In this document: piece by piece, positions 1-64,000 of the stretch
Layout of the letters: each line of letters starts with the position of its first letter
Position numbering within the stretch: position 1 is the stretch's first letter
Assembly: GCA_964392435.1 (NCBI GenBank)
Contig: CAYMOY010000002.1
Location: 116,479-180,478, forward strand
Source of the DNA: Candidatus Micrarchaeota archaeon
Lineage (GTDB): Archaea > Micrarchaeota > Micrarchaeia > Anstonellales > Anstonellaceae
DNA length: 64,000 nucleotides
Direction of reading: 5' to 3'
Notes under the pieces: generated by a model
What the model was told of the DNA's origin: nothing
Database searches by the model: none
What the model saw: the letters and a program-made list of their open reading frames with translations, nothing else
Program-made: the position numbers and the translations under genes

Positions 1-1107
1 CTTGTCCTTAAGGTCGGAAGGCTCGCCGTTGTTCAGGACAGAGAGCACATCTGCGCACTCAAGGGCCGGGCCTATGCCCTTGCCAACAGGCTCGCTGCCA
101 TCAGTCAGCAGCACCTCTATTTTCATGGACAGGCGCTTGCCTATTGAGATGAAATCCCTGGCCAGGCTGTTTGCCTCCTTGGCATCCCCTATCTTGGCGC
201 CCCTGCCAATCGGTATGTCAATGATGACATACTGCGCGCCCACGCTTTTCTTTTTGGCAAGTATTGAGGCGAGCATCACCCCTTTCGGGTCAAGAGAAAG
301 CGGATTTCGCACCTTTATCAGCCGGTCATCGGCAGAAGCTAGCTGCAAGCCGCCTCCCCAAACCACGCAGCCGTGGGACTTGCGGACAATGCCCCGCAAT
401 TCATCTATCTCAACGGAAACATCGCAAAGGGTTTCCATTGTGTCAGCCGTACCTGCGGCTGATGTTATCGAGCGGCTGGATGTTTTTGGGATATAAAGCC
501 CGGCAGCTGCGATGATTGGCACCACCACCATGGTGGTCCGGTTGCCAGCCACGCCACCCACGCAGTGCTTGTCGCAGATTGGGAAACGCCCAAGGTTCAG
601 CGTCCTGCCGGTGCCAACCACACTATCAGTAAGCCCGACCACCTCGTCTTCGCTCATGCCCCTTATGTAAACAGAGGTGATGAACGATGCAAGCTCGGCT
701 TCAGACAGCCTGTTTTGCATCAATTCGCGCATGATGACATCGATTTCGCCGCGAGAAAGGGACCTCCCATCCATTTTCTTCTTGATAAACTCGATAGATG
801 CCGGGCGCTGCATGTGCAGTATTTCCACCGCCTCCCCTTCCATCGCCCCCAGGTCATCCGCCACTTCTGCGAAAAGACCCACTTCTCCCCTGCCCACCAG
901 GTCGGTGGAAATGTCTATTATGGCGATGGATTCCTTCCCCCCTTTGTGCAATATGACACGGTGCCCGGCATACAAGTCGTTCTCATGCGCCTCTGTTTCA
1001 TTGAGAACCACTATCTTTCCGCCCGCAGTAAGGTCAAAGCATTTTGCCTTGCAGATGTATTTTTTGTACTTCCAGACCGCGTCTTTGAGGGGAAGGGCGC
1101 TTGGCAT
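1..1107 (-). CDS. AMP phosphorylase / thymidine-phosphorylase family (partial; C-terminus beyond window start)
   Basis: Manual minus-strand translation from ATG at 1107: MPSALPLKDAVWKYKK...DKHCVGGVAGNRTT...KTSSRSITSAAGTADTMETL...GPALECADVL. Matches archaeal AMP phosphorylase (DeoA-like) over ~370 aa. No stop inside window, so absent from ORF track. Plus-strand ORFs 2..496, 565..1119, 677..1258 are antisense shadows. Confidence 0.75.
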   Translation of the reverse strand, partial: MPSALPLKDAVWKYKKYICKAKCFDLTAGGKIVVLNETEAHENDLYAGHRVILHKGGKESIAIIDISTDLVGRGEVGLFAEVADDLGAMEGEAVEILHMQRPASIEFIKKKMDGRSLSRGEIDVIMRELMQNRLSEAELASFITSVYIRGMSEDEVVGLTDSVVGTGRTLNLGRFPICDKHCVGGVAGNRTTMVVVPIIAAAGLYIPKTSSRSITSAAGTADTMETLCDVSVEIDELRGIVRKSHGCVVWGGGLQLASADDRLIKVRNPLSLDPKGVMLASILAKKKSVGAQYVIIDIPIGRGAKIGDAKEANSLARDFISIGKRLSMKIEVLLTDGSEPVGKGIGPALECADVLSVLNNGEPSDLKDK

Positions 1108-1402
1108 GTCCCATGCTAATCTTGTGAAATTTAAAAAGAGTGGCTCTTGCCCCAATTATCTGGCAAGCGAGGCTTGCGCTATTCAAAATCAATTGTGTCA
1201 GCAGCAATGCGCCTTCCCGCGGAGACCGCAGTACAAACAACATCGTGAGGGGGCTTAACTTCCGAGTTCGGAATGGGTTCGGGTGTTTCCCCCCTCCTAT
1301 GACCGCTGACGGCTCTCAATGTGGGGGCAAGCCTTTTTAACCATTTCTGCGCAGATTGAATGCTACTTATCCATAAACTACAACATATACGGATGAGATT
1401 CC

Positions 1403-3043
1403 ATGCTGCAAAAGACATCTGCCAACCCGGGTGCTGCGCCTGCAACTAGCCGGACAGAAGCTCAGCCGAAAAACAGAAGCCTTTTTTTCTTCAGGCAGCT
1501 TGCTGGAGACAAGGCGGCCTTGCATGGCGCAAGTGCGGATTATGGCTACAGAAAACAGATGGGGGGCAGGGCAAAAAATTTCCTGTTCCTCCTTTTCAAG
1601 GAAGACAATTTTGATGCTGCGCAGGAGGCTTGCCGCAGGCTGATTGATGCTTCAAGGGAGAGCGAATATGTTGCGGCTGTCGAATTTGTTGATGAAAGCT
1701 TCAACAAATACCAGGCGGGCCGGGGGCTTCCACAAGGCAAGAGGGCAAAGGAGCGCCTTTTGCCTGACATCGGGCTCCTAGCATTAATGCACATGACAGA
1801 AAGGAACATTGCAAACGGAGCAAAGACAAAGGCGTTGGTAAGGAATTTCGAGTGGGTGATCAGCCGCGCAATGGGAATTGGAAGGGCTTCTGGGAACATC
1901 GCGCTGAAGTGGATGGAACGCATGGCTGGTTCAAGCCCCACTGATGCGATGCTTGAGGCTCTGCGCAGAGCTGCAGGCATACTGGAGAGTTATTTTTCAC
2001 AAAAACTTTACCTGGCAGCAGGCCAGGAGGATATCAAAAGCGCCTGCTGGTATGCAAGAAAGGCAAATACTGTTGCAGGAAAGGTAGGCGAGGCACAATA
2101 CGGTGCCATGGCAGATAGGATAGATTCAGCCTGCGAAGCTTTTTGCGATTCGAGGCGCCTGAGGGAAATAGGGCTGGAGCCGGATGAGGCGAGGGGCATA
2201 TTCGAAAACGAGATACCCGAGCTTAGGTTTTATTCCAAGAACCATATTTATTTCGCAAACATGAGACATGAGATAGATCTGGCCATGATGCAGGGAAACT
2301 ATACATTGGCACTGCATCTTTCAGATGAGGCTTTGAACAAGGCGGAGCTGATTGGAAGCGGTGCGCTGGCATATGAGTTCAGGATGGAGGCCCTGCATTG
2401 CAGGCTGCACGAGTGCCTGTTCAAGAAAGAAAGGAACGCTTTTTTTGGCGCTGCAAAAAAAATCCTGCCCGAAGGAATCGCCATGCGCCTGTTCAAGCCG
2501 GAAAATCTGCCGCAGGCAATAGAAGTGACCAAGGAGATTCTTTCCCTCGCAAGGAAAAACAATGCTCCGCTGCCGACATTTGTTCTGGAATGCTTTTTCA
2601 TCTTCGGGTATTCAAAAAACCGCGCAAGCAGCCTGCAGCCTGGCCAGGTGCGCAGAGCCGTGCTTCGGGCCATACCGGATTTCCCATCCAACCACAAGGC
2701 CGAGATGGAAAGGCTGGAAATTGAATGCCGACAAAAGCTGGATGCGGTGCTGATGAATGGCGACAGGGGCGGGCTTGCGGGGCCTGTGGGAATTGCGACA
2801 AAAATGATCGAGCTTTCTTATTTGTCGCCAACGCAGGTTTACGCAGCCAAGCGGCGCGCTGTCCGCACCCTGTTTGACAATTTTGCGGCAAGCTATGGGA
2901 AGCTCCATGGGGAGAAGGCTGCGAAAGATGACAATTACGTTTTGCAGAAAGTGCGCGAGGCGCTATCGAGCAATGTGCCCGACCTGTTTTTTGCCCAGCC
3001 CGATTTGGAAGCGGATGACGCGCCAGTTCAAGCAACCATTTAA
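1403..3043 (+). CDS. hypothetical alpha-helical protein (546 aa)
   Basis: Long uninterrupted ORF immediately upstream of and co-directional with the GT4 gene. No recognisable motif. Confidence 0.4.
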   Translation: MLQKTSANPGAAPATSRTEAQPKNRSLFFFRQLAGDKAALHGASADYGYRKQMGGRAKNFLFLLFKEDNFDAAQEACRRLIDASRESEYVAAVEFVDESFNKYQAGRGLPQGKRAKERLLPDIGLLALMHMTERNIANGAKTKALVRNFEWVISRAMGIGRASGNIALKWMERMAGSSPTDAMLEALRRAAGILESYFSQKLYLAAGQEDIKSACWYARKANTVAGKVGEAQYGAMADRIDSACEAFCDSRRLREIGLEPDEARGIFENEIPELRFYSKNHIYFANMRHEIDLAMMQGNYTLALHLSDEALNKAELIGSGALAYEFRMEALHCRLHECLFKKERNAFFGAAKKILPEGIAMRLFKPENLPQAIEVTKEILSLARKNNAPLPTFVLECFFIFGYSKNRASSLQPGQVRRAVLRAIPDFPSNHKAEMERLEIECRQKLDAVLMNGDRGGLAGPVGIATKMIELSYLSPTQVYAAKRRAVRTLFDNFAASYGKLHGEKAAKDDNYVLQKVREALSSNVPDLFFAQPDLEADDAPVQATI

Positions 3044-3069
3044 AACCCAGCCAGCCGAATTTTGAAGCA

Positions 3070-4188
3070 ATGAACATAGCGCTTTTCACAGACAGCTACC
3101 TGCCCACGCGGGACGGGGTGGTCTCTTCAATACTTGCATATAGGCAGGGGCTTGCCGCAAGCAATCACAGGATGCTGATTTTCGCCCCGGATTTGGAAGG
3201 CGCCAAAAAGGAGCCCGGCGTATTCAGGTATGCCTCGGTAAAATTCCCCCCTTATCCAGAGTATCAGGCAGCCATTTTCCCGCATGTCTCCTCCTCGCTT
3301 GCGAAAAAGATGGACATAAGGCTGGTGCATTGCAAGGCAATGACCACCATGGGGCTGTCGGCAGCCTGGTTCACCCGCAGAGCCGGCCTGCCTTCAATAG
3401 CCTCGCTGGAAACGATGATACCGGACGGGGTGCATTACATATTGCCAATAAGGCAGGCGCAAGGCATCGGAAAAGCAGCAGCTTGGGCTTACCTGCGCTT
3501 CTTGTACTCGAATTTCAACCTGGTCACCGCCCCTTCGCGACACATCCAGAAGCTGCTTGCCGAACACAGGGTGGAATCCGAACTTTTGCCCTCGCCTGTA
3601 GATACCGAACGGTTCAGGCCCATGCGCGGGGCAGATGAAGTTAAGAGGAAATTGGGGCTTCGGGGGAAAAAAGTGGTGCTTTCGGTTGGCAGGCTGGTTA
3701 GGGAGAAAAATTACTCTTTCCTGCTCCGGGTTGCCAAGAAGATGGAGGGACAGAACACTGTTTTCTTGCTGGTTGGCAAAGGGCCGTATCTTGAAGATTT
3801 GCGCAGGGAAGTGGCTTGCTCAGGACTTTCAGATGTGGTGCGCTTTGCCGGCTTTGTGCAAGACGAGGACATTGTAAGCCATTACAACGCGGCGGACGCG
3901 TTTTTCTTCCCCTCGCACTTTGAAACGCAGGGGCTCACGCTGCTTGAGGCTTTTGCCTGCGGCAAGCCAGCCTGTGTGCCTGAGGGCACGCCGATGTCGG
4001 AGAACATACGCGAGGGCAGGAATGGCTATACGTTTAGCGAGGATGACGGGGAATGCGCTGAAAAGCTGGCAAGATGCCTGCAAAGCAAGCGGAGCATGGC
4101 TGGGGCAGCCAGGGAAAGCGCGCTTGAATATTCCATACAAAAATGCACTGCCAGGCTTCTTGGGGTTTATCGGAGGGTCCTGGAGTGA
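3070..4188 (+). CDS. GT4-family glycosyltransferase
   Basis: N-terminal MNIALFTDSYLPTRDGV; C-terminal FFFPSHFETQGLTLLEAFACGKPACVPEG (E-x7-E GT4 signature). Confidence 0.7.
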   Translation: MNIALFTDSYLPTRDGVVSSILAYRQGLAASNHRMLIFAPDLEGAKKEPGVFRYASVKFPPYPEYQAAIFPHVSSSLAKKMDIRLVHCKAMTTMGLSAAWFTRRAGLPSIASLETMIPDGVHYILPIRQAQGIGKAAAWAYLRFLYSNFNLVTAPSRHIQKLLAEHRVESELLPSPVDTERFRPMRGADEVKRKLGLRGKKVVLSVGRLVREKNYSFLLRVAKKMEGQNTVFLLVGKGPYLEDLRREVACSGLSDVVRFAGFVQDEDIVSHYNAADAFFFPSHFETQGLTLLEAFACGKPACVPEGTPMSENIREGRNGYTFSEDDGECAEKLARCLQSKRSMAGAARESALEYSIQKCTARLLGVYRRVLE

Positions 4189-4293
4189 CCCGGTCAGCCA
4201 GGCGGGCATTTGCCGCCCGGGCAAGGCACCGTTTATGTCGTGGGGCGAACAAAACCTTATAAGCATGGCAAGCGAATGTAGGAAAGCCGGTGA

Positions 4294-5109
4294 GTGCTAA
4301 TGATAGACTACAAGTATTTCGCATATGGGGCGGCAGCGCTTGGAGTGCTGGGCGCAATCGGCTCTTTTGTCAGCGGGGGCAACGCCATCTTCGGCTTCAT
4401 ATTCGGGCTGATGTGCCTCATAGGCTCAATCGGGGCAATCGCGTTTTACAAGTACGGCTACATACTGGTTCCGATGCTGACCCAGAGGGGCAATATCGTG
4501 CAAATCATGGAGGGCGGCTATGAAATACCCCCTTCCAACGACGTGGTGATAAAGAATGTTGGGGGGGCGTACTACGCCAGCAAATACCTCGGGGTGCGCG
4601 TTTACGAGTCTGCATCCGAGAAAACGGTTGAGGAAAACATGGTTTATTCGGAATATTTCGAGCGCGCAATTTCAGGAGTGAAATACGTGACCAAGTTCGC
4701 GATAATGGTCTATATGAAGGATATAAGCGACCACAGGAGCAGAATAGAGACCAAGCATGCCGAAGCACAGCTGCGCCTTGCGCGAGAGAGGGACAAGCCG
4801 GACCCAGATGTGCTCAAAATGGACCGGTACGAGAAAGAAGTTGCCATGTGGGAAAACCAGATAAACAAGCTGACGCGGGGCATCAAGCCCATGGGATTGG
4901 TCTCGTATGTAATGACCACGGCTGTCGGAGTGAGCAAGGAGGCGGCAACCGCGGCTGCCTCTGCGCAGGCAAACGAGCTGAAGGCAACTGTTGCAAATGC
5001 GCTGAATGTGCAGGTTGAAATCCTGTCAGGAGACGAAATGCTGCGCTGCTTCCAGTGGGAGGTCATGATCCCTCCGACTCCGCAGGAGCTGGAGCAGGCT
5101 GTCCTTTAA
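4294..5109 (+). CDS. membrane protein: two N-terminal TM helices plus ~190-aa soluble domain; first gene of the ATPase operon
   Basis: Hydrophobic segments AAALGVLGAIGSFV and IFGFIFGLMCLIGSIGAIAF. 82-nt gap to the ATPase gene. Confidence 0.5.
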   Translation: MLMIDYKYFAYGAAALGVLGAIGSFVSGGNAIFGFIFGLMCLIGSIGAIAFYKYGYILVPMLTQRGNIVQIMEGGYEIPPSNDVVIKNVGGAYYASKYLGVRVYESASEKTVEENMVYSEYFERAISGVKYVTKFAIMVYMKDISDHRSRIETKHAEAQLRLARERDKPDPDVLKMDRYEKEVAMWENQINKLTRGIKPMGLVSYVMTTAVGVSKEAATAAASAQANELKATVANALNVQVEILSGDEMLRCFQWEVMIPPTPQELEQAVL

Positions 5110-5191
5110 GGCTGCCTTGCGCCAAAAAAAGAGCCGGCAGGCGCAGATTGTGCGCAGGATTGTGGATTGCCCTTTGGAATGGTGTTGAGAA

Positions 5192-6811
5192 ATGGGAAGG
5201 CTGACGCTGTCGGAACTTGACAATGTGGATGTGGCGCGGCGCAACATATTCGTCAGGCCCCCTGAGCCGCCTGAAGAGGCGCTGATGGCGGATCCGACCA
5301 ATGCGATTTACATAGGCAGAACCAAGATATTCCATGTGCCTTTCTACTGGACTTTCCAGAAAACAACCAACCCGCACATCTGCGTGGTGGGAATCACAGG
5401 CTCAGGAAAATCCTATTTTGTCAAGACCTTCCTCACCCGCGCATCGTTTGTCTGGGGCACCAACGCGTTCATCATAGACTGGGCAGGGGAATACAAGGAT
5501 TGGGTGAAGCAGACCGGCGGCAAGGTAATCTCGCTTGGCCGCGGCTCGGCAATCAATCTGCTGGACACGGCGGGCATGAAGCCCAACGACCGCGTCAAGC
5601 AGGTGATGAGGACATTGGATGTGCTTACTGATATCGGCAGGTACCCCGAGCAGAAGAGGCTGACCGAGCTTGCGATAGAAAAGGCCTATGTTAACAGTAA
5701 ATTCAAGCTTGACTCCAAGCTGCAGGTTGATGGGCTTGGAAGGCAGCTTAAGCCCCCAACCCTCAAAGACGTGCAAAAGGTGCTGGAGGACATGAGCGAG
5801 GCGGGCTCTTACGAATTTCCCGCGGAGCTTGAAAACGCGATATACCGCATACGCCAATTCACGCGCGAAGGGGAGGATTTCTTCGCGCAGCAGTCCACAA
5901 TCGATTTGGAAAAATTGACCAAGGCTGGCTTGGTTGACCTGGACCTCTCCGGATTGCCAGATGAGACTTTCAGGGGGCTTGCCGCGCTTTCCATGCTGCA
6001 ATTCATAAAGGAAAAGATGCGCGAGGAGGGCTGGTCATCGACAAAAGGCCTCAAGCTTTTGGTGGTTTTGGACGAGGCGTGGAAGGTCGCCAAGGACGAC
6101 AATTCCGACGCAGTGATGATTGTGAGGGAGGGGCGTAAGTACCAGTTCGGGCTGATTGTCGCCTCTCAAAACCCGACAGACATATCCGAGGCGATATTCT
6201 CGAATGTGGGAACCACGTTCATACTTCGCGTCAAGTTCGAGCGTTTCCTAGATTATCTGCAGTCCACCCTGAATTTTTCGGACTACATGCGCGAGGGCAT
6301 TGCCAAGCTGGGGGTGGGGCAGGCGGCAGTCAACATGGCATTCCAGGCAACTGCCGATTACTCGGAAACCTTCCTAATTGAGAAGATAGAGGGGGAAGAG
6401 CCGATGCAGGAGTTCTTTTTGGACCTTGATTCGGTGCTTTCCCAGGAAGAGATGGCGATGGAAGGCGCGGTCCGCTCATTGTCGTTTGAAAAAGACGAAC
6501 TGAAAAAGAAGATGCGGGAGTTTGGGATGGGGGAGGAGCAGGGGGATGAAATTGTGGCGCTTTTCTCCAAAAAGGGCAGGCGATTGGGGATATCTTCGTT
6601 TGTGGTGCTGCTGCAGAGATATGGGATAGCGAGGAACAACATCGGCGGTTTTCTCAAGGAACTGGGCTTGGAGGACACCACCTTAGTTACTGTGCTCTCA
6701 AGCGCGGACGAGCTTTCAATAAAGCTTGGCGACCAGGACATAACCGAATACATTGTGAGCGAAGGCGAGCCAGAAACGCAGCCCCGCTCGCAAAGGCCCA
6801 GGGGAAGATGA
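5192..6811 (+). CDS. FtsK/HerA/VirB4-superfamily P-loop ATPase (VirB4/CedB-like, DUF87-type)
   Basis: Walker A VVGITGSGKSYFVKTF; Walker B LLVVLDEAWKV; downstream ASQNPTDISEAIFSNVGTTFILR resembling the VirB4/HerA Q/TQ...IFL motif. C-terminal ~80-aa domain repeated in next gene. Confidence 0.7.
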   Translation: MGRLTLSELDNVDVARRNIFVRPPEPPEEALMADPTNAIYIGRTKIFHVPFYWTFQKTTNPHICVVGITGSGKSYFVKTFLTRASFVWGTNAFIIDWAGEYKDWVKQTGGKVISLGRGSAINLLDTAGMKPNDRVKQVMRTLDVLTDIGRYPEQKRLTELAIEKAYVNSKFKLDSKLQVDGLGRQLKPPTLKDVQKVLEDMSEAGSYEFPAELENAIYRIRQFTREGEDFFAQQSTIDLEKLTKAGLVDLDLSGLPDETFRGLAALSMLQFIKEKMREEGWSSTKGLKLLVVLDEAWKVAKDDNSDAVMIVREGRKYQFGLIVASQNPTDISEAIFSNVGTTFILRVKFERFLDYLQSTLNFSDYMREGIAKLGVGQAAVNMAFQATADYSETFLIEKIEGEEPMQEFFLDLDSVLSQEEMAMEGAVRSLSFEKDELKKKMREFGMGEEQGDEIVALFSKKGRRLGISSFVVLLQRYGIARNNIGGFLKELGLEDTTLVTVLSSADELSIKLGDQDITEYIVSEGEPETQPRSQRPRGR

Positions 6812-6812
6812 A

Positions 6813-7109
6813 ATGGCGAAAACACTGTTCTTCTCAAAGGAGGAATTGGGCCGGAAGCTGCGCACTTTCGGCCTTGAGGAACTCCGGGTCGCAGACATAA
6901 CCACCGTGTTTGACCGGAACAACCACCACATAGACGTGGTCTCGTTCGTGATAATGCTGGAAAGATACGGGGTGCAGCGGCCCGATATTTCCTCCTTCCT
7001 CCACGACATAGGGGTGGACGAATCCACATTGATAAATATTTTTTCCAAGGCGGACTTCACCCGGATTGGAATGGGAAACCGCGAGATAACGCAGGTAGTG
7101 TTGGCTTAG
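6813..7109 (+). CDS. small protein homologous to the C-terminal domain of the preceding ATPase
   Basis: SFVIMLERYGVQRPDISSFLHDIGVDESTLINIFSKAD aligns with SFVVLLQRYGIARNNIGGFLKELGLEDTTLVTVLSSAD in the ATPase C-terminus (~35% identity). Start abuts ATPase stop. Confidence 0.5.
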   Translation: MAKTLFFSKEELGRKLRTFGLEELRVADITTVFDRNNHHIDVVSFVIMLERYGVQRPDISSFLHDIGVDESTLINIFSKADFTRIGMGNREITQVVLA

Positions 7110-7121
7110 GGAGATTTAGGG

Positions 7122-7532
7122 GTGTGTTTGATGGCAACCGTGTGCATAATATGCGAAAAGGAAACTGGCGGAAGGCGCGTGATGGACGACTTTGTCATAA
7201 GGGCCATAAGAAAAGTCAAGTCCGCCCTCAGGATTGCCAAGAACAACACCTTGGTGGTCTGCCCAGGATGCATTGAGACTTATGCCTCCAAGCGCACAAA
7301 ATACGAGCGCGACCTGGTGATGCACGCGATAGTGGGCGGTATGGTGCTTCTGCTTTTCGCGCTGCTGCCTATTTTCACAACCGGATTTTCGCTTTTGCCC
7401 ATATTGCTCGGGCTGATGCTCTTCGCGCTCATAATGGCACTGTCCGTTTTCTCGCACTGCCCCAAGTTGGAGGAGAAGCGGCAGGCCGATGAACCCGCGA
7501 GGAAAAATGCTAAGAAAGTGAAGAAAAAATGA
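7122..7532 (+). CDS. zinc-ribbon (CxxC...CxxC) protein with two TM helices
   Basis: CIICEKE...CPGCIE then hydrophobic GGMVLLLFALLPIF and LLPILLGLMLFALIMALSVF; Lys-rich C-terminus. Probable ATG at 7131. Confidence 0.45.
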   Translation: MCLMATVCIICEKETGGRRVMDDFVIRAIRKVKSALRIAKNNTLVVCPGCIETYASKRTKYERDLVMHAIVGGMVLLLFALLPIFTTGFSLLPILLGLMLFALIMALSVFSHCPKLEEKRQADEPARKNAKKVKKK

Positions 7533-7536
7533 TTGA

Positions 7537-8319
7537 GTGGTGTTTACCTTGGCAGACCAAAATCAGGCAAACTTTCCAGACGGCAGGGCAAAGCCCCAAG
7601 CTGCGCTTTCCAGCGAGCCCAAAGTGGGCGGATTTAGGCTGCAGGCAAAGAGGCTGAAAAGCCCGTCTGAGATATCCCAAAGGCTCTCCGAGCTTTCCTT
7701 CCTGGAAATGAGCATGGACAAAGACGTGCTTACCGCGCTTAATGTCGAATCGCGGGACATCCAGAAGAACCCTTACTTGTTTTCCATAATATATTTCAGG
7801 CCGACCATGGTGGAGGCGCTTTACTCCTGCCTTCCGAACATGAGCCCGAAAAAGAGGAGGATAGACGTGCTGAAGCACTGCCTGAACCTGATGACATTGG
7901 CGGAAGACTGCTATGATGTTGAAACCCGCCAAATATACCAGCTGGTCGAGGCTTCGGTGGCGGACATGACAGAGTATGTTTCTGCCGATTATGACCGACT
8001 CTTTGCGCTTTATGACAACCTCAAGACGGACTTTGCTGCGTTGCAGAAGAAATACAACGAAGCAAAGGATGCCAGCGGCTCGCTTTCCAAGGAGAACTAC
8101 GACCTGAAAAGCAAAAACGACGAGCTTACGCTGAGGCTCAAGTCGCTTGAGACCTTCTCGGACACGGTGCTTGCGCTCAAGATACAGGAATGGCTTTCCG
8201 AGCACAAGGGGGAGATAAACATCTCTGACTTTGCCAAGGTTTACAACGTGCCCGAGATGCGGGTGGAGCAAATGCTCAACAAGCTGGTGACCGAGGGTTA
8301 CCTTGAGACCAAGGGCTAG
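7537..8319 (+). CDS. coiled-coil protein with C-terminal winged-helix-like domain
   Basis: GTG start 4 nt after upstream stop (first ATG at 7708). Heptad-rich middle (LKTDFAALQKKYNEAKDASGSLSKENYDLKSKNDELTLRLKSLE); C-terminal DFAKVYNVPEMRVEQMLNKLVTEGYLETKG resembles a wHTH. Confidence 0.4.
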   Translation: MVFTLADQNQANFPDGRAKPQAALSSEPKVGGFRLQAKRLKSPSEISQRLSELSFLEMSMDKDVLTALNVESRDIQKNPYLFSIIYFRPTMVEALYSCLPNMSPKKRRIDVLKHCLNLMTLAEDCYDVETRQIYQLVEASVADMTEYVSADYDRLFALYDNLKTDFAALQKKYNEAKDASGSLSKENYDLKSKNDELTLRLKSLETFSDTVLALKIQEWLSEHKGEINISDFAKVYNVPEMRVEQMLNKLVTEGYLETKG

Positions 8320-8339
8320 CGCCCCTGCCGCGTGTTTGC

Positions 8340-10982
8340 ATGAGCGAGGACCAACAGACTCTCAAGCTCAAGATTGCCAAGAAGGCATACATATTCGATG
8401 TGAGGAAAAGATTTGCCGCAAGCCGCACCTTTGCAGTCAAAAAAGCCCCTGAAACGCCAGCAGAGGACCTCAAGGAGAAGCTCAAGAGCCTGCTGGAGAA
8501 AAAAAAGACGCCTCTTGACAGCGCTGCGCCTGGTGGAAATGGCGCCTTGCCAGGGCAAAAGCCAGCCTTGGATGCCCCCCGAGGCGTTGGAGCCGGCCTG
8601 ATTAAGATTGCGGCGATAACAGCTGCTTTGGTGATTTTCGGTTTTCTTGGCCTTTTGGCAATGCTGCCCCCTGGCGGGGGAAGCGGGCCGTTGCAGATTG
8701 TGCCTGCAGACCTGTTCACAGGTAGCCTCTCCTTTTCTGTTGATGAGGGCATGGTGCTGACCGTGGAGGGGGAGGATTCTGCGCAGCACGCAGGTTATTT
8801 TCTGCTTTCCTACCAGGCAGCCAACCTTTCCGACCTGAATTTCACCGCCAAGCTCTACTCGCAGCAGCCTCCGACCCAAGTTTTCATATTGGACTATCCG
8901 AAAGACAGCGGAAGCTCCTACCCTGTTTTCAAAAAATACCTTGTTTCCAACCTGGCCCGGCTTGGGATACCGACCAATGAGATAGAGATAGGCATGGTGG
9001 GCCGCCTGCCCGCCGGGGCAGTGCTTTTGATTCCCACCGGCTATTTCCCGAAAGAGCTTCTCGGGGTGGACAATGAATTCGACTACCAGGACCTGCTTGG
9101 CCGCGGCGTGACGATAATCTACATAGGGCTGCCGTTTGACAACCAGGCTCTTGGCAGAGACGGTCTTGCAGTACAGGTCAGCCACAAAAAGATTGCCTTT
9201 GACAAAAAAGCCCGCCCAAAGTCAACTGACGGGTTCGGGCTTTTCAACGCGCAATATTCTGCCGCACCTGCCCAGACATACGCGGAAAACACCCTTTTTG
9301 CCTCTCCGCCCATCTACGGATCGATATCGGTGGTGAGGTACAAAACCGGCTCCATGCTAATCCTCCCCCAGAGCCTTGATGGCGGATGGCGCGAGAGGGA
9401 CGTTTCAGGCGCCTGGAGCGAAAAGGGCGGGATTGCCGCGCAAGACGTGGCGCGGCTGATAGCTGAGGAGCCCTGGATGCAGGAAATTTCCTCGGCCAGA
9501 TCCGCCGCCCTTCTTGGCAGCAATAAAGAAGGCAGACTCTCTTTGTTCACAGGCAAATTCAGCGCCGAATCGGCTTTTGTGAAGCTTGCAGCAGATGCTG
9601 CGGACCAGGACGGCTCTTTTCAGCGCAGCCTTGAAGTCTTTCGGATTGAGAAGTCCCAGAGCGGGAAGATGGTGCCTTCCGAGCCGCAGGCTGTCCCTTA
9701 TTACCTTTCAGGCCAGCGAACACGACTGAATGTGGCGCTTCGGGAGAACAGCTCCGCGCAGGTCAAGCTATATGTGGAAATGTACAAGGACGGGAGGCTG
9801 CTCCAGCGAACCGACCTTGAGCCGGGGCTCACAACACCGACAACGGACAAATCGGTGGACATACAGGTGAATGCCGAGCCTGGCAATTATGTGGTGGTGG
9901 TCGCGGACGAGCAGGGAAAAATCTATGCCGCCTGCGAGCTTTCGGTGACCGACCTTAACATCGCAGTCAACCAGAGCAATTGGAACAAGGGCAGGTTTTC
10001 CTTCCTCCTCTCATCAGCAAACCAGCCGGTGGAGCCGCGCAGCCTGTCCATTTCTTTCGACGGGAAGGAAGAGGCGCGATATTCCCCCTCCTCCCTGCGC
10101 CCAGGAGTCAGCGCAACTGAGGTGGAGTATGTTTACCCGGGAAAGATAGAATCCGGCCCCCATGTTTTCCTATTTACTGTTGGGACTTACCAAAAGAGCC
10201 TGAGCCTTTCCTATGACCGAATCCCGCCTTTTTGGGAGAACCCGGTTTTCATCGTGCTGACCCTCCTTGCGGCGGGGATTGGAGCAATGGGAATGGCATT
10301 GCGCAGGCCTGATTCTGTCAGATACGGCCTGGACATACCCGACTTCCCGCCAATGTCGACCATAAAAATACCTGTGAAGCGCGAAACGGTTATGGAAATA
10401 TTCTCCTCGGTGAACAGCGGCTACGCATGGCAGCGCATGCCTCTGAGGTTAGATGAGATAAAAAACGGATTCCGGAAGCTGACTTACAACGGCAAGCCGA
10501 TTCTGGTGGGGGATTTCAACCTCGAGCGGATACTTTCCAAGCTGGCTGATGAAGGGCTGGTGAAAGAGGAGCTGGGCTACTTTGGCCTGACTAGCTGGGA
10601 AAAGGAAAGCAACCACTCCATACGCTATCTTGCCATATACCGGATTATGCGCAACGTGTTTGTGAACAATGCTGTTAAGTTCTCCAAGCTTGACGCAATG
10701 CAGGACTGCGACATGAAGGCAATCGCTGGGAACGAGGAGATTTATTTGCACATAATGGAGGAGCCGGAGGAAACCGTGGTGCACCGGGCGCTTGCAACTG
10801 CGAAAAAAGGCACCACCCTGATAATATTCAAGACCTCCGAGGAGAGGGACGAATTCCGCTCCTCGCTCACCTCCACCTCCAAGCTGGCAGTCGGCCTCAA
10901 GATGGAGGTGGATGGCGGCAGGATAATGCTTTTCAACGCGAAAAACGACGTTCAAGCCTACCTGAAGGGAATCAACAGGTGA
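8340..10982 (+). CDS. large bitopic membrane protein (880 aa): Lys-rich cytoplasmic N-term, TM, ~540-aa extracytoplasmic region, second TM, ~230-aa C-terminal domain
   Basis: TM1 LIKIAAITAALVIFGFLGLLAMLPP, TM2 NPVFIVLTLLAAGIGAMGMAL. Last gene of the co-directional cluster. Confidence 0.5.
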   Translation: MSEDQQTLKLKIAKKAYIFDVRKRFAASRTFAVKKAPETPAEDLKEKLKSLLEKKKTPLDSAAPGGNGALPGQKPALDAPRGVGAGLIKIAAITAALVIFGFLGLLAMLPPGGGSGPLQIVPADLFTGSLSFSVDEGMVLTVEGEDSAQHAGYFLLSYQAANLSDLNFTAKLYSQQPPTQVFILDYPKDSGSSYPVFKKYLVSNLARLGIPTNEIEIGMVGRLPAGAVLLIPTGYFPKELLGVDNEFDYQDLLGRGVTIIYIGLPFDNQALGRDGLAVQVSHKKIAFDKKARPKSTDGFGLFNAQYSAAPAQTYAENTLFASPPIYGSISVVRYKTGSMLILPQSLDGGWRERDVSGAWSEKGGIAAQDVARLIAEEPWMQEISSARSAALLGSNKEGRLSLFTGKFSAESAFVKLAADAADQDGSFQRSLEVFRIEKSQSGKMVPSEPQAVPYYLSGQRTRLNVALRENSSAQVKLYVEMYKDGRLLQRTDLEPGLTTPTTDKSVDIQVNAEPGNYVVVVADEQGKIYAACELSVTDLNIAVNQSNWNKGRFSFLLSSANQPVEPRSLSISFDGKEEARYSPSSLRPGVSATEVEYVYPGKIESGPHVFLFTVGTYQKSLSLSYDRIPPFWENPVFIVLTLLAAGIGAMGMALRRPDSVRYGLDIPDFPPMSTIKIPVKRETVMEIFSSVNSGYAWQRMPLRLDEIKNGFRKLTYNGKPILVGDFNLERILSKLADEGLVKEELGYFGLTSWEKESNHSIRYLAIYRIMRNVFVNNAVKFSKLDAMQDCDMKAIAGNEEIYLHIMEEPEETVVHRALATAKKGTTLIIFKTSEERDEFRSSLTSTSKLAVGLKMEVDGGRIMLFNAKNDVQAYLKGINR

Positions 10983-11012
10983 CTTGCGCTGACTTTATAA
11001 ATTCCGCAAGAG

Positions 11013-12233
11013 TTGCTTTTTTTCCGCCCTGAAGCGGAAAAGCTGATGCTTATGAGAGTCGCCATGCTCGGTTGGGAATTCCCCCCGTTTGTTTCCGGAG
11101 GATTGGGGACCCACTGCTACGAACTTACGCGCAAGCTTGCCGCGATTGGGGTGGAGATAGACTTTTTCATGCCAGTAAGCGGGAGCAATGCCGTTTCATC
11201 CATAAGCGGATTGCGGATAATCGAGGTTGCAAAGACAGAGCTTAAGCCCTATCTCTTTTTCTCAAAGGCAAAAAAGGGGCAAAGCCCGTCTTACGGGGAG
11301 AACCTGATAAGCGCGGTGGGCGAATATTCGCAGCACTGCACCGAGTCTGTTCTCTCTTATGCTAAGGAAAACCCCTACGACCTGATACACGCGCACGATT
11401 GGATGACTGCCAAGCCTGCGCATGAGGCGAAAGGGAAGCTGGGGCTGCCCCTTGTGCAGACTTTCCATTCCACGGAGTTTGACCGGACCAGCTGGCCCTG
11501 GGAGTACATACTGGGAATCGAGCGGCAGGCAGCGCAGGAAGCCAGCCTGATAATTGCGGTGAGCAGGAGGACCAAGTCGCAGGTGATGCGCCTGGGGGCG
11601 CAGGAAAGCAGGATACGCGTCATCTATAACGGCGTGGATTATGTAAGGTTCTCCTCCTCTTGCCTGCCGGCTTTTGCCAATGAGCTGAAAAAAAGCAGGA
11701 AAATAGTGCTTTTCCTGGGGAGGCTGACCGAGCAGAAAGGGCCTGTGCAGTTTTTGCACGCAGCGAAAAAAGTGCTTGCCAGAAAGCCAGACACCCTCTT
11801 TGTCATCGCCGGCAAGGGGGAGCTTTTGCCGCTTCTGATAAATATGTCTCTTGAGATGGGAATAAGCAAAAATGTGCGCTTCTTGGGCTATGTGCCAGAA
11901 GAGGAGCAGCGAAAGATATACAAGCTGGCAGACCTGTATGTCATGCCCTCAACCTCCGAACCTTTTGGAATAACCGCCCTGGAGGCGATGTCCTCAGGGG
12001 TGCCGGTCATAATTTCCAAAACCTCCGGGGTCGCGGAGGTTGTCAAATCCGCAATACAGGTGGACTTCTGGGACATAAACGCGATGGCTGAGAAAATTGT
12101 CGCGGTGCTGCATTACGCCCCTCTTTCCAGCGCAATGTCGCGCCTGTCATTAAAAGAGGCGGCGGCACACACTTGGGAAAAGGCAGCATCAGAAACGCTT
12201 GCGGTGTACAGAGAAGCCATTGCAAAGCGATAA
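11013..12233 (+). CDS. glycogen-synthase-like GT4/GT5 glycosyltransferase
   Basis: MRVAMLGWEFPPFVSGGLGTHCYEL (glycogen synthase-type N-term); EPFGITALEAMSSGVPVIISKTSG. Likely start near 11046-11052. Confidence 0.65.
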   Translation: MLFFRPEAEKLMLMRVAMLGWEFPPFVSGGLGTHCYELTRKLAAIGVEIDFFMPVSGSNAVSSISGLRIIEVAKTELKPYLFFSKAKKGQSPSYGENLISAVGEYSQHCTESVLSYAKENPYDLIHAHDWMTAKPAHEAKGKLGLPLVQTFHSTEFDRTSWPWEYILGIERQAAQEASLIIAVSRRTKSQVMRLGAQESRIRVIYNGVDYVRFSSSCLPAFANELKKSRKIVLFLGRLTEQKGPVQFLHAAKKVLARKPDTLFVIAGKGELLPLLINMSLEMGISKNVRFLGYVPEEEQRKIYKLADLYVMPSTSEPFGITALEAMSSGVPVIISKTSGVAEVVKSAIQVDFWDINAMAEKIVAVLHYAPLSSAMSRLSLKEAAAHTWEKAASETLAVYREAIAKR

Positions 12234-12297
12234 ATACGGGTGTCAACAGGAAAATAGCCTGCAGCCAAACAGCCATTTTGCGCTGCCGGATGTTGAA

Positions 12298-13482
12298 ATG
12301 ATGGAAATCTGCATTTACTTCCAGGTGCACCAGCCGCTTCGGCTTTCGCACTATTCGATTTTCGGGGAGGGCGCCTCGGAGGGCAGCGGAGGGTACTTTG
12401 ACAGCGCACTCAATTCCGAGATAATGCGCAAGGTGGCCGGGAAATGCTATCTGCCCGCCAACAAGGTGATGCTGGAGCTTCTGGAGGCAAACCCGGAATT
12501 CCACGTCAGCTATTCGCTGACAGGCGTTTTTCTTGAGCAGTGCTCGCTTTTTGCCCCTGAGGTGCTGGAAAGCTTCGCAGCCCTTGCGCGCACTGGGAGG
12601 GCGGAATTCCTATCAGAAACCTACCACCATTCGCTTTCTTATCTCTTTTCAGACAAGGACGAGTTTGTGGAGCAGATACGGCTCCACAGAGAGGCGATTT
12701 CGAAATTCGCCAAGCCCTCCAGCGTCTTTAGGAACACAGAGGCGATGTTCTCAAACGACATCGCATACCTTGTGGAGAGGCTTGGCTACAACGGGATAAT
12801 GGCAGAGGGCCTGGAGCACATACTGGGCTGGCGCTCCCCCAACTACCTTTACACCGTGAAGGGCTGCGAGAAGATAAAGGCGCTGCTGCGCCACTACAAG
12901 CTTTCCGATGACATCGGCTACCGCTTCTCCGCCAAATGGTGGAACGAATACCCGCTGACCGCGGAAAAGTACGCCCGCTGGCTCTCCGAGCTGCAGGGGG
13001 ACTGCGTCAATATTTTCATGGACTATGAGACTTTCGGAGAGCACCACTGGGCGGATACCGGCATATTCGAGTTTTTGCGCCACCTTCCAGCCCAGATAGG
13101 CAAGATGCGGCATCTGCGCTTTTCCACCCCCTCGCAGCTGGTTGAGCGCGTTGCCGCGCGCGATGACATAGACGCGCCGCAGGTCACTTCATGGGCAGAC
13201 ATGGAAAGGGACACCTCGGCTTGGCTGGGCAATGAGATGCAGCGCACAGCCTTTTCGCTCCTGGAGTCGCTTGGGAAAAAGGTCAGGGAAACGAAAGACG
13301 AGGGGGCTCTGCGCACCTGGCGCATGCTTGGCAACTCCGACCATTTCTACTACATGTGCACCAAGTCGCTGTCAGACCAGGACGTGCACAACTATTTCTC
13401 GCCTTATGACTCGCCTTTTGACGCCTACATAAACTACATGAACGTGCTTAATGAATTTAGGGAAAAAGTGGAAAAGATGTAG
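12298..13482 (+). CDS. GH57-family glycoside hydrolase (alpha-glucan processing)
   Basis: MMEICIYFQVHQPLRL (GH57-type start), ...DYETFGEHHW; adjacent to glycogen-synthase-like gene. ORF-track start 12199 is probably an N-terminal over-extension. Confidence 0.6.
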   Translation: MMEICIYFQVHQPLRLSHYSIFGEGASEGSGGYFDSALNSEIMRKVAGKCYLPANKVMLELLEANPEFHVSYSLTGVFLEQCSLFAPEVLESFAALARTGRAEFLSETYHHSLSYLFSDKDEFVEQIRLHREAISKFAKPSSVFRNTEAMFSNDIAYLVERLGYNGIMAEGLEHILGWRSPNYLYTVKGCEKIKALLRHYKLSDDIGYRFSAKWWNEYPLTAEKYARWLSELQGDCVNIFMDYETFGEHHWADTGIFEFLRHLPAQIGKMRHLRFSTPSQLVERVAARDDIDAPQVTSWADMERDTSAWLGNEMQRTAFSLLESLGKKVRETKDEGALRTWRMLGNSDHFYYMCTKSLSDQDVHNYFSPYDSPFDAYINYMNVLNEFREKVEKM

Positions 13483-13544
13483 GCTTTCGAACCATGGCTT
13501 TGGGGCAGATGGCCGCAACGCCCCTGCGCAAGAGCAACTTTTTC

Positions 13545-14591
13545 TTAGCCAGTCGAGTAGTCGTCTTCCAGGTTGTCCAGGCTGATGGATTCCATTGACC
13601 TGTTTGCGGTCAGCTGCATGGAAATCTTTTTTTGCGAAATATTGAGCAGTATGCCTGCCCGCGCGCCGCCCTCGGGAATGTTGATTGCGAAGGTGCCCAG
13701 CCGGTATTCACCCTGCGCAAGATTCGCCCCGACCTCGATTGTTACGTTGGGGGCGGCTCCCCTAGGCGAGTTGGAATCTAAGTCGACTCGCACCACGTCG
13801 TGGGCGGGAAACCGCAGGTCCAAAAGAATTTGATTGAGCCTCAAGCCTGCCTCATTGCAAAGCCTTATGGCCTGCCATTTCTGCGCTTTAGAAGAAAGGC
13901 GCAAGACATCTTGCTCAAGACCGATGTTAAATGCTGCCTTTTTTGCATAATAGCCGCCTTCTGCCCTGCTGTAGTGCACCTGAATTGAGCCGATATGCGG
14001 ATTGCCCCCCCCACCCTCAGGAATAAAAGTTTCGGCTATGTGGAACGTGCCGACTATCTTGCCCCCCTCGTTTTCGCCATAGTAGACAATGGGCAGTATT
14101 TCCTTGTTCCCCTTGAAAGACTGTACCGCCAGAAGCGAGCCGAACGGAAGGAAATCCGCGCAGAAGCTGTTCATCGCCTCAATCTGAGCGGGCGAGAATC
14201 CGAACTTGATTGCGAAGGAGACCGGGGATATGTCAGACTCCTGCCTCATCGCCTCATCCACCATGACAAGCTCGGTTTTCTCAGCCATGGCTTTCAGCCT
14301 CTGTATCAGATGGTAAGGCTCGGAATCCGCCCGGTCTTCGATAAGCCTGAGAAGGGAGAGGGCCTCGCGCTCCAGCTTGAATGAATATGCAAGGGCATTG
14401 TCCATCTGTTCCTTGGAGGGCTTGCAAAGAAGGATTGATTTCCCGTCTGCAAGGGGCGTTTGGCGCAAAAATGAACCGAGCTGGGACCTGAGCCGCTGGG
14501 CTGCGCCAGGGGAAGTTTGGTCGCTGCTGGAAATCCTTGCGAAAATTTCGCGCGCTTGGCGCACGCATAATGAGCCGGAGCTGTTTGCCAT
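13545..14591 (-). CDS. hypothetical protein, divergent from AAA ATPase gene
   Basis: Long ORF; start taken at MANSSGS (14591). Shares an AT-rich divergent promoter region (14600-14700) with the AAA gene. Confidence 0.4.
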   Translation of the reverse strand: MANSSGSLCVRQAREIFARISSSDQTSPGAAQRLRSQLGSFLRQTPLADGKSILLCKPSKEQMDNALAYSFKLEREALSLLRLIEDRADSEPYHLIQRLKAMAEKTELVMVDEAMRQESDISPVSFAIKFGFSPAQIEAMNSFCADFLPFGSLLAVQSFKGNKEILPIVYYGENEGGKIVGTFHIAETFIPEGGGGNPHIGSIQVHYSRAEGGYYAKKAAFNIGLEQDVLRLSSKAQKWQAIRLCNEAGLRLNQILLDLRFPAHDVVRVDLDSNSPRGAAPNVTIEVGANLAQGEYRLGTFAINIPEGGARAGILLNISQKKISMQLTANRSMESISLDNLEDDYSTG

Positions 14592-14670
14592 GCTTCCTTT
14601 CAGCTGCAAAGGGTTTATAAATATATTATAAACCACTTATTACAACATTCTCTTCCATTGCCTAATAGTC

Positions 14671-14681
14671 AAATATATAAG
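14671..14681 (+). promoter_or_regulatory. TATA-box-like element (aaatatataag) ~22 bp upstream of AAA ATPase ATG; implies leaderless transcript
   Basis: AT-rich hexamer island in otherwise GC-rich DNA, spacing typical of archaeal TATA-to-TSS. Confidence 0.35.
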
Positions 14682-14702
14682 ATACCTGCGCGTTTTTCCT
14701 GC

Positions 14703-17441
14703 ATGGCAAACGGGGGCAGCGGTGCGCGGGGCATGAGCAAGCAAAAAGTGCTTGCCACCATGCAGATGCTGCGCACGGACGAGAACCTCGGCGGGGCAAT
14801 CCTGGTGGCCCTGGGCACGCTTTTTCTCCTGCTCACCTTCACATTCTACCCGTTTTACCTGGTGCCGCTGCTTGCAGCCGCCGCAGGAACGCTTGCCTAC
14901 CGCAAGCCACCCCTTGGCACGATACTGGGAATGCTGCTCGCCTTTCCAGCTGTGGCGTACCAGGCGCCTGTGCTGGCCTGGATTTTCTGCGCCGCACTGG
15001 CCATCACGCTTTTCGAGGCGTTTGAGCATTGGAGCACCATCTCTTTTTTGCAGATTGCGATAATGGCGCCTTTTGCCCCCGCTCCATTCTCATATGTTTC
15101 AGGCTTCCTGTTCCTGCTTTTGGGGATTGCCGCGCTGCGCTTTGGCAGCAGACATTCCTTTGCAGTGTCGCTTCCCGCAGTATTCATCGTGCTTCTGCTT
15201 TCAACAATATGGCTGCACCCGACCGCCTCGTTCATCACAATATCCGAGGACTACCATTCCCTTTACAGCCCTGGCATGGAGCAGCTGATGAACAATGAAA
15301 AGCCGGAGGTGGGGGTTGAAGGAATTCTTCCAGCCGGCGCAGAGGCGGTTGCTTCCCTTTTCTCAGGAGAGAACATCCGCGTCTTTTCAGACGCGTTGGG
15401 GCTGATTGCCTCAAACACAGTAAAGCTTTTTGCCTCCGACTTTGCCCTGCCGCAGCTATTTGCCTGGGCTGCTGCTCTTTTCGCCTGCGCCATGCTGCCC
15501 CCGCTTATTGAGGACGGCGGGATTTTCATGTTCCTCAAGCCAGCCGTGCGCTCGCGATACAAGCAGAGCATAGCCTCGCTTGCGCTATTCATAATACCGC
15601 TCTCAAACTTCTTGCTCGCCCCCTCATTCAAGAATCCTGTGGAGCCCCTCTCGTTCGCATACTGCGCGGCAAGCGTGGGCGTCATCGCGGCAATGGAGCA
15701 CTACGGGATTTCGCTTTCGCGCGAAAGGATGGTCTCACGCCGCGAGAAGCAGAAAACTTTCGGGAAGTTCGGTGTGCAGGACCTCTCCGAGTCGGACGGC
15801 GTGGACTCGCTTGCCGATGTTGGCGGCTATGAGGATGTGAAACTCGAGCTTCGCGAGGCGATAATAGCCCCGATAAAGCAGAAGGAGCTGACCTACACAT
15901 ACGGGATAAAACCGCCCACGGGAATACTGTTTTTCGGCCCGCCAGGAACAGGAAAGACGCTTCTGATGAAGGCGCTTGCCAAGGAGCTGGACATCGGCTT
16001 TTACTACGTGAAATGCTCGGACCTGCTCTCAGAATGGTATGGCGAAAGCGAAAAGAACGTTTCCGAGGTGTTCACAGCCGCGCGCAAGAACGCGCCATGC
16101 GTGCTTTTCTTCGACGAGATAGACTCCATTGGCAAGAGGCGAGACTCCTACACCAGCGATGACGTGGCGCCCCGCGTGATGTCGGTGCTGCTGCAGGAGC
16201 TGGATGGGTTCAAGGGAAAGAAGAACGTGATAACGATAGGCGCGACCAATGTGCCTGACCAGCTGGACCCGGCGCTCATGCGCCCTGGCAGGTTTGACAA
16301 GGTAATTTACATGCCCCTGCCGGACATCGAGGCACGCAAAGCGATTTTCAAGGTGCATCTGAAGAAGCTGCCCTTGGAGCCAGACGTGGATTTCGAGCGG
16401 CTGGCGATTATGACCGAGCGGCACTCTGGCGCAGACATAAAGAACATCTGCACCGAAGGGAGCAGGCTGGCTGCGCGCGAAGCCATGAAGTCCGACGTGG
16501 TTGTCCCGGTTTCCATGAAACATTTGACCGCCACCATAAAAAAAGTCAAGCCCTCAGTCACGCTTGACATGGTAGAAACCTACAGCAAGTTCCGCATGGA
16601 CTACGAGCGCAGAAGCGAGGCTGTTGAGAAAAAGCCTGATGAGAAAGGGGTGCGCTGGGAGGATGTTGCTGGATTGGAGGAGGTCAGAAAAACGCTTCTT
16701 GAATCCATTGAGATGCCGCTTTTGCACGAGGACTTGATGAAGGAGATGGATGTCAAGCCCTCCAAAGGATTGCTGCTTTTCGGTCCGCCAGGATGCGGAA
16801 AGACGATGATAGTCAAGGCTGCTGCAAACGAGCTTAACGCGAACTTCCTGACAATATCCGGCTCAGAGCTGATGAGGGGCCGCGACCGGAACCCGGCGTC
16901 ATATGTCAAGGAAGTGTTCAACCGCGCCCGCGAGAGCGCCCCGGCTCTGGTTTTCATAGACGAGATAGAGGCGCTTGCGCCCAGCCGCGACGAGTACCGC
17001 GGAGGCATATTGACCGAGTTATTGCAGGAGCTGGACGGGGTGAAGGAGCTGAAGAATGTGATGATTGTAGGTGCGACCAACAAGCCTGCCGCGCTTGACG
17101 GCGCCATATTGCGCCCGGGCAGGTTTGACAAGATACTCTACATTCCCCCGCCAGACGCGCCTGCGCGCAAGCAGATATTCACAGGCAGCCTTGCCAAATT
17201 CCTGGAGAGGCTGAATTTGGACAAGCTTGCAAACGCCACGGACGGATTTTCAGGCGCAGATGTCGCCTCCATATGCCAGGAGGTGAAGATGCAGCTGGTG
17301 CGCGACCGGCTTTCAGGCAAGCCCACAGTGGCGACCACCGATTCTGTGATGAGGGTGATTTCCTCGCGCCGCCCCTCAGTCACCCAGAAGGACCTGAGGG
17401 AGTATTTTGCCTTCATGCAGGAGTATGGGGAGAGGAAATAA
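14703..17441 (+). CDS. membrane-anchored tandem-AAA ATPase (CDC48/VCP-like D1+D2 cassettes fused to ~350-aa polytopic N-terminal domain)
   Basis: N-terminal ~8 hydrophobic helices. Walker [16 protein letters not shown] and [15 protein letters not shown]; Walker B VLFFDEID / LVFIDEIE; SRH-like [20 protein letters not shown] and [20 protein letters not shown]. Confidence 0.75.
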
Positions 17442-17537
17442 TCCGCCGCCTTGCTTTTGGGAAATGATTGGTGCACCCTCCGTCCCCATTTTGCAAAGTA
17501 TGGCGTGAGCAGCCAATACCGGCATTTCCCCCAAATC

Positions 17538-18668
17538 CTATTTCCCAAATAGCCTGGAGCTGATGCCCTGCCCGCTGCCCAGGACCCTTTTCCTTGCCCC
17601 AAAAAACCATTCCTTTTCCTCTTGGAACGCCGCCCATTCCCCATCCAGCTCCTCCTGGGGGACAAAAAGCTCTTTTTCAGAAATTGCCGCAATCCTTCGC
17701 AGCTGCGTTTCTATTGGCTCGCCAAGCCCAAGAGAAAGGTAATGCCCGGCTGCTGATTTGAACTTCCCAAGAGCCGATTGCCGGCAGATTTCCTCGCACA
17801 TTTTTCCAGCGTCAAAGCCTTGTGCCCTCACCAGCGCGTGATTTCCGTTGACTAATTTCGGCAGGCGGCCGCAGAGGCGGAAATAGGCGTAGTTTTCCAC
17901 AATGGCAGAACGGATGTACAGTATGAAATTGTCCACCAGCTTCCCCTGCCCAGAAGGCAGGCTGTTGTGCTCTGCCTTTGGCAGCTCCCCATCTGGCGCA
18001 GAATTGCCCATGAAGCTGTATTGGGGAAACGAGTGCCTGGCGCAAAACTCGAAAAAATGGTCGTCAAACGGATAGAGTGTCGGGAAAAATCCGACCTGGC
18101 AGGAGAGGCGGGAGGAGACCCCGAAAAACCCGCCCCCAACACCGTGCGGTTTTGCCTGCCGCTTTGGCATGCGCACCACTCCGCGCAGCATCTGTTCAGC
18201 CTCTGCTTTCTGCTCCGGACTTGCAGACCACCCGGACAGAAGTTCAAGAAAATGCACCATGGCGTAGATTCCATTTCCTGTGCACCCCTGGTAAAAGCCC
18301 GGAACCAGATCGAATCTTGAAAGCGCTTGCAGGAAGATTTCGCCGCAGCCTTTTTGCGGAAAGATGTCATCGTCCAGGAAAATGATTTCGGACCTCCCGG
18401 CAGACAGCGATGCAAGCTGGAGCAGGTTTCTGGCGTGCCCTATGCTTTTGCTTCTCGCTCCAGCAGGCGACTGCAATATTTCATCCGCGTTTTCCTGGGA
18501 AAAAACCTTGGGGTCCTTTCCGCCGGCCCCGGGGATAATTTGCCTGACCTTATCCTCGTCCTTGGACTGGCAGATTGCGAAAAAATCTGATTGGCTGAAT
18601 GCTTCTGAAAGTTGGGGTATTGATTGCTGGAGAGCGTGCGGCCTCCAGCAAAGCAGGCAGGCGTGCAT
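17538..18668 (-). CDS. putative GT-A-fold glycosyltransferase-like protein (DXD motif)
   Basis: EIIFLDDDIFP motif; otherwise unassigned. Start uncertain. Confidence 0.3.
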   Translation of the reverse strand: MHACLLCWRPHALQQSIPQLSEAFSQSDFFAICQSKDEDKVRQIIPGAGGKDPKVFSQENADEILQSPAGARSKSIGHARNLLQLASLSAGRSEIIFLDDDIFPQKGCGEIFLQALSRFDLVPGFYQGCTGNGIYAMVHFLELLSGWSASPEQKAEAEQMLRGVVRMPKRQAKPHGVGGGFFGVSSRLSCQVGFFPTLYPFDDHFFEFCARHSFPQYSFMGNSAPDGELPKAEHNSLPSGQGKLVDNFILYIRSAIVENYAYFRLCGRLPKLVNGNHALVRAQGFDAGKMCEEICRQSALGKFKSAAGHYLSLGLGEPIETQLRRIAAISEKELFVPQEELDGEWAAFQEEKEWFFGARKRVLGSGQGISSRLFGK

Positions 18669-19074
18669 GGAATTTTTTGAGGGGCAGTATTATATAATAG
18701 GAAAGCAGCTTTGCAAGAGTAAGGCATTTGAGGGAGGAATATGGGATTATGTTTCATGGCACAGACCAGGAAGGGCAGGCATTATTCTCTTTTTTCCTTT
18801 ATTTACAACCAAAATTCGACACTTCTGTGTTGAAGTAAACGGGAATTGCCGATATATTATGTTTTTTTTATAAACTATCTTTTAAGGAACTGGAGAAAAT
18901 TTATAAACATAGCTCAAGACATCAATCCAGTCTCCTATGAGAGGCGCTTGGCGAGTGCCCGGAGGGGAGTGGTACCGAAAAGAATGTATGAAAGGAAAAC
19001 ATACAGGGCAAAAAAATGAATGTCGTCGATAAGTTTTGTACCATGCCCTGAGAGACGACATTTGAGGTGGAACA

Positions 19075-21831
19075 ATGAAAGGAATAAACGTGAAGAAGAT
19101 AGCGGCCTTCGCAGGCGCAGCTGTCCTCTTTGGCGCAAGCGTGGCAGTTGCCGACGTAGTGTATGGCAACATGCAGCTTGTTGACCAGAATGGGCAGCCG
19201 ACCGTGAAGGTTGTTGTCGGAAGCAAGGCAGCAATCACCGACGGTGTGGCAGCAGCCAACATCGCGGCGAAGATTGCCAACGAAGCCTACAAAAGCTCGA
19301 CTTTGACCGCCGGCCTCTCAGGTGAGGCGACGTGCAGTGTCGGCACCGGCACGAGCGGGGCAGGAAGCTGCTCGCTTGTCGAAAGCAGCAAGAAAGTGAC
19401 CCTTGAGGTTACCCTTCCAGGCACCATTGCCGGAACGCACACCTTCAAGACACTGATAACAGACACTATCGACAAGACGCTGGCAAACCGCAACAGCACA
19501 AGGGACGAGGACATGTTCGCAGCCCTGAAGAGCTCTTCAGACACTTCGACTGAGACCTCGCCGCTGAGGGCATACAGCGAGAACGGGACCATTGCCAAGA
19601 ACCTGTACAAGATTGGCTCTGGCCAGTTCACCGGATTCGCGGACTTCGCAATCACGGACACCAATTCCGCAGGAACCTCTTATACAGAGGAGCAGGCATT
19701 CTGGATAGGCAGCGGGAATGACGCTGTCAAGTATGACACCGACTCATCGATAAGGGATGTTGCGGTGAACACATACTCTGCAATGGTGTACAGCGCCAAG
19801 TTCGCAGGGAACGACTTCGGAATCCCGGTGTGCACAGGAGGGCTCAGCTCCAACACCACTGACGACTGGACCTCATGCGACTCCAACGGCAACGACATGA
19901 CCGAGAGGCACCGCGTGAAGATAAAGTTCATGGGCTCAGAATGGATAATCTCCGAAATGAAGGACCCGGCAGTTTCCAACCCAAGCCAGACCGCAGTTGT
20001 CAACGGCGGGCAGATAAAGCTGGCAAAGGAGGCCAAGTACGGAATCATCAACGTCGGAGGCGAGCTTGACGCAGGAACGTTCAAGGTCCGCCTGTCAGAC
20101 ATATCAGTCGCAGTCGGCTCTGCAAACGAGCACCCTGCGATAATTGATGTGCTTGACGCCGCAAGCGAGCAGGTCGTGGGGCAGATCCAGGTAACGCCCG
20201 GAACAACCTACACCTTCACGCAGTCTGGAACCAACAACTTGGTGAAGATACACGTGTACAAGACAGCGCCCGGGTTCACCCTGAATGCAAAGTGGGCCGA
20301 GATGGCAGTCTACACGGACGAGGTGACCCTCAAGGACACCAAGACGTACAACCTTGTTTCCTCATCGGACACCAACAAGAACTTCAAGGTGTCGCTTTTG
20401 TGGAAGAACAGGGACTTCCCAGGAGGGGTGCCAAGCGTTGCGGCAGCCAACAAGACCGACTCTCTGCGCCAGATAGTCATCTACGATGTGGACACATTCA
20501 CCGGCAACAAGTACAAGGCAGGGGACGTGTACAGCTTCCTGAAGAGTCCGTCGACCTTCAAGCTGACCTACAACGGAGTTGACCTGACTGACAGCGACTA
20601 CGAACCAGTATCCATCAGCGCGCTTTCGAAGATAAGCAACCTGAGGGTGGCTGTAGGCGCTGGCGGAGACACCGCATGCGCTGACACCAGCGCGGGCGAC
20701 TACTCCTACACCGGAAAGTTCATCCAGGTGAAATCGAACGGCAACCTGTTCGGAGGCTCTGGCCTGCTTGGCAGCTACATGGTCGACAAGTTCTACATCG
20801 ACCCGATTGGAGTGACTGGAGGCAACAGCACCACGCCTAACGGCACACAGGCATATGCGAATTCAACTGCGTATGTACTGTCGCCCAAGATATTCTTCCA
20901 GCCATCAGGACAGAACTGCTGGAAGTATGTCGCCATAACGCCACAGGCAATAACCGGCGTGACTGACTTGGCAAACGCTGTCAAGTTTGAAACGGCTGGA
21001 GACAACAGCGCTGCGTACGGGGCAATCTACCTGAACACCGCAAACGCACAGGCCGGCTTTGACGGGAACATTGTCATGCAGGAGGATGCGGGCAAGGTTG
21101 ACACAGCAAGCAACTACAAAGTTCTGCTTGCAGTGCCTTACAACCTGACTGCGACCGCCACAAGCGACGACCCCTTCAGGTTCAAGAGCTCGGACTCTGC
21201 GACCGCGAAGATCTGGTACAAGGGAATAAGAGATGCCAGCATGTCTGACAAGGAGCTGACCTTTGTGACAGAGCGCGGAACCAAGGCAACCAACCTCGGA
21301 ACCACCGATGCGACAGTAAAGGTGGCAAAGAAGGTTGGAATGCCTACCTTCCAGTTCGCATACTCTGACACCACCGTCTCAACCGGTGCTGACACGTATG
21401 AGCTGAAGGTTGGCGACAGCCAGGTGTTCGGCGGAGTGACTGTCAAGGTGAAGGCAATTGATGCAACCACTGGAAGCTGCTCGGTCCTCGGACCGGGAGG
21501 CGCCCCAGCCTGCACAGTTGACTCCAGCGCAGTAGGCGCGGTCATCAAGCCGGACAATGCCGCATCTGTGGAAGTGAGCCAGCCCGTCAAGCTGCAAAGC
21601 AAGCTTGTGGTCATGGACACTGCCGCATCAGGCATAGGCCCGGTGATCACAGTGGGAGGCCCACTGGTGAACACGGTGACTGCGGACGCGCTGAAGGACG
21701 CTGCTGTTGACTTCAACACCATGCCGGTGTACGTCAAGGAAATCGGCAACAAGATAGTGGTTGCCGGTAAGACCGCTGACGACACGATGGCTGCAGCAGA
21801 CGCCTTCATAAGGGACGTCAAGAGGCAGTAA
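19075..21831 (+). CDS. S-layer-like surface (glyco)protein, 918 aa
   Basis: Sec signal peptide MKGINVKKIAAFAGAAVLFGASVAVA; Thr/Ser/Asn/Gly-rich with many N-x-S/T sequons; GAGGTG before ATG; strong double-hairpin terminator after stop. Confidence 0.55.
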   Translation: MKGINVKKIAAFAGAAVLFGASVAVADVVYGNMQLVDQNGQPTVKVVVGSKAAITDGVAAANIAAKIANEAYKSSTLTAGLSGEATCSVGTGTSGAGSCSLVESSKKVTLEVTLPGTIAGTHTFKTLITDTIDKTLANRNSTRDEDMFAALKSSSDTSTETSPLRAYSENGTIAKNLYKIGSGQFTGFADFAITDTNSAGTSYTEEQAFWIGSGNDAVKYDTDSSIRDVAVNTYSAMVYSAKFAGNDFGIPVCTGGLSSNTTDDWTSCDSNGNDMTERHRVKIKFMGSEWIISEMKDPAVSNPSQTAVVNGGQIKLAKEAKYGIINVGGELDAGTFKVRLSDISVAVGSANEHPAIIDVLDAASEQVVGQIQVTPGTTYTFTQSGTNNLVKIHVYKTAPGFTLNAKWAEMAVYTDEVTLKDTKTYNLVSSSDTNKNFKVSLLWKNRDFPGGVPSVAAANKTDSLRQIVIYDVDTFTGNKYKAGDVYSFLKSPSTFKLTYNGVDLTDSDYEPVSISALSKISNLRVAVGAGGDTACADTSAGDYSYTGKFIQVKSNGNLFGGSGLLGSYMVDKFYIDPIGVTGGNSTTPNGTQAYANSTAYVLSPKIFFQPSGQNCWKYVAITPQAITGVTDLANAVKFETAGDNSAAYGAIYLNTANAQAGFDGNIVMQEDAGKVDTASNYKVLLAVPYNLTATATSDDPFRFKSSDSATAKIWYKGIRDASMSDKELTFVTERGTKATNLGTTDATVKVAKKVGMPTFQFAYSDTTVSTGADTYELKVGDSQVFGGVTVKVKAIDATTGSCSVLGPGGAPACTVDSSAVGAVIKPDNAASVEVSQPVKLQSKLVVMDTAASGIGPVITVGGPLVNTVTADALKDAAVDFNTMPVYVKEIGNKIVVAGKTADDTMAAADAFIRDVKRQ

Positions 21832-21840
21832 GTCTAAATT

Positions 21841-21910
21841 TCGGGGGGGAAACTCCCCGAACCCCCTTTTTTCTTTTTTTGACCGGCGTGGCGCGAAAGC
21901 GCCACGCCTG
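21841..21910 (+). terminator. tandem stem-loops plus T-tract after the surface-protein gene
   Basis: tcgggggggaaactccccga followed by cccttttttcttttttt, then perfect hairpin ggcgtggcgcgaaagcgccacgcc. Confidence 0.5.
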
Positions 21911-22182
21911 GAATATTTACATCCAGCAGCGGAAGCAGCGCGCCTTTGCCCTAAGAAAACCGATTCGTTGTCCAAAGACGGAGGAAACGGAAGGGCTTGA
22001 GGAAGGCAACTTTTGACCTGTTGGGGGCTGATTTCCAGATGCAGATGATTGATGCTGGCTCGCCAGGGTTCCGGCGCTATTTTTTCCACTGCCCGCCACT
22101 ATAATATAGTTATATAAATTCTGGGCGGGCAATTTTAGCGCCTGCGCTGATGCGACCCGCGATGGGCTGATGGTGATTTGCA

Positions 22183-24285
22183 ATGAAAACGCCCTATCTT
22201 TTTGCCTGCCTTGCAGTGATGCTAAGCATTTCGTTTGCGGCATTCAGCCTTTCCCCCTACCTTTATTCCGGGGAAACCGAATCCATGCTCAATTACACCT
22301 CTTTCCCAACCTCAAACGGAACCGCGAAGCTGGTGAGGATAAGCGGGGCTGAGACCTTCCTTCTCCTGGACGAGAAGATGCTGACGGACACGGCGCAAAT
22401 CAAGGGGATACTGGGCGAATACTATTCCAAGAACTTTTACCCCTCGCAAGAGGAGCTTGCCGAAGTGCAAAACTACGCGCTTTTATTCAACAAAAGCCGC
22501 AATTACCAGACTCGTTTTGGGCCTGCTGAGAAGACCTGCATGACAGGGGGAACCTTCCTTTCTTACAAGCCCTGCAACGACATGGCGACTTGCTTGCAGA
22601 CAGCTTCGCTGGTCTGCTCAATAACAGGCTCGGAGGGGTGCATAGTCGATTTGCTCGCCACGCACATCCTTGCATACAAAAAAGCGGTGGACAAGCTTGT
22701 CTTGGCTGACGCAAAGTTCACAGCCGCGTATGCCGGAGCCGGGCCTTCGAACATAGCAAGCTCGCTTGCCCAGATGGAGGAGGCATTCGCGCTTATGAAA
22801 AGCGGGGCGGACGATGTTTCCCAAAGCAAGCTGCGCTTCCCGGATGGGGGCTACACCGCCTGCAGGGACTGCCTTGGCATCTGCCCGGACTCGCACTTCG
22901 ACTATAGCGCGATAACCTCAGGGCAGAAGCTGGTGGCGCAGCTTAAGGAGAAAAGCGCCTATTTCGCGATGCTAGATGTTACTGTGGACAGGATTTCAGT
23001 TTCAACGCAGGAGAGGCAGAAATACCGCTCTGGCGAGGAAACGCTGGTGATTTACAAGCCAAAGTTCGAGTCTGCCAAGGCTTCTTTTGCCGGGATGGAG
23101 GCGCAGGCGGTCGAGGCAAAAGCCCTGGTTTCAGACAGCGACTTTGTCTCTGCGGCAAACTCGTTTTTGGGCAGGCAGGATGAGCTTTCGCAGAAACTGG
23201 AAAAGCGGGATTTTTCAGGCTTTGACGCCCTGCTTTCCAGCTACATATCATCGGGCAAGGCGCTTGCCATGATGGTCAACAATTCCACTGTTGCATATCA
23301 GGAGGCGCTTGGTTCGCAGGACGATTCCGGCGATTACATAATAAAGGCCCAGTGGAGGGTGAACCGGCTCTCCAAGGCTTCTGTGGATTCCTACAACTCG
23401 CTGGCAGAAAGAAAAAACCGGCTGGACGCGCAGTTCAAGCCCCCAATGACCTCAGCCCAGTACCTTGCACTTGCCTCAAGCTTCGACAATCTGACCATCG
23501 ATGCCAAGACGTATGTTGCCGCCTCCACCTCATTCCAGGACTCGATTTTCGGGATGGGCAACAGCCTGGGACGGGCGAGCGTGGATGGGGCGATGGGCAT
23601 TGCGGCAAGCATGGCGCCAGTATCTTTCAAGACACGCCAAAGCGTGGCAAAATACGTGCCGATGCTGGTTGTCGGGACCATTGACCTGGCAATGCTTGCA
23701 TTGGGGATAATGCTTTTCGTTGGCGCGTTCTATTATTTCCACGGATTTTTCAAAAGCAAGCTGGCGATATCAGGCTGGGCGCTGACGCTGCTTGGCTTTG
23801 TCTTTGTGCTCCTGGTGGGCTCGGTCGGGGTGTACAGCATAATAGCCAACAGCGACCGGTTCGTGTCCTTCACCGAATTCATGGACACCATCAAGGCTTC
23901 GGACAGCGCAGTTGTGATTGTGGAGGAGACCGGCTTGCCCGAGTCCACAGTCAAGGCGATGCGTGATTGCGCAGGGCAGATTGAGATGCAGCTGAGGCTG
24001 ATGGGCAAGACCACCAGCAAATACTACATAGGCGGCAGCCTGTGCAGCTCCGTCATACCCAGGCAGTCCAATGGCACGAATTACACGTATGAGGTGAAAA
24101 ACGGGCGCGCCGCGCAGGAATGCCTGGACTCGATACCAGATACCCCGGTTTTCGACCTGCAATACTCGAATGAGAACCAGCCGCCCTCATTCACAACCGT
24201 GGTCACGAAATCGGCCATAATAAAGGGCAACGAAGGCTACTATGGCAAGATGCCAATGTGCGACCCGGCAAACGTTCTTGGCTGA
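22183..24285 (+). CDS. secreted/membrane-anchored protein (700 aa) with signal peptide and C-proximal TM helices
   Basis: MKTPYLFACLAVMLSISFAAFS signal; hydrophobic VPMLVVGTIDLAMLALGIMLFVGAFYYF and ALTLLGFVFVLLVGSVGVY near residue 480-550. Confidence 0.45.
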   Translation: MKTPYLFACLAVMLSISFAAFSLSPYLYSGETESMLNYTSFPTSNGTAKLVRISGAETFLLLDEKMLTDTAQIKGILGEYYSKNFYPSQEELAEVQNYALLFNKSRNYQTRFGPAEKTCMTGGTFLSYKPCNDMATCLQTASLVCSITGSEGCIVDLLATHILAYKKAVDKLVLADAKFTAAYAGAGPSNIASSLAQMEEAFALMKSGADDVSQSKLRFPDGGYTACRDCLGICPDSHFDYSAITSGQKLVAQLKEKSAYFAMLDVTVDRISVSTQERQKYRSGEETLVIYKPKFESAKASFAGMEAQAVEAKALVSDSDFVSAANSFLGRQDELSQKLEKRDFSGFDALLSSYISSGKALAMMVNNSTVAYQEALGSQDDSGDYIIKAQWRVNRLSKASVDSYNSLAERKNRLDAQFKPPMTSAQYLALASSFDNLTIDAKTYVAASTSFQDSIFGMGNSLGRASVDGAMGIAASMAPVSFKTRQSVAKYVPMLVVGTIDLAMLALGIMLFVGAFYYFHGFFKSKLAISGWALTLLGFVFVLLVGSVGVYSIIANSDRFVSFTEFMDTIKASDSAVVIVEETGLPESTVKAMRDCAGQIEMQLRLMGKTTSKYYIGGSLCSSVIPRQSNGTNYTYEVKNGRAAQECLDSIPDTPVFDLQYSNENQPPSFTTVVTKSAIIKGNEGYYGKMPMCDPANVLG

Positions 24286-24296
24286 AAGGCGATGCC

Positions 24297-24767
24297 ATGA
24301 AGATATCTGAAAAGGACAAGCAGGCTGCGTTTGCGCTTTTGGTTCTATCCGCCGCAGCATTTATCGCATATGCCCTATTTATTGCCGAGCCTGCGGACAA
24401 GCCCGCCAGCCTGGAGGCTTTCGTAGCAAGCGCGGCTGCATCCCCAAAGATAGGGCTTTTCCTGGACGGGCGGGGGGCAAGCGGGCAAACCGTGATTCTG
24501 ATAGGCCAGTGCGGCACGGACCTTGCCTCAGGGCGGCTTTTAGGAAGCCATGTTGTTGAAACCTACGGCTGCGATGATAATGGTTGCATTTCAACCAGCT
24601 CGGCTGGAAACGGCTCATCGAAGATGACTTATGAGCAGGTGAGGAAGAAGCTGCGCGAAGTGCCCTATGTGGAAATCAGCGCAGGAACGCCGTCCACCCT
24701 GTTTTTTGAGCGCCACATGGAAATCCGCCTGGACGAAGGCTACAACGCGAGCTGCCGAATCGGCTGA
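24297..24767 (+). CDS. small N-terminally anchored protein
   Basis: MKISEKDKQAAFALLVLSAAAFIAYALFIA then soluble domain; start chosen after upstream stop. Confidence 0.3.
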   Translation: MKISEKDKQAAFALLVLSAAAFIAYALFIAEPADKPASLEAFVASAAASPKIGLFLDGRGASGQTVILIGQCGTDLASGRLLGSHVVETYGCDDNGCISTSSAGNGSSKMTYEQVRKKLREVPYVEISAGTPSTLFFERHMEIRLDEGYNASCRIG

Positions 24768-24809
24768 GGACAGGAACCGTTTTAATTCTTCGATTTCATT
24801 TCTTGCCGC

Positions 24810-25874
24810 ATGGACATAGAGGAAAAGATTGCGCTTGCCAAGAAAAGCCCGATTTGCGAAATAGTCACAGAAGGCGAGCTGCGCTCCCTTTTCGAGTCAA
24901 ACGACCGCCCAAGGCACTACATCGGGTTTGAAATATCCGGAAAAGTCCACCTTGGGAGCGGGCTTCTGACCTCGCTGATACTTGGGGACTTCATCTCCGC
25001 CGGCATAAAGCCCACCATATTCCTGGCGGACTACCACGCCTGGATAAACGGGAAGATGGGCGGGGACTTGGAAAAGATACAACGGGTGGCAAAAGGCTAT
25101 TTCAAATCTGCCTTCATCTCATTGGGGCTGGCAGAGGACAAGGTCAGCTATGTGCTCGCCTCCGATCTTTACGACAAGGATTACTGGAAGGAGGTGCTTG
25201 CCATCTCCAAGGACACCACCATGTCCCGCATGCTGCGCTGCACCACCATAATGGGCAGGACGCAGAAGGACGCGCTGGACTGCGCTTCTGTTTTGTACCC
25301 AGCAATGCAGGCGGCTGATATTTCCATGCTTGGCGTGGACATCGCCCACGCGGGCATTGACCAGAGAAAAGTGCACATGCTTTCGCGCGAGGTGGCTGAA
25401 AAGCACGGGAAGAAAAAGGCCGTTGCAGTGCACCACAAGCTTTTGATGGGCCTGCAAGGCCCGCAGAAGATGGGCTTTGAGGAAAGCGCGGCAGACGACC
25501 TTGCGATTTCCTCGAAAATGAGCAAGAGCAAGCCTGACTCCTGCATATTCATACATGACTCGGAGGAGGAAATCCGGCGAAAGCTGCGCGGGGCATACTG
25601 CCCTGAGAAAAATGCGGAGGGCAACCCTGTGCTTGAGATGTGCGAGAACTTCATATTCAGGGGCGACAAGTCTGCGCTCAAAGTTTCCCGCCCTGCGAAA
25701 TTCGGGGGGGATGCTGAATTTGCCTCCTACAAAGAGCTTGAGATGGCATACATCAGCGGGAAGCTGCACCCCACAGACCTCAAGGGCGCAACCGCAGAGG
25801 CGCTTGCGAAAATGCTGGAGCAGCCGCGCAAGTATTTCGAGAGGCATCCTGAGCTTCTGGCGCAGGTCGGTTAG
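24810..25874 (+). CDS. tyrS: tyrosyl-tRNA synthetase (archaeal type)
   Basis: HIGFEISGKVHLGSGL (HIGH-like), KMSKSKPDS (KMSKS), typical ~350-aa archaeal TyrRS layout. Confidence 0.85.
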   Translation: MDIEEKIALAKKSPICEIVTEGELRSLFESNDRPRHYIGFEISGKVHLGSGLLTSLILGDFISAGIKPTIFLADYHAWINGKMGGDLEKIQRVAKGYFKSAFISLGLAEDKVSYVLASDLYDKDYWKEVLAISKDTTMSRMLRCTTIMGRTQKDALDCASVLYPAMQAADISMLGVDIAHAGIDQRKVHMLSREVAEKHGKKKAVAVHHKLLMGLQGPQKMGFEESAADDLAISSKMSKSKPDSCIFIHDSEEEIRRKLRGAYCPEKNAEGNPVLEMCENFIFRGDKSALKVSRPAKFGGDAEFASYKELEMAYISGKLHPTDLKGATAEALAKMLEQPRKYFERHPELLAQVG

Positions 25875-25933
25875 GGCAGAGGGAACCGAGAACGAAAAAT
25901 AGACCGGTTTAAATCCTTTTTCTTCGAAGGGGC

Positions 25934-27751
25934 TTGGGAGATTGGATGAGGAGAGCAACCTACTCTTTTGCATTCCTAGCCCTGCTGCTGCTTTTTTCCA
26001 GCCTTGCAGCCGCCTCGTGCCCAACTGCGAAGAGGCAGATATACCTTGCTGCAGTCACTGGAGAGTCCTCAGGTGGGATTTTCCAGCTCCAGGTGGAGCT
26101 GCGGCCAGGCAACGGGACAGTATATACCGCCATAACGCCCCGCACCGGCTTTTCCACCCAGGAGTCCGAGATGGATGCGGTAAATTACGCATTTGCTTCC
26201 GCAGGGGCGGACCTTGGCGGCTGCGATGTTATGTTCAGCATGAGAGGCGATTTTGGGGACAACACCGTGGACGGGCCTTCTGCCGGAGGGGCGATGGCAA
26301 TTGCCACCAAAGCTGCCCTCCTGAATCTGGCGATAAGGCAGGACGCGGCGATGACAGGCACTGTTTCCAAGGACGGGAAGGTGGGCGAAGTCGGGGGAAT
26401 AATAGAAAAGGCAATCGCGGCCGCAGACTCAGGCACAAGATATTTCGTGGTGCCCAAGCTGAAAGTGTATGAGGCGCTGCTGATTTCATCGGTTTCCCGC
26501 AAATACGATTTTGCCGCGATAGAGGCGGCCAGCCTGCAGGATGCTGAAAAAGTCATGTTCTCCAATTACACGGAAAAATTCAGCTCAAATTTCTCCCCGG
26601 AAAGCAAGCCCATTCCCCTTCAGCTTCCGAAGCTTTCCGTGGATGCCCAAACAGGCAGGTTCACATTGGTTGCAAAAAAAGTGGTGGACAGCCTGGATGC
26701 GACTGTCAGCGCGGTCTTTTTTGGGCAGAATGAGAATGAGGCGGGCAGGCAATTGCACAAATACTTCGCCGATGAGCTTTCCAAATACCGGACACTTTTG
26801 GCCATGGGCTATCCTTTCACTGCGGCAAACTCCGCGTTCCTGCTTTCGATAGATGCCCAATACGCGAAGATAGGCGACAGGCAGGTGGACATAAACGGCA
26901 GCTTTTCAGATGTTCAGGATTGCGTTATGGGGCTGGAAAAGCCTGAAAAGACCATGGAGAATTTCCAATGGGCGATTGGGAGCGACCTTCGCAGGACTTG
27001 GGCGGCAAAAAAACTGAACGAGACTGAGGATGGACGAAGCGAGCACGGGGGGTATGTGACCTTGCGCGATTTGCTTTTTGCCAACAGCTGGTGCGGGATT
27101 TCCAGCGAGCTGTCATTGCAGGCAGATGATGTGGGGGGGCAAAAGGTGGATGAGGGCGCGCTTGCCAGCCTTGCATCTCAGAAGCTTTCTGAGGCTGAAT
27201 CTGTGCTGGTTTCAGCCGCCAAGCCCGACTATGATGCTCTTTGGCATTACGAGAACGGCCTTGAGGCAAACCAAAGCGGGGAATACGGGGCTGCGATATA
27301 CGAGGCCACCTACGCTGCCACCATGCAAAGGATAACCTCGGATGAGAAGGTGAACGCCAGCATGGCCGCCCAGAATCTTATGGGAAGGGGGGGAAACTCC
27401 CTTTGGGGCAAGATATATTACGCGCAGGGAGTCTACCTGTACCATGATGCGCTTGAGAACGGGGCTTTGCCCAATGATGCTTACAGGATACTCAAATACT
27501 CGTCCGAGCTTGATGCCGCCTCTGCAGAGATTGACAGAGCACTTGAGCTTTCGCTGCAGAATGGTTCTGCCAAAGCAGATGGGGAGGGGCAGTTAAAGAC
27601 CGATGGCCAAAAAAAGCCAAAGCCAGCAAGTGAGGAAAACCCGGCACTTTTGCTCCTCATCGCACTGTGCCTTGGCCTGACCGGGGCTGCCGCAGTGTGG
27701 AGGCTTGCGAAAAAGGGAAGCAAGATAAGCATTGGGAAACCGAAGTGGTGA
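25934..27751 (+). CDS. extracytoplasmic S16 (Lon-like) peptidase-domain protein with signal peptide and C-terminal TM anchor
   Basis: DGPSAGGAMAIATKAAL...TGTVSKDGKVGEVGGIIEKAIAAADSG (Lon proteolytic Ser-Lys dyad region); N-term FAFLALLLLFSSLAAAS; C-term PALLLLIALCLGLTGAAAVW. Confidence 0.55.
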   Translation: MGDWMRRATYSFAFLALLLLFSSLAAASCPTAKRQIYLAAVTGESSGGIFQLQVELRPGNGTVYTAITPRTGFSTQESEMDAVNYAFASAGADLGGCDVMFSMRGDFGDNTVDGPSAGGAMAIATKAALLNLAIRQDAAMTGTVSKDGKVGEVGGIIEKAIAAADSGTRYFVVPKLKVYEALLISSVSRKYDFAAIEAASLQDAEKVMFSNYTEKFSSNFSPESKPIPLQLPKLSVDAQTGRFTLVAKKVVDSLDATVSAVFFGQNENEAGRQLHKYFADELSKYRTLLAMGYPFTAANSAFLLSIDAQYAKIGDRQVDINGSFSDVQDCVMGLEKPEKTMENFQWAIGSDLRRTWAAKKLNETEDGRSEHGGYVTLRDLLFANSWCGISSELSLQADDVGGQKVDEGALASLASQKLSEAESVLVSAAKPDYDALWHYENGLEANQSGEYGAAIYEATYAATMQRITSDEKVNASMAAQNLMGRGGNSLWGKIYYAQGVYLYHDALENGALPNDAYRILKYSSELDAASAEIDRALELSLQNGSAKADGEGQLKTDGQKKPKPASEENPALLLLIALCLGLTGAAAVWRLAKKGSKISIGKPKW

Positions 27752-27752
27752 C

Positions 27753-28988
27753 ATGCAGATTTCGCAGTGCTCCAAAACCCTGAAGGAGGAATATCCGGCA
27801 GTAAAGAAAGTGGCCCTTGCCTACTCCGGAGGGCTGGACTCGGCTGTTGCCGCAAAGCTTCTTTTAGATGCGGATTTTGAAGTCCTGCCGATTGTCGTCA
27901 ACTTGGGGCAGCAGTCTGATTTTCCCCGAATAGTTTCAAATGCGAAAAAGCTTATTGGCCGCAGCAGAAGCGTTGACCAAAGAGAGCTGTTCGCCCAAAA
28001 CGCGATGAGGGCCATCAAAGCCAATTTCGGCTCTGATGGCAAGCTCAACCCAGGGGGCATTTCCAGGCCAGCCCTTGCCGCGGCACTTGTTAAGGAGGCC
28101 CGTGCCAGCGGCTGCCAGGCAATCGCCCACGGCTCATCAGGGACTGGCAACGAGCATCTTGTGATGGAAAATGCGCTTCGGACCCTTGCGCCGGAGATGA
28201 GGATAATCGCGCCTGTGCGGGATTTCGACCTGCGCCGGGATGATGAGCTTCTGTTTGCAGCCAGGAAAACGCTTCCGACCAATCTGAAGCGGGCAAGGGG
28301 CTTTTCTGCGGATGAGAACCTATGGGGCAGGACAATCCGGCAGGGTTTTGCAATCGACCCGGATTTGCCCTTGCCCGAAAAAGCGTACAAATGGACGGTC
28401 TGCCCAAAGAATGCGCCTGCAAAGCCTGCAAGCGTTGAGATTGAGTTTTCCGGCGGGGCGCCCGATGCGGCAGTCATAAACGGGGAACGGGTGCAGGGGC
28501 CGGACACGATATTCCACCAGCTCAACAAGATAGGCGGCAAGCACGGTGTGGGCAGGGCAGACTCGCTTGAGGACAAGGCAGTGGGGCTCAAAACCCGCGA
28601 AGCATACGAATGCCCTGCCGCGATGATATTGCTATGTGCGCACAGGCAGCTGGAAGCATTAACGCTCACCACACGCGAGCTTGAGGCAAAAGCGCAATCA
28701 GATGCCATTTGGGCAAGGCTGGTGCGCGAGGGGGGCTGGTACACCCGGCTGCGCCGCGCCCTCGACGCATTCACAGATGAGCTGGAGCGGCCTGTGGAAG
28801 GCAAGGTGTCACTTGAGATTTACAGGGGGGGCATAAGCGTGAGGGGGAGGAAAAGCCGCCACGCGCTTTACGACAGCCGCCTTTCCGCAAGGGACAATAG
28901 GGGAGTTTTTTCGCAGAAAGAAGCCAGGCAGTTTGCCAAGCTTTACGGGCTGCAGGAAGTGATGGCATACTTGGTGGATTCCGACTGA
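27753..28988 (+). CDS. argG: argininosuccinate synthase
   Basis: VALAYSGGLDSAVAAKLL (PP-loop), AHGSSGTGNEHL, IIAPVRDFDL, NKIGGKHGVGRADSLEDKAVGLKTREAYECPAAMIL; collinear with ArgG along its length. Confidence 0.8.
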   Translation: MQISQCSKTLKEEYPAVKKVALAYSGGLDSAVAAKLLLDADFEVLPIVVNLGQQSDFPRIVSNAKKLIGRSRSVDQRELFAQNAMRAIKANFGSDGKLNPGGISRPALAAALVKEARASGCQAIAHGSSGTGNEHLVMENALRTLAPEMRIIAPVRDFDLRRDDELLFAARKTLPTNLKRARGFSADENLWGRTIRQGFAIDPDLPLPEKAYKWTVCPKNAPAKPASVEIEFSGGAPDAAVINGERVQGPDTIFHQLNKIGGKHGVGRADSLEDKAVGLKTREAYECPAAMILLCAHRQLEALTLTTRELEAKAQSDAIWARLVREGGWYTRLRRALDAFTDELERPVEGKVSLEIYRGGISVRGRKSRHALYDSRLSARDNRGVFSQKEARQFAKLYGLQEVMAYLVDSD

Positions 28989-29081
28989 CTGCGCGGGGGG
29001 CGCAAGCTATTTAAAGACAATTTTGCATAAAGAACAACATATGAAAAATTCGGTTAATCGACATGATGCGAGGCTGACGAT

Positions 29082-31064
29082 ATGACATTTTTCAAGAGAA
29101 GGAAAAGGGACGAGTCCTCTTTGCAGCAGGCTGGGGAGCTGGGAGGGGGGAAGATTGCAAAAAGGCAGGAAGGCAGATTCCTCAACGCAGAGCATATGCT
29201 CAAGGCATTCTCAAAAGAGAAGGGATTTCCAACCCCTCTTGAACTTTTGATGTCCCCTGCTGACAAGCGAGATGCCGCACTTTTGGAATTTTGCAATAAG
29301 GCGCTGAAGGAGGGCAAAACCGAGTCTGAGATATCAGACGCGCTGGTGAAATGGGGCTATGCCAAGAAGCTGATGCTGCACCAGCCCACCAACAAAGACC
29401 AGGCTGCCGGAGCCTATCTGTTTGCCTCAACATCCAAGGTCGACTGGCTGGACATGCTTTTCGGGGGGCTGCGCATTGTCGAGGACGGGAAGCTTTTGAA
29501 TGGCGTTTTTGGCAGGGCAACCACCAACCATCTGGATGGAACGGACGTTAAGGCTGCCGCGCTTTACCTATCATCCCATGACCTTGAGAAGGATTTGCCC
29601 CAGGCGCCTATGCTGATGTTCGGGGGGCGCTCTGACAAGGTGCGCGGGAACGGGTTTGAGAATGAGAAAAGCGGGATTACCGCTGACCGGGACAACTTCG
29701 AATCCAGCCTCGGGAACAGGATTGTAGGCAAGCACTTCTTCAAGATATCCGATGCCAAGCACGACACCACGCTGAAATTCAGAATCTGCTGCGTTGTTTG
29801 GGATGAGGAGCTAGCACGGCTCATGGTGGTATCGGACAAGAGCAGCGAGCCGACCCCGTTTGGCGAATGGGTGAGGGGGAAGAACCACAACGACATACTT
29901 TCAGCCTCGGATGAGCAGATTTCCCATATTGAGGCGTATGTGAAAAGGACGGGCCTTATTGAGAAGATGACGAAGACCGGGCAGGGCAGCAAGCCATGGT
30001 CAGACCTGCTTGAGGACGTGAAGAGGGGCAGCGGAATATACGAGAGGATTGAAAGCGAGGGCGACTATTACCGGCAAGCGGTTAAGATATGGCGCTATGC
30101 GATGCTGGAGATAACCGCAACTAGCGTTGCAGCATACGAGAGGCGCTGGGCAACCATAAAGCGCGTGCAGGAGATAATGAACACCAACCTCAAGCTGGTC
30201 TGCGATGACGGGAGGCAGGAAGGCAATGCAAAGGTGCTAGGCGCGATATTGACCGAGGACGAGTTCGGGCAGCTTTTCAGCGATTACAACAGGCAGATGA
30301 AGGTCTTGCGGTTCATCCCGCACTATGCCTGCGGATTTTTGACAGCCGCGCAGGAAATACACAAGATGATAGAACTGCTCAGGCTTTCCATATCCATAGA
30401 CGGAATGGAAGGTTTTGAGAAGGAAAGGAAGCTCGAGTTCTTCGAAAGCAGGTTCAGGCTGATGATTGAGGATAGGAAGCACGGGCCTGTTGCGGAGTGG
30501 GAGGTGCTTAGGGATTACCTGCCTGATCACCTGGCAGATGAGCTTTCGGACCTAATGCGCCAAAAGCCCGCGATAAACAATGAGGCCCGCAGTTTTGTAT
30601 CCGGCCTTTACACCCTTTTCTGCGACAGCGGGGCGGGCGGGGAGAAGCTTCGCAGCGTGGCGCAGCGCGCGGTGGATGTCGGGGTGTTTGCCATCAACGG
30701 GAACGGGTTTTTGCATATGCCATCAGCAAGCATAACGCACGAGCGGCTGCGGCAGGCTTATGGGAGCGGCTACCGCTCCGAATTCAGCCCGGACCAGATA
30801 AACGCGTTGATTACCGAGGAGGTCGCGCGGGATGCGCACAGGAAATACCTCTCATGGGTCCCAAGGCAGAGGTTCAAGATTGAGTTCGGAATGGAAAACT
30901 TCATTACCGGGCAGATAACCGAGGTCCCACCTGATGCGCAGAACCTGAAGAACATGGTGAGGAATGACTATTATCTTGCAAACAAGTTCACCCCGGAGGA
31001 AATCAATGATGCCGGGTTGGAGAAATTTGCGCAGTGGAAGATACCGAAAGCCAACAAGAATTGA
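29082..31064 (+). CDS. hypothetical protein (660 aa), no recognisable motif
   Basis: Long ORF with own AT-rich upstream region (28990-29080); average composition. Confidence 0.45.
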   Translation: MTFFKRRKRDESSLQQAGELGGGKIAKRQEGRFLNAEHMLKAFSKEKGFPTPLELLMSPADKRDAALLEFCNKALKEGKTESEISDALVKWGYAKKLMLHQPTNKDQAAGAYLFASTSKVDWLDMLFGGLRIVEDGKLLNGVFGRATTNHLDGTDVKAAALYLSSHDLEKDLPQAPMLMFGGRSDKVRGNGFENEKSGITADRDNFESSLGNRIVGKHFFKISDAKHDTTLKFRICCVVWDEELARLMVVSDKSSEPTPFGEWVRGKNHNDILSASDEQISHIEAYVKRTGLIEKMTKTGQGSKPWSDLLEDVKRGSGIYERIESEGDYYRQAVKIWRYAMLEITATSVAAYERRWATIKRVQEIMNTNLKLVCDDGRQEGNAKVLGAILTEDEFGQLFSDYNRQMKVLRFIPHYACGFLTAAQEIHKMIELLRLSISIDGMEGFEKERKLEFFESRFRLMIEDRKHGPVAEWEVLRDYLPDHLADELSDLMRQKPAINNEARSFVSGLYTLFCDSGAGGEKLRSVAQRAVDVGVFAINGNGFLHMPSASITHERLRQAYGSGYRSEFSPDQINALITEEVARDAHRKYLSWVPRQRFKIEFGMENFITGQITEVPPDAQNLKNMVRNDYYLANKFTPEEINDAGLEKFAQWKIPKANKN

Positions 31065-31080
31065 ATAGGCGGGTGGGAGA

Positions 31081-31638
31081 ATGGACGCAAAAGATTCGCT
31101 GGCAAAACTTATGGAGGGCAACGCCAGGTTCGTTTCCGGAAAAATCCTCCAAAGGGACCACGTTTCTCGCAGGAAGGAGCTTTTGGCTGGGCAGCACCCA
31201 TACGCCACCATACTTACATGCTCGGACAGCCGGGTTTGCCCAGAGCACATATTTGACGCGGGGCTCGGGGAAATTTTCGTGGCCAGGACCGCGGGCAATA
31301 TAGCAGACGAAGTCGTTTTAGGCTCGCTTGAGTATGCCGCGGAGCATTTGAAAACACCCCTCCTTATTGTGCTTGGGCACACCTCGTGCGGGGCAGTTGG
31401 GGCCTCTTGCGAATCGGAGAATGCCCCCGGGAACATAGGAGTCATTGTCAGAAGGCTGCAAAAAGCGGTGAAATTGGGCGGCAAAGACCCGGCAAAAACA
31501 GTAGGCAAAAACATCGGCTGCGTGCTTGAGGACTTGAGAGAAAGAAGCGGCATCCTATCTCATCTGGAAAAGGAAGGAAAGCTAAAGATAGCCGGAGCAA
31601 TATATTCCCTTGAATCTGGAGAAGTGAAGCTGCTTTGA
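31081..31638 (+). CDS. beta-class carbonic anhydrase
   Basis: TCSDSRVCPEHIFDAGLGEIFVARTAGN and VLGHTSCGAV (beta-CA zinc ligand motifs). Confidence 0.8.
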   Translation: MDAKDSLAKLMEGNARFVSGKILQRDHVSRRKELLAGQHPYATILTCSDSRVCPEHIFDAGLGEIFVARTAGNIADEVVLGSLEYAAEHLKTPLLIVLGHTSCGAVGASCESENAPGNIGVIVRRLQKAVKLGGKDPAKTVGKNIGCVLEDLRERSGILSHLEKEGKLKIAGAIYSLESGEVKLL

Positions 31639-31696
31639 CAGAGGCGGCATTTTAAAGAGTCCCTAATTTAGATAATGCGCTTTTAGGGTTTTTGCA

Positions 31697-32902
31697 ATGG
31701 ACGAGAGCACCAAGCTCAAATACGAACTGAAAAAACAGCTTGCCCGCCTTCGGGAGCTCAAAGGCAGTGGAACCGAGCTGATTTCGGTCTATATACCCTC
31801 CAGACAGCCAGTGCACGAGATGTCCAACAAGCTGCGCGAAGAGGCAGGGCAGGCGACCAACATCAAAAGCAAGAGCACGCGAAAGAACGTGGGGGACGCA
31901 CTGGAAAGGATAATACACCACCTCAAGGCATACGGCAACCAGGCGCCCCAGTCCGGGGTAGCCATATTCTGCGGCAATGTTTCAGACAATCCGGCAAAGA
32001 CTGACATTGAGATTTTCACGGTTTTCCCACCGGAACCGATAGCTGTTTCGCTTTACAGGTGCGATTCGCGCTTTTTCCTTGAGCCCCTGGAAAGGATACT
32101 GGCAACCACGGACAGCTATGGGATTGTGGTGATGGACGGGCGCGAATGCACCCTTGCGGAATTGCGGGGCACCACGACCAGGATTCTTTCGCGCATACGC
32201 TCAATGGCGCACGCAAAAATGAGGAAGGGAGGGCAATCGGCCAGGCGCATCGAGAGGATAATCGAAGAGTCCATTGAATACTATTACAAGCACGTGGGAG
32301 AGCACATGGACAGGTATTTTGTCAACACGGTCAAGGGTGTCATAATAGGAGGGCCCGGGCCTGCCAAGGAGGACTTCGCAAAGATGTCGCCTTTCAACTA
32401 CCAGATAAAGGTGCTGGGTGTGGTGGACACCGGCTACACTGACGAGTACGGGATTCGCGAGGTGGTGGCAAAAAGCGGAGACATACTCTCCGAGCAGGCG
32501 GCCGTCAAGGAGCGGATAATCGTTGAGAGGTTCATAAAGGAAGTGGTGTCCAGCGGCCTTGCCACATATGGGGAAGCCGAAGTTAGAAAGGCGATTGAAA
32601 CCAAGCAGGCTTCGCAGCTTCTGGTTTCAGAAGGCATGCAGTTCAAGCGCGCCAAGCTTGTTGACACCACCACTGGGGAAACGCAATATGTCACCAGCCG
32701 CAGCCCCTTTGATTTGGAGGAGAAGATAAAGGCGATTGGCGGCACGGTCAAGGTGGAGTCCGAGCAGCCGCTAATAGACGATTTGATAGAGCTTGCGGAA
32801 AAGATGAATGTGGAGGTCGTGGTTATTTCACCTGACACAGCAGAGGGCGCGCAGTTTTTGGGCTCTTTTTACGGCATCGGGGCATTCCTCAGATACAAAT
32901 AG
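31697..32902 (+). CDS. prf1: peptide chain release factor aRF1
   Basis: NIKSKSTRKNV (NIKS), GGQSARR (GGQ), length 401 aa. Confidence 0.9.
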   Translation: MDESTKLKYELKKQLARLRELKGSGTELISVYIPSRQPVHEMSNKLREEAGQATNIKSKSTRKNVGDALERIIHHLKAYGNQAPQSGVAIFCGNVSDNPAKTDIEIFTVFPPEPIAVSLYRCDSRFFLEPLERILATTDSYGIVVMDGRECTLAELRGTTTRILSRIRSMAHAKMRKGGQSARRIERIIEESIEYYYKHVGEHMDRYFVNTVKGVIIGGPGPAKEDFAKMSPFNYQIKVLGVVDTGYTDEYGIREVVAKSGDILSEQAAVKERIIVERFIKEVVSSGLATYGEAEVRKAIETKQASQLLVSEGMQFKRAKLVDTTTGETQYVTSRSPFDLEEKIKAIGGTVKVESEQPLIDDLIELAEKMNVEVVVISPDTAEGAQFLGSFYGIGAFLRYK

Positions 32903-32929
32903 AGATTCGCCGCCCTTCACTTCCAGGGC

Positions 32930-33886
32930 CTATTTTTTCCCAAGCCGGTAAGGCTCGCTGATGCCTGTGAATATGATTATTGCCTCCATCCTTTTCTCAA
33001 AGCCCTCTTCCATCCTTGCGCCCCAGATTACATTGGCTTGCGGGTCCACGTTTTGGGTGAGAAGCTCGCCAGCCCTGTTCGCATCGCCCAAGGTCAAATC
33101 AGAGCCCCCGGTCATATGCAACAGCACCCCTCTGGCGCCAGAGGTGTCGATGTCCAGCAGCCTGTTTTTCAGAACAGTGTTTGGAAGTTCTTCCACCCTG
33201 TCATAACCCGAGGCGGCCCCGACGCAGATTGCCGAAATGCCGCCCTTTCCTGCGATTGCCCTTAAGTCCATGTAATCCAGGTTGATGAGTGAGGGCTCCA
33301 GCAGGGTTTTTGAAATCCCCAACACCGCCTTCGCTATTATTTCGTCAAGCAATTCAAACGACTTTTCGATAGGCAGCTTGCCCGCATAGTCAACGAGGCG
33401 GTTGTTGTCGATAAGCACCAGCGTGTCTGCAATCCCTTTTAGCTTGGCTATCCCCTCGCGCGCTTTGCCCATCCTGCCCCGCTCAAGCGCGAAGGGATAG
33501 GTGCAAAACGCTATTGTGACCGCGCCTTTTTCCCGTGCAATCTGGGCAACCACTGGCGAGGCGCCAGTGCCAGTGCCGCCCCCCATGCCGCAGGTGATGA
33601 AAACAATGTCCTTGCCATCCAGAAGCTCGGCAATGGAGCGCCTGGATGAGAGCGCCGCCTTTTCAGCCATTTGGGGGTAGCCCCCGGCACCAAGCCCGCG
33701 CGTTATGCTGGAGCCTATCAGGCACCTTTTTGCCCCCTGTGCAACCAGATTAAGGTGCTTCTTGTCCGTGTTTACCGCAACAAGCTCTGCGTTGGAAACA
33801 CCCATGCGTATAAGCCTGTTTATTGTGTTGCAGCCCGCGCCGCCCACCCCGAAGACAGCAATTGTAGGCCTGCCTTGCTCATCCAT
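32930..33886 (-). CDS. ftsZ: cell-division GTPase FtsZ
   Basis: [17 protein letters not shown], tubulin signature [16 protein letters not shown]. Confidence 0.85.
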
Positions 33887-34347
33887 CCTCCCACCGAAAG
33901 GAAAACGAGTCGAAATATTTTAAACTGAAGCTTCTGGCAGCGCCTGCTTGCCCGCCGCCACTGGCTCTGCGCCCCCGCTCTGCTGTTTTTTATGGCCGCC
34001 GGAATTGCGTATGACGTCTGCCTCCCACATCATCACAACATAGTAGAACTGCCAGCACACCACCGAGCCTGTGAATGCGAATGCGCGGGTGTACATGCTC
34101 TGGCTGGTTATCATAAAGTAGCCGCAGGCGGCAACCAGCAGCATGAGGAACCATCGGACTGGCGTTGCTAACATGAGCTGCCACCCTTCAATTAAGCCTG
34201 CTTTTCCCTGTTGGCGTGCGCTGGTGCACTGGAAACTCGCCCTGTTCAGAAGCCCGGCAGGAAGGATATAAGCTGGCGCTGTGTGGACACACACAACCGC
34301 AGGGGCTTGACCGCAACTTTATATGGGTTTTTGCCCGTAATGCGACC

Positions 34348-35079
34348 ATGAATACTGATAGCCTAGTTGAGATTGGGCTTACCCGCCGCGAGGCAGGCGC
34401 CTACATGGCGCTCCTTGGGCTTGAGGAGGCGCGGGCAGGTGAAGTTGCCAGGAGGCTGCGAGAGGACCGGGCCAATGCCTACGACTCGCTTGCTAGCCTG
34501 GTGAAAAAGGGGCTGGTCAGCTTTGTTGTCAGGGACAAGGCAACTTACTACCGTGCCGCCCCGCCAGAAAGACTAAAGGATTTGATGTTCGAGAAGGACA
34601 AGGCGCTTTACCAGGCGCTTTCAGACCTCTCAAAAATCTACAGGAAGAGCGGCAGGCGCACCGTGGTGCGCACCTTCGAGGGCAGGGAAGGCATCAAGGC
34701 GGTGCTCTCAGACATACTGCGGGAGGGCAAGGAAATAGTCGGATTTGGCGCCACTGACCGGATGGTGCATCTCTTCCCGGAGTTCACCGCGCGGTACCTG
34801 CGCGAGCGCGAGAGGCGAGGCATAGCCTCGAGGCAGTTTTTCGCGAAAGGAGACCCAATACTGCCCTGCCGCCTGACACAATACAAGACGATACCTAGAG
34901 AGTTTTCCGGGCCGGCGTCCACAGTCATATACTCAGACAAGGTGGCTATATTCCTCTGGTTTACCGAGCCGCCTGTCGCGGTCCTCATCGAAAGCGCCGA
35001 AGCCGCCAGAGCTTATCGGAACAGATTCGAGTTCATGTGGAAAATCGTCCAGTCCAAGCCAAGGCGCGGCGGGAAGTGA
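34348..35079 (+). CDS. TrmB-family transcriptional regulator
   Basis: N-terminal wHTH LTRREAGAYMALLGLEEARAGEVARRL...LASLVKKGLVSFVVRDKATYYRAAPPERL plus C-terminal effector-like domain; start at MNTDSLV. Confidence 0.6.
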   Translation: MNTDSLVEIGLTRREAGAYMALLGLEEARAGEVARRLREDRANAYDSLASLVKKGLVSFVVRDKATYYRAAPPERLKDLMFEKDKALYQALSDLSKIYRKSGRRTVVRTFEGREGIKAVLSDILREGKEIVGFGATDRMVHLFPEFTARYLRERERRGIASRQFFAKGDPILPCRLTQYKTIPREFSGPASTVIYSDKVAIFLWFTEPPVAVLIESAEAARAYRNRFEFMWKIVQSKPRRGGK

Positions 35080-35549
35080 ACCATTTTAAATGGGGAGAAC
35101 AGGAAACTAATCGGCAGGATAGGCAGGGAGAGTAGGGGCCTCCCATTTTCCAGCTTGCTGGAGAGACGGCGGACGCAAGTTTGCCGGACCGCAAATCCCC
35201 TTTGGCGGTGCCGAATGTCCGGTGAAGTTTTGGAAGGGGCGGCAAAGCCCGCGCCTTAAGCGTCGATGCTTTGCCTTTCCGGACGGTCCATGGTGCCAAT
35301 CGGGTCAGGCCGGAAGGAGCAGCCCTACGCATTTTGTACCGTGCTGGAAAGTACCAAAGCGGAGCAGCGGCGCGACCAGCCTTGCTGTTTTTTCCAAGGC
35401 CCGCCGGAAATCCTGCCACAATGCAACCAGAGGCTGCCTTGTTTTCGTGCGGCGCGCTTGCTATGCCATAGGAATTGCAGTCCCTAAAAAAAGAAAGATG
35501 GCGGGCATTGCCTTGCACTGGACTCTGCCCGCGTTTTAAAATGAAAAAA

Positions 35550-36215
35550 TCACACCGGAATCATGGTGCCAATCGAGTTGAGGGCGAAATACGCGCCCAC
35601 GAAAAACCCAATCAGCACAGCCAGGATTATCGGCAGCAGCAATATCGCAATTGCGCGCAGGCTGGAAACCTGATGTATTCCCTTTATGGCCCGGTAGTAG
35701 CTGTAGATGCAATAGAGGACAACGAAGAGCCCAAGCAGGCTGAACAGCACCCCGATGACCGGCAAGCCGCCAAGCACGGTGAATGGAAATAGCATGATGG
35801 AATACCCGCCAGTAAGCAAGGCGAAGATGAAGGTCTGCCCCATCAATGCCCCCTTGCCGCCGAATATCTTGGCTGCGATAAAGTAGAGCACAGAGCCTAT
35901 CATGCCGCTTATGACCATGAATATTGGGATGACTATTATGCCGGCAGATAGCACCATGGCTGAGCCGAAATCCCCGGAAATGATTGTGGCGAGCATGGAG
36001 GCAAGCCAGGAAACCAGGCCTGCAAGCGCAAGGTGAATTGCTATGCCGCCCCAGCTTGCCTGCGCCTTTTTGGAAGAATATGTCTCCATCGGGTGGAAAA
36101 ACGCCGATGCCCAAGTGTGCACGCGCTCTGAGGGAATGGAGGAGATTGCGCCCATTATGGGCTGCTCAATGGAAGATGGAACCCCGGAGTTGCTTGCGGT
36201 CTTCTTTTCAGCCAA
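35550..36215 (-). CDS. Yip1-domain integral membrane protein
   Basis: ~5 TM helices with Yip1/DUF1282-like layout. Confidence 0.55.
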   Translation of the reverse strand: MAEKKTASNSGVPSSIEQPIMGAISSIPSERVHTWASAFFHPMETYSSKKAQASWGGIAIHLALAGLVSWLASMLATIISGDFGSAMVLSAGIIVIPIFMVISGMIGSVLYFIAAKIFGGKGALMGQTFIFALLTGGYSIMLFPFTVLGGLPVIGVLFSLLGLFVVLYCIYSYYRAIKGIHQVSSLRAIAILLLPIILAVLIGFFVGAYFALNSIGTMIPV

Positions 36216-36283
36216 TAAACCACCTCATGGCAAGATGTCTGCTCCAAGTTATTTAAATGCGCGCCCAAGCCCAGAAAAGAAGC

Positions 36284-36433
36284 CTATTTTTTCCCCTTTT
36301 GCCCGTAGCCTTTCTCAGCATAGCATTTGGAGCAGAAGCTGTGCATATAGCCGGCATTGTCCAGGTACTGCTTCTGGTTCTGGCGGGTAAGCTCGGTTTT
36401 GCAAACTTCGCAGGAAAGGTAATTGTTGTACAT
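36284..36433 (-). CDS. small zinc-ribbon protein (49 aa)
   Basis: MYNNYLSCEVCKTE...SFCSKCYAEKGYG: two CxxC pairs. Upstream part of the track ORF 36284..36595 overlaps tRNA-Ser and is rejected. Confidence 0.3.
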   Translation of the reverse strand: MYNNYLSCEVCKTELTRQNQKQYLDNAGYMHSFCSKCYAEKGYGQKGKK

Positions 36434-36582
36434 CGGAACACCCCGCCTAATTTCAGGTCGCATCAGCCATTTCTCGGCAAAGGAATAAAAGCGTAAGTCA
36501 GCCCCAATAGAGCCGCTGACGCGAAATATGGCGAGTGGACAGATTCGCTGTCTGGCCTGTAGGCGCGGCGTCGGCAAAAGGA

Positions 36583-36668
36583 GCTGGGGTCGCATAACCC
36601 GGTATTGCGGCAGGTTGCTAACCTGTTGGGGGGAAACCTCCGTGCGAGTTCAAATCTCGCCCCCGGCA
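36583..36668 (+). tRNA. tRNA-Ser (anticodon GCU), type II with long variable arm; CCA not encoded
   Basis: Hand-folded. Acceptor GCTGGGG/CCCCGGC (one G-U); 3-bp D stem GCA/TGC; anticodon stem GCAGG/CCTGT, loop TTGCTAA; variable stem GGGGG-AAA-CCTCC; T arm GCGAG-TTCAAAT-CTCGC. Confidence 0.85.
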
Positions 36669-36785
36669 TATTCAACAGGATATGCGAGGCATTGGGGCAG
36701 CAGCTCCAATCGTCCCCGGCATATTCAGCAGGATATGCGGGGCAGCGGAACCGCAGTTCTGCTTGTCCCGGCATAGGCTGAATGG
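36661..36785 (+). repeat. three degenerate direct repeats of the tRNA-Ser 3' end plus ~25 bp
   Basis: Two full ~31-bp copies ccccggcatattca(a/g)caggatatgcg(a/g)ggca at ~52-bp spacing, and a third partial copy cccggcataggctgaat. First copy begins inside the tRNA acceptor 3' strand. Confidence 0.6.
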
Positions 36786-36823
36786 TTTTATTGGTTTAGG
36801 TCAAAATGATAGAAGGTGAGAAT

Positions 36824-37156
36824 ATGCGGAACGGTTTTTTGCTATTCATATTTGTGCTGGCCCTCTCCGCAACCTCATGCGCCACTATGCTTGGCAGCGT
36901 GCAGGATGCGGTCTCCCAGCTTTGCCTCAACCTCAAAAGCCTAATTCCAGTGGTTGCGATGATGATGCTGGTGTTGGGCGGGGTAATCTATGCAGCCGGG
37001 CAGATGATGGGGGCTGAGACGCGCGCAAGGGCGAATGTGTGGGCGACTGCCTGCCTGACAGGCGCGCTGATTGCGATACTGATTGTCGTCGTGGCGCAGC
37101 CGGTGCTGCAGACAATATACGGCGACCTTGGCACCATTTCATGCGATGTGGCTTAG
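36824..37156 (+). CDS. pilin-like small secreted two-helix membrane protein, paralog 1 (VirB2/TrbC-like topology)
   Basis: Signal peptide MRNGFLLFIFVLALSATSCA; conserved core KSLIPVVAMMMLVLGGVIYAAGQMMGAETRARANVWATACLTGALIAILIVVVAQPVL; SD aggtga. Confidence 0.6.
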   Translation: MRNGFLLFIFVLALSATSCATMLGSVQDAVSQLCLNLKSLIPVVAMMMLVLGGVIYAAGQMMGAETRARANVWATACLTGALIAILIVVVAQPVLQTIYGDLGTISCDVA

Positions 37157-37202
37157 ATTTGTTTAAATTTCTTTTCTGAGAATAAGAGAAAGGAGGGATT
37201 TG

Positions 37203-37544
37203 ATGGGGAAATTGGCAGTATTGCTTGCGTTTGCGGTTGTTGGCGGCATGTTGTTTGCCACAGTGAACCCGCTTTCCAATGTTAATGAGGCTGTAAACAC
37301 ACTTTGCAAAGGCTTGAAGAGCCTGCTTCCGATTGCCGCAATGATGGCAATAGTGCTTGCCGGCGTGATTTATGCTGCGGGGCAGATGATGGGCGCTGAG
37401 ACACGCGCAAGGGCGAACGTCTGGGCGACTGCCGCACTGACAGGCGCGCTGATTGCGATACTGATGGCTGTGGTTGCGCCTGCCGTTCTGGGAATGATAT
37501 ATGGCAGCAGCTGGAGCACCGGAGTAAGCAGTTGCATTGCTTGA
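37203..37544 (+). CDS. pilin-like small secreted two-helix membrane protein, paralog 2
   Basis: MGKLAVLLAFAVVGGMLFA signal; same core; SD aggaggg. Confidence 0.6.
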   Translation: MGKLAVLLAFAVVGGMLFATVNPLSNVNEAVNTLCKGLKSLLPIAAMMAIVLAGVIYAAGQMMGAETRARANVWATAALTGALIAILMAVVAPAVLGMIYGSSWSTGVSSCIA

Positions 37545-37635
37545 TTTTTTTCCTCATTTTTCTTTTTTCCAAATACCCCTTAGTTTAAAATGTTTATTCT
37601 CGAATAGGCATCAACAGTACTTTAGGAGGGATTTG

Positions 37636-37959
37636 ATGGGGAAAATAACGGTATTGCTTGCGTTTGCGGTTGTTGGCGGCATGTTGTTTGCCACAACGCC
37701 TCTGGACAATGTCAATTCTGCGGTGAGCAGCCTTTGCAGTGGCTTGAAGAGCCTGCTTCCGGTTGCTGCCATGATGGCAATAGTGCTTGCAGGTGTCATC
37801 TATGCGGCAGGGCAGATGATGGGGGCTGAGACGCGCGCAAGGGCGAATGTGTGGGCTACTGCCGCGCTGACTGGTGCGCTGATTGCGATACTGATGGCTG
37901 TGGTTGCGCCTGCCGTTCTAAACACAATATACGGAACGCAAGGAACTATCCAATGCTGA
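37636..37959 (+). CDS. pilin-like small secreted two-helix membrane protein, paralog 3
   Basis: MGKITVLLAFAVVGGMLFA; near-identical core and upstream region to paralog 2; SD aggaggg. Confidence 0.6.
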   Translation: MGKITVLLAFAVVGGMLFATTPLDNVNSAVSSLCSGLKSLLPVAAMMAIVLAGVIYAAGQMMGAETRARANVWATAALTGALIAILMAVVAPAVLNTIYGTQGTIQC

Positions 37960-38038
37960 GTTTTTTTCTCATTTTTCTTTTTTCCAAATACCCCTTAGTT
38001 TAAAATGTTTGCCGGAAAATTTCCATAAGGTGATTGCG

Positions 38039-38509
38039 ATGGGATTTGCACGGTCCATTTCGGTTTTCTTGCTCGTTTTGCCCTTGGCTTTTGCATCAGG
38101 CACGCCGCTTGCTTCGGTGAATCAGGCGGTTTCCTCTCTTTGCAGCGGGCTAAACTCCCTTCTCCCGGTTGCCGCCATGATGGCAATAGTGCTTGGTGGG
38201 GTCATCTATGCTGCCGGGCAGATGATGGGGGCTGAGACGCGCGCACGCGCCAATGTATGGGCAACCGCCTGCCTGACAGGGGCAATAATCGCAATAATGA
38301 TTGCAGTTGTCGGGCCGGCTGTTCTCAAGATGATGTATGGGCAGGAGCTAGCGTGCGGGGGCAGCAGCCAACCGCCCACAGGCTGCCAGGCAGGATATTC
38401 GGCCTGCGGAACAGGGGGGCTTTGCTGCGGCGGGTCAACCCCGAAATGCTGCAACCCATCTAGCGCCCCAAGCTGTGCGAGTAATAACGCACTGTGCACC
38501 ATATCTTGA
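38039..38509 (+). CDS. pilin-like paralog 4 with Cys/Gly/Ser-rich C-terminal extension
   Basis: MGFARSISVFLLVLPLAFASG signal; same core; tail GGSSQPPTGCQAGYSACGTGGLCCGGSTPKCCNPSSAPSCASNNALC. Confidence 0.55.
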   Translation: MGFARSISVFLLVLPLAFASGTPLASVNQAVSSLCSGLNSLLPVAAMMAIVLGGVIYAAGQMMGAETRARANVWATACLTGAIIAIMIAVVGPAVLKMMYGQELACGGSSQPPTGCQAGYSACGTGGLCCGGSTPKCCNPSSAPSCASNNALCTIS

Positions 38510-38600
38510 GCTTTGCCACCATTTGGCTGCCAGCAGGCATTCCCCCTGCTTTAAAAGGATTGCAGCAGATTCCTAATTGGAAAAAATCCGGGGGATTTTA

Positions 38601-39344
38601 ATGGCTATTGATTTTCATATTACCGCAAAGCCCAAGCTCAAAAAGCCAGTCCTGGTGGAAGGCTTTCCCGGCCTTGGCCTGGTGGGCACTATTTCGGCAA
38701 GCTACCTTGTTGAAAAGCTGAAGATGGAGCCGCTGGGCTACATTACAGGTGACCAGTTCCCACCGCTTGCCGCGGTGCACAACAGGCGCCCGCTTTATCC
38801 TGCGCGCATGTATTACTCCATCCGCCACGACCTGATAGTTTTCATATCTGAATTCGTGATTCCGATAGCTGCGGTGAACGAGCTTGCGGACAAAATCCAC
38901 GATTTTGCGAAAAAGAACCGGGTGAGCAGGATAATCTCCTTGGGCGGAATCACGATAAAAGGCGAGCAGGACGAGGTTTTTGCAATCGCATCCCTTCCGG
39001 AGCTTATCCCTGCGCTTGAGAGGCTGCCTAGCGTAAAGATGATAAAGGAGGGCGCCACCACGGGAGTTACCGGGGTGCTTCTGGCAAGGGGCGCGGTGGA
39101 GAACTATCCGGTGATTTCCCTTCTTGCAGAGTCGCAGGAAGGCTACATGGACCCAAAAGCGGCTGCCATGGTCTTAGAAGTGCTAAAGGCGATGCTCAAG
39201 TTCGACATTGACACCAAGACGCTGGAAAACGAGGCGAAGGCGATTGACACCAAGGTGAAAGATGTCATGAGCAAGGCAAAAACAGCGCACAGCGATTACA
39301 AAAAGGTGCAGGACGGCGCAAGCCTCGGCCCCATGTACGGCTAG
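38601..39344 (+). CDS. PAC2-family proteasome-assembly chaperone (PbaA/PbaB-like)
   Basis: MAIDFHITAKPKLKKPVLVEGFPGLGLVGTISASYLV matches the PAC2 N-terminal signature. Confidence 0.6.
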   Translation: MAIDFHITAKPKLKKPVLVEGFPGLGLVGTISASYLVEKLKMEPLGYITGDQFPPLAAVHNRRPLYPARMYYSIRHDLIVFISEFVIPIAAVNELADKIHDFAKKNRVSRIISLGGITIKGEQDEVFAIASLPELIPALERLPSVKMIKEGATTGVTGVLLARGAVENYPVISLLAESQEGYMDPKAAAMVLEVLKAMLKFDIDTKTLENEAKAIDTKVKDVMSKAKTAHSDYKKVQDGASLGPMYG

Positions 39345-39416
39345 CTGACAATCGGCGGGTAGGAACCGTTTTAATAGCCATTTGCCCAAGCGCAATTACC
39401 GACTCTTAGAGGTGTT

Positions 39417-40031
39417 TTGATGGAAGAATACAGGCTGCCTGATTTGCCTTATGCATACGACGCGCTGGAGCCCTATATTGACGAGGCCACCATGAGGCTG
39501 CACCACGACAAGCACCACAAGACATATGTGGACAAGTTCAACGCCGCCCTTGCAACAGTGCCGGAGTTCCGCGCAAAGGTGGCAAGCGCCGAAGATGCGC
39601 TGCGCGACCTTTCCGCCGTGCCTGAAAGCATCAGGGGCGCGGTGCGAAATCATGGGGGAGGGGCAGTGAACCATTCGTTTTTCTGGAGCGGCATGACAAG
39701 CGAAAGGCAGTCTCCAAGCGGAAAGCTTGCCGAGGCGCTTTCCAGGAAATTCGGAAGCGTAGACAAGTTCGAGGAGGCGTTCTCCGCTGCCGCGGCAGGC
39801 GTGTTCGGCAGCGGCTGGTGCTGGCTTGTCCTGAACGGAAGAGAGATGGAAATAATGACCACTCAAAACCAGGACAGCCCGCTCTCTGTTGGCAAGATGC
39901 CGCTCCTCACCTTGGATGTTTGGGAACACGCATATTATAAAAAATATGGCCCAGCCAGGGTTGAATACATCAAGAACTGGTGGAATATAGTAAATTGGCA
40001 GAAAGTCGAGGAGAATTATAAGCTACGCTAA
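39417..40031 (+). CDS. sod: Fe/Mn superoxide dismutase
   Basis: LPDLPYAYDALEPYIDEATMRLHHDKHHKTYV ... DVWEHAYY. Confidence 0.85.
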   Translation: MMEEYRLPDLPYAYDALEPYIDEATMRLHHDKHHKTYVDKFNAALATVPEFRAKVASAEDALRDLSAVPESIRGAVRNHGGGAVNHSFFWSGMTSERQSPSGKLAEALSRKFGSVDKFEEAFSAAAAGVFGSGWCWLVLNGREMEIMTTQNQDSPLSVGKMPLLTLDVWEHAYYKKYGPARVEYIKNWWNIVNWQKVEENYKLR

Positions 40032-40847
40032 AGAAGTAGCCGCATTCAAACTAAGCCAGTTTTTCAGATATATAATTTTTTCCTCTTTTAATTTCGTAGT
40101 GCTGATATTTTCAAAGAATCTTTTTATGCATTCTTTTTTATAGACCCTCAGATGGTAAGCTCTTTTTCGATTATCGTCTTTTGGTTCCTGAATGGAATAA
40201 GCTGATATTATGCTCGCTTCATTCAGTATTTTTCTTATGGATTCTAGAAAACCATAGTTCGTATTGGTGATGTCTAGGCATATCTTCGGAGTCCTTCTTA
40301 CTTTCTCTTTTATGATTTTGACACAGCCTTCTGCATCAAAAAAACCTTCAACGAACAACAATTTTGAACGCATGTCTGTTTGTGCCAATAAATTTTCCAA
40401 ATAAACAGAATTCTCTCGCGCCTTTTTGAAAAATGAGTAAAGTTCAAAATTGTTTGACCTAACAAACCACACATTTTTACTTCGAATGATGTATGGTTTA
40501 TCTACTTTGGAAATGCATGAAGCCAGCATCTTAGAATATTTTTTTGTGAATATTCTGTCCCCCACAAGAATAACGTAATTCCTAGTTATTTTCCAATTAT
40601 AGATGCAGCCGTCGCCTAGTAAAGCGCCAAGCACATAGAAAAGCTCTGGTTTTATCATGATTTTTCCTTTGCGCCCGTTGGGTAGGTAATCTCCCTTATA
40701 CCAACAATAAATAGTCCCTCTCGGCAAGGAAAATTTATTATGGACGATATTAACGATATCTCTTCGGGGGACGTTTTCTGCTTTGAGCTTTTCGAAAAGA
40801 GCAAATGCCCGAAGCCTAACTGTGTGATTTGTCCGTATGCCCACCAT
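40023..40847 (-). CDS. LAGLIDADG homing endonuclease (double-motif), AT-rich foreign gene
   Basis: LGALLGDGCIY (motif 1) and FVEGFFDAEGCV (motif 2). Local GC visibly ~35% vs ~58% surroundings. In frame with, and 15 nt downstream of, the truncated integrase ORF. Confidence 0.75.
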   Translation of the reverse strand: MVGIRTNHTVRLRAFALFEKLKAENVPRRDIVNIVHNKFSLPRGTIYCWYKGDYLPNGRKGKIMIKPELFYVLGALLGDGCIYNWKITRNYVILVGDRIFTKKYSKMLASCISKVDKPYIIRSKNVWFVRSNNFELYSFFKKARENSVYLENLLAQTDMRSKLLFVEGFFDAEGCVKIIKEKVRRTPKICLDITNTNYGFLESIRKILNEASIISAYSIQEPKDDNRKRAYHLRVYKKECIKRFFENISTTKLKEEKIIYLKNWLSLNAATSLA

Positions 40848-40862
40848 GTAGATAACTGAATT

Positions 40863-41444
40863 TCAGCTCTTTATATGCCATCTTTGAGTAGGATGCCAGT
40901 GGAACTTGAGCTTGAGGTATAGCAATTCACCTATTCTGCAGCCTGACTCGTATAATGCCAAAATAAGCGCCTTGTCGCGCGGATTAGTGGTCGAGTTGGC
41001 GAGCTTTTGGGCTTCCTCAACGGTCAGCAATTCCTCGGGTAGCTCGTGCTTCTCGTTTTTCAACCTTGGCTTGAGCCACTTTATCACGGCTGGAAATTCC
41101 TCATCCTTTCCGAAAAGCCATTTGTAGAACATCTTGAGCACGATTTTGAAATCGTAGCGTGTGTATTCGGCATAGTTTTTGGAGTCAATGTCGGTAACCA
41201 GCCGAATGAGGTCTGTCTTTGTCGCCTTTGAAAAATCCTTGTTGAGCCACTGCGCAAGCAAGCAGACACAATACATGCACTTGACAACGCGGAGCTTGCC
41301 AGAGCCTTTCGCCAGTCTCATCAGTGCGAAGTTTTCAATCTGTGTTTTGGCTTTCGTAGGCAAGGCGGAGGCCTTCAATATTCCAAGCGCCTTCTCAAAG
41401 TCAGTTTGAGATTTATACATAACGTAATCGTTCATAGGGGTCAC
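40863..41444 (-). pseudogene. truncated tyrosine-integrase paralog (N-terminal ~180 aa only)
   Basis: First ~180 aa nearly identical to the intact integrase at 52748..53956. Diverges after LYLKLK into FHWHPTQRWHIKS-stop; catalytic R/H-x-x-R/Y domain missing. Confidence 0.7.
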
Positions 41445-41547
41445 CTGTGAGCCCCCTGTCCTGCTCTAAGTAGTATTTATATTTAGGCGAGACACACAAC
41501 GGAGGCAGACTCAGGTGTATGTCTAAGGCTAGCAGTAAGACTAGTGC

Positions 41548-41569
41548 ATCATACAAGGTGCAGGGGGAG
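41548..41569 (+). repeat. att-core-like direct repeat of tRNA-Leu 3' end (atcatacaaggtgcagggggag)
   Basis: 20/22 identity to 54084..54105 (atcatgcaagatgcagggggag), which spans the tRNA-Leu 3' terminal 11 nt plus 11 nt of 3' flank. Followed leftward by ~100 bp homologous to the integrase upstream arm. Confidence 0.6.
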
Positions 41570-41616
41570 CAACACAAGGATGATGCTAGAGGCTGAAGGA
41601 TGGAAAAAAGAAAAAA

Positions 41617-42223
41617 TCAAGCTTTTTTGTCCTTCCTCAGGCACATGAACCAGTCAAGGCAGTATTTCCCCTCCTCCTTCTTTTCCATTCTTTCCTTTGC
41701 AACTCCGCACGAGCCAGGGGTGGGGATTATGACGTCGTCGCCAGGATACCAGTTGGCAGGCGTTGCTATCCCTTCGCTGTCAGATTTCTGCATGGCTACG
41801 AGCAGGCGCTTGATTTCCTCCATGTTCCTTCCGTTGGAAAGTGGGTAGTAAAGTATTGCCCTTACCTTGGCTTTCGCATCAATTATGAAAACCGCCCTCA
41901 CTGCCTGCGTGTTTGAGGCATTGGGCTGCACCATGCCAAACTTTTTTGCGACCTCCATCCTTATGCCCTCAATCAGAGGGAACTTGACCTCGACATTCTT
42001 CATTCCCTTGTACTCGATCTTTTCCTTGATTGTCCTAAGCCACGCGATGTGTGCATATATGCTGTCAATCGACAGCCCGATGAGCTCGCAGTTAAGGCTC
42101 CGCAAATCATCCTGCATGGATGCAAAGGTCATGAACTCGGTTGTGCAGACCGGTGTAAAGTCTGCCGGGTGGCTGAAGAGTATTACCCATTTGCCGGTGT
42201 AGTCTTCCGGGAATTTAAGAATG
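41617..42223 (-). pseudogene. peroxiredoxin (1-Cys/Prx6-like archaeal Prx), C-terminal part, split by IS insertion
   Basis: Reading upstream of the track ORF in frame gives ...[44 protein letters not shown]... (peroxidatic-Cys region). N-terminal 20 codons lie at 42900..42958 on the other side of the IS. Confidence 0.7.
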
Positions 42224-42899
42224 TTGCCTAGTGCTCGCTAAATCCAGCGGGCGTAGCCCGCGAACCCGCCTTCAGGCGGGGGATACAGCGAGCACATTCT
42301 TCTTTTTGACCTGAAAAATAAGTTCCAATAGCGGCGCGGCGGCGCTTTCGCGCCGCCCATGTTTGGCCGACTATTGGAGTTGTAGACTATGACCAGCGAA
42401 AGCTTTGTGAGAAGACAGCACAGCGTAGGAATAAATGCCTTTCACTTTGAGTGGTGCCCAAAGTACAGGTACAAGGTGCTTGGGGGTAACTGGCTGAGGC
42501 GTATTCTGACTGAAAGTCTTTGCCAGACTGCCAAAAAATACGGCATTCAGATTTTTGCAATGGAAATCGCCCTTGACCACCTGCACATGTTCGTAAACCT
42601 GCCTGGCTTGCTTGGTCCAAGCCAAGCAATCAATCTCTTCAAGGGCAGGAGCGCCAAGGCAATATTCGAAAACTGCCCATCATTCAGGAAAACCTATAGG
42701 GCTGGGCACTTCTGGAGTCGTGGCAGTTTCTACAGGTCAGTTAGCAACGTCGGGGCTGACACGATTTACAGGTACATAACAGAACACAGAAGCAAGGAGA
42801 TTACAGAATCAGTTGTTGCGGTGGAAAAGGAGTTTGGGCAGATGAATCTGGTGTCCTTCATGTAGTCGAAAACTGCCCCCTTCAGGGGGCAGATATTTA
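42224..42899 (+). mobile_element. IS200/IS605-family insertion sequence (tnpA only) inserted in the peroxiredoxin gene
   Basis: Carries Y1/HUH transposase; subterminal hairpins cccgcc-ttca-ggcggg (left) and ctgccccc-ttca-gggggcag (right). Joining the flanks restores ...[14 protein letters not shown].... No target duplication evident, as expected for this family. Boundaries +/- 2 nt. Confidence 0.7.
42389..42865 (+). CDS. tnpA: IS200-like transposase TnpA (HUH Y1)
   Basis: LDHLHMFVNL (HuH), conserved Y in C-terminal SFYRSV/YRYI region, ~158 aa typical of IS200 TnpA. Confidence 0.75.
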   Translation: MTSESFVRRQHSVGINAFHFEWCPKYRYKVLGGNWLRRILTESLCQTAKKYGIQIFAMEIALDHLHMFVNLPGLLGPSQAINLFKGRSAKAIFENCPSFRKTYRAGHFWSRGSFYRSVSNVGADTIYRYITEHRSKEITESVVAVEKEFGQMNLVSFM

Positions 42900-42958
42900 T
42901 TCTCGCCCATCGTGGTTTTGGCTGTGAAGCGTGGGGCATCGTCCCCTATCAGCGGCAT
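42900..42958 (-). pseudogene. peroxiredoxin N-terminal fragment (MPLIGDDAPRFTAKTTMGEN)
   Basis: Manual translation. Continues as read-through into the IS hairpin in track ORF 42809..42997. Confidence 0.6.
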
Positions 42959-43054
42959 GCTCGATTGCTTGTTTGCAGGTTCGTCCATCCATCTCACCTC
43001 GCAAAAGGTTGCTGCATGAACATATAAAAATGTTTATGAATAATAATTCAAAAC

Positions 43055-43420
43055 ATGCCAAGGCCTGAAAAGACGAGAAGGATTTGCTGCGAGCCCGGGG
43101 TAAGCTACTTCAAACCGCGGGGAGTCCCTATGGGCGAGCTTGAGGAAATCGGGCTAGGGCTCGACGAGTTCGAGGCTCTTCGTATGCTGGATTTTGCAGA
43201 GCTCGGGCAAGAAGAGGTTGCGAAGAAAATGAACGTCTCCCAGCCCACGCTCTCGCGAATCATCGCATCCGCACGGAAGAAGGTTGCAGAGGCGATCTGC
43301 GGGGGCAAGGCAATACGCATAGAGGGGGGCATATATTCCGTAGCCGGCCCAGGCATGCACCGTTTTTGCGGGTGCCATGGAAGGCACGGCAAACTGAGGC
43401 CCGACACATTACGGAGATGA
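43055..43420 (+). CDS. DUF134/UPF0251-family predicted DNA-binding protein
   Basis: MPRPEKTRRICCEPGVSYFKP...LDEFEALRMLDFAELGQEEVAKKMNVSQPTLSRIIASARKKVAEAI: sigma-70 region-4-like HTH typical of DUF134. Confidence 0.55.
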   Translation: MPRPEKTRRICCEPGVSYFKPRGVPMGELEEIGLGLDEFEALRMLDFAELGQEEVAKKMNVSQPTLSRIIASARKKVAEAICGGKAIRIEGGIYSVAGPGMHRFCGCHGRHGKLRPDTLRR

Positions 43421-43426
43421 TGCAGG

Positions 43427-43828
43427 ATGGAAAACCAGGGACTCTGCCATTTGCACCTGACCATTAACGCCAAGGTGGCGCTGGAAGGGAGGGAGCTTAC
43501 GAAGGAGCGCTGTGAGCGTTTTGTGAAGAAGCTCTTGAAAGTTGCGGACATGAAGCCGCTTTGCGCCCTTTGCTATGCCGATGCACTTGACAAGGGCAAC
43601 CCCGGGCAGAGCTTTGTCCAGATGATAACCACCAGCCACTGCTCGCTCCATTATTTCTCGAAGAGCGGCGAGATTTACTTCGATCTTTATTCATGCAAGA
43701 AATTCGACCCTCAAAAAATCGTTTCCCTGATCCACCGCGAATTCAGGACAAGGGAAAGCACCGTCTCTGTGACCGAGCGAGTCTCCTGCGGCGGCGGCAA
43801 GTCGATGATGTTCCAGAATCTTCATTAA
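43427..43828 (+). CDS. pyruvoyl-dependent decarboxylase proenzyme, SpeH/AdoMetDC-like (small archaeal type)
   Basis: GLCHLHLTINA start and MITTSHCSLHYFSKSGEIYFDLYSCKKF, matching the ESH-x-IHTWPE...D-x-F-x-CG processing-site pattern. Confidence 0.5.
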   Translation: MENQGLCHLHLTINAKVALEGRELTKERCERFVKKLLKVADMKPLCALCYADALDKGNPGQSFVQMITTSHCSLHYFSKSGEIYFDLYSCKKFDPQKIVSLIHREFRTRESTVSVTERVSCGGGKSMMFQNLH

Positions 43829-43837
43829 GGTGGCAAA

Positions 43838-44950
43838 ATGTCTGCGGGCAAACTCACTTTAGCTGTGTTGTTGCTTTTCCTTGCAGAGGCGGCATTCGCA
43901 GCGGGCAATGCAAGCAGCGGCGCCTGCGCATATTTCTTCTATGGGACGGGCTGCCCCCACTGTGCAAAAGTCGAGCCTTACCTCAACTCGATGGAGGGCA
44001 ACGGCAGTCAGATTCTTAAGTTCGAAGTCTACTCCAACCGCACCAACCTGGCGCTGCTTAACTCGTTTTTTGAGGCATACGGCGTGCCCGTCGAAAGCAG
44101 GGGTGTGCCCGCAGCATTCCTGCCGGACACCTACCTGGTAGGGGACGAAGAGATAATCGGCAAGCTCCCCGCCGCTCTTGCCGCCTCCAAGGGGGAGGGC
44201 TGCCCGTCAACCAACATCACATCCTGCGTTCCAGGCTCGGCAGGCGACTCCTCCCCTGTGGAAAAGCTTGGCGAGCTTTCGCTCATAACAATAGTGAGCG
44301 CCGCGCTTGTGGATTCCATAAACCCCTGCGCAATCGCCGTGCTCATAATACTGATGGGCGCGCTTCTTTCGACCGGTGACAGGCACCGCGCGCTTTTCGC
44401 AGGAATCGCCTTCACGCTTGCGGTCTACATTGCATATTTCCTCCTTGGGCTCGGGCTTTTCTCGGCAATACAGATGAGCGGGCTTGCCTATTTTGTCTAC
44501 AAAGCAGTAGGCGTGCTTGCCATACTCATAGGGCTTGCCAACCTCAAGGACTATTTCTGGTACGGGGGCGGGGGGTTTGTAATGGAAATCCCACGCTCAT
44601 GGCGCCCCGCGCTCAAGGGCATGCTCAACAAGGCGACTTCACCTCTTGGCGCGTTTGCAATGGGCTTCGTTGTCTGCCTTTTCGAGCTTCCCTGCACAGG
44701 AGGGCCTTATTTCTTCATACTTGGGCTGCTTGCCGAAAAGTCAACCTGGCTTGCCGCAGTGCCTGTTCTCCTGATATACAACATCTTTTTCGTGGTTCCG
44801 CTCGTGGCGATAACGCTTCTGATATACTTCGGGCTTACAAATGTCGAAAAGGCGGACAAGTGGAAGGAGCGCAACCTGCGGCTGCTGCACCTCGTGGCGG
44901 GAATAGTGATGACCGCGCTCGGGCTCCTTGTCGTGCTCGGCATAGTCTAG
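43838..44950 (+). CDS. thioredoxin-fold (CPHC) domain fused to CcdA/DsbD-like transmembrane thiol-disulfide transporter
   Basis: Signal/anchor, then YFFYGTGCPHCAKVEPYL; membrane domain with Cys-containing TM motifs SINPCAIAV and ELPCTGGPYFF. Confidence 0.5.
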   Translation: MSAGKLTLAVLLLFLAEAAFAAGNASSGACAYFFYGTGCPHCAKVEPYLNSMEGNGSQILKFEVYSNRTNLALLNSFFEAYGVPVESRGVPAAFLPDTYLVGDEEIIGKLPAALAASKGEGCPSTNITSCVPGSAGDSSPVEKLGELSLITIVSAALVDSINPCAIAVLIILMGALLSTGDRHRALFAGIAFTLAVYIAYFLLGLGLFSAIQMSGLAYFVYKAVGVLAILIGLANLKDYFWYGGGGFVMEIPRSWRPALKGMLNKATSPLGAFAMGFVVCLFELPCTGGPYFFILGLLAEKSTWLAAVPVLLIYNIFFVVPLVAITLLIYFGLTNVEKADKWKERNLRLLHLVAGIVMTALGLLVVLGIV

Positions 44951-45547
44951 GTGCATGGCATGATGGAAAACAAGAAGGCTGAGCTCCTGAACAGCAAGGC
45001 TGCGCGCGAGGAGAGCAAGGCAGGCGAGGTGGTTGCGGCTCTGCGCCTCAAGAAAGGCATGCGCGCAGCCGACATAGGCTCGGGCGGAGGCTACTTCTCC
45101 TTCCTGCTTGCCGAAGCAGTGGGGTCGAATGGCAAGGTGTACATGGTTGACACCAACCAAGAGCATCTTGATTTTTCAATGGCGCTGGCAAAAGAAAGGG
45201 GAATAAAAAACGTTGAGCCTGTCCTTGCAAGTGGAGGGATTCCCAACCTTCCGGAGCATAAGATTGACCTGATTTTCATGAGGAGCGTGTGCCACCACAT
45301 TAAAAACAGGGCGGATTATTTTTCGGCGCTAAAGCGCTTACTAGCGCTTGGAGGCAGGGTGGCGCTCATCGATTATTCCCGGGGCCCGTTCCTGCGCTTC
45401 CGCTGGCTTTTCGGGCACTATGTGGAAAGGGATGTGATAAGGAAGGAAATGCTCAAGGCAGGCTTCCATCTTGACGAAAGCTTCGATTTCATTGCACGGC
45501 AGTGGTTCATGGTCTTTTCGCCCTTGCCCTCCCAAGAATCGCGCTGA
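44951..45547 (+). CDS. class I SAM-dependent methyltransferase
   Basis: ADIGSGGGYFSFLLAEAV (motif I). Confidence 0.55.
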   Translation: MHGMMENKKAELLNSKAAREESKAGEVVAALRLKKGMRAADIGSGGGYFSFLLAEAVGSNGKVYMVDTNQEHLDFSMALAKERGIKNVEPVLASGGIPNLPEHKIDLIFMRSVCHHIKNRADYFSALKRLLALGGRVALIDYSRGPFLRFRWLFGHYVERDVIRKEMLKAGFHLDESFDFIARQWFMVFSPLPSQESR

Positions 45548-46379
45548 ATCTGGAAAGGTACGCCATGCTTCGCAGCGCAATTGGGCGGGAGTCTATGGTG
45601 GCGCGCAGGATTTCCCTGCTGAACGGAAGTTCGCCGATTATTTCCAGCCTTCGCCTTTTTGCGAACGACCTTATCCTGCCAGCCATCTTTTTGGAAAGCG
45701 TGCTCTTGTTCAGCACGATTCCGCAGGGCACTCCGAAATGCTTTCCCAGCCTCCACGCCCTTTCAAGGTCATGGAGCGCCGCAGGGGTGGGCTCGGTGAC
45801 GGCAACCAGGCAATCAGCGCCGGATATCGAAGCTATCACCGGGCAGCCTATGCCTGCTGCGCAGTCTATTATGATGTCCTCCGCCCCCTCCTTTTCAGCC
45901 ATCTTCTGTGCAAACGCCCGGACCGCGGTCACTGCTTCGCCCGATGCCTGCTCGCCAATCTCAAGCTCGCCGGTGGCAAGAAGAATGCCGTGCGTTTTTC
46001 CCGTGCTTATGCCGCCTATTCTCTTCCTTGAAGGCGACAGCGCGCCGTTCGGGCAGGCTGCAATGCACGCGCCGCACCCTACGCAAAGCTCGGGCGTTAT
46101 TATGGGCGGGAAATCCTTTGGCGCGGCAATCGCCTTTTTCATGCACACCCTTGCGCAGGCGCCGCAGCGCCTGCATTTCTCCTCGTCAAGCTTCGGCACC
46201 ATGCCCCAGATGGTTTCAGCCTCCTTCATCCTTGCGCCAAGAAGCACATGGGAATTGGGGCATTCCACGTCGGCATCCACAAGAAGCGTTCTGCGCTGCC
46301 GCGCGCCCGCAATAGCAAGCCCGGTGGCTATGAACGTCTTGCCCGTTCCGCCCTTCCCTCCGCTCACCGCAATTTTCAT
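45507..46379 (-). CDS. MinD/ParA-superfamily P-loop ATPase with inserted double 4Fe-4S ferredoxin domain (COG1149-like)
   Basis: MKIAVSGGKGGTGKT; CRRCGACARVC and CVGCGACIAACP; start moved to MKIAV (46379). Confidence 0.65.
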   Translation of the reverse strand: MKIAVSGGKGGTGKTFIATGLAIAGARQRRTLLVDADVECPNSHVLLGARMKEAETIWGMVPKLDEEKCRRCGACARVCMKKAIAAPKDFPPIITPELCVGCGACIAACPNGALSPSRKRIGGISTGKTHGILLATGELEIGEQASGEAVTAVRAFAQKMAEKEGAEDIIIDCAAGIGCPVIASISGADCLVAVTEPTPAALHDLERAWRLGKHFGVPCGIVLNKSTLSKKMAGRIRSFAKRRRLEIIGELPFSREILRATIDSRPIALRSMAYLSRFSAILGRARAKRP

Positions 46380-46392
46380 CAAAAGCACCCGA

Positions 46393-46755
46393 TTAATGGG
46401 AATGGCTTTCGCACCCGTCGCCCTCCTTTGCTTTCCGAAGCTTCCCCTCAAGATGAAGGGCGAATGCCTCGCCCACACTAGTGCCCTTGGGCGCAAAGTA
46501 GACTTCGATTGAATGCTTTTTGCACAACTGCAGCGCCTTTGGCCCCATGCCGCAGCAGACTATGGCGCCCACACCTTTTTCAGCCAGGAGCTCAACCGGC
46601 ATCTTGTCGCCGCCAAAATGCGTGCTGGTGTTCTTTATCGAATTTTTCGCCTTTCCGCCCATCCAAAGCACCAAAAAATAAGGGCTTGGGCCGAAATGCT
46701 CAGCCACGTTCTGCTCTGTGCCGTTTTCCTTTCCAACCGGGAATGCAACCTTCAT
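46393..46755 (-). CDS. NifX/NifB-C-terminal-like (dinitrogenase FeMo-cofactor-binding fold, PF02579-like) small protein
   Basis: MKVAFPVGKENG...VAEHFGPSPYFLV...IVCCGMGPKA. Confidence 0.5.
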   Translation of the reverse strand: MKVAFPVGKENGTEQNVAEHFGPSPYFLVLWMGGKAKNSIKNTSTHFGGDKMPVELLAEKGVGAIVCCGMGPKALQLCKKHSIEVYFAPKGTSVGEAFALHLEGKLRKAKEGDGCESHSH

Positions 46756-47090
46756 CGCTTCACCTTCACTTTTTCAAGCGCCTTTTCCGCCGCGCCTGTC
46801 GCTTCCGCCATTTCAATGCCCCATTTGGAAAGCATATCAGAGGCATTTGGGCCGAATTGCCCGGCAACCACCACGCTTGCCTTTTTTTCAGCAACAAGCG
46901 AGGCTGCGGAAATTCCCGCGCCAGGCGCATCCGCAAACGGGTTGGCGATGCTTTCCAGGAGCCTTGGCTTCCCCTTGCCGGTTTCCAAGAAATTGAAGAC
47001 TGCGCATCTGCCGAAATTCGGGTGCACGCTGCAGGCAGGCCATTTTCCATCGGAGCATATGGCAACTATCCTCTTTTTTTCCCCAGCCAT
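46752..47090 (-). CDS. second NifX/NifB-like small protein
   Basis: RIVAICSDG...FGRCAVFNF...VVVAGQFGPNA; 4-nt overlap with downstream paralog. Confidence 0.5.
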   Translation of the reverse strand: MAGEKKRIVAICSDGKWPACSVHPNFGRCAVFNFLETGKGKPRLLESIANPFADAPGAGISAASLVAEKKASVVVAGQFGPNASDMLSKWGIEMAEATGAAEKALEKVKVKR

Positions 47091-47094
47091 GCAA

Positions 47095-47352
47095 TCACTT
47101 CCCCTTTTTCTCCGAAAGCAGCTTCCTTATCGCTTCGGCCTCGCTTTCGAGCGCGGCAAGCCTTGCCTCAAGCGCAGCCTTGTCGCCTTGCGCCGCCGGA
47201 GGGTATGCCATTGCGCCCCTTCTGCAGCCGCCCCTGCCCATCCCCATGCCGCGCCCTGCGCCCATGCCCCATCCCCTTCCAAACTCCCTCGGGCCCGCAG
47301 GCCCGGTCCCGTCCAAACCCGGCATAATACCACCTAATGAATATGTATTCAT
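47095..47352 (-). CDS. Gly-rich/coiled-coil small protein (DUF5320-like)
   Basis: GMGAGRGMGMGRGG then ALEARLAALESEAEAIRKLL; heads the minus-strand NifX/MinD-Fer operon. Confidence 0.4.
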   Translation of the reverse strand: MNTYSLGGIMPGLDGTGPAGPREFGRGWGMGAGRGMGMGRGGCRRGAMAYPPAAQGDKAALEARLAALESEAEAIRKLLSEKKGK

Positions 47353-47427
47353 AACTGTTTTAATACCAGCAGCCGTGGTAAGCGCTTTTTATTCATTGCC
47401 GCCCTCAAACGCAAGAAGGTCATCTAC

Positions 47428-48288
47428 ATGCAATCCGGCGACATCTGGCTCCCGCTCCTGCTTGCATTTCTCGCAGGGCTGTCAACCGCAATCGGCGGGC
47501 TCATCTGCCTATCCATCCGCAGGTTCGACCAGCGCTACTTGGCATTTGGCCTCGGGCTTTCGGCGGGCGTGATGATTTACGTTTCATTTGCCGAGCTTCT
47601 GGCATCCGCTGTCCTGCAGACCGGCTTTTTCGCGGCAAACGTGGCCTTCTTCGGGGGCATGCTCGCCATCATGCTGATTGATTTTTTCGTGCCGCACAAT
47701 TACATCGCGGAAAGGGTCTGCTCCGGCATGCCAAACGTGCCCATCAGCGCGCCGCTTGGCTCCGCAATGCACAGCCAGTGCAGGCTCCGCGGCTTTGGCA
47801 GAGGGCAAAGGATGAGGCATGGCATGCACAGTCACCACCGCCTTGCAGTTGCAGGCACGTTCACCGCAATCGGGATAGCGATACACAACCTGCCAGAGGG
47901 GCTGAGTGTGTTTCTCGGAGGGGTTGCCGACCCTGCGCTTGGCATCACGCTTGCATTTGCCATAGCAATGCACAACATACCTGAAGGGATTGCAATCGCA
48001 CTGCCGATTTACTACGCCACAAAAAGCCGCGCAAAAGCGTTCCTTTACACTCTCGCAGCAGGGCTTGCCGAGCCTTTTGGGGCGATTCTCGGCGCGCTTT
48101 TCCTCCTTCCGTTCCTTACGCCCAATTTCCTGTCCCTTTCCCTCGCGTTCGTGGGCGGCATAATGGTTTTCATAAGCTTTGACGAGCTGCTGCCGCTCTG
48201 CTTCGAGAACCGCGAAGGCAGCCACGCTTCGATACTGGGCATAATAATCGGAATGATGGCAATGGCGATAAGCCTGCACCTGATTTGA
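47428..48288 (+). CDS. zupT: ZIP-family divalent metal transporter (ZupT-like)
   Basis: HNLPEGLSVF and HNIPEGIAIALP motifs; ~8 TM. Confidence 0.7.
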   Translation: MQSGDIWLPLLLAFLAGLSTAIGGLICLSIRRFDQRYLAFGLGLSAGVMIYVSFAELLASAVLQTGFFAANVAFFGGMLAIMLIDFFVPHNYIAERVCSGMPNVPISAPLGSAMHSQCRLRGFGRGQRMRHGMHSHHRLAVAGTFTAIGIAIHNLPEGLSVFLGGVADPALGITLAFAIAMHNIPEGIAIALPIYYATKSRAKAFLYTLAAGLAEPFGAILGALFLLPFLTPNFLSLSLAFVGGIMVFISFDELLPLCFENREGSHASILGIIIGMMAMAISLHLI

Positions 48289-48305
48289 TTTTTGGCTGCT
48301 TCGCG

Positions 48306-49052
48306 CTAATGGTGCATCGAGCGCGCCACAAGCCAGATTATCGCCGCCCCAGCTATAAGAAGCATGAGCTGAAGTGCCGACTTTTTTGCGCTCTTCTCCT
48401 TGTGGAGCTCGGGCAGGAGGTCGGCGGCTGCGATGTATATGAACATGCCCGCAGTGAACGCAAGCGCAAAGCCCTCCATGTGCTCAACCATGCCTGAGAA
48501 AAAGTAGAAAAGCACCCCTCCGGCAACGGCTGTGAGCGCGGAAAGCAGGTTGAACGCAAGCGCCCTGGCGCGCGAAAAGCCGCTGTACAGCAACAGCCCG
48601 TAGTCTCCTATCTCCTGCGGTATTTCATGGAGCGCTATTGCCACTGTGGTGGTTACGCCAAGCGGAACATCCACCATGAAGGCAGCCGCGATTGCCACTC
48701 CGTCAAAGAAATTGTGCAAGCCGTCACCAAGGAGCGTGAGCGTGCCAAGCGGCTTGTGGTGCTCCTTTTCGCTTCCAGCATGGTGGTGGTGCCAGTGCAC
48801 CAGCTTTTCAAGGCAAAACGCTATTATGATGCCTATAAATACAAATTCAAGAGCAGTATGCGCATCCAGAATTTCCACTGATTCCGGGAGGATGTCGAAC
48901 AGAGCGGCACCAAGAAGCGTGCCGGTGGCAACGCTCACAAGGAAGAAAAGGTAATCGTCGATTTTCCTCTTTTCGAATATGAAAAGCACAATCCCGACGA
49001 GCGAAAGCATGCTGACAAACACCGTGGCGGCAATTATCTCAAACAACACCAT
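48306..49052 (-). CDS. second ZIP-family metal transporter (GufA-like)
   Basis: ALHEIPQEIGDYGLLL, His-rich loop HWHHHHAGSEKEHH. Confidence 0.65.
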   Translation of the reverse strand: MVLFEIIAATVFVSMLSLVGIVLFIFEKRKIDDYLFFLVSVATGTLLGAALFDILPESVEILDAHTALEFVFIGIIIAFCLEKLVHWHHHHAGSEKEHHKPLGTLTLLGDGLHNFFDGVAIAAAFMVDVPLGVTTTVAIALHEIPQEIGDYGLLLYSGFSRARALAFNLLSALTAVAGGVLFYFFSGMVEHMEGFALAFTAGMFIYIAAADLLPELHKEKSAKKSALQLMLLIAGAAIIWLVARSMHH

Positions 49053-49148
49053 GATGGCACCGTTAACGCATTTGAATGAAATAGTTATTAATATTTTCTT
49101 ATAATGTTATTAACAAGCGGCGCATTTTGCGCAGGAAATTATTAACAG

Positions 49149-49541
49149 GTGAAAAACATGCCCATAATCAGCGTTTCAATCGACAATGAAACCCTCTCAG
49201 AACTAGGTGCCATTGAGAAGTCGCTTGGCTTTTCAGGAAGAAGCGAGGCAATACGCGCCGGTGTGCGATCATTGGTCGCAGAGAACAGGAGCGTGGAAAA
49301 TCTGTCAGGCGAAATAAAGGCGGTGCTTCTTCTAGTTCACGAGGAAAACGCGGAGAAAAGCGCCTCCTTCCTTGCGCATGAATTCGAGGACGCGGTTTCC
49401 ACGCACATCCACAGCAACCTCAAACGCGAGAAATGCCTGGAGATATTCGTGCTTGCCGGAAGCGCGGAGCGCATCCGCGCGCTTTTCAAGGCTGCAAAAT
49501 CAAGCAGGAAAATGGAGTATGCGCGGCTCGTGGTGCCATGA
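49149..49541 (+). CDS. NikR-like ribbon-helix-helix metal-responsive regulator
   Basis: N-terminal RHH IISVSIDNETLSELGAIEKSLGFSGRSEAIRAGVRSL plus C-terminal ACT-like domain ...HIHSNLKREKCLEIFVLAG. Confidence 0.55.
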   Translation: MKNMPIISVSIDNETLSELGAIEKSLGFSGRSEAIRAGVRSLVAENRSVENLSGEIKAVLLLVHEENAEKSASFLAHEFEDAVSTHIHSNLKREKCLEIFVLAGSAERIRALFKAAKSSRKMEYARLVVP

Positions 49542-49696
49542 ACAAAAAGGGGAAAATAGTACATAAAAATAACGGCAACGCCAGCCTTGCAGCAGGCGCG
49601 CTTTTGGGCGTTGGGGCGGTTGCCTGCCCATGCCCGTTCTGCGTAGGCTCGGCGCTCCTTTTCCTTCTTAACGGAATACGCGAAGAACTCTCCTGA
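49538..49696 (+). CDS. small membrane peptide with CPCPFC motif (52 aa)
   Basis: ATG overlaps NikR stop. AGALLGVGAVACPCPFCVGSALLFLL is hydrophobic with a metal-binding-like Cys cluster. Speculative. Confidence 0.25.
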   Translation: MNKKGKIVHKNNGNASLAAGALLGVGAVACPCPFCVGSALLFLLNGIREELS

Positions 49697-49994
49697 TTTT
49701 CTGGTGCCTGGAAAGGTATAAAAACAGCCTCACCAAGAAAAGATATGGTGCTGAAATGCGGATGAGAACTGTTGCACACTGTTCTTTCCCTGTCATCAGC
49801 CACGCTTCTTTCTCCACCACGCAGACTACAACCGGGCTCTAGCCTTTGGTCTGGGTGACTGGCAAATTGCTCGGACCTCTTGAAAACGATTAGTTTTGAC
49901 TTTGGCTTTTGAAGGAGGACAAATTTCCAGAGAAATTTGTCCGCATTGGAAATTTATAGAATTTCCAATACAATAAAAAAATCGAGGTGTTCCA

Positions 49995-51557
49995 ATGGAA
50001 AAATCACGTGCATGCGCGGTTGTAGGAAAAAGCACGTCTTCCCGGTTTTCGGCGCAAACAGACCCCAAAACCGAGCCCGCCGCATCAAAAGCAAGACAAG
50101 AAACGGATGCGCTCAGGAAAGAGGGGAAGCTGAAGTCGCATTGGTACATAATAGCTCCATCCGACAGGACGCTTCACCCAATCGCCCTTGAAAACGGGCA
50201 GATAACCGGCTTTGACGCGTCAAAAGCGGACAAGCTCGAATCCCTGCTGAAATACGAGATGGCAAAAAACAGGGCGGTTGACAGGGAGCCGCCCCACATC
50301 GCTCTCATGCGCAGGCTTGAGCTGGCGGATTACGAGGAAGGCAGCGACCCGGGAAACCTCCGCTTCTATCCTGCCGGCAGGCTGGTAAAATCCCTGATAG
50401 AGGAATACACCACGCGCGAAATAATCAATTACGGCGGGATGGAAGTCGAAACCCCGATAATGTACGACCGCGAGCACCCCACGCTCAAGTCCTACCTCAA
50501 CCGCTTCCCTGCAAGGCAGTACCAGATTCAGACGCCCAACAAAAGCGTTTTCCTGCGCTTCGCGGCGTGCTTCGGGCAGTTTCTGATGATGAAGGACGCG
50601 GTCATTTCCTACCGAGACCTCCCGGTGCGCCCCTATGAGCTTACCCGATATTCCTTCCGTGTCGAGCAGTCCGGGGAGCTTGCCGGATTGCGGCGCCTGC
50701 GCGCATTCACCATGCCGGACTGCCACGCCATGTGCGCGGATTTACCCATGGCAAAGGAAGAGTTCCTGCGCCGCTTCGAAGTGGCGCGCGGTATCCAGGA
50801 AGGCATAGGCTTTTCCTTCCCGGCCGACTTTGAGTTCTCGCTGCGCGCGGTGGAAAGCTTCTACGACGAAAACAAGGATTTCGTGCACTCCATTGTGGAC
50901 AAGATGGGCAAGCCCGCGCTCATTGAGCTTTGGGACGAGCGCTTCTTCTACTTCGTCTTCAAGATGGAATGGAATTTCATTGATGCGCTTTCCAAGGCCG
51001 CCTGCTTGACAACCGACCAAATAGATGTGGAGAACGGAGAGCGCTACGGGATAACCTACGCGGACAAGGAAGGCAGAAAGAAGAATCCGTTTATACTCCA
51101 TCTTTCACCGACAGGAAGCATCGAGCGTGTGATTTATGCCCTGCTTGAGCGCGAACACATGAAAGCCGAGTCGGGCGGAAAGGCGATGTTGCCCATATGG
51201 CTCTCGCCCACCCAGGTTAGAATTATACCCGTGTCTGACAAATTCAACGAGGCTGCGCATAGAGCGGCAGAAGAGTTGGCGTTGCATCCCATTCGCGCGG
51301 ACGTGGACGACCGACCCGACAGGATTGGAGCGAAAATACGCAAAGCCGAGTCTTCCTGGGTTCCCTATATTGCTGTAATCGGGGAAAAAGAGCTTGCCAG
51401 CGGAAATCTAACCGTGCGAATCCGTTTCACCGGAGAGCAGAAGGAATTCAATGCCCAGTCTCTTTCGCAGGAGATACTTTCGGAAACATCGGGCATGCCG
51501 TTCAAGAAGCTCTCACTTGACCGCTCGCTAGACAAGCGCCCGATTTTCGTCGGTTGA
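49995..51557 (+). CDS. thrS: threonyl-tRNA synthetase, catalytic/anticodon-binding form without recognisable N-terminal editing domain
   Basis: Class II motifs FRVEQSGELAGLRRLRAFTMPDCH and LHLSPTGSIERVIYALLE; anticodon-binding C-terminus. No TGS or editing-domain motifs in N-terminal ~100 aa. Confidence 0.7.
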   Translation: MEKSRACAVVGKSTSSRFSAQTDPKTEPAASKARQETDALRKEGKLKSHWYIIAPSDRTLHPIALENGQITGFDASKADKLESLLKYEMAKNRAVDREPPHIALMRRLELADYEEGSDPGNLRFYPAGRLVKSLIEEYTTREIINYGGMEVETPIMYDREHPTLKSYLNRFPARQYQIQTPNKSVFLRFAACFGQFLMMKDAVISYRDLPVRPYELTRYSFRVEQSGELAGLRRLRAFTMPDCHAMCADLPMAKEEFLRRFEVARGIQEGIGFSFPADFEFSLRAVESFYDENKDFVHSIVDKMGKPALIELWDERFFYFVFKMEWNFIDALSKAACLTTDQIDVENGERYGITYADKEGRKKNPFILHLSPTGSIERVIYALLEREHMKAESGGKAMLPIWLSPTQVRIIPVSDKFNEAAHRAAEELALHPIRADVDDRPDRIGAKIRKAESSWVPYIAVIGEKELASGNLTVRIRFTGEQKEFNAQSLSQEILSETSGMPFKKLSLDRSLDKRPIFVG

Positions 51558-51884
51558 GGAGACAGAGAAACGGTAGATGCGCTAGCTGTGCCTTGCATTT
51601 TTTTTAGCTGTTTTCTTTAGTTGCGCACCTTCTGCGCTTATTTCTGAAAAGTGCGCAGAATGCATTTACGCTCAACCTAGCTGCTCAGATTCCACGTCTG
51701 TAAACCAGAAAATTTAAGCGTAGAATTAAGCGCAGGGAAAAGGCAGAAAACCGCCTTTTTCGCCTTGACCACATAAGCTTAAATCGAGCTGCGCAAAGCC
51801 TCGTTTTCATTCGAGAAAGAAGCGCAATTTTCAGCGCCTAACGCTCTCTATTATATTTATCTGCATGTGCCCGCGTCTATACGC

Positions 51885-52745
51885 CTATCTTCGCCTGAAA
51901 AGCTGCCTGAGGGTCTCCTTTATCTTGCCCCGCGTAATTACATCCCCATAATGGGAATATTTGTATTTCAGCCCTCTTTTCGTGACAAGGATGAACGACC
52001 TGTCATATTCCCTCTGGTAAAAGGCAAACTTGCTTTCCAGCCAATCTGGCTGCCTTGAAAGGCTCTTGCCAGTCTCGACGTCAAAGCAGAACTGCTTGCC
52101 TTTCCAATTGGCTACCAAATCAGGGCCACTTGTGGCGTTCATCCTAATATCGTCCGTGTACTTTCGAAGCTCGGTTTCAAGGATATAGCAAAAGAACGCA
52201 TGCTCCTTGCTCTCGTTGTGCCTTGTCTTCACCCAATAGTGGGCTGCGCCTGAAGTGCCAAAAGGGCTTGTCTTTATCACGTTATAGCCAAGCGTGTATA
52301 GCTTCCCCTTCTGCCTTTCCGTAAGGCTGCTTGAAAGGAAAAGGTTCCCGCTCAGGTCAAACTCCTTCTTTTCTTCCTCCTCCCAGTCGCTGTCAATAGC
52401 GGTTTCAGGCACTCTCAGCTTTTCGAGCCGTTCTGCTTCCCTTTCCGCCGCGAGTTTCTCTGCACGTTCCTTTTTCCTCTGCTCTTTTGCAAATTCCAGC
52501 TGGGTTCCCAGAAGTTTGCTTGAGGTTTGGTGATTCAAGTAAGTCAGCCCATCTACCTTTGCTGGAAAGACGCGGCAGTGGATTTCGCCATAAAGCCACC
52601 ACAGGATTCTGGCAATTGCAAAACCAATGACAAAAGGCAGCGCAGTCAAAACAGCCAGCCCGATGACTACTGGCACAAGGGCGAGGCCTAGCAAGACGAG
52701 AGCACCTATTACCAGTCGCTCTAGGAGCTCGTATTCGTTGACCAC
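51885..52745 (-). CDS. membrane-anchored protein with C-terminal PD-(D/E)xK-like (restriction-endonuclease-fold) domain; co-transcribed with integrase
   Basis: Two N-terminal TM helices, charged coiled-coil linker. ILETELRKYTDD...PDLVANWKGKQFCFDVETGKS fits the E...D...(D/E)xK arrangement. Stop 3 nt from integrase gene. Confidence 0.35.
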   Translation of the reverse strand: MVNEYELLERLVIGALVLLGLALVPVVIGLAVLTALPFVIGFAIARILWWLYGEIHCRVFPAKVDGLTYLNHQTSSKLLGTQLEFAKEQRKKERAEKLAAEREAERLEKLRVPETAIDSDWEEEEKKEFDLSGNLFLSSSLTERQKGKLYTLGYNVIKTSPFGTSGAAHYWVKTRHNESKEHAFFCYILETELRKYTDDIRMNATSGPDLVANWKGKQFCFDVETGKSLSRQPDWLESKFAFYQREYDRSFILVTKRGLKYKYSHYGDVITRGKIKETLRQLFRRR

Positions 52746-52747
52746 GC

Positions 52748-53956
52748 TTATTCCTCCAACAATTCCTTGTCCAGCCCCATCGCAAAAACCTTCTTGACCA
52801 GAAGCGCCTTCACCTCCGGGTCCTGCATAAGGACGTTCATTATCCCATTCCCCTGTTTGTTGTAGTCGCTGATGAGCACCTTTTCGTCAAACGGGTTGCC
52901 GCACCTGCCGCAGAAGGACTGCGTCGGCGAGTTCTTTTCCTTGCAGCGGGAGCAGATCCGAAGGTCGAGCTTGGGCTCTTTTTCGATTGGCTTGTCTTTC
53001 ATGGAATACATTTGCAGAAGCGCCGAGTCAACATCCCTGCCGGATAAATGAACATAGGTGGCAGCCATCTCGCTTCCCTGCGTCCAGCCGAAATACTCTT
53101 TCATTTGTGCTTCGGTCAGCTTGTTTGCGAGGGAAGTTGCTCGGCTGTGCCTGAACAAGTGCGGATAAATGCGTTTTCTTATGCCGCTTGCCTTGCTTGC
53201 CCTTCGGAGCATTGCGAGTATTGACGGGTACGAGCAAGGCACTGGCTGGTAGCGGGCAAGCCTTGCAGGCCATAATGGAGCGTCCGGATTGTTTTTGTCC
53301 GGATGTTCCTGAAGCCATGCGGCAAGAACCTGAGCGCTGGCAATTATTCTTACCCTTCTGCTGCCAGTCTTGCCGTTGACGATAAGCACAACCCCGTAAT
53401 TGTCGAACTGGACGTTCTTGAGCTTGAGGTAAAGCATTTCACCTATGCGGCAGCCGGACTCGTATAATGCCAAAACAAGCGCCTTGTCGCGTGGATTTGT
53501 GGTCGAGTTGGCGAGCTTTTGTGCCTCCTCAACGGTCAATAATTCCTCTGGCAGCTTGTGCTTTTCATTTTTCAGCCTTGGCTTGAGCCACTTTATGACC
53601 TTGGGAAATTCCTCGTCTTTCCCCAGAAGCCACTTGTAGAACATTTTGAGCACGATTTTGAAGTCGTACCTCGTATATTCCGCATAGTTTTTGGAGTCAA
53701 TGTCTGTAACCAGCCGAATAAGATCGGTCTTTGTCGCAGTCGAGAAATCCCTGTCGAGCCACTGGGCGAGCATTCGGACACAGTACATGCACTTGACAAC
53801 GCGGAGCTTGCCAGAGCCTTTGGCAAGGCGCATACGTGCGAAGTTTTCGATTTGTGTTTTTGCCTTCGCAGGCAAAGTCGAGGCTTTAAGCCGTTCCAGT
53901 TCCTGCTCGAAGTTGGTCTGCGATTTGTACATCACGTACTCGTTCATAGGGCTCAC
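52748..53956 (-). CDS. int: tyrosine recombinase/integrase (intact, 402 aa)
   Basis: C-terminal HLFRHSRATSL ... YVHLSG (R-H-R-Y catalytic pattern). ~140 bp from the 3' end of tRNA-Leu, same strand. Confidence 0.8.
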   Translation of the reverse strand: MSPMNEYVMYKSQTNFEQELERLKASTLPAKAKTQIENFARMRLAKGSGKLRVVKCMYCVRMLAQWLDRDFSTATKTDLIRLVTDIDSKNYAEYTRYDFKIVLKMFYKWLLGKDEEFPKVIKWLKPRLKNEKHKLPEELLTVEEAQKLANSTTNPRDKALVLALYESGCRIGEMLYLKLKNVQFDNYGVVLIVNGKTGSRRVRIIASAQVLAAWLQEHPDKNNPDAPLWPARLARYQPVPCSYPSILAMLRRASKASGIRKRIYPHLFRHSRATSLANKLTEAQMKEYFGWTQGSEMAATYVHLSGRDVDSALLQMYSMKDKPIEKEPKLDLRICSRCKEKNSPTQSFCGRCGNPFDEKVLISDYNKQGNGIMNVLMQDPEVKALLVKKVFAMGLDKELLEE

Positions 53957-54083
53957 CCCACGATGAGTCCCCTGTCCTGCTTGACCTTCTATATATACTT
54001 AGGCGAGACACGCAACGAGGTGAAGTTAGGGCATTGACGGATGACAGGCGAGGGGCTGTAAGATGCGGCGGTACACCTATAGA

Positions 54084-54105
54084 ATCATGCAAGATGCAGG
54101 GGGAG
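54084..54105 (+). repeat. att core at tRNA-Leu 3' end (atcatgcaagatgcagggggag)
   Basis: Direct repeat partner of 41548..41569. Confidence 0.6.
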
Positions 54106-54179
54106 AGATTCGAACTCTCGAAGGCGCTAAGCCACAAGGTCTTAAGCCTCGCCCATTTGACCGGCTCTGGAACCCCTGC
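54095..54179 (-). tRNA. tRNA-Leu (anticodon UAA), type II; CCA not encoded
   Basis: Hand-folded on minus strand: GCAGGGG-TT-CCA-GAGCCGGTCAAA-TGG-G-CGAGG-CTTAAGA-CCTTG-TGGCTTAGCGCCTTC-GAGAG-TTCGAAT-CTCTC-CCCCTGC-A. Confidence 0.8.
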
Positions 54180-54472
54180 GATAAAATTAGCTGGATTGGC
54201 GTTAAATAGGTTTGCAGGTTGGGCTGCGCGGCTAATGCCCCAACTTCAAGCTGATGTTGCATAATGGGGGTGATGTGCATTTTCCGTAGGAAAATGCAGT
54301 TGTCGAGCGGTTCACCGCTCGGCAATTTGCCAAATTCTGTGAATTTGGCAACTCAGACATGTTCGTTGCGACGAACATGCTGAACCCTCAGGGGGAGCTG
54401 GTGTTGGCTGCTGCCCCCTAGGGGCGGGGAAAGGATTAAATAGCAACGACGAGCAGCACCTTCGGTGATCGA

Positions 54473-54700
54473 ATGGCGGGCAAAAAAATGAAGAAGGCTG
54501 CCAAGAAGGAGACGTGCTGCTGCTCAGGCGGAAATGACAATTTGGAGGAGTGGCTGCTGGTTATTCTGGGAGGGCTGGGATTCGCGCAGGCGCTCGGATA
54601 CCTCAACCTGACCCCATACTACTTCGCGTACGTATGGTCGGCTCTCGTTCTTGTAATTGGAGTAAAGAAGATAATCGACAAGTCCAACTGCAGCTGCTGA
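54473..54700 (+). CDS. small membrane protein with Cys clusters (KKETCCCSGG ... SNCSC)
   Basis: 75-aa ORF, Lys-rich N-term, one hydrophobic stretch; plausible but unverified. Confidence 0.3.
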   Translation: MAGKKMKKAAKKETCCCSGGNDNLEEWLLVILGGLGFAQALGYLNLTPYYFAYVWSALVLVIGVKKIIDKSNCSC

Positions 54701-54832
54701 GGGGCATTTTACTTTTTATTTTTCTTTTCTTCTGCAAGGATAGCGTTGATGCTGCCTTATTTTGGGAAAGGAAATAGGCGCCATTGGTTTTTAGCCCCGT
54801 CTTTTCCGTTGACCCTTTCCCTGGCTTAAGAA

Positions 54833-55882
54833 TCAGAATATTATTTTCGAAAGCTTGTTGGCTTTTGAGGCAATTTTGACCTCGCGCGCAATCCTTCGCC
54901 CCATGCTCATCGGCTCGTCATATTGGTAGGGGGTGTAAGGCGAGCCTTGGGGGTAGATGTTGGTGCCAGCCACTATGCGCGCTGAAACCTCGAACACGAA
55001 GAACTGCAGGTTTTCGTCCACCACAGTCTCCAGGCAAAAAGGCCCGGGTATTCCTCCGAACAGCCGGTCCGCAGACTCAACCACGCTCTTGCCCATGGAG
55101 AGCATGTCTTCCAGCAGGGATTCCCGCATGACGAGAAGTTCATTGCCCACAACAGTGAAAGAGGGTGTGAAGGAAAGCCCTGCCTGCTCCGTCCGGTATG
55201 CCTCGTCTATGTTGCTCTCAAAACGCCTGTCTATGCCCAAAAGCTCAACCCTGCCCTCCAAAGCCTTATAGCCCTCGCGGGAAAGCGGGGAATAGAAGTA
55301 ATGCGGATACGCCCGCACCCCTATCAGGTACTCCTGCACCATGACATTCATGCCCTCGAAGTGCTCGTAGAACTCGTCCGGCGTGGAAACCACCCGGTAG
55401 CCCCTGCCCCCCTTTGCACCCGCAAGCTTGACCACGCAGGGGCGGTCTATCTTGTCAGGCTCTATGGTGGCAGGCACCTGCAGGCCGGCTGCCTTGAGCC
55501 ACTTGAACATCTTCTGCCGGTCCTTTTCCCAGGCCAACGACTCGCGGTTGCCAACCATCGGGACCGCGAGGCTGCTTATCCTGTCCCCGGTGTACTCCAC
55601 AAGCGAGCCGTGCGGGACCAGTATCGCGTTGTCCTCTGCAAGCTCGTCTGATGGTATGTCGCGAAGGTCGTCCACCATGATAAACTCGTCCGGGCAGCCA
55701 AGCGGGAAGGCATCGTAGACCTTGCGGCGGTTCTGTGTGCAAATTCCGATTGTTTTTATGCCTTCCTGGCGCGCGCCGTGGAAAATCTGCAGCGCTGTGT
55801 GCGAGCAGATGGTGGCGAGCTTCAGCTTTTTCTTGTCGTAGCCTGAAAGGATGCTGTGTATTTTTTCGCGAGTTATGTCCAT
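54833..55882 (-). CDS. purP: FAICAR synthetase PurP (ATP-grasp), paralog 1
   Basis: LKLATICSHTALQIFHGARQEG ... VPMVGNRESLAWE ... YFYSPL ... ESNIDE ... GPFCLE ... MSMGRRIAREVKIA: collinear with PurP over its length. Confidence 0.75.
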   Translation of the reverse strand: MDITREKIHSILSGYDKKKLKLATICSHTALQIFHGARQEGIKTIGICTQNRRKVYDAFPLGCPDEFIMVDDLRDIPSDELAEDNAILVPHGSLVEYTGDRISSLAVPMVGNRESLAWEKDRQKMFKWLKAAGLQVPATIEPDKIDRPCVVKLAGAKGGRGYRVVSTPDEFYEHFEGMNVMVQEYLIGVRAYPHYFYSPLSREGYKALEGRVELLGIDRRFESNIDEAYRTEQAGLSFTPSFTVVGNELLVMRESLLEDMLSMGKSVVESADRLFGGIPGPFCLETVVDENLQFFVFEVSARIVAGTNIYPQGSPYTPYQYDEPMSMGRRIAREVKIASKANKLSKIIF

Positions 55883-55934
55883 CTCATCAAAACCTTTTTC
55901 ATGCGTTTTCCCATAAACGGATATAAGCCTGCCC

Positions 55935-57065
55935 TCAAGTCACTATCTCATCCAGCCTCTTTTCCCTGGCAGCCTCCTTAACCTCAAGCGCAATCCGCTC
56001 GCCCACGCTCATGCTCCTGCCCCACAGGTAGTCCCCGTAAGGAGTGTAGCGCACCCCTGGAGAGCCTGGCACCCGGAAGGAAACATCGAATATCACCGGC
56101 TCCTCGCCAGACTCGGAGGGGATTATGGCGCCTTGCAGCGCGAACGGGCCTATAATGCCGGGCTTGCACTCCTTCCTGCAGGTTTCGGTGAATTTCTCAC
56201 CTATCTCGAAAACTTTTTCCAGAAGCGACTCGCGTATGGTGCAGGCAACGTGCCCCACCTCGATATTTTTCATGCGCGCCAGCTTGAGTATGTCGGTCTG
56301 CTCAGGTGCCGTGAGGCGGAGAAGCCCGTCCAGGTTGGTCTGCCGCCGAAAATCGGTGCCCATCAGCTCCAGCTCGCCGGTCAGCGGGGAGACAAAGTAG
56401 TTGAAGTTGAACTGCGCGCCCAGCACGAACTCCTCGATAAGCGCGGACCGCAGCCCCTCTTTGGTGACAAGCCCGCGGGAGAGCATCTCCTTGCTTTTCC
56501 TCTCGTATTCGTGGTAGGAGTGCACTATGAAAAAGGCGCGCTCGTACTTCCTTTTTGCCTCGGATGCCTTCACTATCACAAGCCGGTCTATCTTTTCGGG
56601 CGAATCGAATGTTTTGGGTATTCGCACTCCCGCCCGCTTGAGCAGCCACTGTTGGTTCTTCGGGGTGTTGCGCTCCTCGGCCTTCAAAAGGAAGCGGTTG
56701 CCGAATATGGGCACTGCAAACTGTTTTTCAATAAGGTCATAGCCAACGTAAACCGAGAACGAGCGGTGCGGGACGAATATCGCCTGCTTTTTCACAAGCT
56801 CGGAGACTGCTTTCGCCCCGGCGATGTCAGAGAACTTGTCCAAGAGCATTATTTCGTCAATGCACCCAGTCTGCCCCAGCGCGGTCTTGCGCTTGAGGTA
56901 GTATTTCCAGTAAGAGTGCTCCCGCCCTTTCTGGCAGACCACAATCGAGCGTATGCCGTGCGCGCGGGCGCCGGATGAGATGTCCAGCGCTGAGTGCGAG
57001 CCTATGACTGCAATCGAGGGGCTCCTGTAAGAAGAGGCGATAGCGCCTGCGTGGGCTGCGACCAT
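55935..57065 (-). CDS. purP: FAICAR synthetase PurP paralog 2
   Basis: IAVIGSHSALDISSGARAHG ... VPIFGNRFLLKAEER ... YFVSPL ... GPFALQ ... SVGERIALEVKEA. Confidence 0.7.
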   Translation of the reverse strand: MVAAHAGAIASSYRSPSIAVIGSHSALDISSGARAHGIRSIVVCQKGREHSYWKYYLKRKTALGQTGCIDEIMLLDKFSDIAGAKAVSELVKKQAIFVPHRSFSVYVGYDLIEKQFAVPIFGNRFLLKAEERNTPKNQQWLLKRAGVRIPKTFDSPEKIDRLVIVKASEAKRKYERAFFIVHSYHEYERKSKEMLSRGLVTKEGLRSALIEEFVLGAQFNFNYFVSPLTGELELMGTDFRRQTNLDGLLRLTAPEQTDILKLARMKNIEVGHVACTIRESLLEKVFEIGEKFTETCRKECKPGIIGPFALQGAIIPSESGEEPVIFDVSFRVPGSPGVRYTPYGDYLWGRSMSVGERIALEVKEAAREKRLDEIVT

Positions 57066-57264
57066 ACAAAATTAGGGGAATTGAAGTTTAAAAAGCTGAC
57101 GAAAAGCCGGGTTTGGATTTGCCGCTAGGGCGGCACAGCAAATGCCATGAATTCCACCGGCATCCTGGTCAGGCAGCCTTTTTAAAGCAGGAAACAAAAT
57201 TATCCCTTGCTAAATTTCACCAACTGGGTGAAAAACCCCAGATGAATTTAGTGGAAGTGGAAAG

Positions 57265-57522
57265 ATGGCAAAATCTGGCGAGGGTGAAATGCCAGAGAAG
57301 GAAGACGGCATGGCTTCTTTTTCTGGTCAAACTGAAGAGATGAAAGGCACAGGAGCGAAACCCGACTTTCGCGTGGTCCAGCCCGATTATGACGGCAGGC
57401 TTGGCAAGACCGTTTTCAAGGACGTGGGCGCGATATGGAAGAACACCAGCAAGGCTGGCAATGAGTTTTACACGATGAAAATAGGGAAGCTCAAGCTTCT
57501 GGTTTTCCGAAATGAGAAATAA
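57265..57522 (+). CDS. small DUF736-like protein
   Basis: [50 protein letters not shown] resembles the PDY-R-V...GAAW-K-TSK-G-EY-SVKL pattern of DUF736. Low certainty. Confidence 0.35.
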
Positions 57523-57559
57523 GGTGGTTTTTATGGTGAAAAAAAAGGAGACGGATGAG

Positions 57560-58522
57560 ATGGCTGAGGAAACTGAAAAGAAGAAAATAATCGTCAAGGA
57601 GCTTGAGGATTTGCCAGGGGTGGGGGAGGTCTCGGCTGAGAAGCTGCGCAAGGCTGGCTATGACATTGAAAAGATTGCGGCAAGCAGCCCGCATGAGCTT
57701 GACGAGATAGCTGAAATAGGCGTGGAGACTGCTAAGAGGACAATTGCTGCTGCCAGGGACTCCCTTGAGATGGGCTACGAGTCTGCGGATAAGATACTGG
57801 AGAGGCGCAAGAGCATCGGCAGAATAACGACTGGCAGCAAGGAGCTGGACGCGCTTATAGGGGGAGGCGTGGAAACGATGTCAATAACCGAGTGCTACGG
57901 GAAATTCAGCAGCGGAAAAAGCCAGGTTGGATTCCAGCTTGCCCTCAACGTGCAAAAGCCGGTTGAGCAGGGCGGGCTTGGGGGGAACACGCTTTTTGTG
58001 GACACTGAGTCCACGTTCAGGCCTGAGAGGATTTCGCAGCTTGCCCAAAGCGCGGGCATGGACCCCGATACCGCGCTGAAGAACATTTTTGTGGCAAAGG
58101 CGATAAACTCAGACCACCAGATGGTGCTGATAGACAAGGCTGAGGAGATGATAAAGGAGAAGAACATCCGCCTTATTGTGGTGGACTCCATGACTGCGCA
58201 CTTCAGGGCAGACTACATCGGCAGAGGGGCGCTTGGGGACAGGCAGCAGAAACTGAACAAGCACGTGCACGCGCTGCAGAAGCTTGCGGACAAGTTCAAC
58301 CTGGCAGTCTACATCACCAACCAGGTGATGGACAACCCTGGGATAATGTTCGGCGACCCGACCACCCCGATTGGCGGGCATGTGCTGGCGCACGCGGCAA
58401 CTTACAGGATATACCTGAGGAAGGGCAAGGAGGAGAAAAGAATCGCGAGGCTGGTTGACTCACCGAACATGCCTGAAGGAGAATGCGTGTTCAAGGTGAC
58501 GCCAAAGGGGATTTCCGACTGA
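57560..58522 (+). CDS. radA: DNA repair and recombination protein RadA
   Basis: N-terminal Hh[29 protein letters not shown]; Walker [10 protein letters not shown]; [15 protein letters not shown]; 320 aa. Confidence 0.9.
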
Positions 58523-58625
58523 AAACCAATGGGGAAACAGCTGTTTCCCTGTTTCTCCTTTTTCTGTTTTTTTCTTTTTTCTTTCCAGATTACTTTGCGC
58601 CCCTCTTTTTTCTCGGCTGCCAGAG

Positions 58626-59579
58626 TCATTTTTCGCCATTATCAAGAGGGCGGCCCATATCTGAAAGCTCAGACTGGGTTTCTTTTTTCATCTTAAGGAG
58701 AATCCCCCGCGCTTTCTCGTCCGGCTTGACGCCAGACAGCTCGGACTCGACATATTCCAGGAACTCCGAGCAGTGCGCGATGGGGTTTTTGCAGCGCGTG
58801 CCCCAATCGAAAACGGCGCAGCGCATGTTCTTTCCTAGGTATTTGCCATACCTGCGCTCCACCTCCTGCCTGCTCTCCTCAGGCATTACCGAATTTGGCA
58901 TCAGAAAACGCAGGTCGGTTCCGTCCGGCATGAGGTGGAAAAGCATTTCGCAGGCGTAAAAAGAAACCTTGCAGCCCGGGTGCTGGGGCAAAATGTGCGT
59001 TTTTGCAAGCTTGGCAAGCTTGCGTGCACCTTCAAATGAGCCTGCCAGCGTGAATATGGTTATGCTCTCTATGCTGCTGCCCTTGTCCTCAGCCGCATCC
59101 ATGAGAAGCTGTATGCCTTTCACCAAAGTGGAACCGGTTGCCACCGTGTCCCCTATTATCACGTGCGCCCTGTCCGGCAGCGATTCGAAGTTCCCATAGC
59201 CTGCAACCGCCCTGAACTGCCCCTCTTTGCCTTCCACGCGCTGCCGCTGTATGCCTATGAAGCATTGCTGAAGGGCAAAGCCAAAGTCGCGCTTGAAGCC
59301 GTAGTTGAGGGCATAGTAAAGCCCGCCTGATAAGAAGACCAGCTCGCATATGTTCTGGCGCAAAACTCCGGCAAGTTCTCGCTTCGAGGCAATCGTGGCA
59401 AAAATCGATGCGTTCTTTTCCATTGCATCCTGCAGCTTTTTCCCCACCAGCTGGGGGGAATAAAGCACTGCGCGGGCAGCTTCAGAGCATATCACATAGG
59501 TGTTATCAAGCAAGGACGGGTCTTCCACGCGGTAAACAGAGTAGTCCTTTGCCTTTTCAACATTGACGATTGCTGACAT
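58626..59579 (-). CDS. type-I phosphoribosyltransferase-domain protein
   Basis: HVIIGDTVATGSTL (PRPP-binding motif). Confidence 0.45.
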   Translation of the reverse strand: MSAIVNVEKAKDYSVYRVEDPSLLDNTYVICSEAARAVLYSPQLVGKKLQDAMEKNASIFATIASKRELAGVLRQNICELVFLSGGLYYALNYGFKRDFGFALQQCFIGIQRQRVEGKEGQFRAVAGYGNFESLPDRAHVIIGDTVATGSTLVKGIQLLMDAAEDKGSSIESITIFTLAGSFEGARKLAKLAKTHILPQHPGCKVSFYACEMLFHLMPDGTDLRFLMPNSVMPEESRQEVERRYGKYLGKNMRCAVFDWGTRCKNPIAHCSEFLEYVESELSGVKPDEKARGILLKMKKETQSELSDMGRPLDNGEK

Positions 59580-59600
59580 TTTCCCACCGGAACAAGATGG

Positions 59601-60656
59601 GTGGCAACCCTAATAAAGCTTAAACGCAGCCAGATAATCATGGAAAACATGGAAGCGACCTGGAAGGCCACGCCCAATATAGCAGTGGTGAAATATTGGG
59701 GAAAACGGGACAACAATCTCAACCTGCCAGAAAATGGAAGCATTTCCGTAACAATGGACGATTCGCTGCGCACCATCACATCTGTAAAGTTTGATGCTTC
59801 CCTAGGCAAAGACAGGCTGGTGCTCAACGGGAAGGAGGCATCGCAAGGCGAGCTTGCTCGCGCCTCCCTCGTCTTGGGCGCGATAAGAAAATCCGCCGGG
59901 ATACGGCACAATGCGCTTGTTGCGTCTGAGAACAACTTTCCGACAGGCGCCGGCATTGCATCATCTGCCTCCGGTTTTGCAGCCCTTGCCTGCGCAGCTG
60001 CGGATGCTGCTGGCCTGCAGGCAGGCGACAGGCAGCTTTCGATATTCGCAAGATTGGGCTCGGGCTCAGCCTGCCGCTCGGTTCTGGGCGGGTTTGTGGA
60101 ATGGAGGATGGGCGGCAGGAAAGACGGCTCGGACTCCTACGCTGTGCAGATTGCCCAGGCAAGCCACTGGCCATCTTTGCGCAACATTATTGCAATAACC
60201 AACCCAGAGCAAAAGAAAATCGGCTCAGCGGCAGGCATGGAAATCACAGCCAAAACCAGCAATCTCTATCCTGAAAGGGTGAAAAGCAGGCCGAAGATAA
60301 TAACTATGATGCGCAAGGCGATACTTGCGCGCAACCTGCCCTTATTTTTGGAACTGACGATGCGCGAGTCTTCGCATATGCACGCGGTGATGATGGATTC
60401 GTTCCCCCCCATAATCTACCTGAATGACATTTCAAGGGAAATAATCTCTCGCGTGCATGAATTCAACCGGCAAAAAGGCGTTATATGCGCAGGCTACACC
60501 TTTGACGCAGGACCGAATGCCCACGTCTACACCACAGAAAGAAACGCAGGAGAGGTAGAAAGGATGCTGCAGGAAATAGAGGGCGTGCAAAAAACCCTCG
60601 CCTGTCGGCCCGGCAACGGCCCGAGAAAGCTCCCAGAGGGCGAATCCCTCCTTTAA
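59601..60656 (+). CDS. diphosphomevalonate decarboxylase family (GHMP kinase fold)
   Basis: PNIAVVKYWGKRD, FPTGAGIASSASGFAALACAAA, ARLGSGSACRS. Substrate (MVA-PP vs phosphorylated variants) not resolvable from sequence. Confidence 0.7.
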   Translation: MATLIKLKRSQIIMENMEATWKATPNIAVVKYWGKRDNNLNLPENGSISVTMDDSLRTITSVKFDASLGKDRLVLNGKEASQGELARASLVLGAIRKSAGIRHNALVASENNFPTGAGIASSASGFAALACAAADAAGLQAGDRQLSIFARLGSGSACRSVLGGFVEWRMGGRKDGSDSYAVQIAQASHWPSLRNIIAITNPEQKKIGSAAGMEITAKTSNLYPERVKSRPKIITMMRKAILARNLPLFLELTMRESSHMHAVMMDSFPPIIYLNDISREIISRVHEFNRQKGVICAGYTFDAGPNAHVYTTERNAGEVERMLQEIEGVQKTLACRPGNGPRKLPEGESLL

Positions 60657-60792
60657 GCCCCAGATTTATGCTTTAATTGGCTTCTTGGCGCCAGTTTTGG
60701 CTTGCGGGCAGAAAGTCTGCCGGAAAACATTTTGCCATTTCCATGCGCCTTGACGCCCTTAGCAAGTGCGCTGCGCCATCCACTAAGAAGCT

Positions 60793-61080
60793 TCACTGGC
60801 GGCTGCCGTGCTTCTTGACATCCCAGATGTACTTGCCCATCCGCACAGGCGTGACTGTTATCTCAAAGCCGTAGCCCTTCTCCTTCAAAAATCCTGCGAG
60901 CCTCTCGTTGATGTTGTCGGAAACCGGGTCGTTGTTCATCCAGGTGGTGGACTTGCCGACATGCAAGCAATCTGCAACCAGCCCTGCGTCCAAATCCGAA
61001 ACACCGAAAGACATGACAGTGTCGTGCACTTCTCTTGGAGTGGGCTTCTGGACTGTGACTTGCTGGGCTATCTGTTCCAT
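60793..61080 (-). CDS. hypothetical small protein (95 aa)
   Basis: C-terminal part of track ORF 60793..61380 taken from MEQIAQQ; divergent from Nudix gene. Confidence 0.3.
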   Translation of the reverse strand: MEQIAQQVTVQKPTPREVHDTVMSFGVSDLDAGLVADCLHVGKSTTWMNNDPVSDNINERLAGFLKEKGYGFEITVTPVRMGKYIWDVKKHGSRQ

Positions 61081-61170
61081 CCAATCCCTCTTGTTCTGCG
61101 CCTCTGGCGCATGGTCGCCTGCAACAAAATCGCAAAAAACATTTATCAAGCTTTGCTGGGCAGGTCTTGC

Positions 61171-61623
61171 ATGGGAAAACAGGAAAAATCGTGCGGCGCG
61201 GCGATTTTCAGGGAAGACGGCGGCAGGAGGCTTTATCTTGTGCTGCATTACGGGGAAGGGCACTGGGACCTGCCAAAAGGGCATGTGGAAACCGGGGAGG
61301 GAGAGGAGGAAACCGCCAGGCGAGAAATATTCGAGGAAACCGGGATTTGCGAGCTTGAGTTTTTCAGCGGTTTTAGGCACACCATATCATACTGCTTTGT
61401 TAGAAGGGGGGAGAGGATACCAAAAGAAGTGGTTTTCTTCCTGGCAAAGACTGCCCAGAAAAGTGTGACTCTCTCGGATGAGCACGTTGGTTATTTGTGG
61501 CTGCCTTTCAGGCTTGCTTGCGCGAAAATGAGCTTCAAGAATGCTTGTGAAGTCCTGGAAAAGTCCGAGAATTTCTTGTCCGAACAGCAAAAACGAGGCA
61601 CTGCCCCCGCCGGAAAAATTTAG
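61171..61623 (+). CDS. Nudix hydrolase
   Basis: Nudix box GHVETGEGEEETARREIFEETGI; start at MGKQEKS. Confidence 0.65.
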   Translation: MGKQEKSCGAAIFREDGGRRLYLVLHYGEGHWDLPKGHVETGEGEEETARREIFEETGICELEFFSGFRHTISYCFVRRGERIPKEVVFFLAKTAQKSVTLSDEHVGYLWLPFRLACAKMSFKNACEVLEKSENFLSEQQKRGTAPAGKI

Positions 61624-63344
61624 CTGGGCGAAAGCAGCACAGGCTTGCGAAACCTTTTTCCCGCTCCCTTGGATTTTTTGGATGACCTGCCCTTATCAGC
61701 CCAGCAGTTGCCTGCTTTTTTTTCAGAATTTTTTTTCTTGCCATAGATGAGGCGCGCAGCAAGTCTGCAAAAGCCTGAAGACCGGTAATTTTTGAAAACC
61801 ACGCTTGCCTTGCCTCGCAGCGTGGCGGAAGGCAGTGTGGTGGAAAGGGCGATGCAGCCCATGCCTGCCGATGCGGCTGCCCGCACCCCTGAAAGGGAGT
61901 CTTCCACCACTATGCACTCGGAAGGCTTGATGCCCAGCCTCCTTGCCGCAAGCAGGAATACTTCGGGGCTGGGCTTGGGGTGCCGGACATCCTCCAGCCC
62001 GACAAAGTCCATCGAAGGCAAGCCTATTGAATTAAGCGAGGCTGCGATGTGCTGCCTGTGCCCGCCCGAGGCGATTATGGACTTCACCTTGTGATGACTG
62101 ATGAATGAGTAAAACTCCTTGAAACCCTCTATCTGAGGAAGGCCTTTTTGCTCCAGATGCTGCTGGTAGGCTTTTGCCCGCTTTTGCACAAGCTCCTTTG
62201 CGCTCCCCTTAATGCCGTTTTTCTTGAAAACATCTTCCATTATCCGCACCGAGCCTATTCCCGTGTAATTGAGCCCCCATTCCTTGGAACTTATATTGAT
62301 ACCCAAGGGGCGAAGCACCTTGTTGAAGGTTGCCAGGTGCGCCTTCTCGCTGTCCACCACCACCCCGTCCAAGTCAAATATGACCGCCCTTATTTTCGAG
62401 ATGCTGGACAGGGGCACGCATTTCACTGCTATTGAGTTGCCGGAAAGCTTGGGAGGGATGGCTTGCAGCCGCCTTTTCTGAAAGCGCGCAGCTGGGCTGG
62501 TTGAAGAAGCCCCCTGCATTGCGCTTGAAATTGATTTGGGAGAATCTTGCGTTTCCCCTATTCCCCCCTCAAGCGCAATTGCGCCAGGAAAGGCATTTGC
62601 TTGGCCGCAAGGCAGAAGCGGCGATTCGCCTGCGCCCTGAGGCAAGCAGGAATTTGAAAACATCCGCTCTTGCAATGGCTGCATGCCAAACTGCCGCATC
62701 GAGGCCCTGCGCTCGCTTTCCTTTGGAGAGAAAACAGGGGCAGGCAAAAAGAGTTCTGGCTGCTGCAGCTCGCGCGGCCTCTTTTTCCAACCCCCGAAAT
62801 TGCGCATGCTCATAAGCAGGTAGAAGCGGAAGTGGTCTATCGCAGGGACTTGGCGCGCCTGCTCTGAAACCAGGGGGCTTTGGACCCAAAGTTTGTATTT
62901 TGGCGGGATTGCCGCTTGCGCTGGAAGGGATTCCAGCTCGAAAGTTTCTGTCCGAAGCTTCGGCCGGGCATCCACCACCGAGCCTGCAAAATCGCACGAA
63001 ACCGAAACCAGCTCGAGGACTATATGGGCGCCAGAGAGCATTTGCGGGGTTGCCCAGATATGATAAAGGGAGATGTAGAGCTTTTTGCCGGTTTGCGGGT
63101 CGATTATCCAGGGCACCTGCCCGTTTATCGTGAAGTGCACCCCGGCCTGTTCAGACTTCGTGATGCCCCCTATCGATATTATTTCCAGGCCATATTTCTT
63201 GTCAAACAGGAATTTCATGTCTGAAAACTCGCGCCTGATTGCGGCAACAAGGTTCTGTTTTGAGGAAAAACTGATGGTTTTTGTCTGGCAGCTGCCATTA
63301 TTCCCCTTGACAGTCACTTGCGCTTCGAACCTAGCCATCCACAC
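61620..63344 (-). CDS. HAD-superfamily hydrolase (beta-PGM-like C-terminal domain) with long N-terminal region of unknown function
   Basis: IRAVIFDLDGVVVDS (HAD motif I), ...IVVEDSLSGVRAAASAGMGCIAL (motif III/IV). First ~330 aa unassigned; possible fusion or mis-joined ORFs. Confidence 0.45.
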   Translation of the reverse strand: MWMARFEAQVTVKGNNGSCQTKTISFSSKQNLVAAIRREFSDMKFLFDKKYGLEIISIGGITKSEQAGVHFTINGQVPWIIDPQTGKKLYISLYHIWATPQMLSGAHIVLELVSVSCDFAGSVVDARPKLRTETFELESLPAQAAIPPKYKLWVQSPLVSEQARQVPAIDHFRFYLLMSMRNFGGWKKRPRELQQPELFLPAPVFSPKESERRASMRQFGMQPLQERMFSNSCLPQGAGESPLLPCGQANAFPGAIALEGGIGETQDSPKSISSAMQGASSTSPAARFQKRRLQAIPPKLSGNSIAVKCVPLSSISKIRAVIFDLDGVVVDSEKAHLATFNKVLRPLGINISSKEWGLNYTGIGSVRIMEDVFKKNGIKGSAKELVQKRAKAYQQHLEQKGLPQIEGFKEFYSFISHHKVKSIIASGGHRQHIAASLNSIGLPSMDFVGLEDVRHPKPSPEVFLLAARRLGIKPSECIVVEDSLSGVRAAASAGMGCIALSTTLPSATLRGKASVVFKNYRSSGFCRLAARLIYGKKKNSEKKAGNCWADKGRSSKKSKGAGKRFRKPVLLSPS

Positions 63345-63388
63345 ACCACAAAAGCAGGGTTTAGATGAATGATGAAGCTTTAAATTGC

Positions 63389-63964
63389 CTAGTAGTCCAC
63401 GCCAGAACGGGAAAGCACGCCCTTGTCGAAGGGATGTTTTATCTTGCCGACATAAGATACATAATCGGCTGCTTTTTCCACTTCAGGGGTGGCGCCCCGC
63501 CCGGTAAGGACCAGTTCGCAGGAGGGGTGCCTGCCTGCAATAAGCGCCAGGAGCTGCTCATTGGTCACCAGATTCTCGATAACCGCCCAGAATATCTCGT
63601 CAAGGATGAGGAGGTCGTATTTTCCTGATGATGAGAACTCCTTTGACTTCTCAAAAGCTTCCGCACAAAGCCCCCTGTCCCTATCATTTGTATTGAAGCA
63701 GCCTTTGCAAAAAATGATGAATCCTTTTTCAGCCAGCTGCTTCTCATGCTGGGCTGCGTTGGGGCAGCTTTTCGTTTTTGAAATCACCCTCACGCCAAGC
63801 TTCTCAAGCGATGCAAGCTCCCCTGAGAAGCCCCCTTTGAGGAACTGGACAAACGCCACTTTCAAGCCCCTTCCTGCCGCCCGCGCGGCTATTCCCACTG
63901 CAGAGGTGGTCTTGCCATTGCCATCGCCCGTAAGGACGTGCACCAAGCCTTCCTTTCTTTGCAT
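63389..63964 (-). CDS. cobO: cob(I)alamin adenosyltransferase CobO/BtuR family
   Basis: VHVLTGDGNGKTTSAVGIAARAAGRGLKVAFVQFLKG. Confidence 0.75.
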   Translation of the reverse strand: MQRKEGLVHVLTGDGNGKTTSAVGIAARAAGRGLKVAFVQFLKGGFSGELASLEKLGVRVISKTKSCPNAAQHEKQLAEKGFIIFCKGCFNTNDRDRGLCAEAFEKSKEFSSSGKYDLLILDEIFWAVIENLVTNEQLLALIAGRHPSCELVLTGRGATPEVEKAADYVSYVGKIKHPFDKGVLSRSGVDY

Positions 63965-64000
63965 GATATAGGCTTTGGCAAAAGCATATTTACTCCTTTC

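Follow-up and report, generated by a model that had tools for sequence, protein, structure and literature searches.

How does a free-standing LAGLIDADG homing endonuclease gene come to lie beside a truncated integrase gene, and to which of the neighbouring elements does it belong? Homing endonucleases of prokaryotes are generally considered to depend on an intron or intein for harmless residence in an essential or conserved gene. We analyzed a 64,000-nucleotide stretch of a Candidatus Micrarchaeota archaeon genome (hereafter, the window), for which a sequence-only reading had proposed that the endonuclease gene took the place of the catalytic half of an integrase. We consider it likely that the gene instead belongs to a cassette that targets the end of the Fe/Mn superoxide dismutase gene (sod), and that the adjacent integrase is debris of unrelated elements integrated at tRNA-Leu (Table 1).

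Table 1. Features of the sod and tRNA-Leu region, in window coordinates
Feature	Coordinates	Strand	Basis
Fe/Mn superoxide dismutase gene (sod), native body through the DVWEHAYY codons	39417..39938	+	Pfam Sod_Fe_N, Sod_Fe_C
Putative cassette-borne replacement sod C-terminus, 30 codons and stop, KKYGPARVEYIKNWWNIVNWQKVEENYKLR	39939..40031	+	Drop in identity and GC relative to L047
LAGLIDADG homing endonuclease gene, monomeric, double-motif, 274 aa	40023..40847	-	Pfam, homologues, AlphaFold model, Foldseek
Endonuclease 5' region with TATA-like ATATAAAG box at 40869-40876	40848..40904	-	Aligns with L111 and L112 upstream regions
Remnant (first ~13 codons, ALYMPSLSRMPVE) of the native sod tail, displaced and decayed	40866-40904	+	Aligns with L111 and L112
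Tyrosine-recombinase integrase fragment, N-terminal 180 codons, remnant of element B	40905..41444	-	Identity to the intact paralogue and the L123 integrase
Integrase-proximal att arm, element B	41445..41558	-	Homologous to arms upstream of the intact and L123 integrases
attR-type junction: distal arm of element A and 11-nt core CTCCCCCTGCA	41559..41587	-	29-nt pattern
Intact paralogous integrase, 402-aa ORF, C-terminal zinc ribbon, element A	52748..53956	-	Pfam, NCBIfam
tRNA-Leu(UAA), integration target; final 11 nt are the att core	54095..54179	-	ARAGORN

The endonuclease protein

The ORF matched Pfam LAGLIDADG_3 (PF14528, E = 1.9e-12) and LAGLIDADG_1 (PF00961, E = 5.2e-6) and was intact, with both motifs present (LGALLGDGC and FFDAEGC), as the sequence-only reading had described. 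We observed that the acidic catalytic positions, D79 (LGALLGD79G) and E173 (FFDAE173G), align with the GDG and AEG motifs of I-DmoI. Across 59 homologues, E173 was invariant and D79 was present in at least 90%. The AlphaFold model (pLDDT 93.3, pTM 0.87) had an N-terminal three-helix domain followed by two LAGLIDADG domains, which form a pseudo-symmetric two-domain alpha-beta fold. Its top Foldseek match was I-DmoI (E = 5e-9, target-normalised TM-score about 0.7), and its best fold matches were I-DmoI, I-Tsp061I and intein endonuclease domains. The motifs and the modelled fold suggest that the protein is a monomeric double-motif LAGLIDADG endonuclease that is probably active as a nuclease. The hallmark of such enzymes is site-specific double-strand cleavage that leaves 4-nt 3' overhangs.

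The gene had also been called AT-rich, and GC content across 40000-40700 was indeed 0.32-0.39, far below the level on either side (about 0.5-0.6). The endonuclease gene had 36% GC, compared to 57% for the sod body. We rejected an intein, again in agreement with the first reading: a stop codon separates the integrase and endonuclease ORFs, sod and the endonuclease gene run on opposite strands, and Pfam returned no intein domain. An intron-encoded endonuclease was rejected as well. A scan of 39000-43200 with Rfam (E up to 1) gave no intron or ribozyme and one chance lncRNA match, and no rRNA or tRNA gene lies at the site. The gene is thus free-standing and compositionally foreign, as first claimed. 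A virus-borne origin was rejected, as IMG/VR contained no close endonuclease, integrase or att sequence. A public assembly of run SRR12133403 (locus L001) matched window positions 39154-41301 at 100%, and it may share reads with the window assembly. This match argues against an assembler-specific join; other assembly errors are still possible.

Association of the endonuclease family with sod

We found at least 262 cluster representatives of the endonuclease family, a number that qualifies the earlier view of free-standing LAGLIDADG genes as uncommon in archaea. In about 45 distinct homologous loci that we examined, the endonuclease gene adjoined the 3' end of an Fe/Mn sod in every case. The hosts of these loci were DPANN archaea, Thaumarchaeota, Bathyarchaeia and CPR bacteria. 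A search queried with endonuclease peptides only yielded 36 genome loci at 35% identity or above, and the Fe/Mn SOD gene abutted the 3' end of the endonuclease gene in all 36. The same contact was seen in L002-4, L111-115, L061, L065, L083, L084, L101 and L104.

The two stop codons abutted without a gap in 12 loci, overlapped by 8-62 nt in about 20 and stood 1-27 nt apart in about 9. In the window, the replacement sod tail overlaps the 3' end of the endonuclease gene by 9 nt. The endonuclease gene was antisense to sod in 42 of 44 scored loci; in two Thaumarchaeota loci it was co-directional with sod, yet still at the sod 3' end. Some copies were degraded, being frameshifted, fragmented or N-terminally shortened (L040, L084, L029 and others), and most sod loci were empty, that is, without the endonuclease gene. 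The open-access literature that we searched contained no sod-associated homing endonuclease or prokaryotic equivalent. Together, the loci apparently represent a widespread selfish endonuclease cassette family that has so far gone undescribed.

A second C-terminus at the sod 3' end

We compared the window with its closest relative, L047, which has a sod body 82% identical to that of the window, synteny across window 32.5-40.0 kb and no endonuclease gene. Nucleotide identity between the two sod genes was 75-88% (GC 0.48-0.68) up to nt 39938, beyond which it fell to 53-58% (GC 0.35-0.37). This breakpoint coincides exactly with the end of the DVWEHAYY motif. The window tail was more like the tails of other endonuclease-bearing alleles than like the L047 tail. 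Judged from these sequence comparisons, the window sod is a hybrid of a native body and a foreign end.

On the far side of the endonuclease gene, at least 12 loci carried an orphan second C-terminus that lies on the same strand as sod. These orphan tails begin at the Tyr-Tyr codons of DVWEHAYY; in L014, for example, the tail starts at TAC TAT, 29 nt beyond the endonuclease ATG. A start at this point suggests that the unit inserted within sod combines a replacement tail with an endonuclease gene in antisense orientation. The orphan tail of L111 and L112 runs on to ...KVEENYKHALKI and a stop codon ahead of tRNA-Leu, and that of the window is reduced to a 13-codon remnant.

The occupied and empty states occur at one site in the same synteny. 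In L047, which is empty, the sod allele carries GATGTGTGGGAACACGCATACTACCTGAAATACCAGAAC and a ferritin gene starts 10 bp after sod; in L113, which like the window is occupied, the order is sod, endonuclease gene, ferritin. The codons just past the motif, to which the site comparison was restricted, encoded [LIV][KQR]YQN in 36 of 40 endonuclease-free alleles and in 3 of 42 endonuclease-bearing alleles (Fisher test, which ignores phylogeny). The endonuclease-free set had been gathered with peptides of the window SOD, partly via EYIKNWWN; an attempt to deduce the recognition site at the nucleotide level by comparing occupied and empty alleles was confounded by this retrieval and was set aside. 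Four empty alleles (L049, L050, L052 and L109) bore cassette-type tails, with no significant endonuclease remnant downstream of any of them. We conjecture that these four lost the cassette after invasion.

A proposed homing cassette

These observations probably reflect two unrelated mobile elements that lie side by side through an accident of neighbourhood. The first would be a homing cassette of about 0.95 kb, made up of about 30 codons of replacement sod C-terminus, the oppositely oriented endonuclease gene and about 30 nt of its 5' region. It lies within sod, where the DVWEHAYY codons, the best-conserved stretch of the gene, come to an end. With the new tail that the cassette brings, sod would remain intact, and the native tail would be displaced past the endonuclease gene and decay there. 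The insertion boundaries suggest that the enzyme cuts cassette-free sod near ...GAR CAY GCN TAY TAY / YTN AAR TAY CAR AAY..., after which repair off a cassette-bearing allele would copy the cassette into the cut gene. Occupied alleles would be immune, because their site is split and the first codons of the new tail have diverged.

On balance, we lean towards reading the cassette as the first recognised prokaryotic counterpart of a mitochondrial mobile ORF with a replacement C-terminus. The family would then be active, with cross-domain spread and a single target in sod, the metal-ligand codons of DVWEHAYY, kept across DPANN archaea, Thaumarchaeota, Bathyarchaeia and CPR bacteria.

Co-divergence of endonuclease and sod

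We compared the divergence of the cassette parts among loci. In five loci of the GC-rich-host group (the window, L111, L112, L113 and L002), endonucleases were 66-74% identical, sod bodies 39-77% and tails 47-74%, a clear incongruence between endonuclease and host gene within this group. GC content in these loci was 35-42% for the endonuclease gene, 32-43% for the tail and 55-57% for the sod body. Across 34 loci, endonuclease divergence followed sod-body divergence (Mantel rho 0.52), and the tails followed the sod body, not the endonuclease (partial rho 0.09). These correlations suggest that the associations are mostly old or vertical, or that homing occurs mainly between similar alleles. The same partial rho gave no support to family-wide co-travel of the sod tail with the endonuclease gene; by sequence comparison, tail co-transfer appears clear in the GC-rich-host group only.

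The correlation between endonuclease and sod body would also be expected if the LAGLIDADG protein were a domesticated, immobile partner of sod, acting as a DNA-binding regulator or through an antisense transcript, co-inherited and occasionally co-transferred. ORFs that are intact across dozens of deep lineages, the additional N-terminal three-helix domain and the convergent, overlapping 3' ends, which could let the transcripts overlap, all fit such a role. We regard it as unlikely. The acidic catalytic residues have been kept, degenerate copies exist, and most sod genes, including that of the closest relative, do without the endonuclease gene. Moreover, the sod body of the window is native and its last 30 codons alone are foreign, the orphan tails point to repeated insertion inside sod, and the endonuclease gene is AT-rich in every GC-rich host.

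Less probable still is that one ancient insertion was inherited and that the sod and endonuclease pair, with an idle nuclease, spreads by ordinary horizontal transfer and recombination. The identical geometry of abutting stops in most loci would fit a single ancestral insertion, and a crossover at DVWEHAYY would fall where homology is highest anyway. Against this, endonucleases about 70% identical occur within sod genes that are 39-55% identical, so unaided recombination would have to move the same block repeatedly between very divergent alleles. Two loci in which the endonuclease gene lies the other way round at the sod 3' end, and the maintained catalytic residues, also speak against passive spread.

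The integrase fragment and tRNA-Leu

The sequence-only reading was right that a second, truncated integrase lies next to the endonuclease gene. The fragment is part of an ORF at 40863..41444 (193 aa), the first 180 aa of which were 88.9% identical to the intact 402-aa integrase. An upstream arm of about 100 bp had been reported to be shared as well, and we observed DNA homology between 40905-41501 and 53417-54017 (83% identity), in addition to a 22-nt repeat upstream of both copies (41548-41569 and 54084-54105). The region 41569-40906 was 80% identical to the L123 integrase at the nucleotide level. The fragment retains only the first catalytic Arg box (CRIGEL), corresponding to positions 3-47 of 172 in the Phage_integrase profile, and this match (E = 0.0032) was below the cut-off. 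A C-terminal half was not found elsewhere in the window. Judged by its residues, the fragment lacks a complete Arg-His-Arg-Tyr domain and would fail as a functional tyrosine recombinase. Its own att-type arm and its position distal to tRNA-Leu relative to the intact paralogue bear out the view that it is what remains of an earlier integrative element.

The intact integrase matched Pfam Phage_integrase (E = 3.4e-19) and was XerA-like by NCBIfam. Its homologues were 74-96% identical, several of them from named Micrarchaeota, and the family with the C-terminal zinc ribbon has so far been found mainly in Micrarchaeota metagenome bins. We counted one occurrence of the 29-nt att pattern in the window, where 0 were expected by chance, three in L122 and one in L123, and all of them fell in elements of this integrase family. 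The att core precedes the integrase start by about 115-140 nt. We rejected an SSV-type split integrase, as the paralogue is intact, att lies upstream of the gene and the window holds no C-terminal fragment. Positions 43902-51566, within element A, were 85-88% identical to contigs of relatives (L116-L119), which differ in their flanks and carry other integrases. The DNA enclosed by the att repeats (12.5 kb) would be either a single island or the product of rearrangement.

The break after LYLKLK was placed correctly, with homology ending at 40905, but not the 15-nt spacing to the endonuclease gene: 13 unrelated codons (FHWHPTQRWHIKS) and a stop codon come first, and the 15 nt and the endonuclease ATG follow these. 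The integrase ORF and the endonuclease ATG do share a frame, which we regard as a coincidence of no consequence. That the endonuclease gene belongs to the older integrase element, or invaded it and replaced its catalytic half, is very improbable in spite of the shared strand and frame and the sharp end of integrase homology 57 bp from the endonuclease ATG, since no integrase was present in about 45 other family loci, all abutting sod; in L111, L112 and L113, tRNA-Leu, the endonuclease gene and sod occur together and no integrase is present; the integrase relatives L122 and L123 have no endonuclease gene; and the 57-bp spacer is homologous to the endonuclease-upstream and orphan-tail sequence of L111 and L112, not to integrase.

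This spacer homology, the sod-tail codons within it and the integrase-free relatives suggest that the cassette is probably older than the integrase elements. A gap of 40-75 bp separates the endonuclease gene from the tRNA-Leu gene upstream of it in L111 and L112, and in L113 the two also adjoin. The corresponding gap in the window contains 13.2 kb of integrase-borne DNA. We infer the following order of events. With sod and tRNA-Leu as convergent neighbours in this Micrarchaeota lineage, Micrarchaeota tyrosine-recombinase elements would have entered the 3' end of tRNA-Leu, between the tRNA gene and the endonuclease gene. Element B would have arrived first, and the 12.5-kb DNA headed by the intact integrase (element A) second, closer to the tRNA gene. 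A deletion would then have taken element B from integrase codon 181 on, and with it the greater part of the orphan sod tail, and left the integrase fragment at its present distance from the endonuclease ATG. Loss of the integrase 3' half through a deletion that ended inside the orphan sod tail is the most likely course.

Implications

The cassette family appears to use a third way of residing in a conserved gene, that of carrying a spare gene end, which in the literature searched has been documented so far only in fungal mitochondria. If this is correct, the family is a naturally occurring LAGLIDADG lineage whose many diverged members share one predictable target, useful for studies of specificity evolution and as a source of meganuclease scaffolds. 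It would also mark gene flow between ultra-small archaea and bacteria of common habitats. The 3' ends of sod could be chimeric in these groups, which would matter for sod phylogenies and genome annotation. In the window, the annotation would be corrected accordingly: sod as a native/foreign hybrid, and the integrase fragment as debris of a tRNA-Leu island array.

Comparison with known systems

The integrase elements of the window resemble other tRNA-targeting elements in that the integrase adjoins the tRNA gene, the att core is the tRNA 3' end, a repeat marks the far end, and tandem arrays contain decayed distal members. In archaeal elements of the pNOB8 type, the integrase gene stays intact after integration. 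This likeness covers the integrase fragment only, not the endonuclease gene.

Archaeal rRNA introns encode the LAGLIDADG endonucleases I-DmoI and I-Tsp061I. The endonuclease model shares its monomeric two-domain fold with these two enzymes and with the PI-PfuI and Tli VMA endonuclease domains (Foldseek E = 5e-9 to 4e-8), and PI-PfuI and I-DmoI are matched at the profile level, with the catalytic GDG and AEG positions in alignment. It differs from all of these in sequence (16-22% identity), in an extra N-terminal helical domain of about 60 residues, in having no intron or intein carrier and in its predicted target, the end of a protein-coding gene.

Phages encode free-standing homing endonucleases that act on a neighbouring gene, such as T4 Seg and Mob, and F-CphI beside psbA. 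Like the sod cassette as proposed here, these genes lie beside their target and outside any splicing element, with co-converted flanks and with immunity through differences in the occupied allele. They differ in being GIY-YIG, HNH or EndoVII-like, intergenic and carried by phage genomes, and they are not known to replace a gene end or to leave an orphan copy.

The closest precedent for the sod cassette appears, by analogy of structure, to be the mobile endonuclease ORFs (mORFs) of fungal mitochondria. These create 'gene hybrids' in atp6, atp9, cox2 and nad3, with examples in Allomyces macrogynus atp6 and in Glomus sp. (PMC3630166). In both systems, an endonuclease ORF (LAGLIDADG or GIY-YIG in mORFs) lies within a conserved protein gene and has neither intron nor intein, a foreign C-terminus would keep the gene intact, and the native C-terminus is duplicated downstream. 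Also in both, the inserted C-terminus diverges more than the native one, and occurrence is patchy among close relatives. The sod cassette differs in that its endonuclease gene is antisense with its own predicted promoter, whereas mORFs are in phase or co-transcribed. It resides in the chromosomes of archaea (DPANN and others) and of CPR bacteria rather than in organelles, and its target would be sod, with one family on one target in two domains of life.

Association of the endonuclease gene with sod

The ORFs, Pfam domains and repeats confirmed that a truncated integrase is followed by a LAGLIDADG endonuclease gene, as a sequence-only reading had described. The truncated integrase was 88.9% identical to the intact copy over the first 180 residues (~90% had been estimated), and the match broke off abruptly after LYLKLK. 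A 15-nt gap, previously placed directly after LYLKLK, does precede the endonuclease ORF, but 13 unrelated codons and a stop come first. Homology at the DNA level (83%, 40905-41501 vs 53417-54017) included the upstream arm noted earlier. Farther upstream, both copies had a 22-nt repeat that includes the last 11 nt of tRNA-Leu(UAA). The endonuclease ORF was indeed AT-rich (GC 0.32-0.39 vs 0.5-0.6 in the surroundings; the DPANN host archaeon has ~53% GC). Window positions 39154-41301 were identical in a separate public assembly (L001). Rfam detected no intron or ribozyme at the endonuclease locus, which bears out a free-standing gene.

Features of the window
Feature	Position	Strand	Remarks
CDC48-like ATPase	14658-17441		927 aa
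Four tandem paralogous genes	36806-38509		~114-166 aa each
sod (Fe/Mn superoxide dismutase)	39417..40031		convergent with endonuclease gene; 3' ends overlap by 9 nt
LAGLIDADG endonuclease ORF	40023..40847	minus	274 aa; Pfam LAGLIDADG_3 and LAGLIDADG_1
TATA-like box	40869-40876	minus	ATATAAAG
Truncated integrase ORF	40863..41444	minus	193 aa; residues 1-180 match intact integrase
Insert	40905-54094		13.2 kb
22-nt repeat	41548-41569 and 54084-54105
Far junction of insert	41559-41587		AGCATCATCCTTGTGTTGCTCCCCCTGCA
1-Cys peroxiredoxin gene	41617-42997	minus	split
IS200/IS605-type element	~42215-42905
tnpA	42389-42865	plus	Pfam Y1_Tnp
Intact integrase	52748..53956		402 aa
tRNA-Leu(UAA) gene	54095-54179

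The endonuclease protein had 262 homologues (E up to 1e-3) with a conserved length of ~265-295 aa. For each species, a single genome was scanned with endonuclease peptides as the only queries, and matches of at least 35% identity were kept. In all 36 loci obtained, a SOD gene abutted the endonuclease gene at its 3' end. The hosts were archaea (Nanoarchaeia, Woesearchaeota, Micrarchaeota, Aenigmatarchaeota, a Methanosarcinales-labelled bin, Bathyarchaeia and Thaumarchaeota) and CPR bacteria (Wildermuthbacteria, Paceibacterota and Doudnabacteria); the family thus spans two domains of life. The same adjacency was observed on metagenomic contigs carrying the closest endonuclease homologues, and on six further contigs retrieved with a SOD query. 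Stop codons were back to back in 12 loci, 3' ends overlapped by 8-62 nt in about 20, and a gap of 1-27 nt separated them in about 9. Two Thaumarchaeota loci had both genes in the same direction, with the endonuclease gene again at the 3' end of sod. No SOD gene neighboured the remoter LAGLIDADG matches (20-29% identity). The endonuclease gene had been proposed to have replaced the catalytic half of the integrase; this did not hold, because the family adjoins sod in every locus examined and an integrase was found in no scanned locus except the window's own. The endonuclease gene is associated with sod, not with the integrase.

Some copies had frameshifts, were fragmented or had a shortened N-terminus, a kind of decay expected of selfish endonuclease genes. 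Endonuclease divergence correlated with sod-body divergence (rho 0.52, 34 loci), and tails tracked the body. These data suggest that many associations are old, or that transfer is mainly between similar alleles.

Replacement of the sod C-terminus

An additional sod C-terminus without a gene body (the orphan tail) was present on the far side of the endonuclease gene in at least 12 independent loci, encoded on the same strand as sod. CPR loci gave the cleanest cases, such as L014, where the orphan tail opens with the two Tyr codons of DVWEHAYY, located 29 nt beyond the endonuclease ATG. Orphan tails starting at these codons indicate that the inserted unit consists of a replacement tail, the antisense endonuclease gene and ~30 nt. 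Its insertion point is the end of the DVWEHAYY codons, a motif that contains two SOD metal ligands.

The closest relative found (L047; sod body 82% identical) is syntenic with window 32.5-40.0 kb, lacks the endonuclease gene and has a ferritin gene 10 bp after sod. Compared codon by codon, the two sod genes shared 75-88% DNA identity (GC 0.48-0.68) up to the motif end at nt 39938, and 53-58% (GC 0.35-0.37) beyond it. This break in identity and GC is a different sign of the same tail replacement in the window.

Among the GC-rich hosts (the window, L111, L112, L113 and L002), pairwise identity was 66-74% for endonucleases, 39-77% for sod bodies and 47-74% for sod tails. In each, GC was 35-42% in the endonuclease gene, 32-43% in the tail and 55-57% in the sod body. 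The window and L002 shared 69% identity in the endonuclease and 68% in the tail, but only 44% in the sod body. The canonical [LIV][KQR]YQN followed the motif in 36/40 alleles without the endonuclease gene (empty) vs 3/42 with it (occupied), counts that ignore phylogeny. This difference falls exactly where the right half-site would lie.

Four endonuclease-free alleles (L049, L050, L052 and L109) had non-canonical, cassette-type tails (ILYKW..., ILYKS..., IRYKW...). The L049 tail was AT-rich (31% GC vs 48% in the body). These alleles could have lost the endonuclease gene and kept an immune tail; a search downstream of their sod genes detected no endonuclease remnant.

Probable island turnover at tRNA-Leu

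The endonucleases closest to the window's were those of L111 and L112 (72% and 70% identity); in both, the endonuclease gene is preceded on its own strand by tRNA-Leu(UAA), at a distance of 40-75 bp. L112 retains a whole decayed orphan tail (ending in ALYMASASRIPLDFSAFDHIMKKVEENYKHALKI and a stop) between endonuclease gene and tRNA. This layout suggests that sod and tRNA-Leu were formerly convergent neighbours. L113 reads small paralogues, PAC2 gene, sod, endonuclease gene, ferritin gene, tRNA-Leu and purP genes, and shares the outer genes on both sides with the window. In L113 (4030-4200), the tRNA-Leu matched the window tRNA in two pieces ~86 nt apart, with no ARAGORN call; it probably contains an intron. 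A similarly interrupted tRNA 3' half lies upstream of the integrase in L123.

The 57 bp from the integrase break to the endonuclease ATG could be aligned with the L112 orphan-tail region; their plus strand, ALYMPSLSRMPVE, is the orphan tail's first 13 codons. This homology, together with the tRNA-adjacent relatives, indicates that an insertion of 13.2 kb separates tRNA-Leu from the endonuclease gene. The insert has the intact integrase at its tRNA end. Its far junction, AGCATCATCCTTGTGTTGCTCCCCCTGCA, occurs once in the window. The closest integrase relatives have the pattern in their elements as well: L122 contains three copies, and in L123 a single copy closes an element of 4.4 kb. Beyond the junction, the integrase-proximal arm is followed by the truncated integrase; together they are 80% identical to L123, the match running from the core and ending exactly at 40906. 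Named relatives of the integrase were Micrarchaeota. The earlier view of the fragment as a remnant of an older element is correct.

In L122 (integrase 86% identical), the 29-nt att junction lies at 2946-2974, 8523-8551 and 12945-12973, with a weaker copy near 7912-7940. The copies bracket integrase-less cargo (ParE toxin and antitoxin, a 1354-aa S8 peptidase and a radical-SAM protein), and the locus looks like an array of cassettes integrated serially at one site.

The simplest history has three steps. The tRNA-distal element (B) would have entered tRNA-Leu; a second integration would have set element A, headed by the intact integrase, between the tRNA and B; a deletion would then have taken everything from integrase codon 181 of B as far as a position inside the orphan tail of sod. 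Turnover of islands at the neighbouring tRNA-Leu, a process unrelated to the endonuclease gene, left the integrase fragment behind. Within A, window 43.9-51.6 kb was 85-88% identical to relatives' contigs with different flanks and other integrases, so that A may be a large cargo island or a rearrangement product. In close relatives, two other tyrosine recombinases (L116 11954-13324 and L117 249-1526; 26-31% identical to the window integrase) bracket a block syntenic with this region, from a CcdA-like gene to prolyl-tRNA synthetase; the synthetase gene's 3' flank is a junction in both genomes.

Predicted endonuclease and putative promoter

The AlphaFold model (59 homologues, pLDDT 93.3) predicted a three-helix N-terminal domain (residues 8-51) and two alpha-beta LAGLIDADG domains. 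Structurally the model most resembled I-DmoI (E 5e-9), I-Tsp061I and the endonuclease domains of inteins. In profile matches to PI-PfuI and I-DmoI, D79 and E173 aligned with the GDG and AEG motifs carrying catalytic residues, and both positions are conserved across the family. Endonuclease activity is plausible.

A TATA-like box lies ~25-30 nt 5' of the endonuclease ATG, at the same position in L111 and L112. It is the reverse complement of the orphan tail's decayed Ala-Tyr-Tyr codons; the putative promoter may have been made from the displaced half of the target.

Other features in the window

An IS200/IS605-type element that carries tnpA and has GC-rich hairpins at both ends interrupts the peroxiredoxin gene; the N-terminus, MPLIGDDAPRFTAKTTMGE, is encoded upstream of the insertion, and the frame picks up again with NILKFPEDYTGKW. 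The tandem paralogues, just upstream of PAC2 and sod, share a core (...LCxGLKSLLPxAAMMxxVLxGVIYAAGQMMGAETRARANVWAT...), and the array is kept in L047 and L113-L115. The CDC48-like ATPase (best named matches Candidatus Micrarchaeota and Anstonellaceae, 69-78% identity) lacks an intein or LAGLIDADG_3 domain. Several close homologues (among P0307, P0309, P0311, P0312, P0318 and others) have 1350-1450 aa with intein-splicing and LAGLIDADG_3 domains. This is a second, classical homing-endonuclease polymorphism in the same lineage.

Comparison with known systems

The endonuclease gene belongs to a large, putatively sod-targeting cassette family that replaces the C-terminus of sod. We found no report in the open-access literature of a sod-associated homing endonuclease, or of replacement-C-terminus endonuclease cassettes in prokaryotic chromosomes, and the family appears undescribed. 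The nearest described phenomenon is that of fungal mitochondrial mobile endonuclease ORFs, which enter atp6, atp9, cox2 or nad3, bring a foreign C-terminus and leave the native one downstream (PMC3630166).

Follow-up and report, generated by a model that had tools for sequence, protein, structure and literature searches.

Among the closest described systems is the IS200 of Salmonella and other Enterobacteriaceae (707 bp), which has a structured left inverted repeat followed by a leader repeat that covers the Shine-Dalgarno sequence, and in which the leader stem over the ribosome-binding site represses translation (PMC4513863). The mechanistic models of the wider family are IS608 of H. pylori and ISDra2 of D. 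radiodurans. In these the left cleavage site lies in the flanking DNA and is the target itself, while the right site lies a few nucleotides 3′ of a hairpin, and IS608 recognises its cleavage sites through 4-nt guides that lie immediately 5′ of the foot of each hairpin (PMC3201880). No insertion sequence family is more abundant in archaea than IS200/IS605, and over 65% of Micrarchaeota genomes contain it (PMC13343696). In Sulfolobus islandicus the sequence TTTAA is both the insertion site of an IS605 element and a functional TnpB TAM, with NTTAA tolerated (PMC11043419). A C-terminal motif of an archaeal IS200 transposase binds the PCNA of Methanosarcina in vitro (PMC3971601).

The window analysed here is a stretch of 64 kb within a source contig of 422,914 bp. 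We consider it very probable that positions 42219..42900 of the window are an intact 682-bp IS200-group element of the IS200/IS605 family, carrying only a transposase gene, which has split a peroxiredoxin (Prx) gene and is probably still mobile. The element runs from 5′-GAATGTTG to GATATTTAT-3′, and the coordinates of the element, its parts and its target all refer to the + strand. It is an ordinary element, a textbook IS200 of a family that is already known; what is new is the corrected position of the 682-bp boundaries, the TTTAA insertion site and the nested structure of the left end. The transposase gene takes up 477 of the 682 bp, leaving no space for tnpB or any other gene, and related full copies are of 664–687 bp. 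All the defining traits of the IS200 group that are open to checking in silico were found: a Y1 HUH transposase, subterminal hairpins, a target at the left end, no duplication of that target, tnpA as the only gene and a length of about 700 bp. Salmonella IS200 likewise has one Y1 tnpA in about 700 bp, with neither terminal inverted repeats nor target duplication.

The tnpA gene (42389..42865) encodes a 158-aa HUH/Y1 single-strand DNA transposase, as had been proposed from the sequence. The protein matches Pfam PF01797 Y1_Tnp (E 5.6e-27; 94.7 bits against a cutoff of 23) and NCBIfam NF033573 transpos_IS200 (101.6 bits against a cutoff of 55), and these matches together with the lone 477-bp gene bear out the assignment as a tnpA-only element of IS200 type. 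The HUH motif (H64-L-H66) and Tyr129 are invariant in 37 aligned relatives and align to the Sulfolobus TnpA structures. The nearest solved structures are those from S. tokodaii (2EC2, E 3.6e-24) and S. solfataricus (2F4F, E 8.9e-21), followed by TnpA of IS608 (2A6M/2VHG, E about 1e-12) and of ISDra2 (2XM3, 1.5e-11), so that the window protein shares a fold family with the mechanistic models. Its C-terminal peptide, …EFGQMNLVSFM, ends in a PIP-box-like motif of the PCNA-binding type (QMNLVSFM, codons 42839..42862), and the pattern Q-x-x-[LIMV]-x-x-[FYW] is present at the C-terminus of 34 of the 37 aligned relatives. This tail belongs to about 20 additional C-terminal residues that the Sulfolobus TnpA does not have, and it stands in place of the beta-clamp motif of the Salmonella protein. 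IS200 TnpA of Methanosarcina barkeri likewise carries a C-terminal motif, of the type Q-x-x-L/I-x-x-F-F, that binds PCNA in vitro (PMC3971601). The last position here is not strictly F but varies between M, V, F and Y, and binding of PCNA by the window protein is predicted. Since such a tail has already been described for archaeal IS200, it is expected rather than new.

The position of the element follows from the gene that it interrupts. The Prx gene lies on the strand opposite to tnpA, with a 5′ fragment at 42901..42988 (− strand), which holds codons 1–29 (MDEPANKQSSMPLIGDDAPRFTAKTTMGE) and the first base of Ile30, and a 3′ fragment at 41617..42218 (− strand), which runs from the rest of Ile30 to the stop codon and contains the PVCTTE motif of the peroxidatic cysteine and a 1-cysPrx_C domain. 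The insertion thus falls within codon 30, after its first base. When the halves are rejoined they match AhpC-TSA and 1-cysPrx_C, as expected of a 1-Cys-type enzyme, and excision of the 682 bp gives an ungapped protein of 229 aa, the same length as its orthologs, with four differences to the ortholog P0097. The closest intact orthologs, P0096 and P0097 (97% identical), read TTMGEIKFPEDY, that is GEIKF, across the insertion spot, and 108 of 108 Prx homologs that bear the motif have exactly three residues there. The uninterrupted locus of relatives reads GGGAATTTAAT/TTCGCC, or in longer form CCGGGAATTTAAT/TTCGCCCAT, where the slash marks the junction; the reconstructed empty site of the window is …GGGAATTTAA/TCTCGCC…. 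Comparison of filled and empty sites leaves the flank TTTAA/TCTCGCC with nothing repeated, which confirms the earlier statement that there is no target-site duplication.

The original prediction had placed the element at 42224..42899, about 676 bp, and read the restored peptide as GENILKF. Removing this segment does leave an open, uninterrupted reading frame, but it is not the native frame of Prx, as two spurious residues are retained; an insertion of these two residues occurs in 0 of 108 homologs and is not found in the 97%-identical orthologs either. Furthermore, the GAATG at 42219..42223, which that version would assign to the host gene, is kept as the start of the element in seven other insertions with unrelated flanks, and conservation of the right end includes the T at 42900. 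There is almost no chance that the shorter boundaries, and with them a native GENILKF, are correct. Because the orthologs read GEIKF, the element is 682 bp in length, reaching 5 nt further at the left and 1 nt further at the right than the interval first proposed.

Three placements of a 682-bp excision keep the Prx gene in frame, and 42219..42900 is the only one that gives Glu-Ile-Lys together with an ungapped Prx, with a single synonymous difference from the DNA of relatives. Placements further left give Asn. A version of the same element and mechanism with both boundaries one base to the right (42220..42901, target TTAAG, right end TTTATT) is the most serious competitor but is improbable. 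This excision is likewise 682 bp and in frame, and in almost every close copy the base after TTAA is G, so that TTAAG is conserved as a block. It would however put a Leu at this codon (GELKF). Among the homolog motifs listed this residue is Ile, apart from a Met in one ortholog, and two changes relative to the DNA of relatives would be needed. The base after ATTTAT varies even within subfamilies and so behaves like flank, and the site of the Sulfolobus relatives is TTTAA (PMC11043419). The base following TTAA is also A rather than G in L114, a related element that carries only tnpB. ORF-interrupting insertions in four other loci (L104, L003, L112 and L005) do not discriminate between the two versions, as the alternative boundaries encode identical amino acids. 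The placement at 42219..42900 rests on parsimony and protein conservation, because the empty sites come from other strains, relatives that are 88–92% identical.

The related copies show what kind of site is chosen. TnpA has 95 relatives at E ≤ 1e-10, most of them on short contigs as expected for repeats. There are 80 genome loci, of which the closest are almost all in MAGs labelled Micrarchaeota; an exact search with the core of the left end added 27 metagenome loci. Other copies and family members, which the original prediction had suggested looking for, are therefore plentiful outside the window. Within it, blastn at word size 7 and tblastn returned no second copy, and a hairpin scan returned no hairpin-only derivatives. 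Related copies were compared at about 25 insertion sites with unrelated flanks; in all of them TTAA adjoins the left end, and in most a T occupies position −5 to make TTTAA. The nearest subfamily (GAATGTTGG...) is found at seven different flanks within one metagenome, each with TTAA abutting the left end. In the window the motif is at 42214..42218, in the flanking Prx DNA and outside the element. Insertion is thus site-specific, 3′ of TTTAA, a specificity that had been missed from the single sequence. At the other end the motif TTTAT (42896..42900) is the probable right cleavage site; ATTTAT closes the conserved sequence in 10 of 11 copies, with ATTTAA in L005, and the base that follows varies. 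The proposal that cleavage sites could be defined from multiple copies has in this way been carried through, giving TTTAA on the left and TTTAT on the right as the likely sites of cutting. Cross-comparison by blast of all left flanks against all loci gave no second pair of filled and empty sites beyond that in Prx, no circle or tandem junction between right and left ends was present in any fetched locus, and the left-end motif had no matches in viral contigs.

Both ends carry hairpins of the kind bound by TnpA. The left-end hairpin, CCCGCC-TTCA-GGCGGG (42265..42280), is the presumed TnpA binding site and its core is invariant in 13 aligned copies. The right-end hairpin, CTGCCCCC-TTCA-GGGGGCAG (42873..42892), follows a conserved GAAAA (42868..42872) that is a candidate guide. 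All 8 bp of the latter are kept in 10 copies, with compensatory changes in five of the eight pairs and GAAAAC always upstream. The two hairpins have the TTCA loop in common, and GATA occurs 3′ of each stem; covariation among them is seen in the right-end stem and in one pair of the left-end stem. The palindromes had been described as imperfect, but the stems are perfect. The 64-kb window contains only three perfect hairpins of at least 6 bp with a TTCA or TTTA loop, among them both of those at the ends of the element, while the DNA fold of the left-end region (left 180 nt) is −52.3 kcal/mol with z = −7.7 against shuffled sequence; for these two reasons the end hairpins are not due to chance. 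A search of Rfam with the element and its flanks gave nothing relevant, only one chance snoRNA match at E 0.95.

TTCA-loop hairpins just inside each end had been predicted and are present, but the left one is not simply subterminal. The right hairpin ends 8 nt from the right end of the element, while the left one lies 46 nt inside the left end, nested in a larger structure (42231..42295). Within the outer stem of this structure, formed by pairing of GTGCTCGCT (42231..42239) with AGCGAGCAC (42287..42295), lie the A-rich TAAA (42239..42242), which is a candidate guide, a mini-hairpin and the hairpin of TnpA type. The mini-hairpin GCGGGC-GTA-GCCCGC (42247..42261) bulges out of the left hairpin on its 5′ arm, and an extension of that hairpin, in which ATCC (42242..42245) pairs with GGAT (42281..42284), spans the bulge. 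Compensatory changes are found in five of the seven pairs of the outer stem across 13 copies. The mini-hairpin has compensatory variants (GCGAGC/GCTCGC) in close subfamilies and is absent from the distant L008 and L099. Taken together, the five modelled helices are paired in 96% of cells, compared with 33–47% in slid controls, and the covariation score was attained by none of 500 shuffles; the outer stem and the leader stem described below together hold 10 compensatory pairs. This arrangement of an outer stem and two inner hairpins differs from the simple terminator hairpin of Salmonella IS200, an element of bacteria whereas that of the window is archaeal.

Subterminal hairpins are likewise found at each end of IS608 and ISDra2, which are cut on the left within the flank, at the target itself, and on the right a few nucleotides 3′ of the hairpin. 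By analogy with IS608, where the guides lie 5′ of the hairpin feet, the A-rich tetranucleotides at those positions in the window element (TAAA on the left and AAAA on the right), together with its T-rich cleavage motifs, are compatible with the same logic of guide pairing (PMC3201880). There are differences in detail. The window element has no tnpB, its target is TTTAA rather than TTAC or TTGAT, and its left cleavage site would be 23 nt from the foot of the hairpin with the additional covarying outer stem between them. The right cut would fall 8 nt from the foot, compared with 10 nt in IS608.

A further possible helix lies over the left junction, where AAGAATG (42217..42223) could pair with CATTCTT (42295..42301); 74% of cells are paired. 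A helix across the left cut site is suggestive, and the pattern may be driven by composition. Were it real, the outer stem around the guide-like AAA, the mini-hairpin, the hairpin and the helix that spans the cut site may form a clamp of DNA in cis that presents TTTAA, an architecture unlike those described for IS608 and ISDra2. A second possibility of the same kind concerns other elements. A TnpA is able to serve partner elements in trans, and the same left-end hairpin heads two elements that carry only tnpB, L114 (HTH_OrfB_IS605) and L099 (OrfB_IS605), which fits with such service. TnpA-only elements may thus be mobilisers of RNA-guided TnpB-only elements. We regard this more ambitious reading of the data, an undescribed left-end architecture combined with TnpA-only elements as trans mobilisers of DPANN TnpB elements, as rather unlikely, though clearly less so than moving the boundaries by one base.

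If the element works as IS608 and ISDra2 do, both TTCA-loop hairpins of the single-stranded top strand would be bound by a TnpA dimer, which would cut 3′ of the flanking TTTAA on the left and 3′ of the terminal TTTAT on the right. The element would then leave as a single-stranded circle, with the donor resealed, and the model predicts that the junction of right and left ends in this circle reads …ATATTTAT/GAATGTTG…. The circle would re-enter 3′ of another TTTAA in single-stranded DNA, again with no target duplication. Through the PIP-like motif at its C-terminus, TnpA is probably anchored to the PCNA of replication forks.

Expression of the transposase is probably held low. The additional palindrome that had been noticed in the 5′ leader is present at 42338..42357 (GGCGGCGC-TTTC-GCGCCGCC) and lies within a long-range stem-loop (42325..42377) in which CCAATAG (42325..42331) pairs with CTATTGG (42371..42377). 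The RNA fold of the leader is −36.6 kcal/mol with z = −3.5, and four of the five pairs of the long-range stem have compensatory changes. A Shine-Dalgarno-like GGAG (42376..42379) lies 9 nt upstream of the ATG with its first two G paired in this stem; GGAG is invariant in 13 copies, and the pairs 125–126 with 182–183 hold in 96% of cells. This stable stem over GGAG would act as in Salmonella, keeping translation of the transposase down, although the Salmonella system also involves an art200-type antisense RNA and Hfq, neither of which is known for the window element. Upstream, an A/T-rich box GAAAAATAAG (42313..42322) is a candidate for an archaeal TATA-like element of the tnpA promoter and is found at the equivalent position in all aligned copies.

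A different view of the locus would be that it contains no active insertion sequence but a fixed, immobile relic, or else a Y1 transposase that has been domesticated as in the REP/RayT type. The element is present as a single copy in the 64-kb window, and an exact look-up of the TnpA protein found only one other contig, with the same insertion; this second instance of the insertion is L001, which comes from an independent assembly (Logan). The IS200 of Salmonella, too, is reported to be almost immobile. Against this, the element has an intact ORF with its HUH and Tyr residues, and its two hairpins and two terminal motifs are likewise undamaged, all in agreement with the consensus; the nearest subfamily occupies many different insertion sites within single metagenomes, and the disrupted Prx has barely decayed (98% to the intact ortholog), which points to a recent event. 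We judge a relic or domesticated gene to be slightly less probable still than the shifted boundaries, and retain the reading of an element that is probably mobile. Identity as a REP-associated transposase (TnpA-REP, or RayT) was rejected; a match to REP_Tyr_transpos is below threshold (32.5 bits against a cutoff of 80), and the window contains neither REP arrays nor extra hairpins of that kind.

The state of the Prx gene allows the insertion to be placed in its recent history. The 5′ fragment reads into the element and then stops, and the first in-frame start of the 3′ fragment is downstream of the Cys. As the insertion parts the start codon from the catalytic Cys the gene is inactive, in agreement with the original prediction that a peroxiredoxin had been split and inactivated; the halves are collinear with intact orthologs and with syntenic empty sites in relatives. 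The rejoined protein is 98% identical to the intact ortholog while the DNA of the locus has diverged by 8–12%, and Prx was therefore under purifying selection until recently. The four protein differences include D114G, at a position that is D in 117 of 117 homologs, and Q187Y, where Y occurs in 0 of 118. These two may reflect relaxed constraint, which would be a weak signal.

Repeats of this kind often break or mis-join metagenome assemblies and many of the related contigs do end inside the element, so that a chimera might be suspected. Both junctions are however precise, at the TTTAA and ATTTAT that are canonical for the family, and the Prx halves abut into an exact ungapped ortholog. In addition L001 holds the element and the right junction, with a left flank 100% identical to the window. 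An assembly artefact is accordingly as remote a prospect as the 676-bp version of the element.

The named best matches of the aRF1 in the window are only from Micrarchaeota/Anstonellaceae, at 74–91% identity, and the host is therefore a Micrarchaeota archaeon. Prx had been described as part of a putative island, which the context does not support, as the order of genes with its right-hand neighbours (DUF134, AdoMet_dc and DsbD_2-like) is conserved in the relatives with empty sites, whose DNA is 87–92% identical. On the other side of Prx, the segment at 40.0–41.6 kb is of low GC and contains a truncated recombinase and a LAGLIDADG ORF, and only this segment looks foreign. The contigs of the relatives end about 60–290 nt past the Prx stop codon, with tails that have no match elsewhere in the window.

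The IS200/IS605 elements of Sulfolobus/Saccharolobus provide the closest solved structures of TnpA and have the TTTAA motif in common with the window element (PMC11043419). The characterised S. islandicus elements are of IS605 or IS1341 type, with tnpB and with different right ends. The result is mainly one of annotation, in that it accounts for a Prx gene in two fragments and gives the true boundaries of the element and its TTTAA target. It also adds an apparently active IS200 lineage for Micrarchaeota, where IS200/IS605 elements, although common, are uncharacterised. The roughly 25 insertion sites, together with the covarying ends, are a possible starting point for studying how archaeal Y1 transposases choose their sites, and could also be used to ask which TnpA mobilises the TnpB-only elements that share its ends. 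For the organism, whose DPANN genome is small, the loss of one peroxiredoxin may affect its tolerance of oxygen.

The left end of the IS200 element that splits the peroxiredoxin (Prx) gene consists of an outer stem, a mini-hairpin and a TTCA-loop hairpin, and left ends of the same family also occur in front of a different gene. In two of the relative loci, L114 (980..1464, oriented) and L099 (1290..2296, oriented), such an end is followed by a TnpB gene in place of tnpA, identified by the HTH_OrfB_IS605 and OrfB_IS605 domains respectively. All three components are kept in L114, while in L099 the match is limited to the hairpin core. These are IS1341-type elements, which have the left end and a flanking TTTAA in common with the IS200 element.

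Two further loci, L097 and L009, are decayed or rearranged copies. In the former (1..250, oriented) the left end is normal and then breaks into unrelated sequence within the leader. In the latter (2319..2970) the hairpin loop is mutated to TTCGTG and the start position derived from tblastn is TAT rather than ATG, which suggests an indel or frameshift. The disrupted Prx gene carries changes of its own. Codon 114, in the 3′ fragment (window 41617..42218), encodes Gly where Asp is found in all 117 homologs (FPLIE-D), and codon 187 encodes Tyr, a residue found in none of 118 homologs, 110 of which have Gln (TPANW-Q-PG). These substitutions may represent early decay following inactivation of the gene.

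Elsewhere in the window, a 53-nt tandem duplication with 77% identity (36657..36762) starts with the final 12 nt of tRNA-Ser(gct) (36583..36668), and looks like an att-type scar left by an integrase event. Close by, at 36806..38509, lie four paralogous units in tandem, each of approximately 400 bp and 71–85% identical, and each encoding a small ORF. None of the four ORFs gave a Pfam match, and at least two have a hydrophobic N-terminus. The units may encode a tandemly repeated family of small proteins that are secreted or membrane-bound. The aRF1 of the window (31697..32902) is 401 aa long and lacks an intein; several Micrarchaeota-type aRF1 homologs are 553–627 aa long and contain the intein domain PF14890.

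Immediately 3′ of the Prx stop, on the minus strand, is a segment of low GC content (window 40023..41444; 0.43 vs 0.52–0.56). Within it lies a tyrosine-recombinase-like ORF that is present only in its N-terminal part, ending in ...YESGCRIGELLYLKLK and a stop, and that lacks the catalytic C-terminal half. Next in the same frame comes a LAGLIDADG homing-endonuclease ORF. Similarity between the window and the empty-site relatives, in which Prx is uninterrupted, stops at ~41559, and the contigs of these relatives themselves stop ~200–290 nt beyond the Prx gene, leaving short tails in L084 (~1170..1281), L082 and L085. Read by eye, the reverse-strand translation of the last ~110 nt of L084 (...EYNRTPHSSLKYKTPLEVF...) resembles the C-terminal end of a DDE transposase of the rve type and is a candidate for one. 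If this reading is correct, different lineages carry different mobile elements at the spot downstream of Prx.

Follow-up and report, generated by a model that had tools for sequence, protein, structure and literature searches.

What do two NifX-like proteins do beside a ferredoxin-bearing ATPase in a Micrarchaeota archaeon? A preliminary description of the 64-kb stretch of DNA analysed here (the window) had pointed to a redox or metallocluster neighbourhood, and we asked which genes it holds, how well they are conserved, how they might be regulated and what they might carry.

Two convergent operons

All eight ORFs are present (8/8) and curated profile searches confirmed their family assignments (Table 1), so the domain calls made beforehand were right. 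A compact minus-strand operon encodes a DUF5320 protein, two PF02579 (NifX-fold) proteins that differ in subtype, and a MinD-family ATPase into which a 2x[4Fe-4S] ferredoxin is inserted (MinD-Fer). It converges with a plus-strand operon for the DUF134, AdoMet_dc-like, Trx-like/CcdA and methyltransferase proteins, the 3' ends of the two overlapping by 41 nt (45507-45547). Translational coupling through 4-nt overlaps had been proposed for the whole minus-strand operon, but it holds for one junction only: a 4-nt ATGA overlap (46752-46755) joins NifX-fold A to B, and at the other two junctions the genes lie 4 and 13 nt apart. From sequence reading, MinD-Fer starts at ATG 46379 (MKIAVSGGKGGTGKT, 290 aa), which replaced TTG 46496. 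For DUF5320 the second ATG (47325) is the most likely start, because residue 10 is the first one covered by the Pfam match, 47325 is preceded by a GGTGGT ribosome-binding site and the first ATG falls within a palindrome.

Table 1. Coordinates of the features discussed, numbered along the window.
Feature	Position	Strand	Basis
Integrase N-terminal fragment, upstream region and 22-nt tRNA-Leu match; possible old att/int remnant and left border of putative island	40863..41569	-	601-nt, 83% repeat
TATA-like box (TATAAAAA), putative DUF134 operon promoter	43023..43030	+	read from sequence
Palindrome TGAATAATAATTCA, candidate DUF134 operator 1	43037..43050	.	exact TGAAT-N4-ATTCA site
DUF134 helix-turn-helix protein, 121 aa	43055..43420	+	PF02001, 88.4 bits vs cut-off 27
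Divergent AdoMet_dc-fold protein, 133 aa	43427..43828	+	PF02675, 53.3 bits vs cut-off 25
Membrane protein, 370 aa	43838..44950	+	PF13386 (DsbD_2/CcdA), 26.5 bits vs 24.9, marginal
Class-I SAM methyltransferase, 198 aa (GTG) or 195 aa (ATG 44960)	44951..45547	+	PF13847, 64 bits
MinD-Fer ATPase, 290 aa, Orp3/Orp4-type	45507..46379	-	CbiA/MinD P-loop and two Fer4 motifs
NifX-fold protein B, 120 aa, HFGPS type	46393..46755	-	PF02579, 57.1 bits vs 26.3
NifX-fold protein A, 112 aa, NFGRC type	46752..47090	-	PF02579, 53.1 bits vs 26.3
DUF5320 protein, 76 aa	47095..47325	-	PF17253, 30.7 bits vs cut-off 27
Palindrome (TGAATACATATTCA, minus strand), candidate DUF134 operator 2	47338..47351	.	exact TGAAT-N4-ATTCA site
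TATA-like box (TATTAAAA), putative DUF5320 operon promoter	47358..47365	-	read from sequence
zupT	47428-48288	+	270 bits vs cut-off 252
Second ZIP transporter	48306-49052	-	profile search
NikR_C-domain regulator	49149-49541	+	profile search
Full-length tyrosine integrase	52748-53956	-	PF00589, 69.7 bits
tRNA-Leu(taa), adjoins integrase; right border of putative island	54095-54179	-	tRNA detection

The DUF134 protein also gave sigma-70 region 4-like HTH matches; its recognition helix starts V-S-Q-P-T and its C-terminal tail carries FCGCHG, and no conservation was found for its core cysteines. The next protein, previously called SpeH-like, does have the AdoMet_dc fold, but it scores under the NCBIfam equivalog cut-off (34.5 vs 75.65), a PDB sequence search gave no match, and its only orthologue among the loci compared is in L001: the gene is lineage-specific and not general to the set. 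The 370-aa protein consists of an N-terminal signal/TM segment, a Trx-like domain with C39-P-H-C42 and a CcdA/DsbD-type transmembrane domain. A Pfam search with the Trx part found no match, yet this assignment is backed by the CPHC motif and by PDB matches of the N-domain, which are thiol-disulfide oxidoreductases only (ResA, E = 0.0014). For the methyltransferase, the top NCBIfam matches (arsenite MTase, UbiE/MenG types) are all far under their cut-offs.

Conservation of the gene set

We compared the locus with 83 MinD-Fer loci from archaea and bacteria (about 80 other genomes), cited here by L numbers. L001, on a related Micrarchaeia contig, has all eight genes in identical order, with 65-79% amino-acid identity. 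A NifX-like gene lies within 3 kb of MinD-Fer in 88% of the 83 loci, and the density of such genes is 0.342 per kb within this distance vs 0.014 more than 4.5 kb away (about 24x). Given this enrichment and the order shared with L001, the eight-gene arrangement is far beyond chance. Densities near and far from MinD-Fer in the same loci were 0.059 vs 0.003 per kb for DUF134, 0.052 vs 0.010 for DUF5320 and 0.064 vs 0.010 for Mrp-like genes. The Trx-CcdA gene had been counted in the conserved-looking neighbourhood; orthologues do adjoin the module in L001, L002 and L085, but overall there is no enrichment (0.025 vs 0.021 per kb). Close methyltransferase orthologues stand beside MinD-Fer in L001, L002 and L006, and at most 2.3 kb from it in the Bathyarchaeia loci L060 and L067.

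The NifX-like/MinD-Fer/DUF5320 set holds together in many phyla of both archaea and bacteria and, as previously claimed, recurs together with DUF134 in many anaerobes of both domains. Pfam-confirmed fusions join DUF134 to DUF5320 (L002, L028) and NifX to DUF5320 (L041, L053, L077). The module is an archaeal (DPANN, Micrarchaeota) form of the Desulfovibrio 'orange protein' (ORP) cluster, not a new kind of system.

The MinD-Fer ATPase

Residues K9, K14, D35, D37, D172 and C179 are identical to those of the window in 151/151 full-length MinD-Fer homologues, and the eight ferredoxin cysteines are matched in 99-100% of them. Cys40 is matched in just 20%, which means that an interface cluster held by four Cys, as in NifH, cannot be a general feature. 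The AF2 model (pLDDT 93.2) has MinD, FleN and FlhG as nearest solved folds with a TM of at most 0.63, meaning that the MinD-Fer architecture is without a solved structure; the fold is MinD-like, and the structure search also matched HypB, ApbC and NifH relatives.

From such a fold one could suspect a cell-division or positioning device, with the ATPase at the membrane or poles helping to place the division site. The metal clusters would then be redox sensors only, on the model of the proposal made for the D. vulgaris ORP complex. A deviant Walker A with the signature lysine, the MinD/FleN/FlhG-like best structural match and a basic, moderately amphipathic C-terminal helix (272-286) are consistent with this, as are the published proposal itself and the polar localisation of MrpORP (PMC6345978, PMC4672049), and the window does contain ftsZ (32930-33886). 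However, ftsZ is unlinked, about 11 kb off, and none of the loci has MinC, MinE or any other partner in division linked to the cluster. MinD-Fer is constantly accompanied by cofactor-binding proteins of the NifX fold and by Fe-S carriers (Mrp) rather than by division proteins, the Micrarchaeia neighbours are metal uptake and regulation genes, and the source papers themselves call the Desulfovibrio division role putative. We regard a division function as decidedly unlikely.

Candidate cargoes of the NifX-fold proteins

Both NifX-like ORFs pass the PF02579 profile, on which their identity had been made to depend. Their PDB matches include MTH1175 and the D. gigas ORP (2wfb), with E-values of 1.3e-11 and 6.2e-6 for protein A and of 2.3e-9 and 3.7e-3 for protein B. 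Protein B ends in CESHSH and neither ORF carries a cationic tail. The DUF5320 protein has a cationic Gly/Arg-rich segment with one Cys, followed by a coiled coil. In the window this segment is 34% Gly and 14% R+K with a pI of 11.3; across loci the ranges are Gly 25-39%, R+K 10-19% and pI 10.5-11.9, usually with one Cys.

If the NifX-fold proteins were true NifB-co/FeMo-co-type carriers, their client would be a nitrogenase, or an enzyme like it, with its genes in another part of the genome. Their PF02579 membership and the NifH-type structures among the fold matches agree with this, and the ATPase and NifH both have a Cys seven residues past the Walker B aspartate. Yet nif genes were not found in the 64 kb scanned, in line with the earlier remark that such sets occur without nitrogenase, and the cluster is present in metabolically minimal DPANN and CPR organisms. 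At E <= 0.01, NafY/NifX structures are absent from PDB matches that comprise MTH1175, ORP, TM1290 and PH0822, and Vaccaro et al. (PMC5524996), who assigned MTH1175 to the IssA clade, kept that clade separate from those of NifX, NafY and NifB. A nitrogenase carrier is thus extremely improbable.

A heterometallic Mo(W)-Cu (or other thiometallate) sulfide cluster, as in D. gigas ORP, is a different candidate; the module would then handle or detoxify thiomolybdate, thiotungstate or copper rather than Fe-S. ORP, which both ORFs resemble in sequence, binds [S2MoS2CuS2MoS2]3- non-covalently, and in vitro the M position can be taken by Fe, Co, Ni, Cu or Cd (work cited in PMC6345978). Genes for transition-metal transport and for a NikR-like regulator surround the module. 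But both ORFs are nearer to MTH1175 than to ORP, the window ORFs scanned included neither a Mo/W transporter nor a molybdopterin gene, and Mrp and a 2x[4Fe-4S] ATPase as constant partners point to Fe-S chemistry, making this cargo unlikely. The preliminary description put forward a substrate only as a possibility, and the literature assigns no cargo to ORP-type systems, Desulfovibrio included.

A palindrome ahead of both operons

Each operon has a 14-bp TGAAT-N4-ATTCA palindrome between a TATA-like box, 6 nt upstream of it, and the start codon. Candidate operator 1 ends 4 nt ahead of the DUF134 ATG, and candidate operator 2 lies 12 nt from that of DUF5320. There are exactly two such sites in the 64 kb, one ahead of each operon, where 0.10 would be expected, and two sites were reached in 0/100 shuffles. 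The first is kept at the DUF134 promoter of L001 and L002; the second also precedes DUF5320 in L001, L002, L004, L012, L013, L020 and L042. Over the 300 nt ahead of DUF134/DUF5320 genes, exact palindromes reach a density of 0.93 per kb, compared with 0.0077 elsewhere and 0.067 in other non-coding DNA; for generalised TGNNN-N4-NNNCA palindromes it is 1.42 vs 0.085 per kb. Perfect palindromes occur in only 18/39 loci carrying DUF134 or DUF5320.

Half-sites covary with the recognition helix of DUF134: TGAAT goes with S-Q-[PA]-T (11/11) and TGCAT with H-Q-S-T (4/4), while TGCGC, TGTGC and GCGCA accompany S-R-x-T in four loci, in two of which the palindromes are imperfect and were read by eye. These pairings run across taxonomic groups, in a sample that is small and partly phylogenetically linked. 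The palindrome and its covariation with the helix appear to be a new result and, judging by the comparison across genomes, the DUF134 protein and the palindrome probably control the module. In principle another regulator, e.g. the nearby NikR-like protein, could bind the palindrome, but it is also present in loci that lack NikR, L004 among them.

Metal-gene neighbours and the putative island

The reported adjacency to Zn/Ni genes is real (ZupT, a second ZIP, a NikR_C protein). In L001 and L002, too, NikR orthologues (69-79% identity) are found close to the module, and relatives echo the metal context with NikR_C plus ZnuABC, FeoAB/DtxR and ferritin-like genes.

The locus had also been placed inside a putative integrated island, a doubtful placement. 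The whole 12.5-kb segment at 41.57-54.09 kb (Prx::IS200, module, ZIP genes, NikR, ThrRS) would in that case be integrative-element cargo at tRNA-Leu, and the module a mobile accessory trait instead of a core function. A full tyrosine integrase does adjoin the tRNA, and its 5' part and upstream region are repeated directly 12.5 kb away in the same orientation (601 nt, 83% identity to 53417-54017), followed in register by a match to 20/22 nt of the tRNA-Leu 3' end and flank (54084-54105; E = 0.046). Flank synteny with L001 or L002 is absent beyond the module and NikR, and the 40-43 kb interval contains an IS200-type TnpA as well as a remnant of low GC (0.43) that includes a LAGLIDADG ORF. Against this, the repeat identity and the short tRNA match are such that no recent single integration is documented; module GC is 0.52-0.58 vs a window mean of about 0.54; and the segment holds ThrRS, normally essential and single-copy. 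The closest relatives of the module are Micrarchaeota, as for RadA outside the segment, and the L001/L002 modules sit amid housekeeping genes, neither having an integrase closer than 10 kb. Cargo status is conceivable, but we find it doubtful.

A model for the module, and the ORP cluster

We consider, with moderate confidence, that the best explanation as a whole is a DUF134-controlled ORP-type cluster handling an inorganic metal-sulfur species: DUF134 would regulate a carrier made up of NifX-fold, DUF5320 and MinD-Fer proteins, whose load would be inorganic Fe-S or some other metal sulfide. On strong inference, a DUF134 dimer would bind the palindrome and so control both its own operon and the ORP-type one; the position between TATA and transcription start suggests a repressor. 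By analogy with homologues, MinD-Fer and the NifX-fold proteins would form a complex, like D. vulgaris Orp3-Orp4-Orp8, in which the latter would hold an inorganic, anionic metal-sulfur species that the protein itself ligates little or not at all. Most tentatively, the ATPase might load, reduce or release this species through nucleotide-dependent dimerisation and its Fe-S clusters, a step that the invariant switch-II Cys179, plus Cys40 in the window's clade, might join; under reducing conditions this could serve to supply Fe-S cofactors or to buffer metals.

Known systems offer two cargo analogues, the Mo-Cu-S cluster of ORP and the thioferrate of IssA, a PF02579-type domain with a cationic Gly-rich tail (PMC5524996). 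Equally tentatively, DUF5320 might supply in trans what this tail gives in cis, namely charge neutralisation of an Fe-S species, a link of composition, not homology.

In the Desulfovibrio cluster, the counterparts are Orp3/4, Orp8 and probably Orp5. Orp3 co-purifies with Orp4 and Orp8, and MrpORP passes Fe-S to them (PMC6345978). Bona fide MrpORP beside the gene set is found in Desulfobacterota and one unclassified bacterium; it (NF041136) adjoins MinD-Fer pairs in L024, L035 and L068 (518-533 bits vs cut-off 450). The window module, in contrast, has no Mrp/MrpORP and a single MinD-Fer instead of the Orp3/Orp4 pair. The DUF134-MinDFer-MinDFer order of L073 is that of orp5-orp4-orp3 (PMC8359166), and archaeal homologues had been noted earlier as AF2378-AF2380 (PMC3949148).

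Two convergent operons and their genes

The module consists of two convergent operons (table below): a minus-strand one (DUF5320, NifX-A, NifX-B and MinD-Fer, a MinD-family ATPase with an inserted 2x[4Fe-4S] ferredoxin), which we call ORP-type after the 'orange protein' of Desulfovibrio, and a plus-strand one led by DUF134. Every element named in the preliminary description was recovered in our ORF list and curated profile searches, and the two ORFs it had called NifX-like passed the PF02579 search (57.1 and 53.1 bits). Reading of the minus strand moved the start of MinD-Fer to the ATG at 46379 (MKIAVSGGKGGTGKT, 290 aa) and that of DUF5320 to the ATG at 47325, with a GGTGGT ribosome-binding site upstream. 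The proposed translational coupling by 4-nt overlaps held at one junction (ATGA, 46752-46755), while the other two turned out to be gaps of 4 and 13 nt. The methyltransferase and MinD-Fer genes share 41 nt at their 3' ends (45507-45547), as they also do in L001, a Micrarchaeia locus carrying a MinD-Fer homologue, so that separate terminators have no room. Scans of the window for bacterial-type promoters and terminators gave chance-level results, the models being bacterial and the host archaeal.

In the second operon, the N-terminal domain of the Trx-like/CcdA protein carries a CPHC motif, has weak ResA/DsbA similarity and matches solely thiol-disulfide oxidoreductases among PDB sequences (ResA, E = 0.0014). 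In its membrane part, two TM helices carry a single Cys apiece, as in CcdA/DsbD, with INPC and LPCTGGP motifs. The label 'SpeH-like' was justified at the level of the fold family (PF02675) and not at that of the enzyme: the protein scores 34.5 bits against the SpeH equivalog TIGR03330, below the 75.65 cut-off, and reads T-T-S-H at the position of the E-S-H motif that SpeH enzymes carry, without the Glu-Ser self-processing site. A PDB sequence search with it gave no match. The only orthologue lies in L001, with none in about 80 other loci, and core residues 57-95 are invariant between the two copies.

Coordinates of the module, its surroundings and related features of other loci (window positions unless a locus is named; L-numbers are loci carrying MinD-Fer homologues)
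Feature	Position	Strand	Evidence or remark
Palindrome 1	43037-43050		4 nt upstream of DUF134 ATG
DUF134	43055-43420	+	PF02001, 88.4 bits vs gathering score 27; sigma-70 region 4-like HTH
AdoMet_dc-fold protein	43427-43828	+	PF02675, 53.3 bits
AdoMet_dc-fold orthologue	L001 12624-13019		
Trx-like/CcdA membrane protein, 370 aa	43838-44950	+	DsbD_2/CcdA PF13386, 26.5 bits vs 24.9 (marginal)
Class-I SAM methyltransferase	44951-45547	+	
MinD-Fer	45507-46379	-	CbiA/ParA (MinD-type) P-loop + two Fer4 (4Fe-4S) motifs
NifX-B	46393-46755	-	PF02579
NifX-A	46752-47090	-	PF02579
DUF5320	start 47325	-	PF17253, 30.7 bits vs 27 (barely over; assignment backed by L004 orthologue and fusions)
Palindrome 2	47338-47351		12 nt from DUF5320 ATG
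Palindromes elsewhere	L001 8873, 13396; L002 8677, 12885; L004 8801; L012 5695; L013 6977; L020 421, 457; L040 2767; L042 5867, 5891		
DUF134 with six-Cys tail	L004 9093-9578; L012 6036-6512		also in L018-L020, L025, L027, L038, L042, L056, L085
Separate six-Cys protein	just upstream of DUF134 in L007 (DUF134 at 3130-3357) and in L013 (DUF134 at 9885-10172)		CPR loci
tRNA-Ser(gct) region	36583-36744		31-nt direct repeat at 36714-36744
Low-GC remnant	40023-41569		GC 0.43
Integrase fragment	40863-41444		N-terminal part
Split 1-Cys peroxiredoxin and Y1 transposase gene	41617-42132, 42389-42865, 42809-42997	-, +, -	
ThrRS	49995-51557		520 aa
Tyrosine integrase	52748-53956		full length; with tRNA-Leu spans 52748-54179
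tRNA-Leu	54095-54179		
Two PurP-type paralogues	54833-57065	-	DUF1246/DUF1297, ATP-grasp; tandem
RadA	57512-58522		outside the region

A predicted palindromic operator co-varies with the DUF134 recognition helix

Comparison with the promoter regions of L001 and L002 revealed a 14-bp palindrome, TGAAT-N4-ATTCA, at both window promoters, each copy preceded by a TATA-like box at a 6-nt spacing. These two are the only exact copies in 64 kb, against 0.10 expected, and none of 100 shuffles reached two. The palindrome also stands ahead of the first gene, be it DUF5320, DUF134 or NifX, in L001, L002, L004, L011, L012, L013 (a Parcubacterium), L017, L020, L040 (Methanosarcinales) and L042. Exact sites occur at 0.93/kb within 300 nt upstream of DUF134/DUF5320, compared to 0.0077/kb elsewhere and to 0.067/kb in other non-coding DNA, crudely defined. 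Other lineages show variants at the same place (TGCAT-N4-ATGCA, TGAAC-N4-GTTCA, TGCGC-N4-GCGCA and TGTGC-N4-GCACA), and perfect TGNNN-N4-NNNCA palindromes are enriched 17-fold overall and 9-fold relative to non-coding DNA. Allowing one mismatch, the window holds 6 sites, including the two exact ones, versus 2.05 expected; this is near chance and we claim no further regulon members.

The half-site varies together with the start of the DUF134 recognition helix. TGAAT goes with [IV]-S-Q-[PA]-T in 11/11 cases and TGCAT with [IF]-H-Q-S-T in 4/4; TGCGC, TGTGC or GCGCA go with S-R-[KG]-T (L027, L074, L055 and L029, the last two imperfect and read by eye), and TGAAC with S-R-P-T (L019). The pairing crosses taxonomy, separating L040 from L056 and L085 within Methanosarcinales, and L020 from L028 within Woesearchaeota. 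From this covariation and the promoter sites, we conclude that DUF134 very probably binds the palindrome and controls both operons. Archaeal repressors usually sit between the TATA box and the transcription start, and the position of the site suggests that DUF134 would be a repressor. The literature yielded no paper describing DUF134-palindrome control, and nothing functional on DUF134, DUF5320 or their COG numbers.

Fe-S binding by the DUF134 core was considered as a general idea and rejected: the window residues C11, C12 and C82 recur in only 12% of homologues. Cys-rich ribbons occur solely as C-terminal additions in other lineages, bacterial DUF134 proteins having Cys-rich tails, and the window tail retains FCGCHG only. 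In many tails elsewhere, a Gly/Arg-rich stretch precedes a six-Cys ribbon (CxCPxCG, ~12 residues, PC, 4-5 residues, CPKCG), a module that no Pfam family covers. In two CPR loci it is a separate small protein. It may correspond to the Orp5/Dde_3197-type small Fe-S protein.

The gene set is conserved across DPANN, CPR and other anaerobes

We scanned GTDB species genomes with the ATPase alignment, obtaining at least 595 loci, of which the best 80 were retained. Their six-frame ORFs were searched by HMMs iterated from the window proteins, and statistics were computed on 83 non-duplicate loci. The best 80 lie in DPANN archaea (Micr-, Woese-, Pace-, Aenigmat-, Nano- and Iainarchaeota), CPR bacteria (Saccharibacteria, Parcubacteria, Falkowbacteria), other archaea (Bathyarchaeia, Methanosarcinales, Methanophagales, Methanocellaceae) and other bacteria (Desulfobacterota, Omnitrophota, Aminicenantes, Planctomycetota, Spirochaetes, Clostridia, Bipolaricaulota, Dehalococcoidia and Thermodesulfovibrionales). 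Modules almost identical to that of the window are found elsewhere among DPANN archaea and also in CPR bacteria. The expectation that the gene set is conserved as a unit was borne out for NifX-like, DUF134 and DUF5320 genes (table below). Trx-CcdA as a general ORP partner was unsupported.

Genes found within 3 kb of MinD-Fer in 83 loci (DUF134 and DUF5320 models were built on few sequences, so that their percentages are lower bounds)
Gene	Loci (%)	Density near (per kb)	Density beyond 4.5 kb (per kb)
NifX-like	88	0.342	0.014
DUF134	28	0.059	0.003
DUF5320	24	0.052	0.010
Mrp-like	31	0.064	0.010
Methyltransferase	20	0.044	0.017
Trx-CcdA	10	0.025	0.021

Gene order is closest in L001, where the precomputed Pfam context shows the identical eight-gene arrangement at 65-79% identity. 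L002 lacks only the AdoMet_dc-like gene of this arrangement, its operon opening with a DUF134-DUF5320 fusion, and L004 reads DUF5320-DUF134-NifX-MinDFer. DUF134::DUF5320 fusions are Pfam-confirmed in L002 and L028, and NifX::DUF5320 fusions were found in six loci, over the Pfam cut-off in L041, L053 and L077 and slightly under it in L040, L050 and L051. A tandem ATPase pair, orp3/orp4-like, is present in 67/83 loci, and the window and its nearest DPANN/CPR relatives (L001, L002, L004, L006-L015) have a single ATPase gene. In three other Micrarchaeota loci (L017, L021, L023), two MinD-Fer genes in tandem come after NifX; their identity to the window ATPase is only 38-42%, and both forms hence exist within Micrarchaeota.

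An invariant ATPase core with a ferredoxin insertion

Among 151 full-length homologues of MinD-Fer, the signature and Walker A lysines (K9 and K14; GGKGGTGKT) are identical in all, and the window residue is retained in 99-100% at D35, D37, D172, Cys179 and the eight ferredoxin cysteines. Cys40 is matched in only 20% of the homologues and is invariant in the 62 closest relatives aligned. A NifH-like four-Cys interface cluster was therefore discarded as a general feature, Cys179 being invariant and Cys40 not. The AlphaFold model, a confident one (pLDDT 93.2, pTM 0.88), finds its nearest solved folds in MinD, FleN and FlhG, followed by ApbC, ATPase-type HypB, ParA/Soj and NifH-type proteins. The TM-score is at most 0.63 throughout because none of them has the ~90-residue ferredoxin insertion, and the fold search returned no solved structure with the MinD-Fer architecture.

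This likeness to MinD/ParA (a deviant Walker A with signature Lys and the MinD fold) bears on an unlikely rival reading, a role of the module in cell division, the function that the D. vulgaris papers propose for ORP, only 'putatively' (PMC6345978; PMC8359166; PMC4641369). The predicted C-terminal helix of MinD-Fer (272-286) is basic, and its hydrophobic moment (at most 0.61) is not above that of internal helices. No MinC/MinE or ParB-type partner was found among the neighbouring genes, whether of the window or of L001-L005, whose contexts carry Pfam annotation.

The second operon and the metal neighbourhood

DUF134, with the predicted operator upstream, heads the Trx-like/CcdA and methyltransferase genes of the window as well as those of L001 and L002, so both genes are probably co-regulated with the ORP-type operon in this lineage. 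Two Bathyarchaeia loci hold a strong methyltransferase orthologue at 1.4-2.3 kb from MinD-Fer, the overall enrichment near MinD-Fer being only 2.6-fold, and strong CcdA-type homologues lie within 6.5 kb of it in about 10 loci of several phyla. One possibility is that these genes serve to export reducing equivalents to an extracytoplasmic thiol-disulfide domain. Methylation of the Arg/Gly-rich segments by the methyltransferase is purely speculative, and the main model does without it.

The described adjacency to Zn/Ni homeostasis genes was upheld: zupT (NCBIfam equivalog, 270 bits vs 252), a second ZIP gene and a regulator with a NikR_C domain adjoin the module. NikR_C is common to all three Micrarchaeia loci, accompanied by ZIP or ZnuABC, FeoAB/DtxR and a ferritin-like gene.

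Is the module cargo of an integrated island?

The preliminary description had placed the module inside a putative integrated island; on our reading of that idea, 41.57-54.09 kb would be cargo of tandem integrations at tRNA-Leu. The tRNA gene adjoins a full tyrosine integrase, and 12.5 kb from the integrase a 601-nt repeat in the same orientation (83% identity) contains the integrase 5' part and its upstream region, its integrase fragment being ~90% identical to the full protein over 180 aa. Beyond the repeat, and in register with it, comes a 20/22-nt match to the tRNA-Leu 3' end and flank; repeat, integrase and tRNA match together fit such tandem integrations. The flanks, moreover, show no synteny with relatives other than in the module and NikR. 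Against this, the deviant GC (0.43) is limited to 40-42 kb, the module having 0.52-0.58 for a window mean of ~0.54; ThrRS lies inside the segment; and the integrase repeats are old. The module is also Micrarchaeota-like. The best named relative of MinD-Fer is from Candidatus Micrarchaeia (78% identity; metagenome proteins up to 91%), and RadA, outside the region, has its best matches in Micrarchaeota/Anstonellaceae (83-95%). These best matches place the window in a DPANN archaeon, the module sharing the phylogenetic affinity of the core genes. Its counterparts in L001 and L002 sit among FEN1, riboflavin kinase and S2P protease genes with no integrase within 10 kb. The island claim is thus unproven and we hold it doubtful; whatever the status of the island, the module is not specific to it.

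The low-GC remnant carries a LAGLIDADG-type ORF and the integrase fragment, truncated just past its ESGCRIGE motif. Next to it, a 1-Cys peroxiredoxin gene seems to be interrupted by a Y1 transposase gene of the IS200/IS605 type: the AhpC-TSA match of its C-terminal piece starts no earlier than profile position 48, and the first ~20 or so residues (MPLIGDDAPRF...) are encoded beyond tnpA. At tRNA-Ser(gct), the 31-nt direct repeat copies the last bases of the tRNA and its downstream flank (~94% identical) and may be an old att scar. ThrRS, only 520 aa long, comprises a class II core plus an anticodon domain; in its N-terminal ~170 residues, neither a Pfam match nor an editing domain was recognised. 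The window is otherwise ordinary archaeal housekeeping (CDC48, S-layer, aRF1, FtsZ, Lon, ArgG, RadA, PurP and MVD), with the PurP-type genes as tandem paralogues.

A proposed analogy of the NifX-fold pair and DUF5320 to IssA

The two NifX-fold proteins belong to distinct subtypes, NFGRC (A) and HFGPS (B), a pairing kept in L001 and L002. NifX-A is tailless, and NifX-B terminates in a short GDGCESHSH. The best PDB sequence match of both is MTH1175, which Vaccaro et al. placed in the IssA clade (PMC5524996). IssA of Pyrococcus furiosus (PF2025) joins a PF02579-type domain to a 70-residue cationic, Gly/aromatic-rich, single-Cys tail of pI 10.7, and stores Fe and S as anionic thioferrate (PMC5524996; PMC8351635). 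The window proteins share its globular domain family (IPR003731 / PF02579), and DUF5320 is a comparable cationic, Gly-rich, aromatic-containing segment of high pI: outside its coiled coil it has 25-39% Gly, 10-19% Arg+Lys, 1-7% acidic and 6-20% aromatic residues, usually one Cys, and a pI of 10.5-11.9. The six NifX::DUF5320 fusions of other genomes, with the segment C-terminal, have an IssA-like architecture. In contrast to IssA, neither window NifX-fold polypeptide bears a cationic tail, the segment belonging to a protein of its own with a terminal coiled coil; the likeness is one of composition, not homology. We know of no requirement of IssA for a MinD-Fer ATPase. By analogy, matching composition and fusions suggest that DUF5320 could be an IssA-type tail supplied in trans.

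The same PF02579 domain is found in the nitrogenase cofactor carriers NifX, NafY and NifB-C, and on a very unlikely reading the module would handle a nitrogenase cofactor; the nif linkage is not shared, and no nif gene (nifHDK, nifEN or nifB), nor any suf or mrp gene, was found among the window ORFs scanned.

A proposed carrier or store of metal-sulfur species

On these grounds, the module would be a carrier or store of inorganic metal-sulfur species, most likely Fe-S, which the ATPase would load, reduce or release. The conserved metal-homeostasis neighbourhood fits this model. In its broadest form, DUF134 proteins would be widespread palindrome-binding autoregulators with co-evolving helix and half-site (S-Q-P-T with TGAAT, H-Q-S-T with TGCAT, S-R-x-T with TGCGC or TGTGC). 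They would control an ATP-driven IssA/thioferrate-type store or carrier of inorganic anionic Fe-S, built in trans from NifX-fold proteins and cationic DUF5320 and worked by MinD-Fer. This would be a main Fe-S buffering route in DPANN, CPR and other anaerobic organisms and would give the ORP complex its long-sought function. Taken jointly, these propositions are unlikely to hold in every part.

The ORP gene set is among the most widespread 'anaerobe-specific' clusters, and some twenty years of work on Desulfovibrio have left it without a settled function. The window reveals a minimal, Mrp-less form of the system, made up of a single ATPase, a NifX-fold pair, DUF5320 and DUF134; even organisms of very small genome keep the system. 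New here are the predicted operator of DUF134, a family so far uncharacterised, with its helix/half-site covariation, and the DUF5320/IssA-tail analogy: the former gives a way to define the regulon and the latter suggests the metal species to seek. If true, the carrier or storage idea would join the ORP and IssA literatures.

Comparison with known systems

MinD-Fer shares a deviant Walker A and a dimer-forming P-loop fold with the SIMIBI metallocentre ATPases (MinD/FleN/FlhG, Mrp/ApbC/Nbp35, HypB, CooC and NifH), from which it differs in having the 2x[4Fe-4S] ferredoxin inserted between switch I and the next core strand. Cys179 lies seven residues past the Walker B Asp, a spacing that we take to be that of the switch-II Cys132 of NifH. 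Unlike Mrp, it lacks the Mrp-type CXXC motif.

In Archaeoglobus fulgidus, the AF2378-AF2380 genes have been linked to the Desulfovibrio ORP cluster, AF2378 (NifX) and AF2380 (CbiA superfamily) being constitutively highly expressed (PMC3949148). The fold search also returned PDB 2ph1 (AF2382), an A. fulgidus Mrp-like structural-genomics orphan numbered two genes from AF2380, and the cluster may include this Mrp component. PDB sequence matches of the window NifX-fold ORFs include archaeal and bacterial structural-genomics orphans with the NifX fold outside nitrogenase contexts: MTH1175 (1eo1), TM1290 (1rdu), TM1816 (1o13/1t3v), PH0822 (2yx6) and MJ0327 (2qtd/2kla). To our knowledge, no ligand or function has been assigned to any of these orphans or to AF2378-AF2380.

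The closest system is the orp cluster of D. vulgaris Hildenborough and D. alaskensis G20 (Orp3, Orp4, Orp5, (Orp7), Orp8, Orp9 = MrpORP and the regulator OrpR). The D. vulgaris complex comprises Orp3, Orp4, Orp5, Orp8 and Orp9 = MrpORP, encoded by the two divergent operons orp5-orp4-orp3 and orp7-orp8-orp9 under sigma-54/OrpR (PMC6345978; PMC8359166; PMC4641369); Orp3 and Orp4 are described there as MinD-like with two [4Fe-4S] ferredoxin motifs each, and Orp8 as the orange protein with a PF02579-type 'Di-Nase' domain (PMC6345978). An archaeal origin has been suggested for the cluster (PMC8359166). Biochemistry established a Mo-Cu-S cluster on ORP, from which, on an unlikely rival reading, the module would handle a Mo/W-Cu thiometallate, and a physical Orp3-Orp4-Orp8 complex; Orp4 and Orp8 co-purify with Orp3, MrpORP passes Fe-S clusters to them, and the same paper points to IssA (PMC6345978).

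The preliminary interpretation was right in substance and had not recognised this named system. The window ATPase is of the Orp3/Orp4 type, with two [4Fe-4S] ferredoxin motifs; the NifX-fold proteins are single-domain PF02579 proteins of the Orp8 type; and occurrence is mainly confined to anaerobes. In NCBIfam, both NifX-fold ORFs and MinD-Fer give weak MrpORP matches. NifX-A and NifX-B match the D. gigas ORP structure 2wfb (E = 6.2e-6 and 3.7e-3), and both match MTH1175 more strongly. MrpORP is an Mrp/NBP35 P-loop fused to a PF02579 domain (NF041136, cut-off 450 bits), and bona fide Mrp::NifX fusions at 518-533 bits lie beside MinD-Fer homologues in L024, L035 and L068 (Desulfobacterota and one unclassified bacterium), which ties the window ATPase family directly to the bacterial ORP cluster. 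In L073 a DUF134 gene leads the ATPase genes (DUF134-MinDFer-MinDFer), an order equal to orp5-orp4-orp3, and DUF134 may thus stand in the position of orp5.

The differences are those of a reduced and differently controlled cluster. The window has one ATPase gene where Desulfovibrio has tandem Orp3 and Orp4, and two NifX-fold genes with a separate DUF5320 gene. It is without Mrp/MrpORP across its 64 kb: none appeared among the ORFs run against curated libraries, and the iterated MinD-Fer model, which flagged Mrp-like genes in other loci, matched no further ORF. Instead of sigma-54/OrpR/IHF control (no OrpR-type EBP gene was seen in the window, the host being archaeal), it has the predicted palindromic operator and archaeal TATA-type promoters, and it adds the convergent, putatively co-regulated operon of Trx-like/CcdA, methyltransferase and AdoMet_dc-like genes. 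The window module is the ORP gene cluster in a minimal form: single-ATPase, Mrp-less and very probably DUF134-operated.
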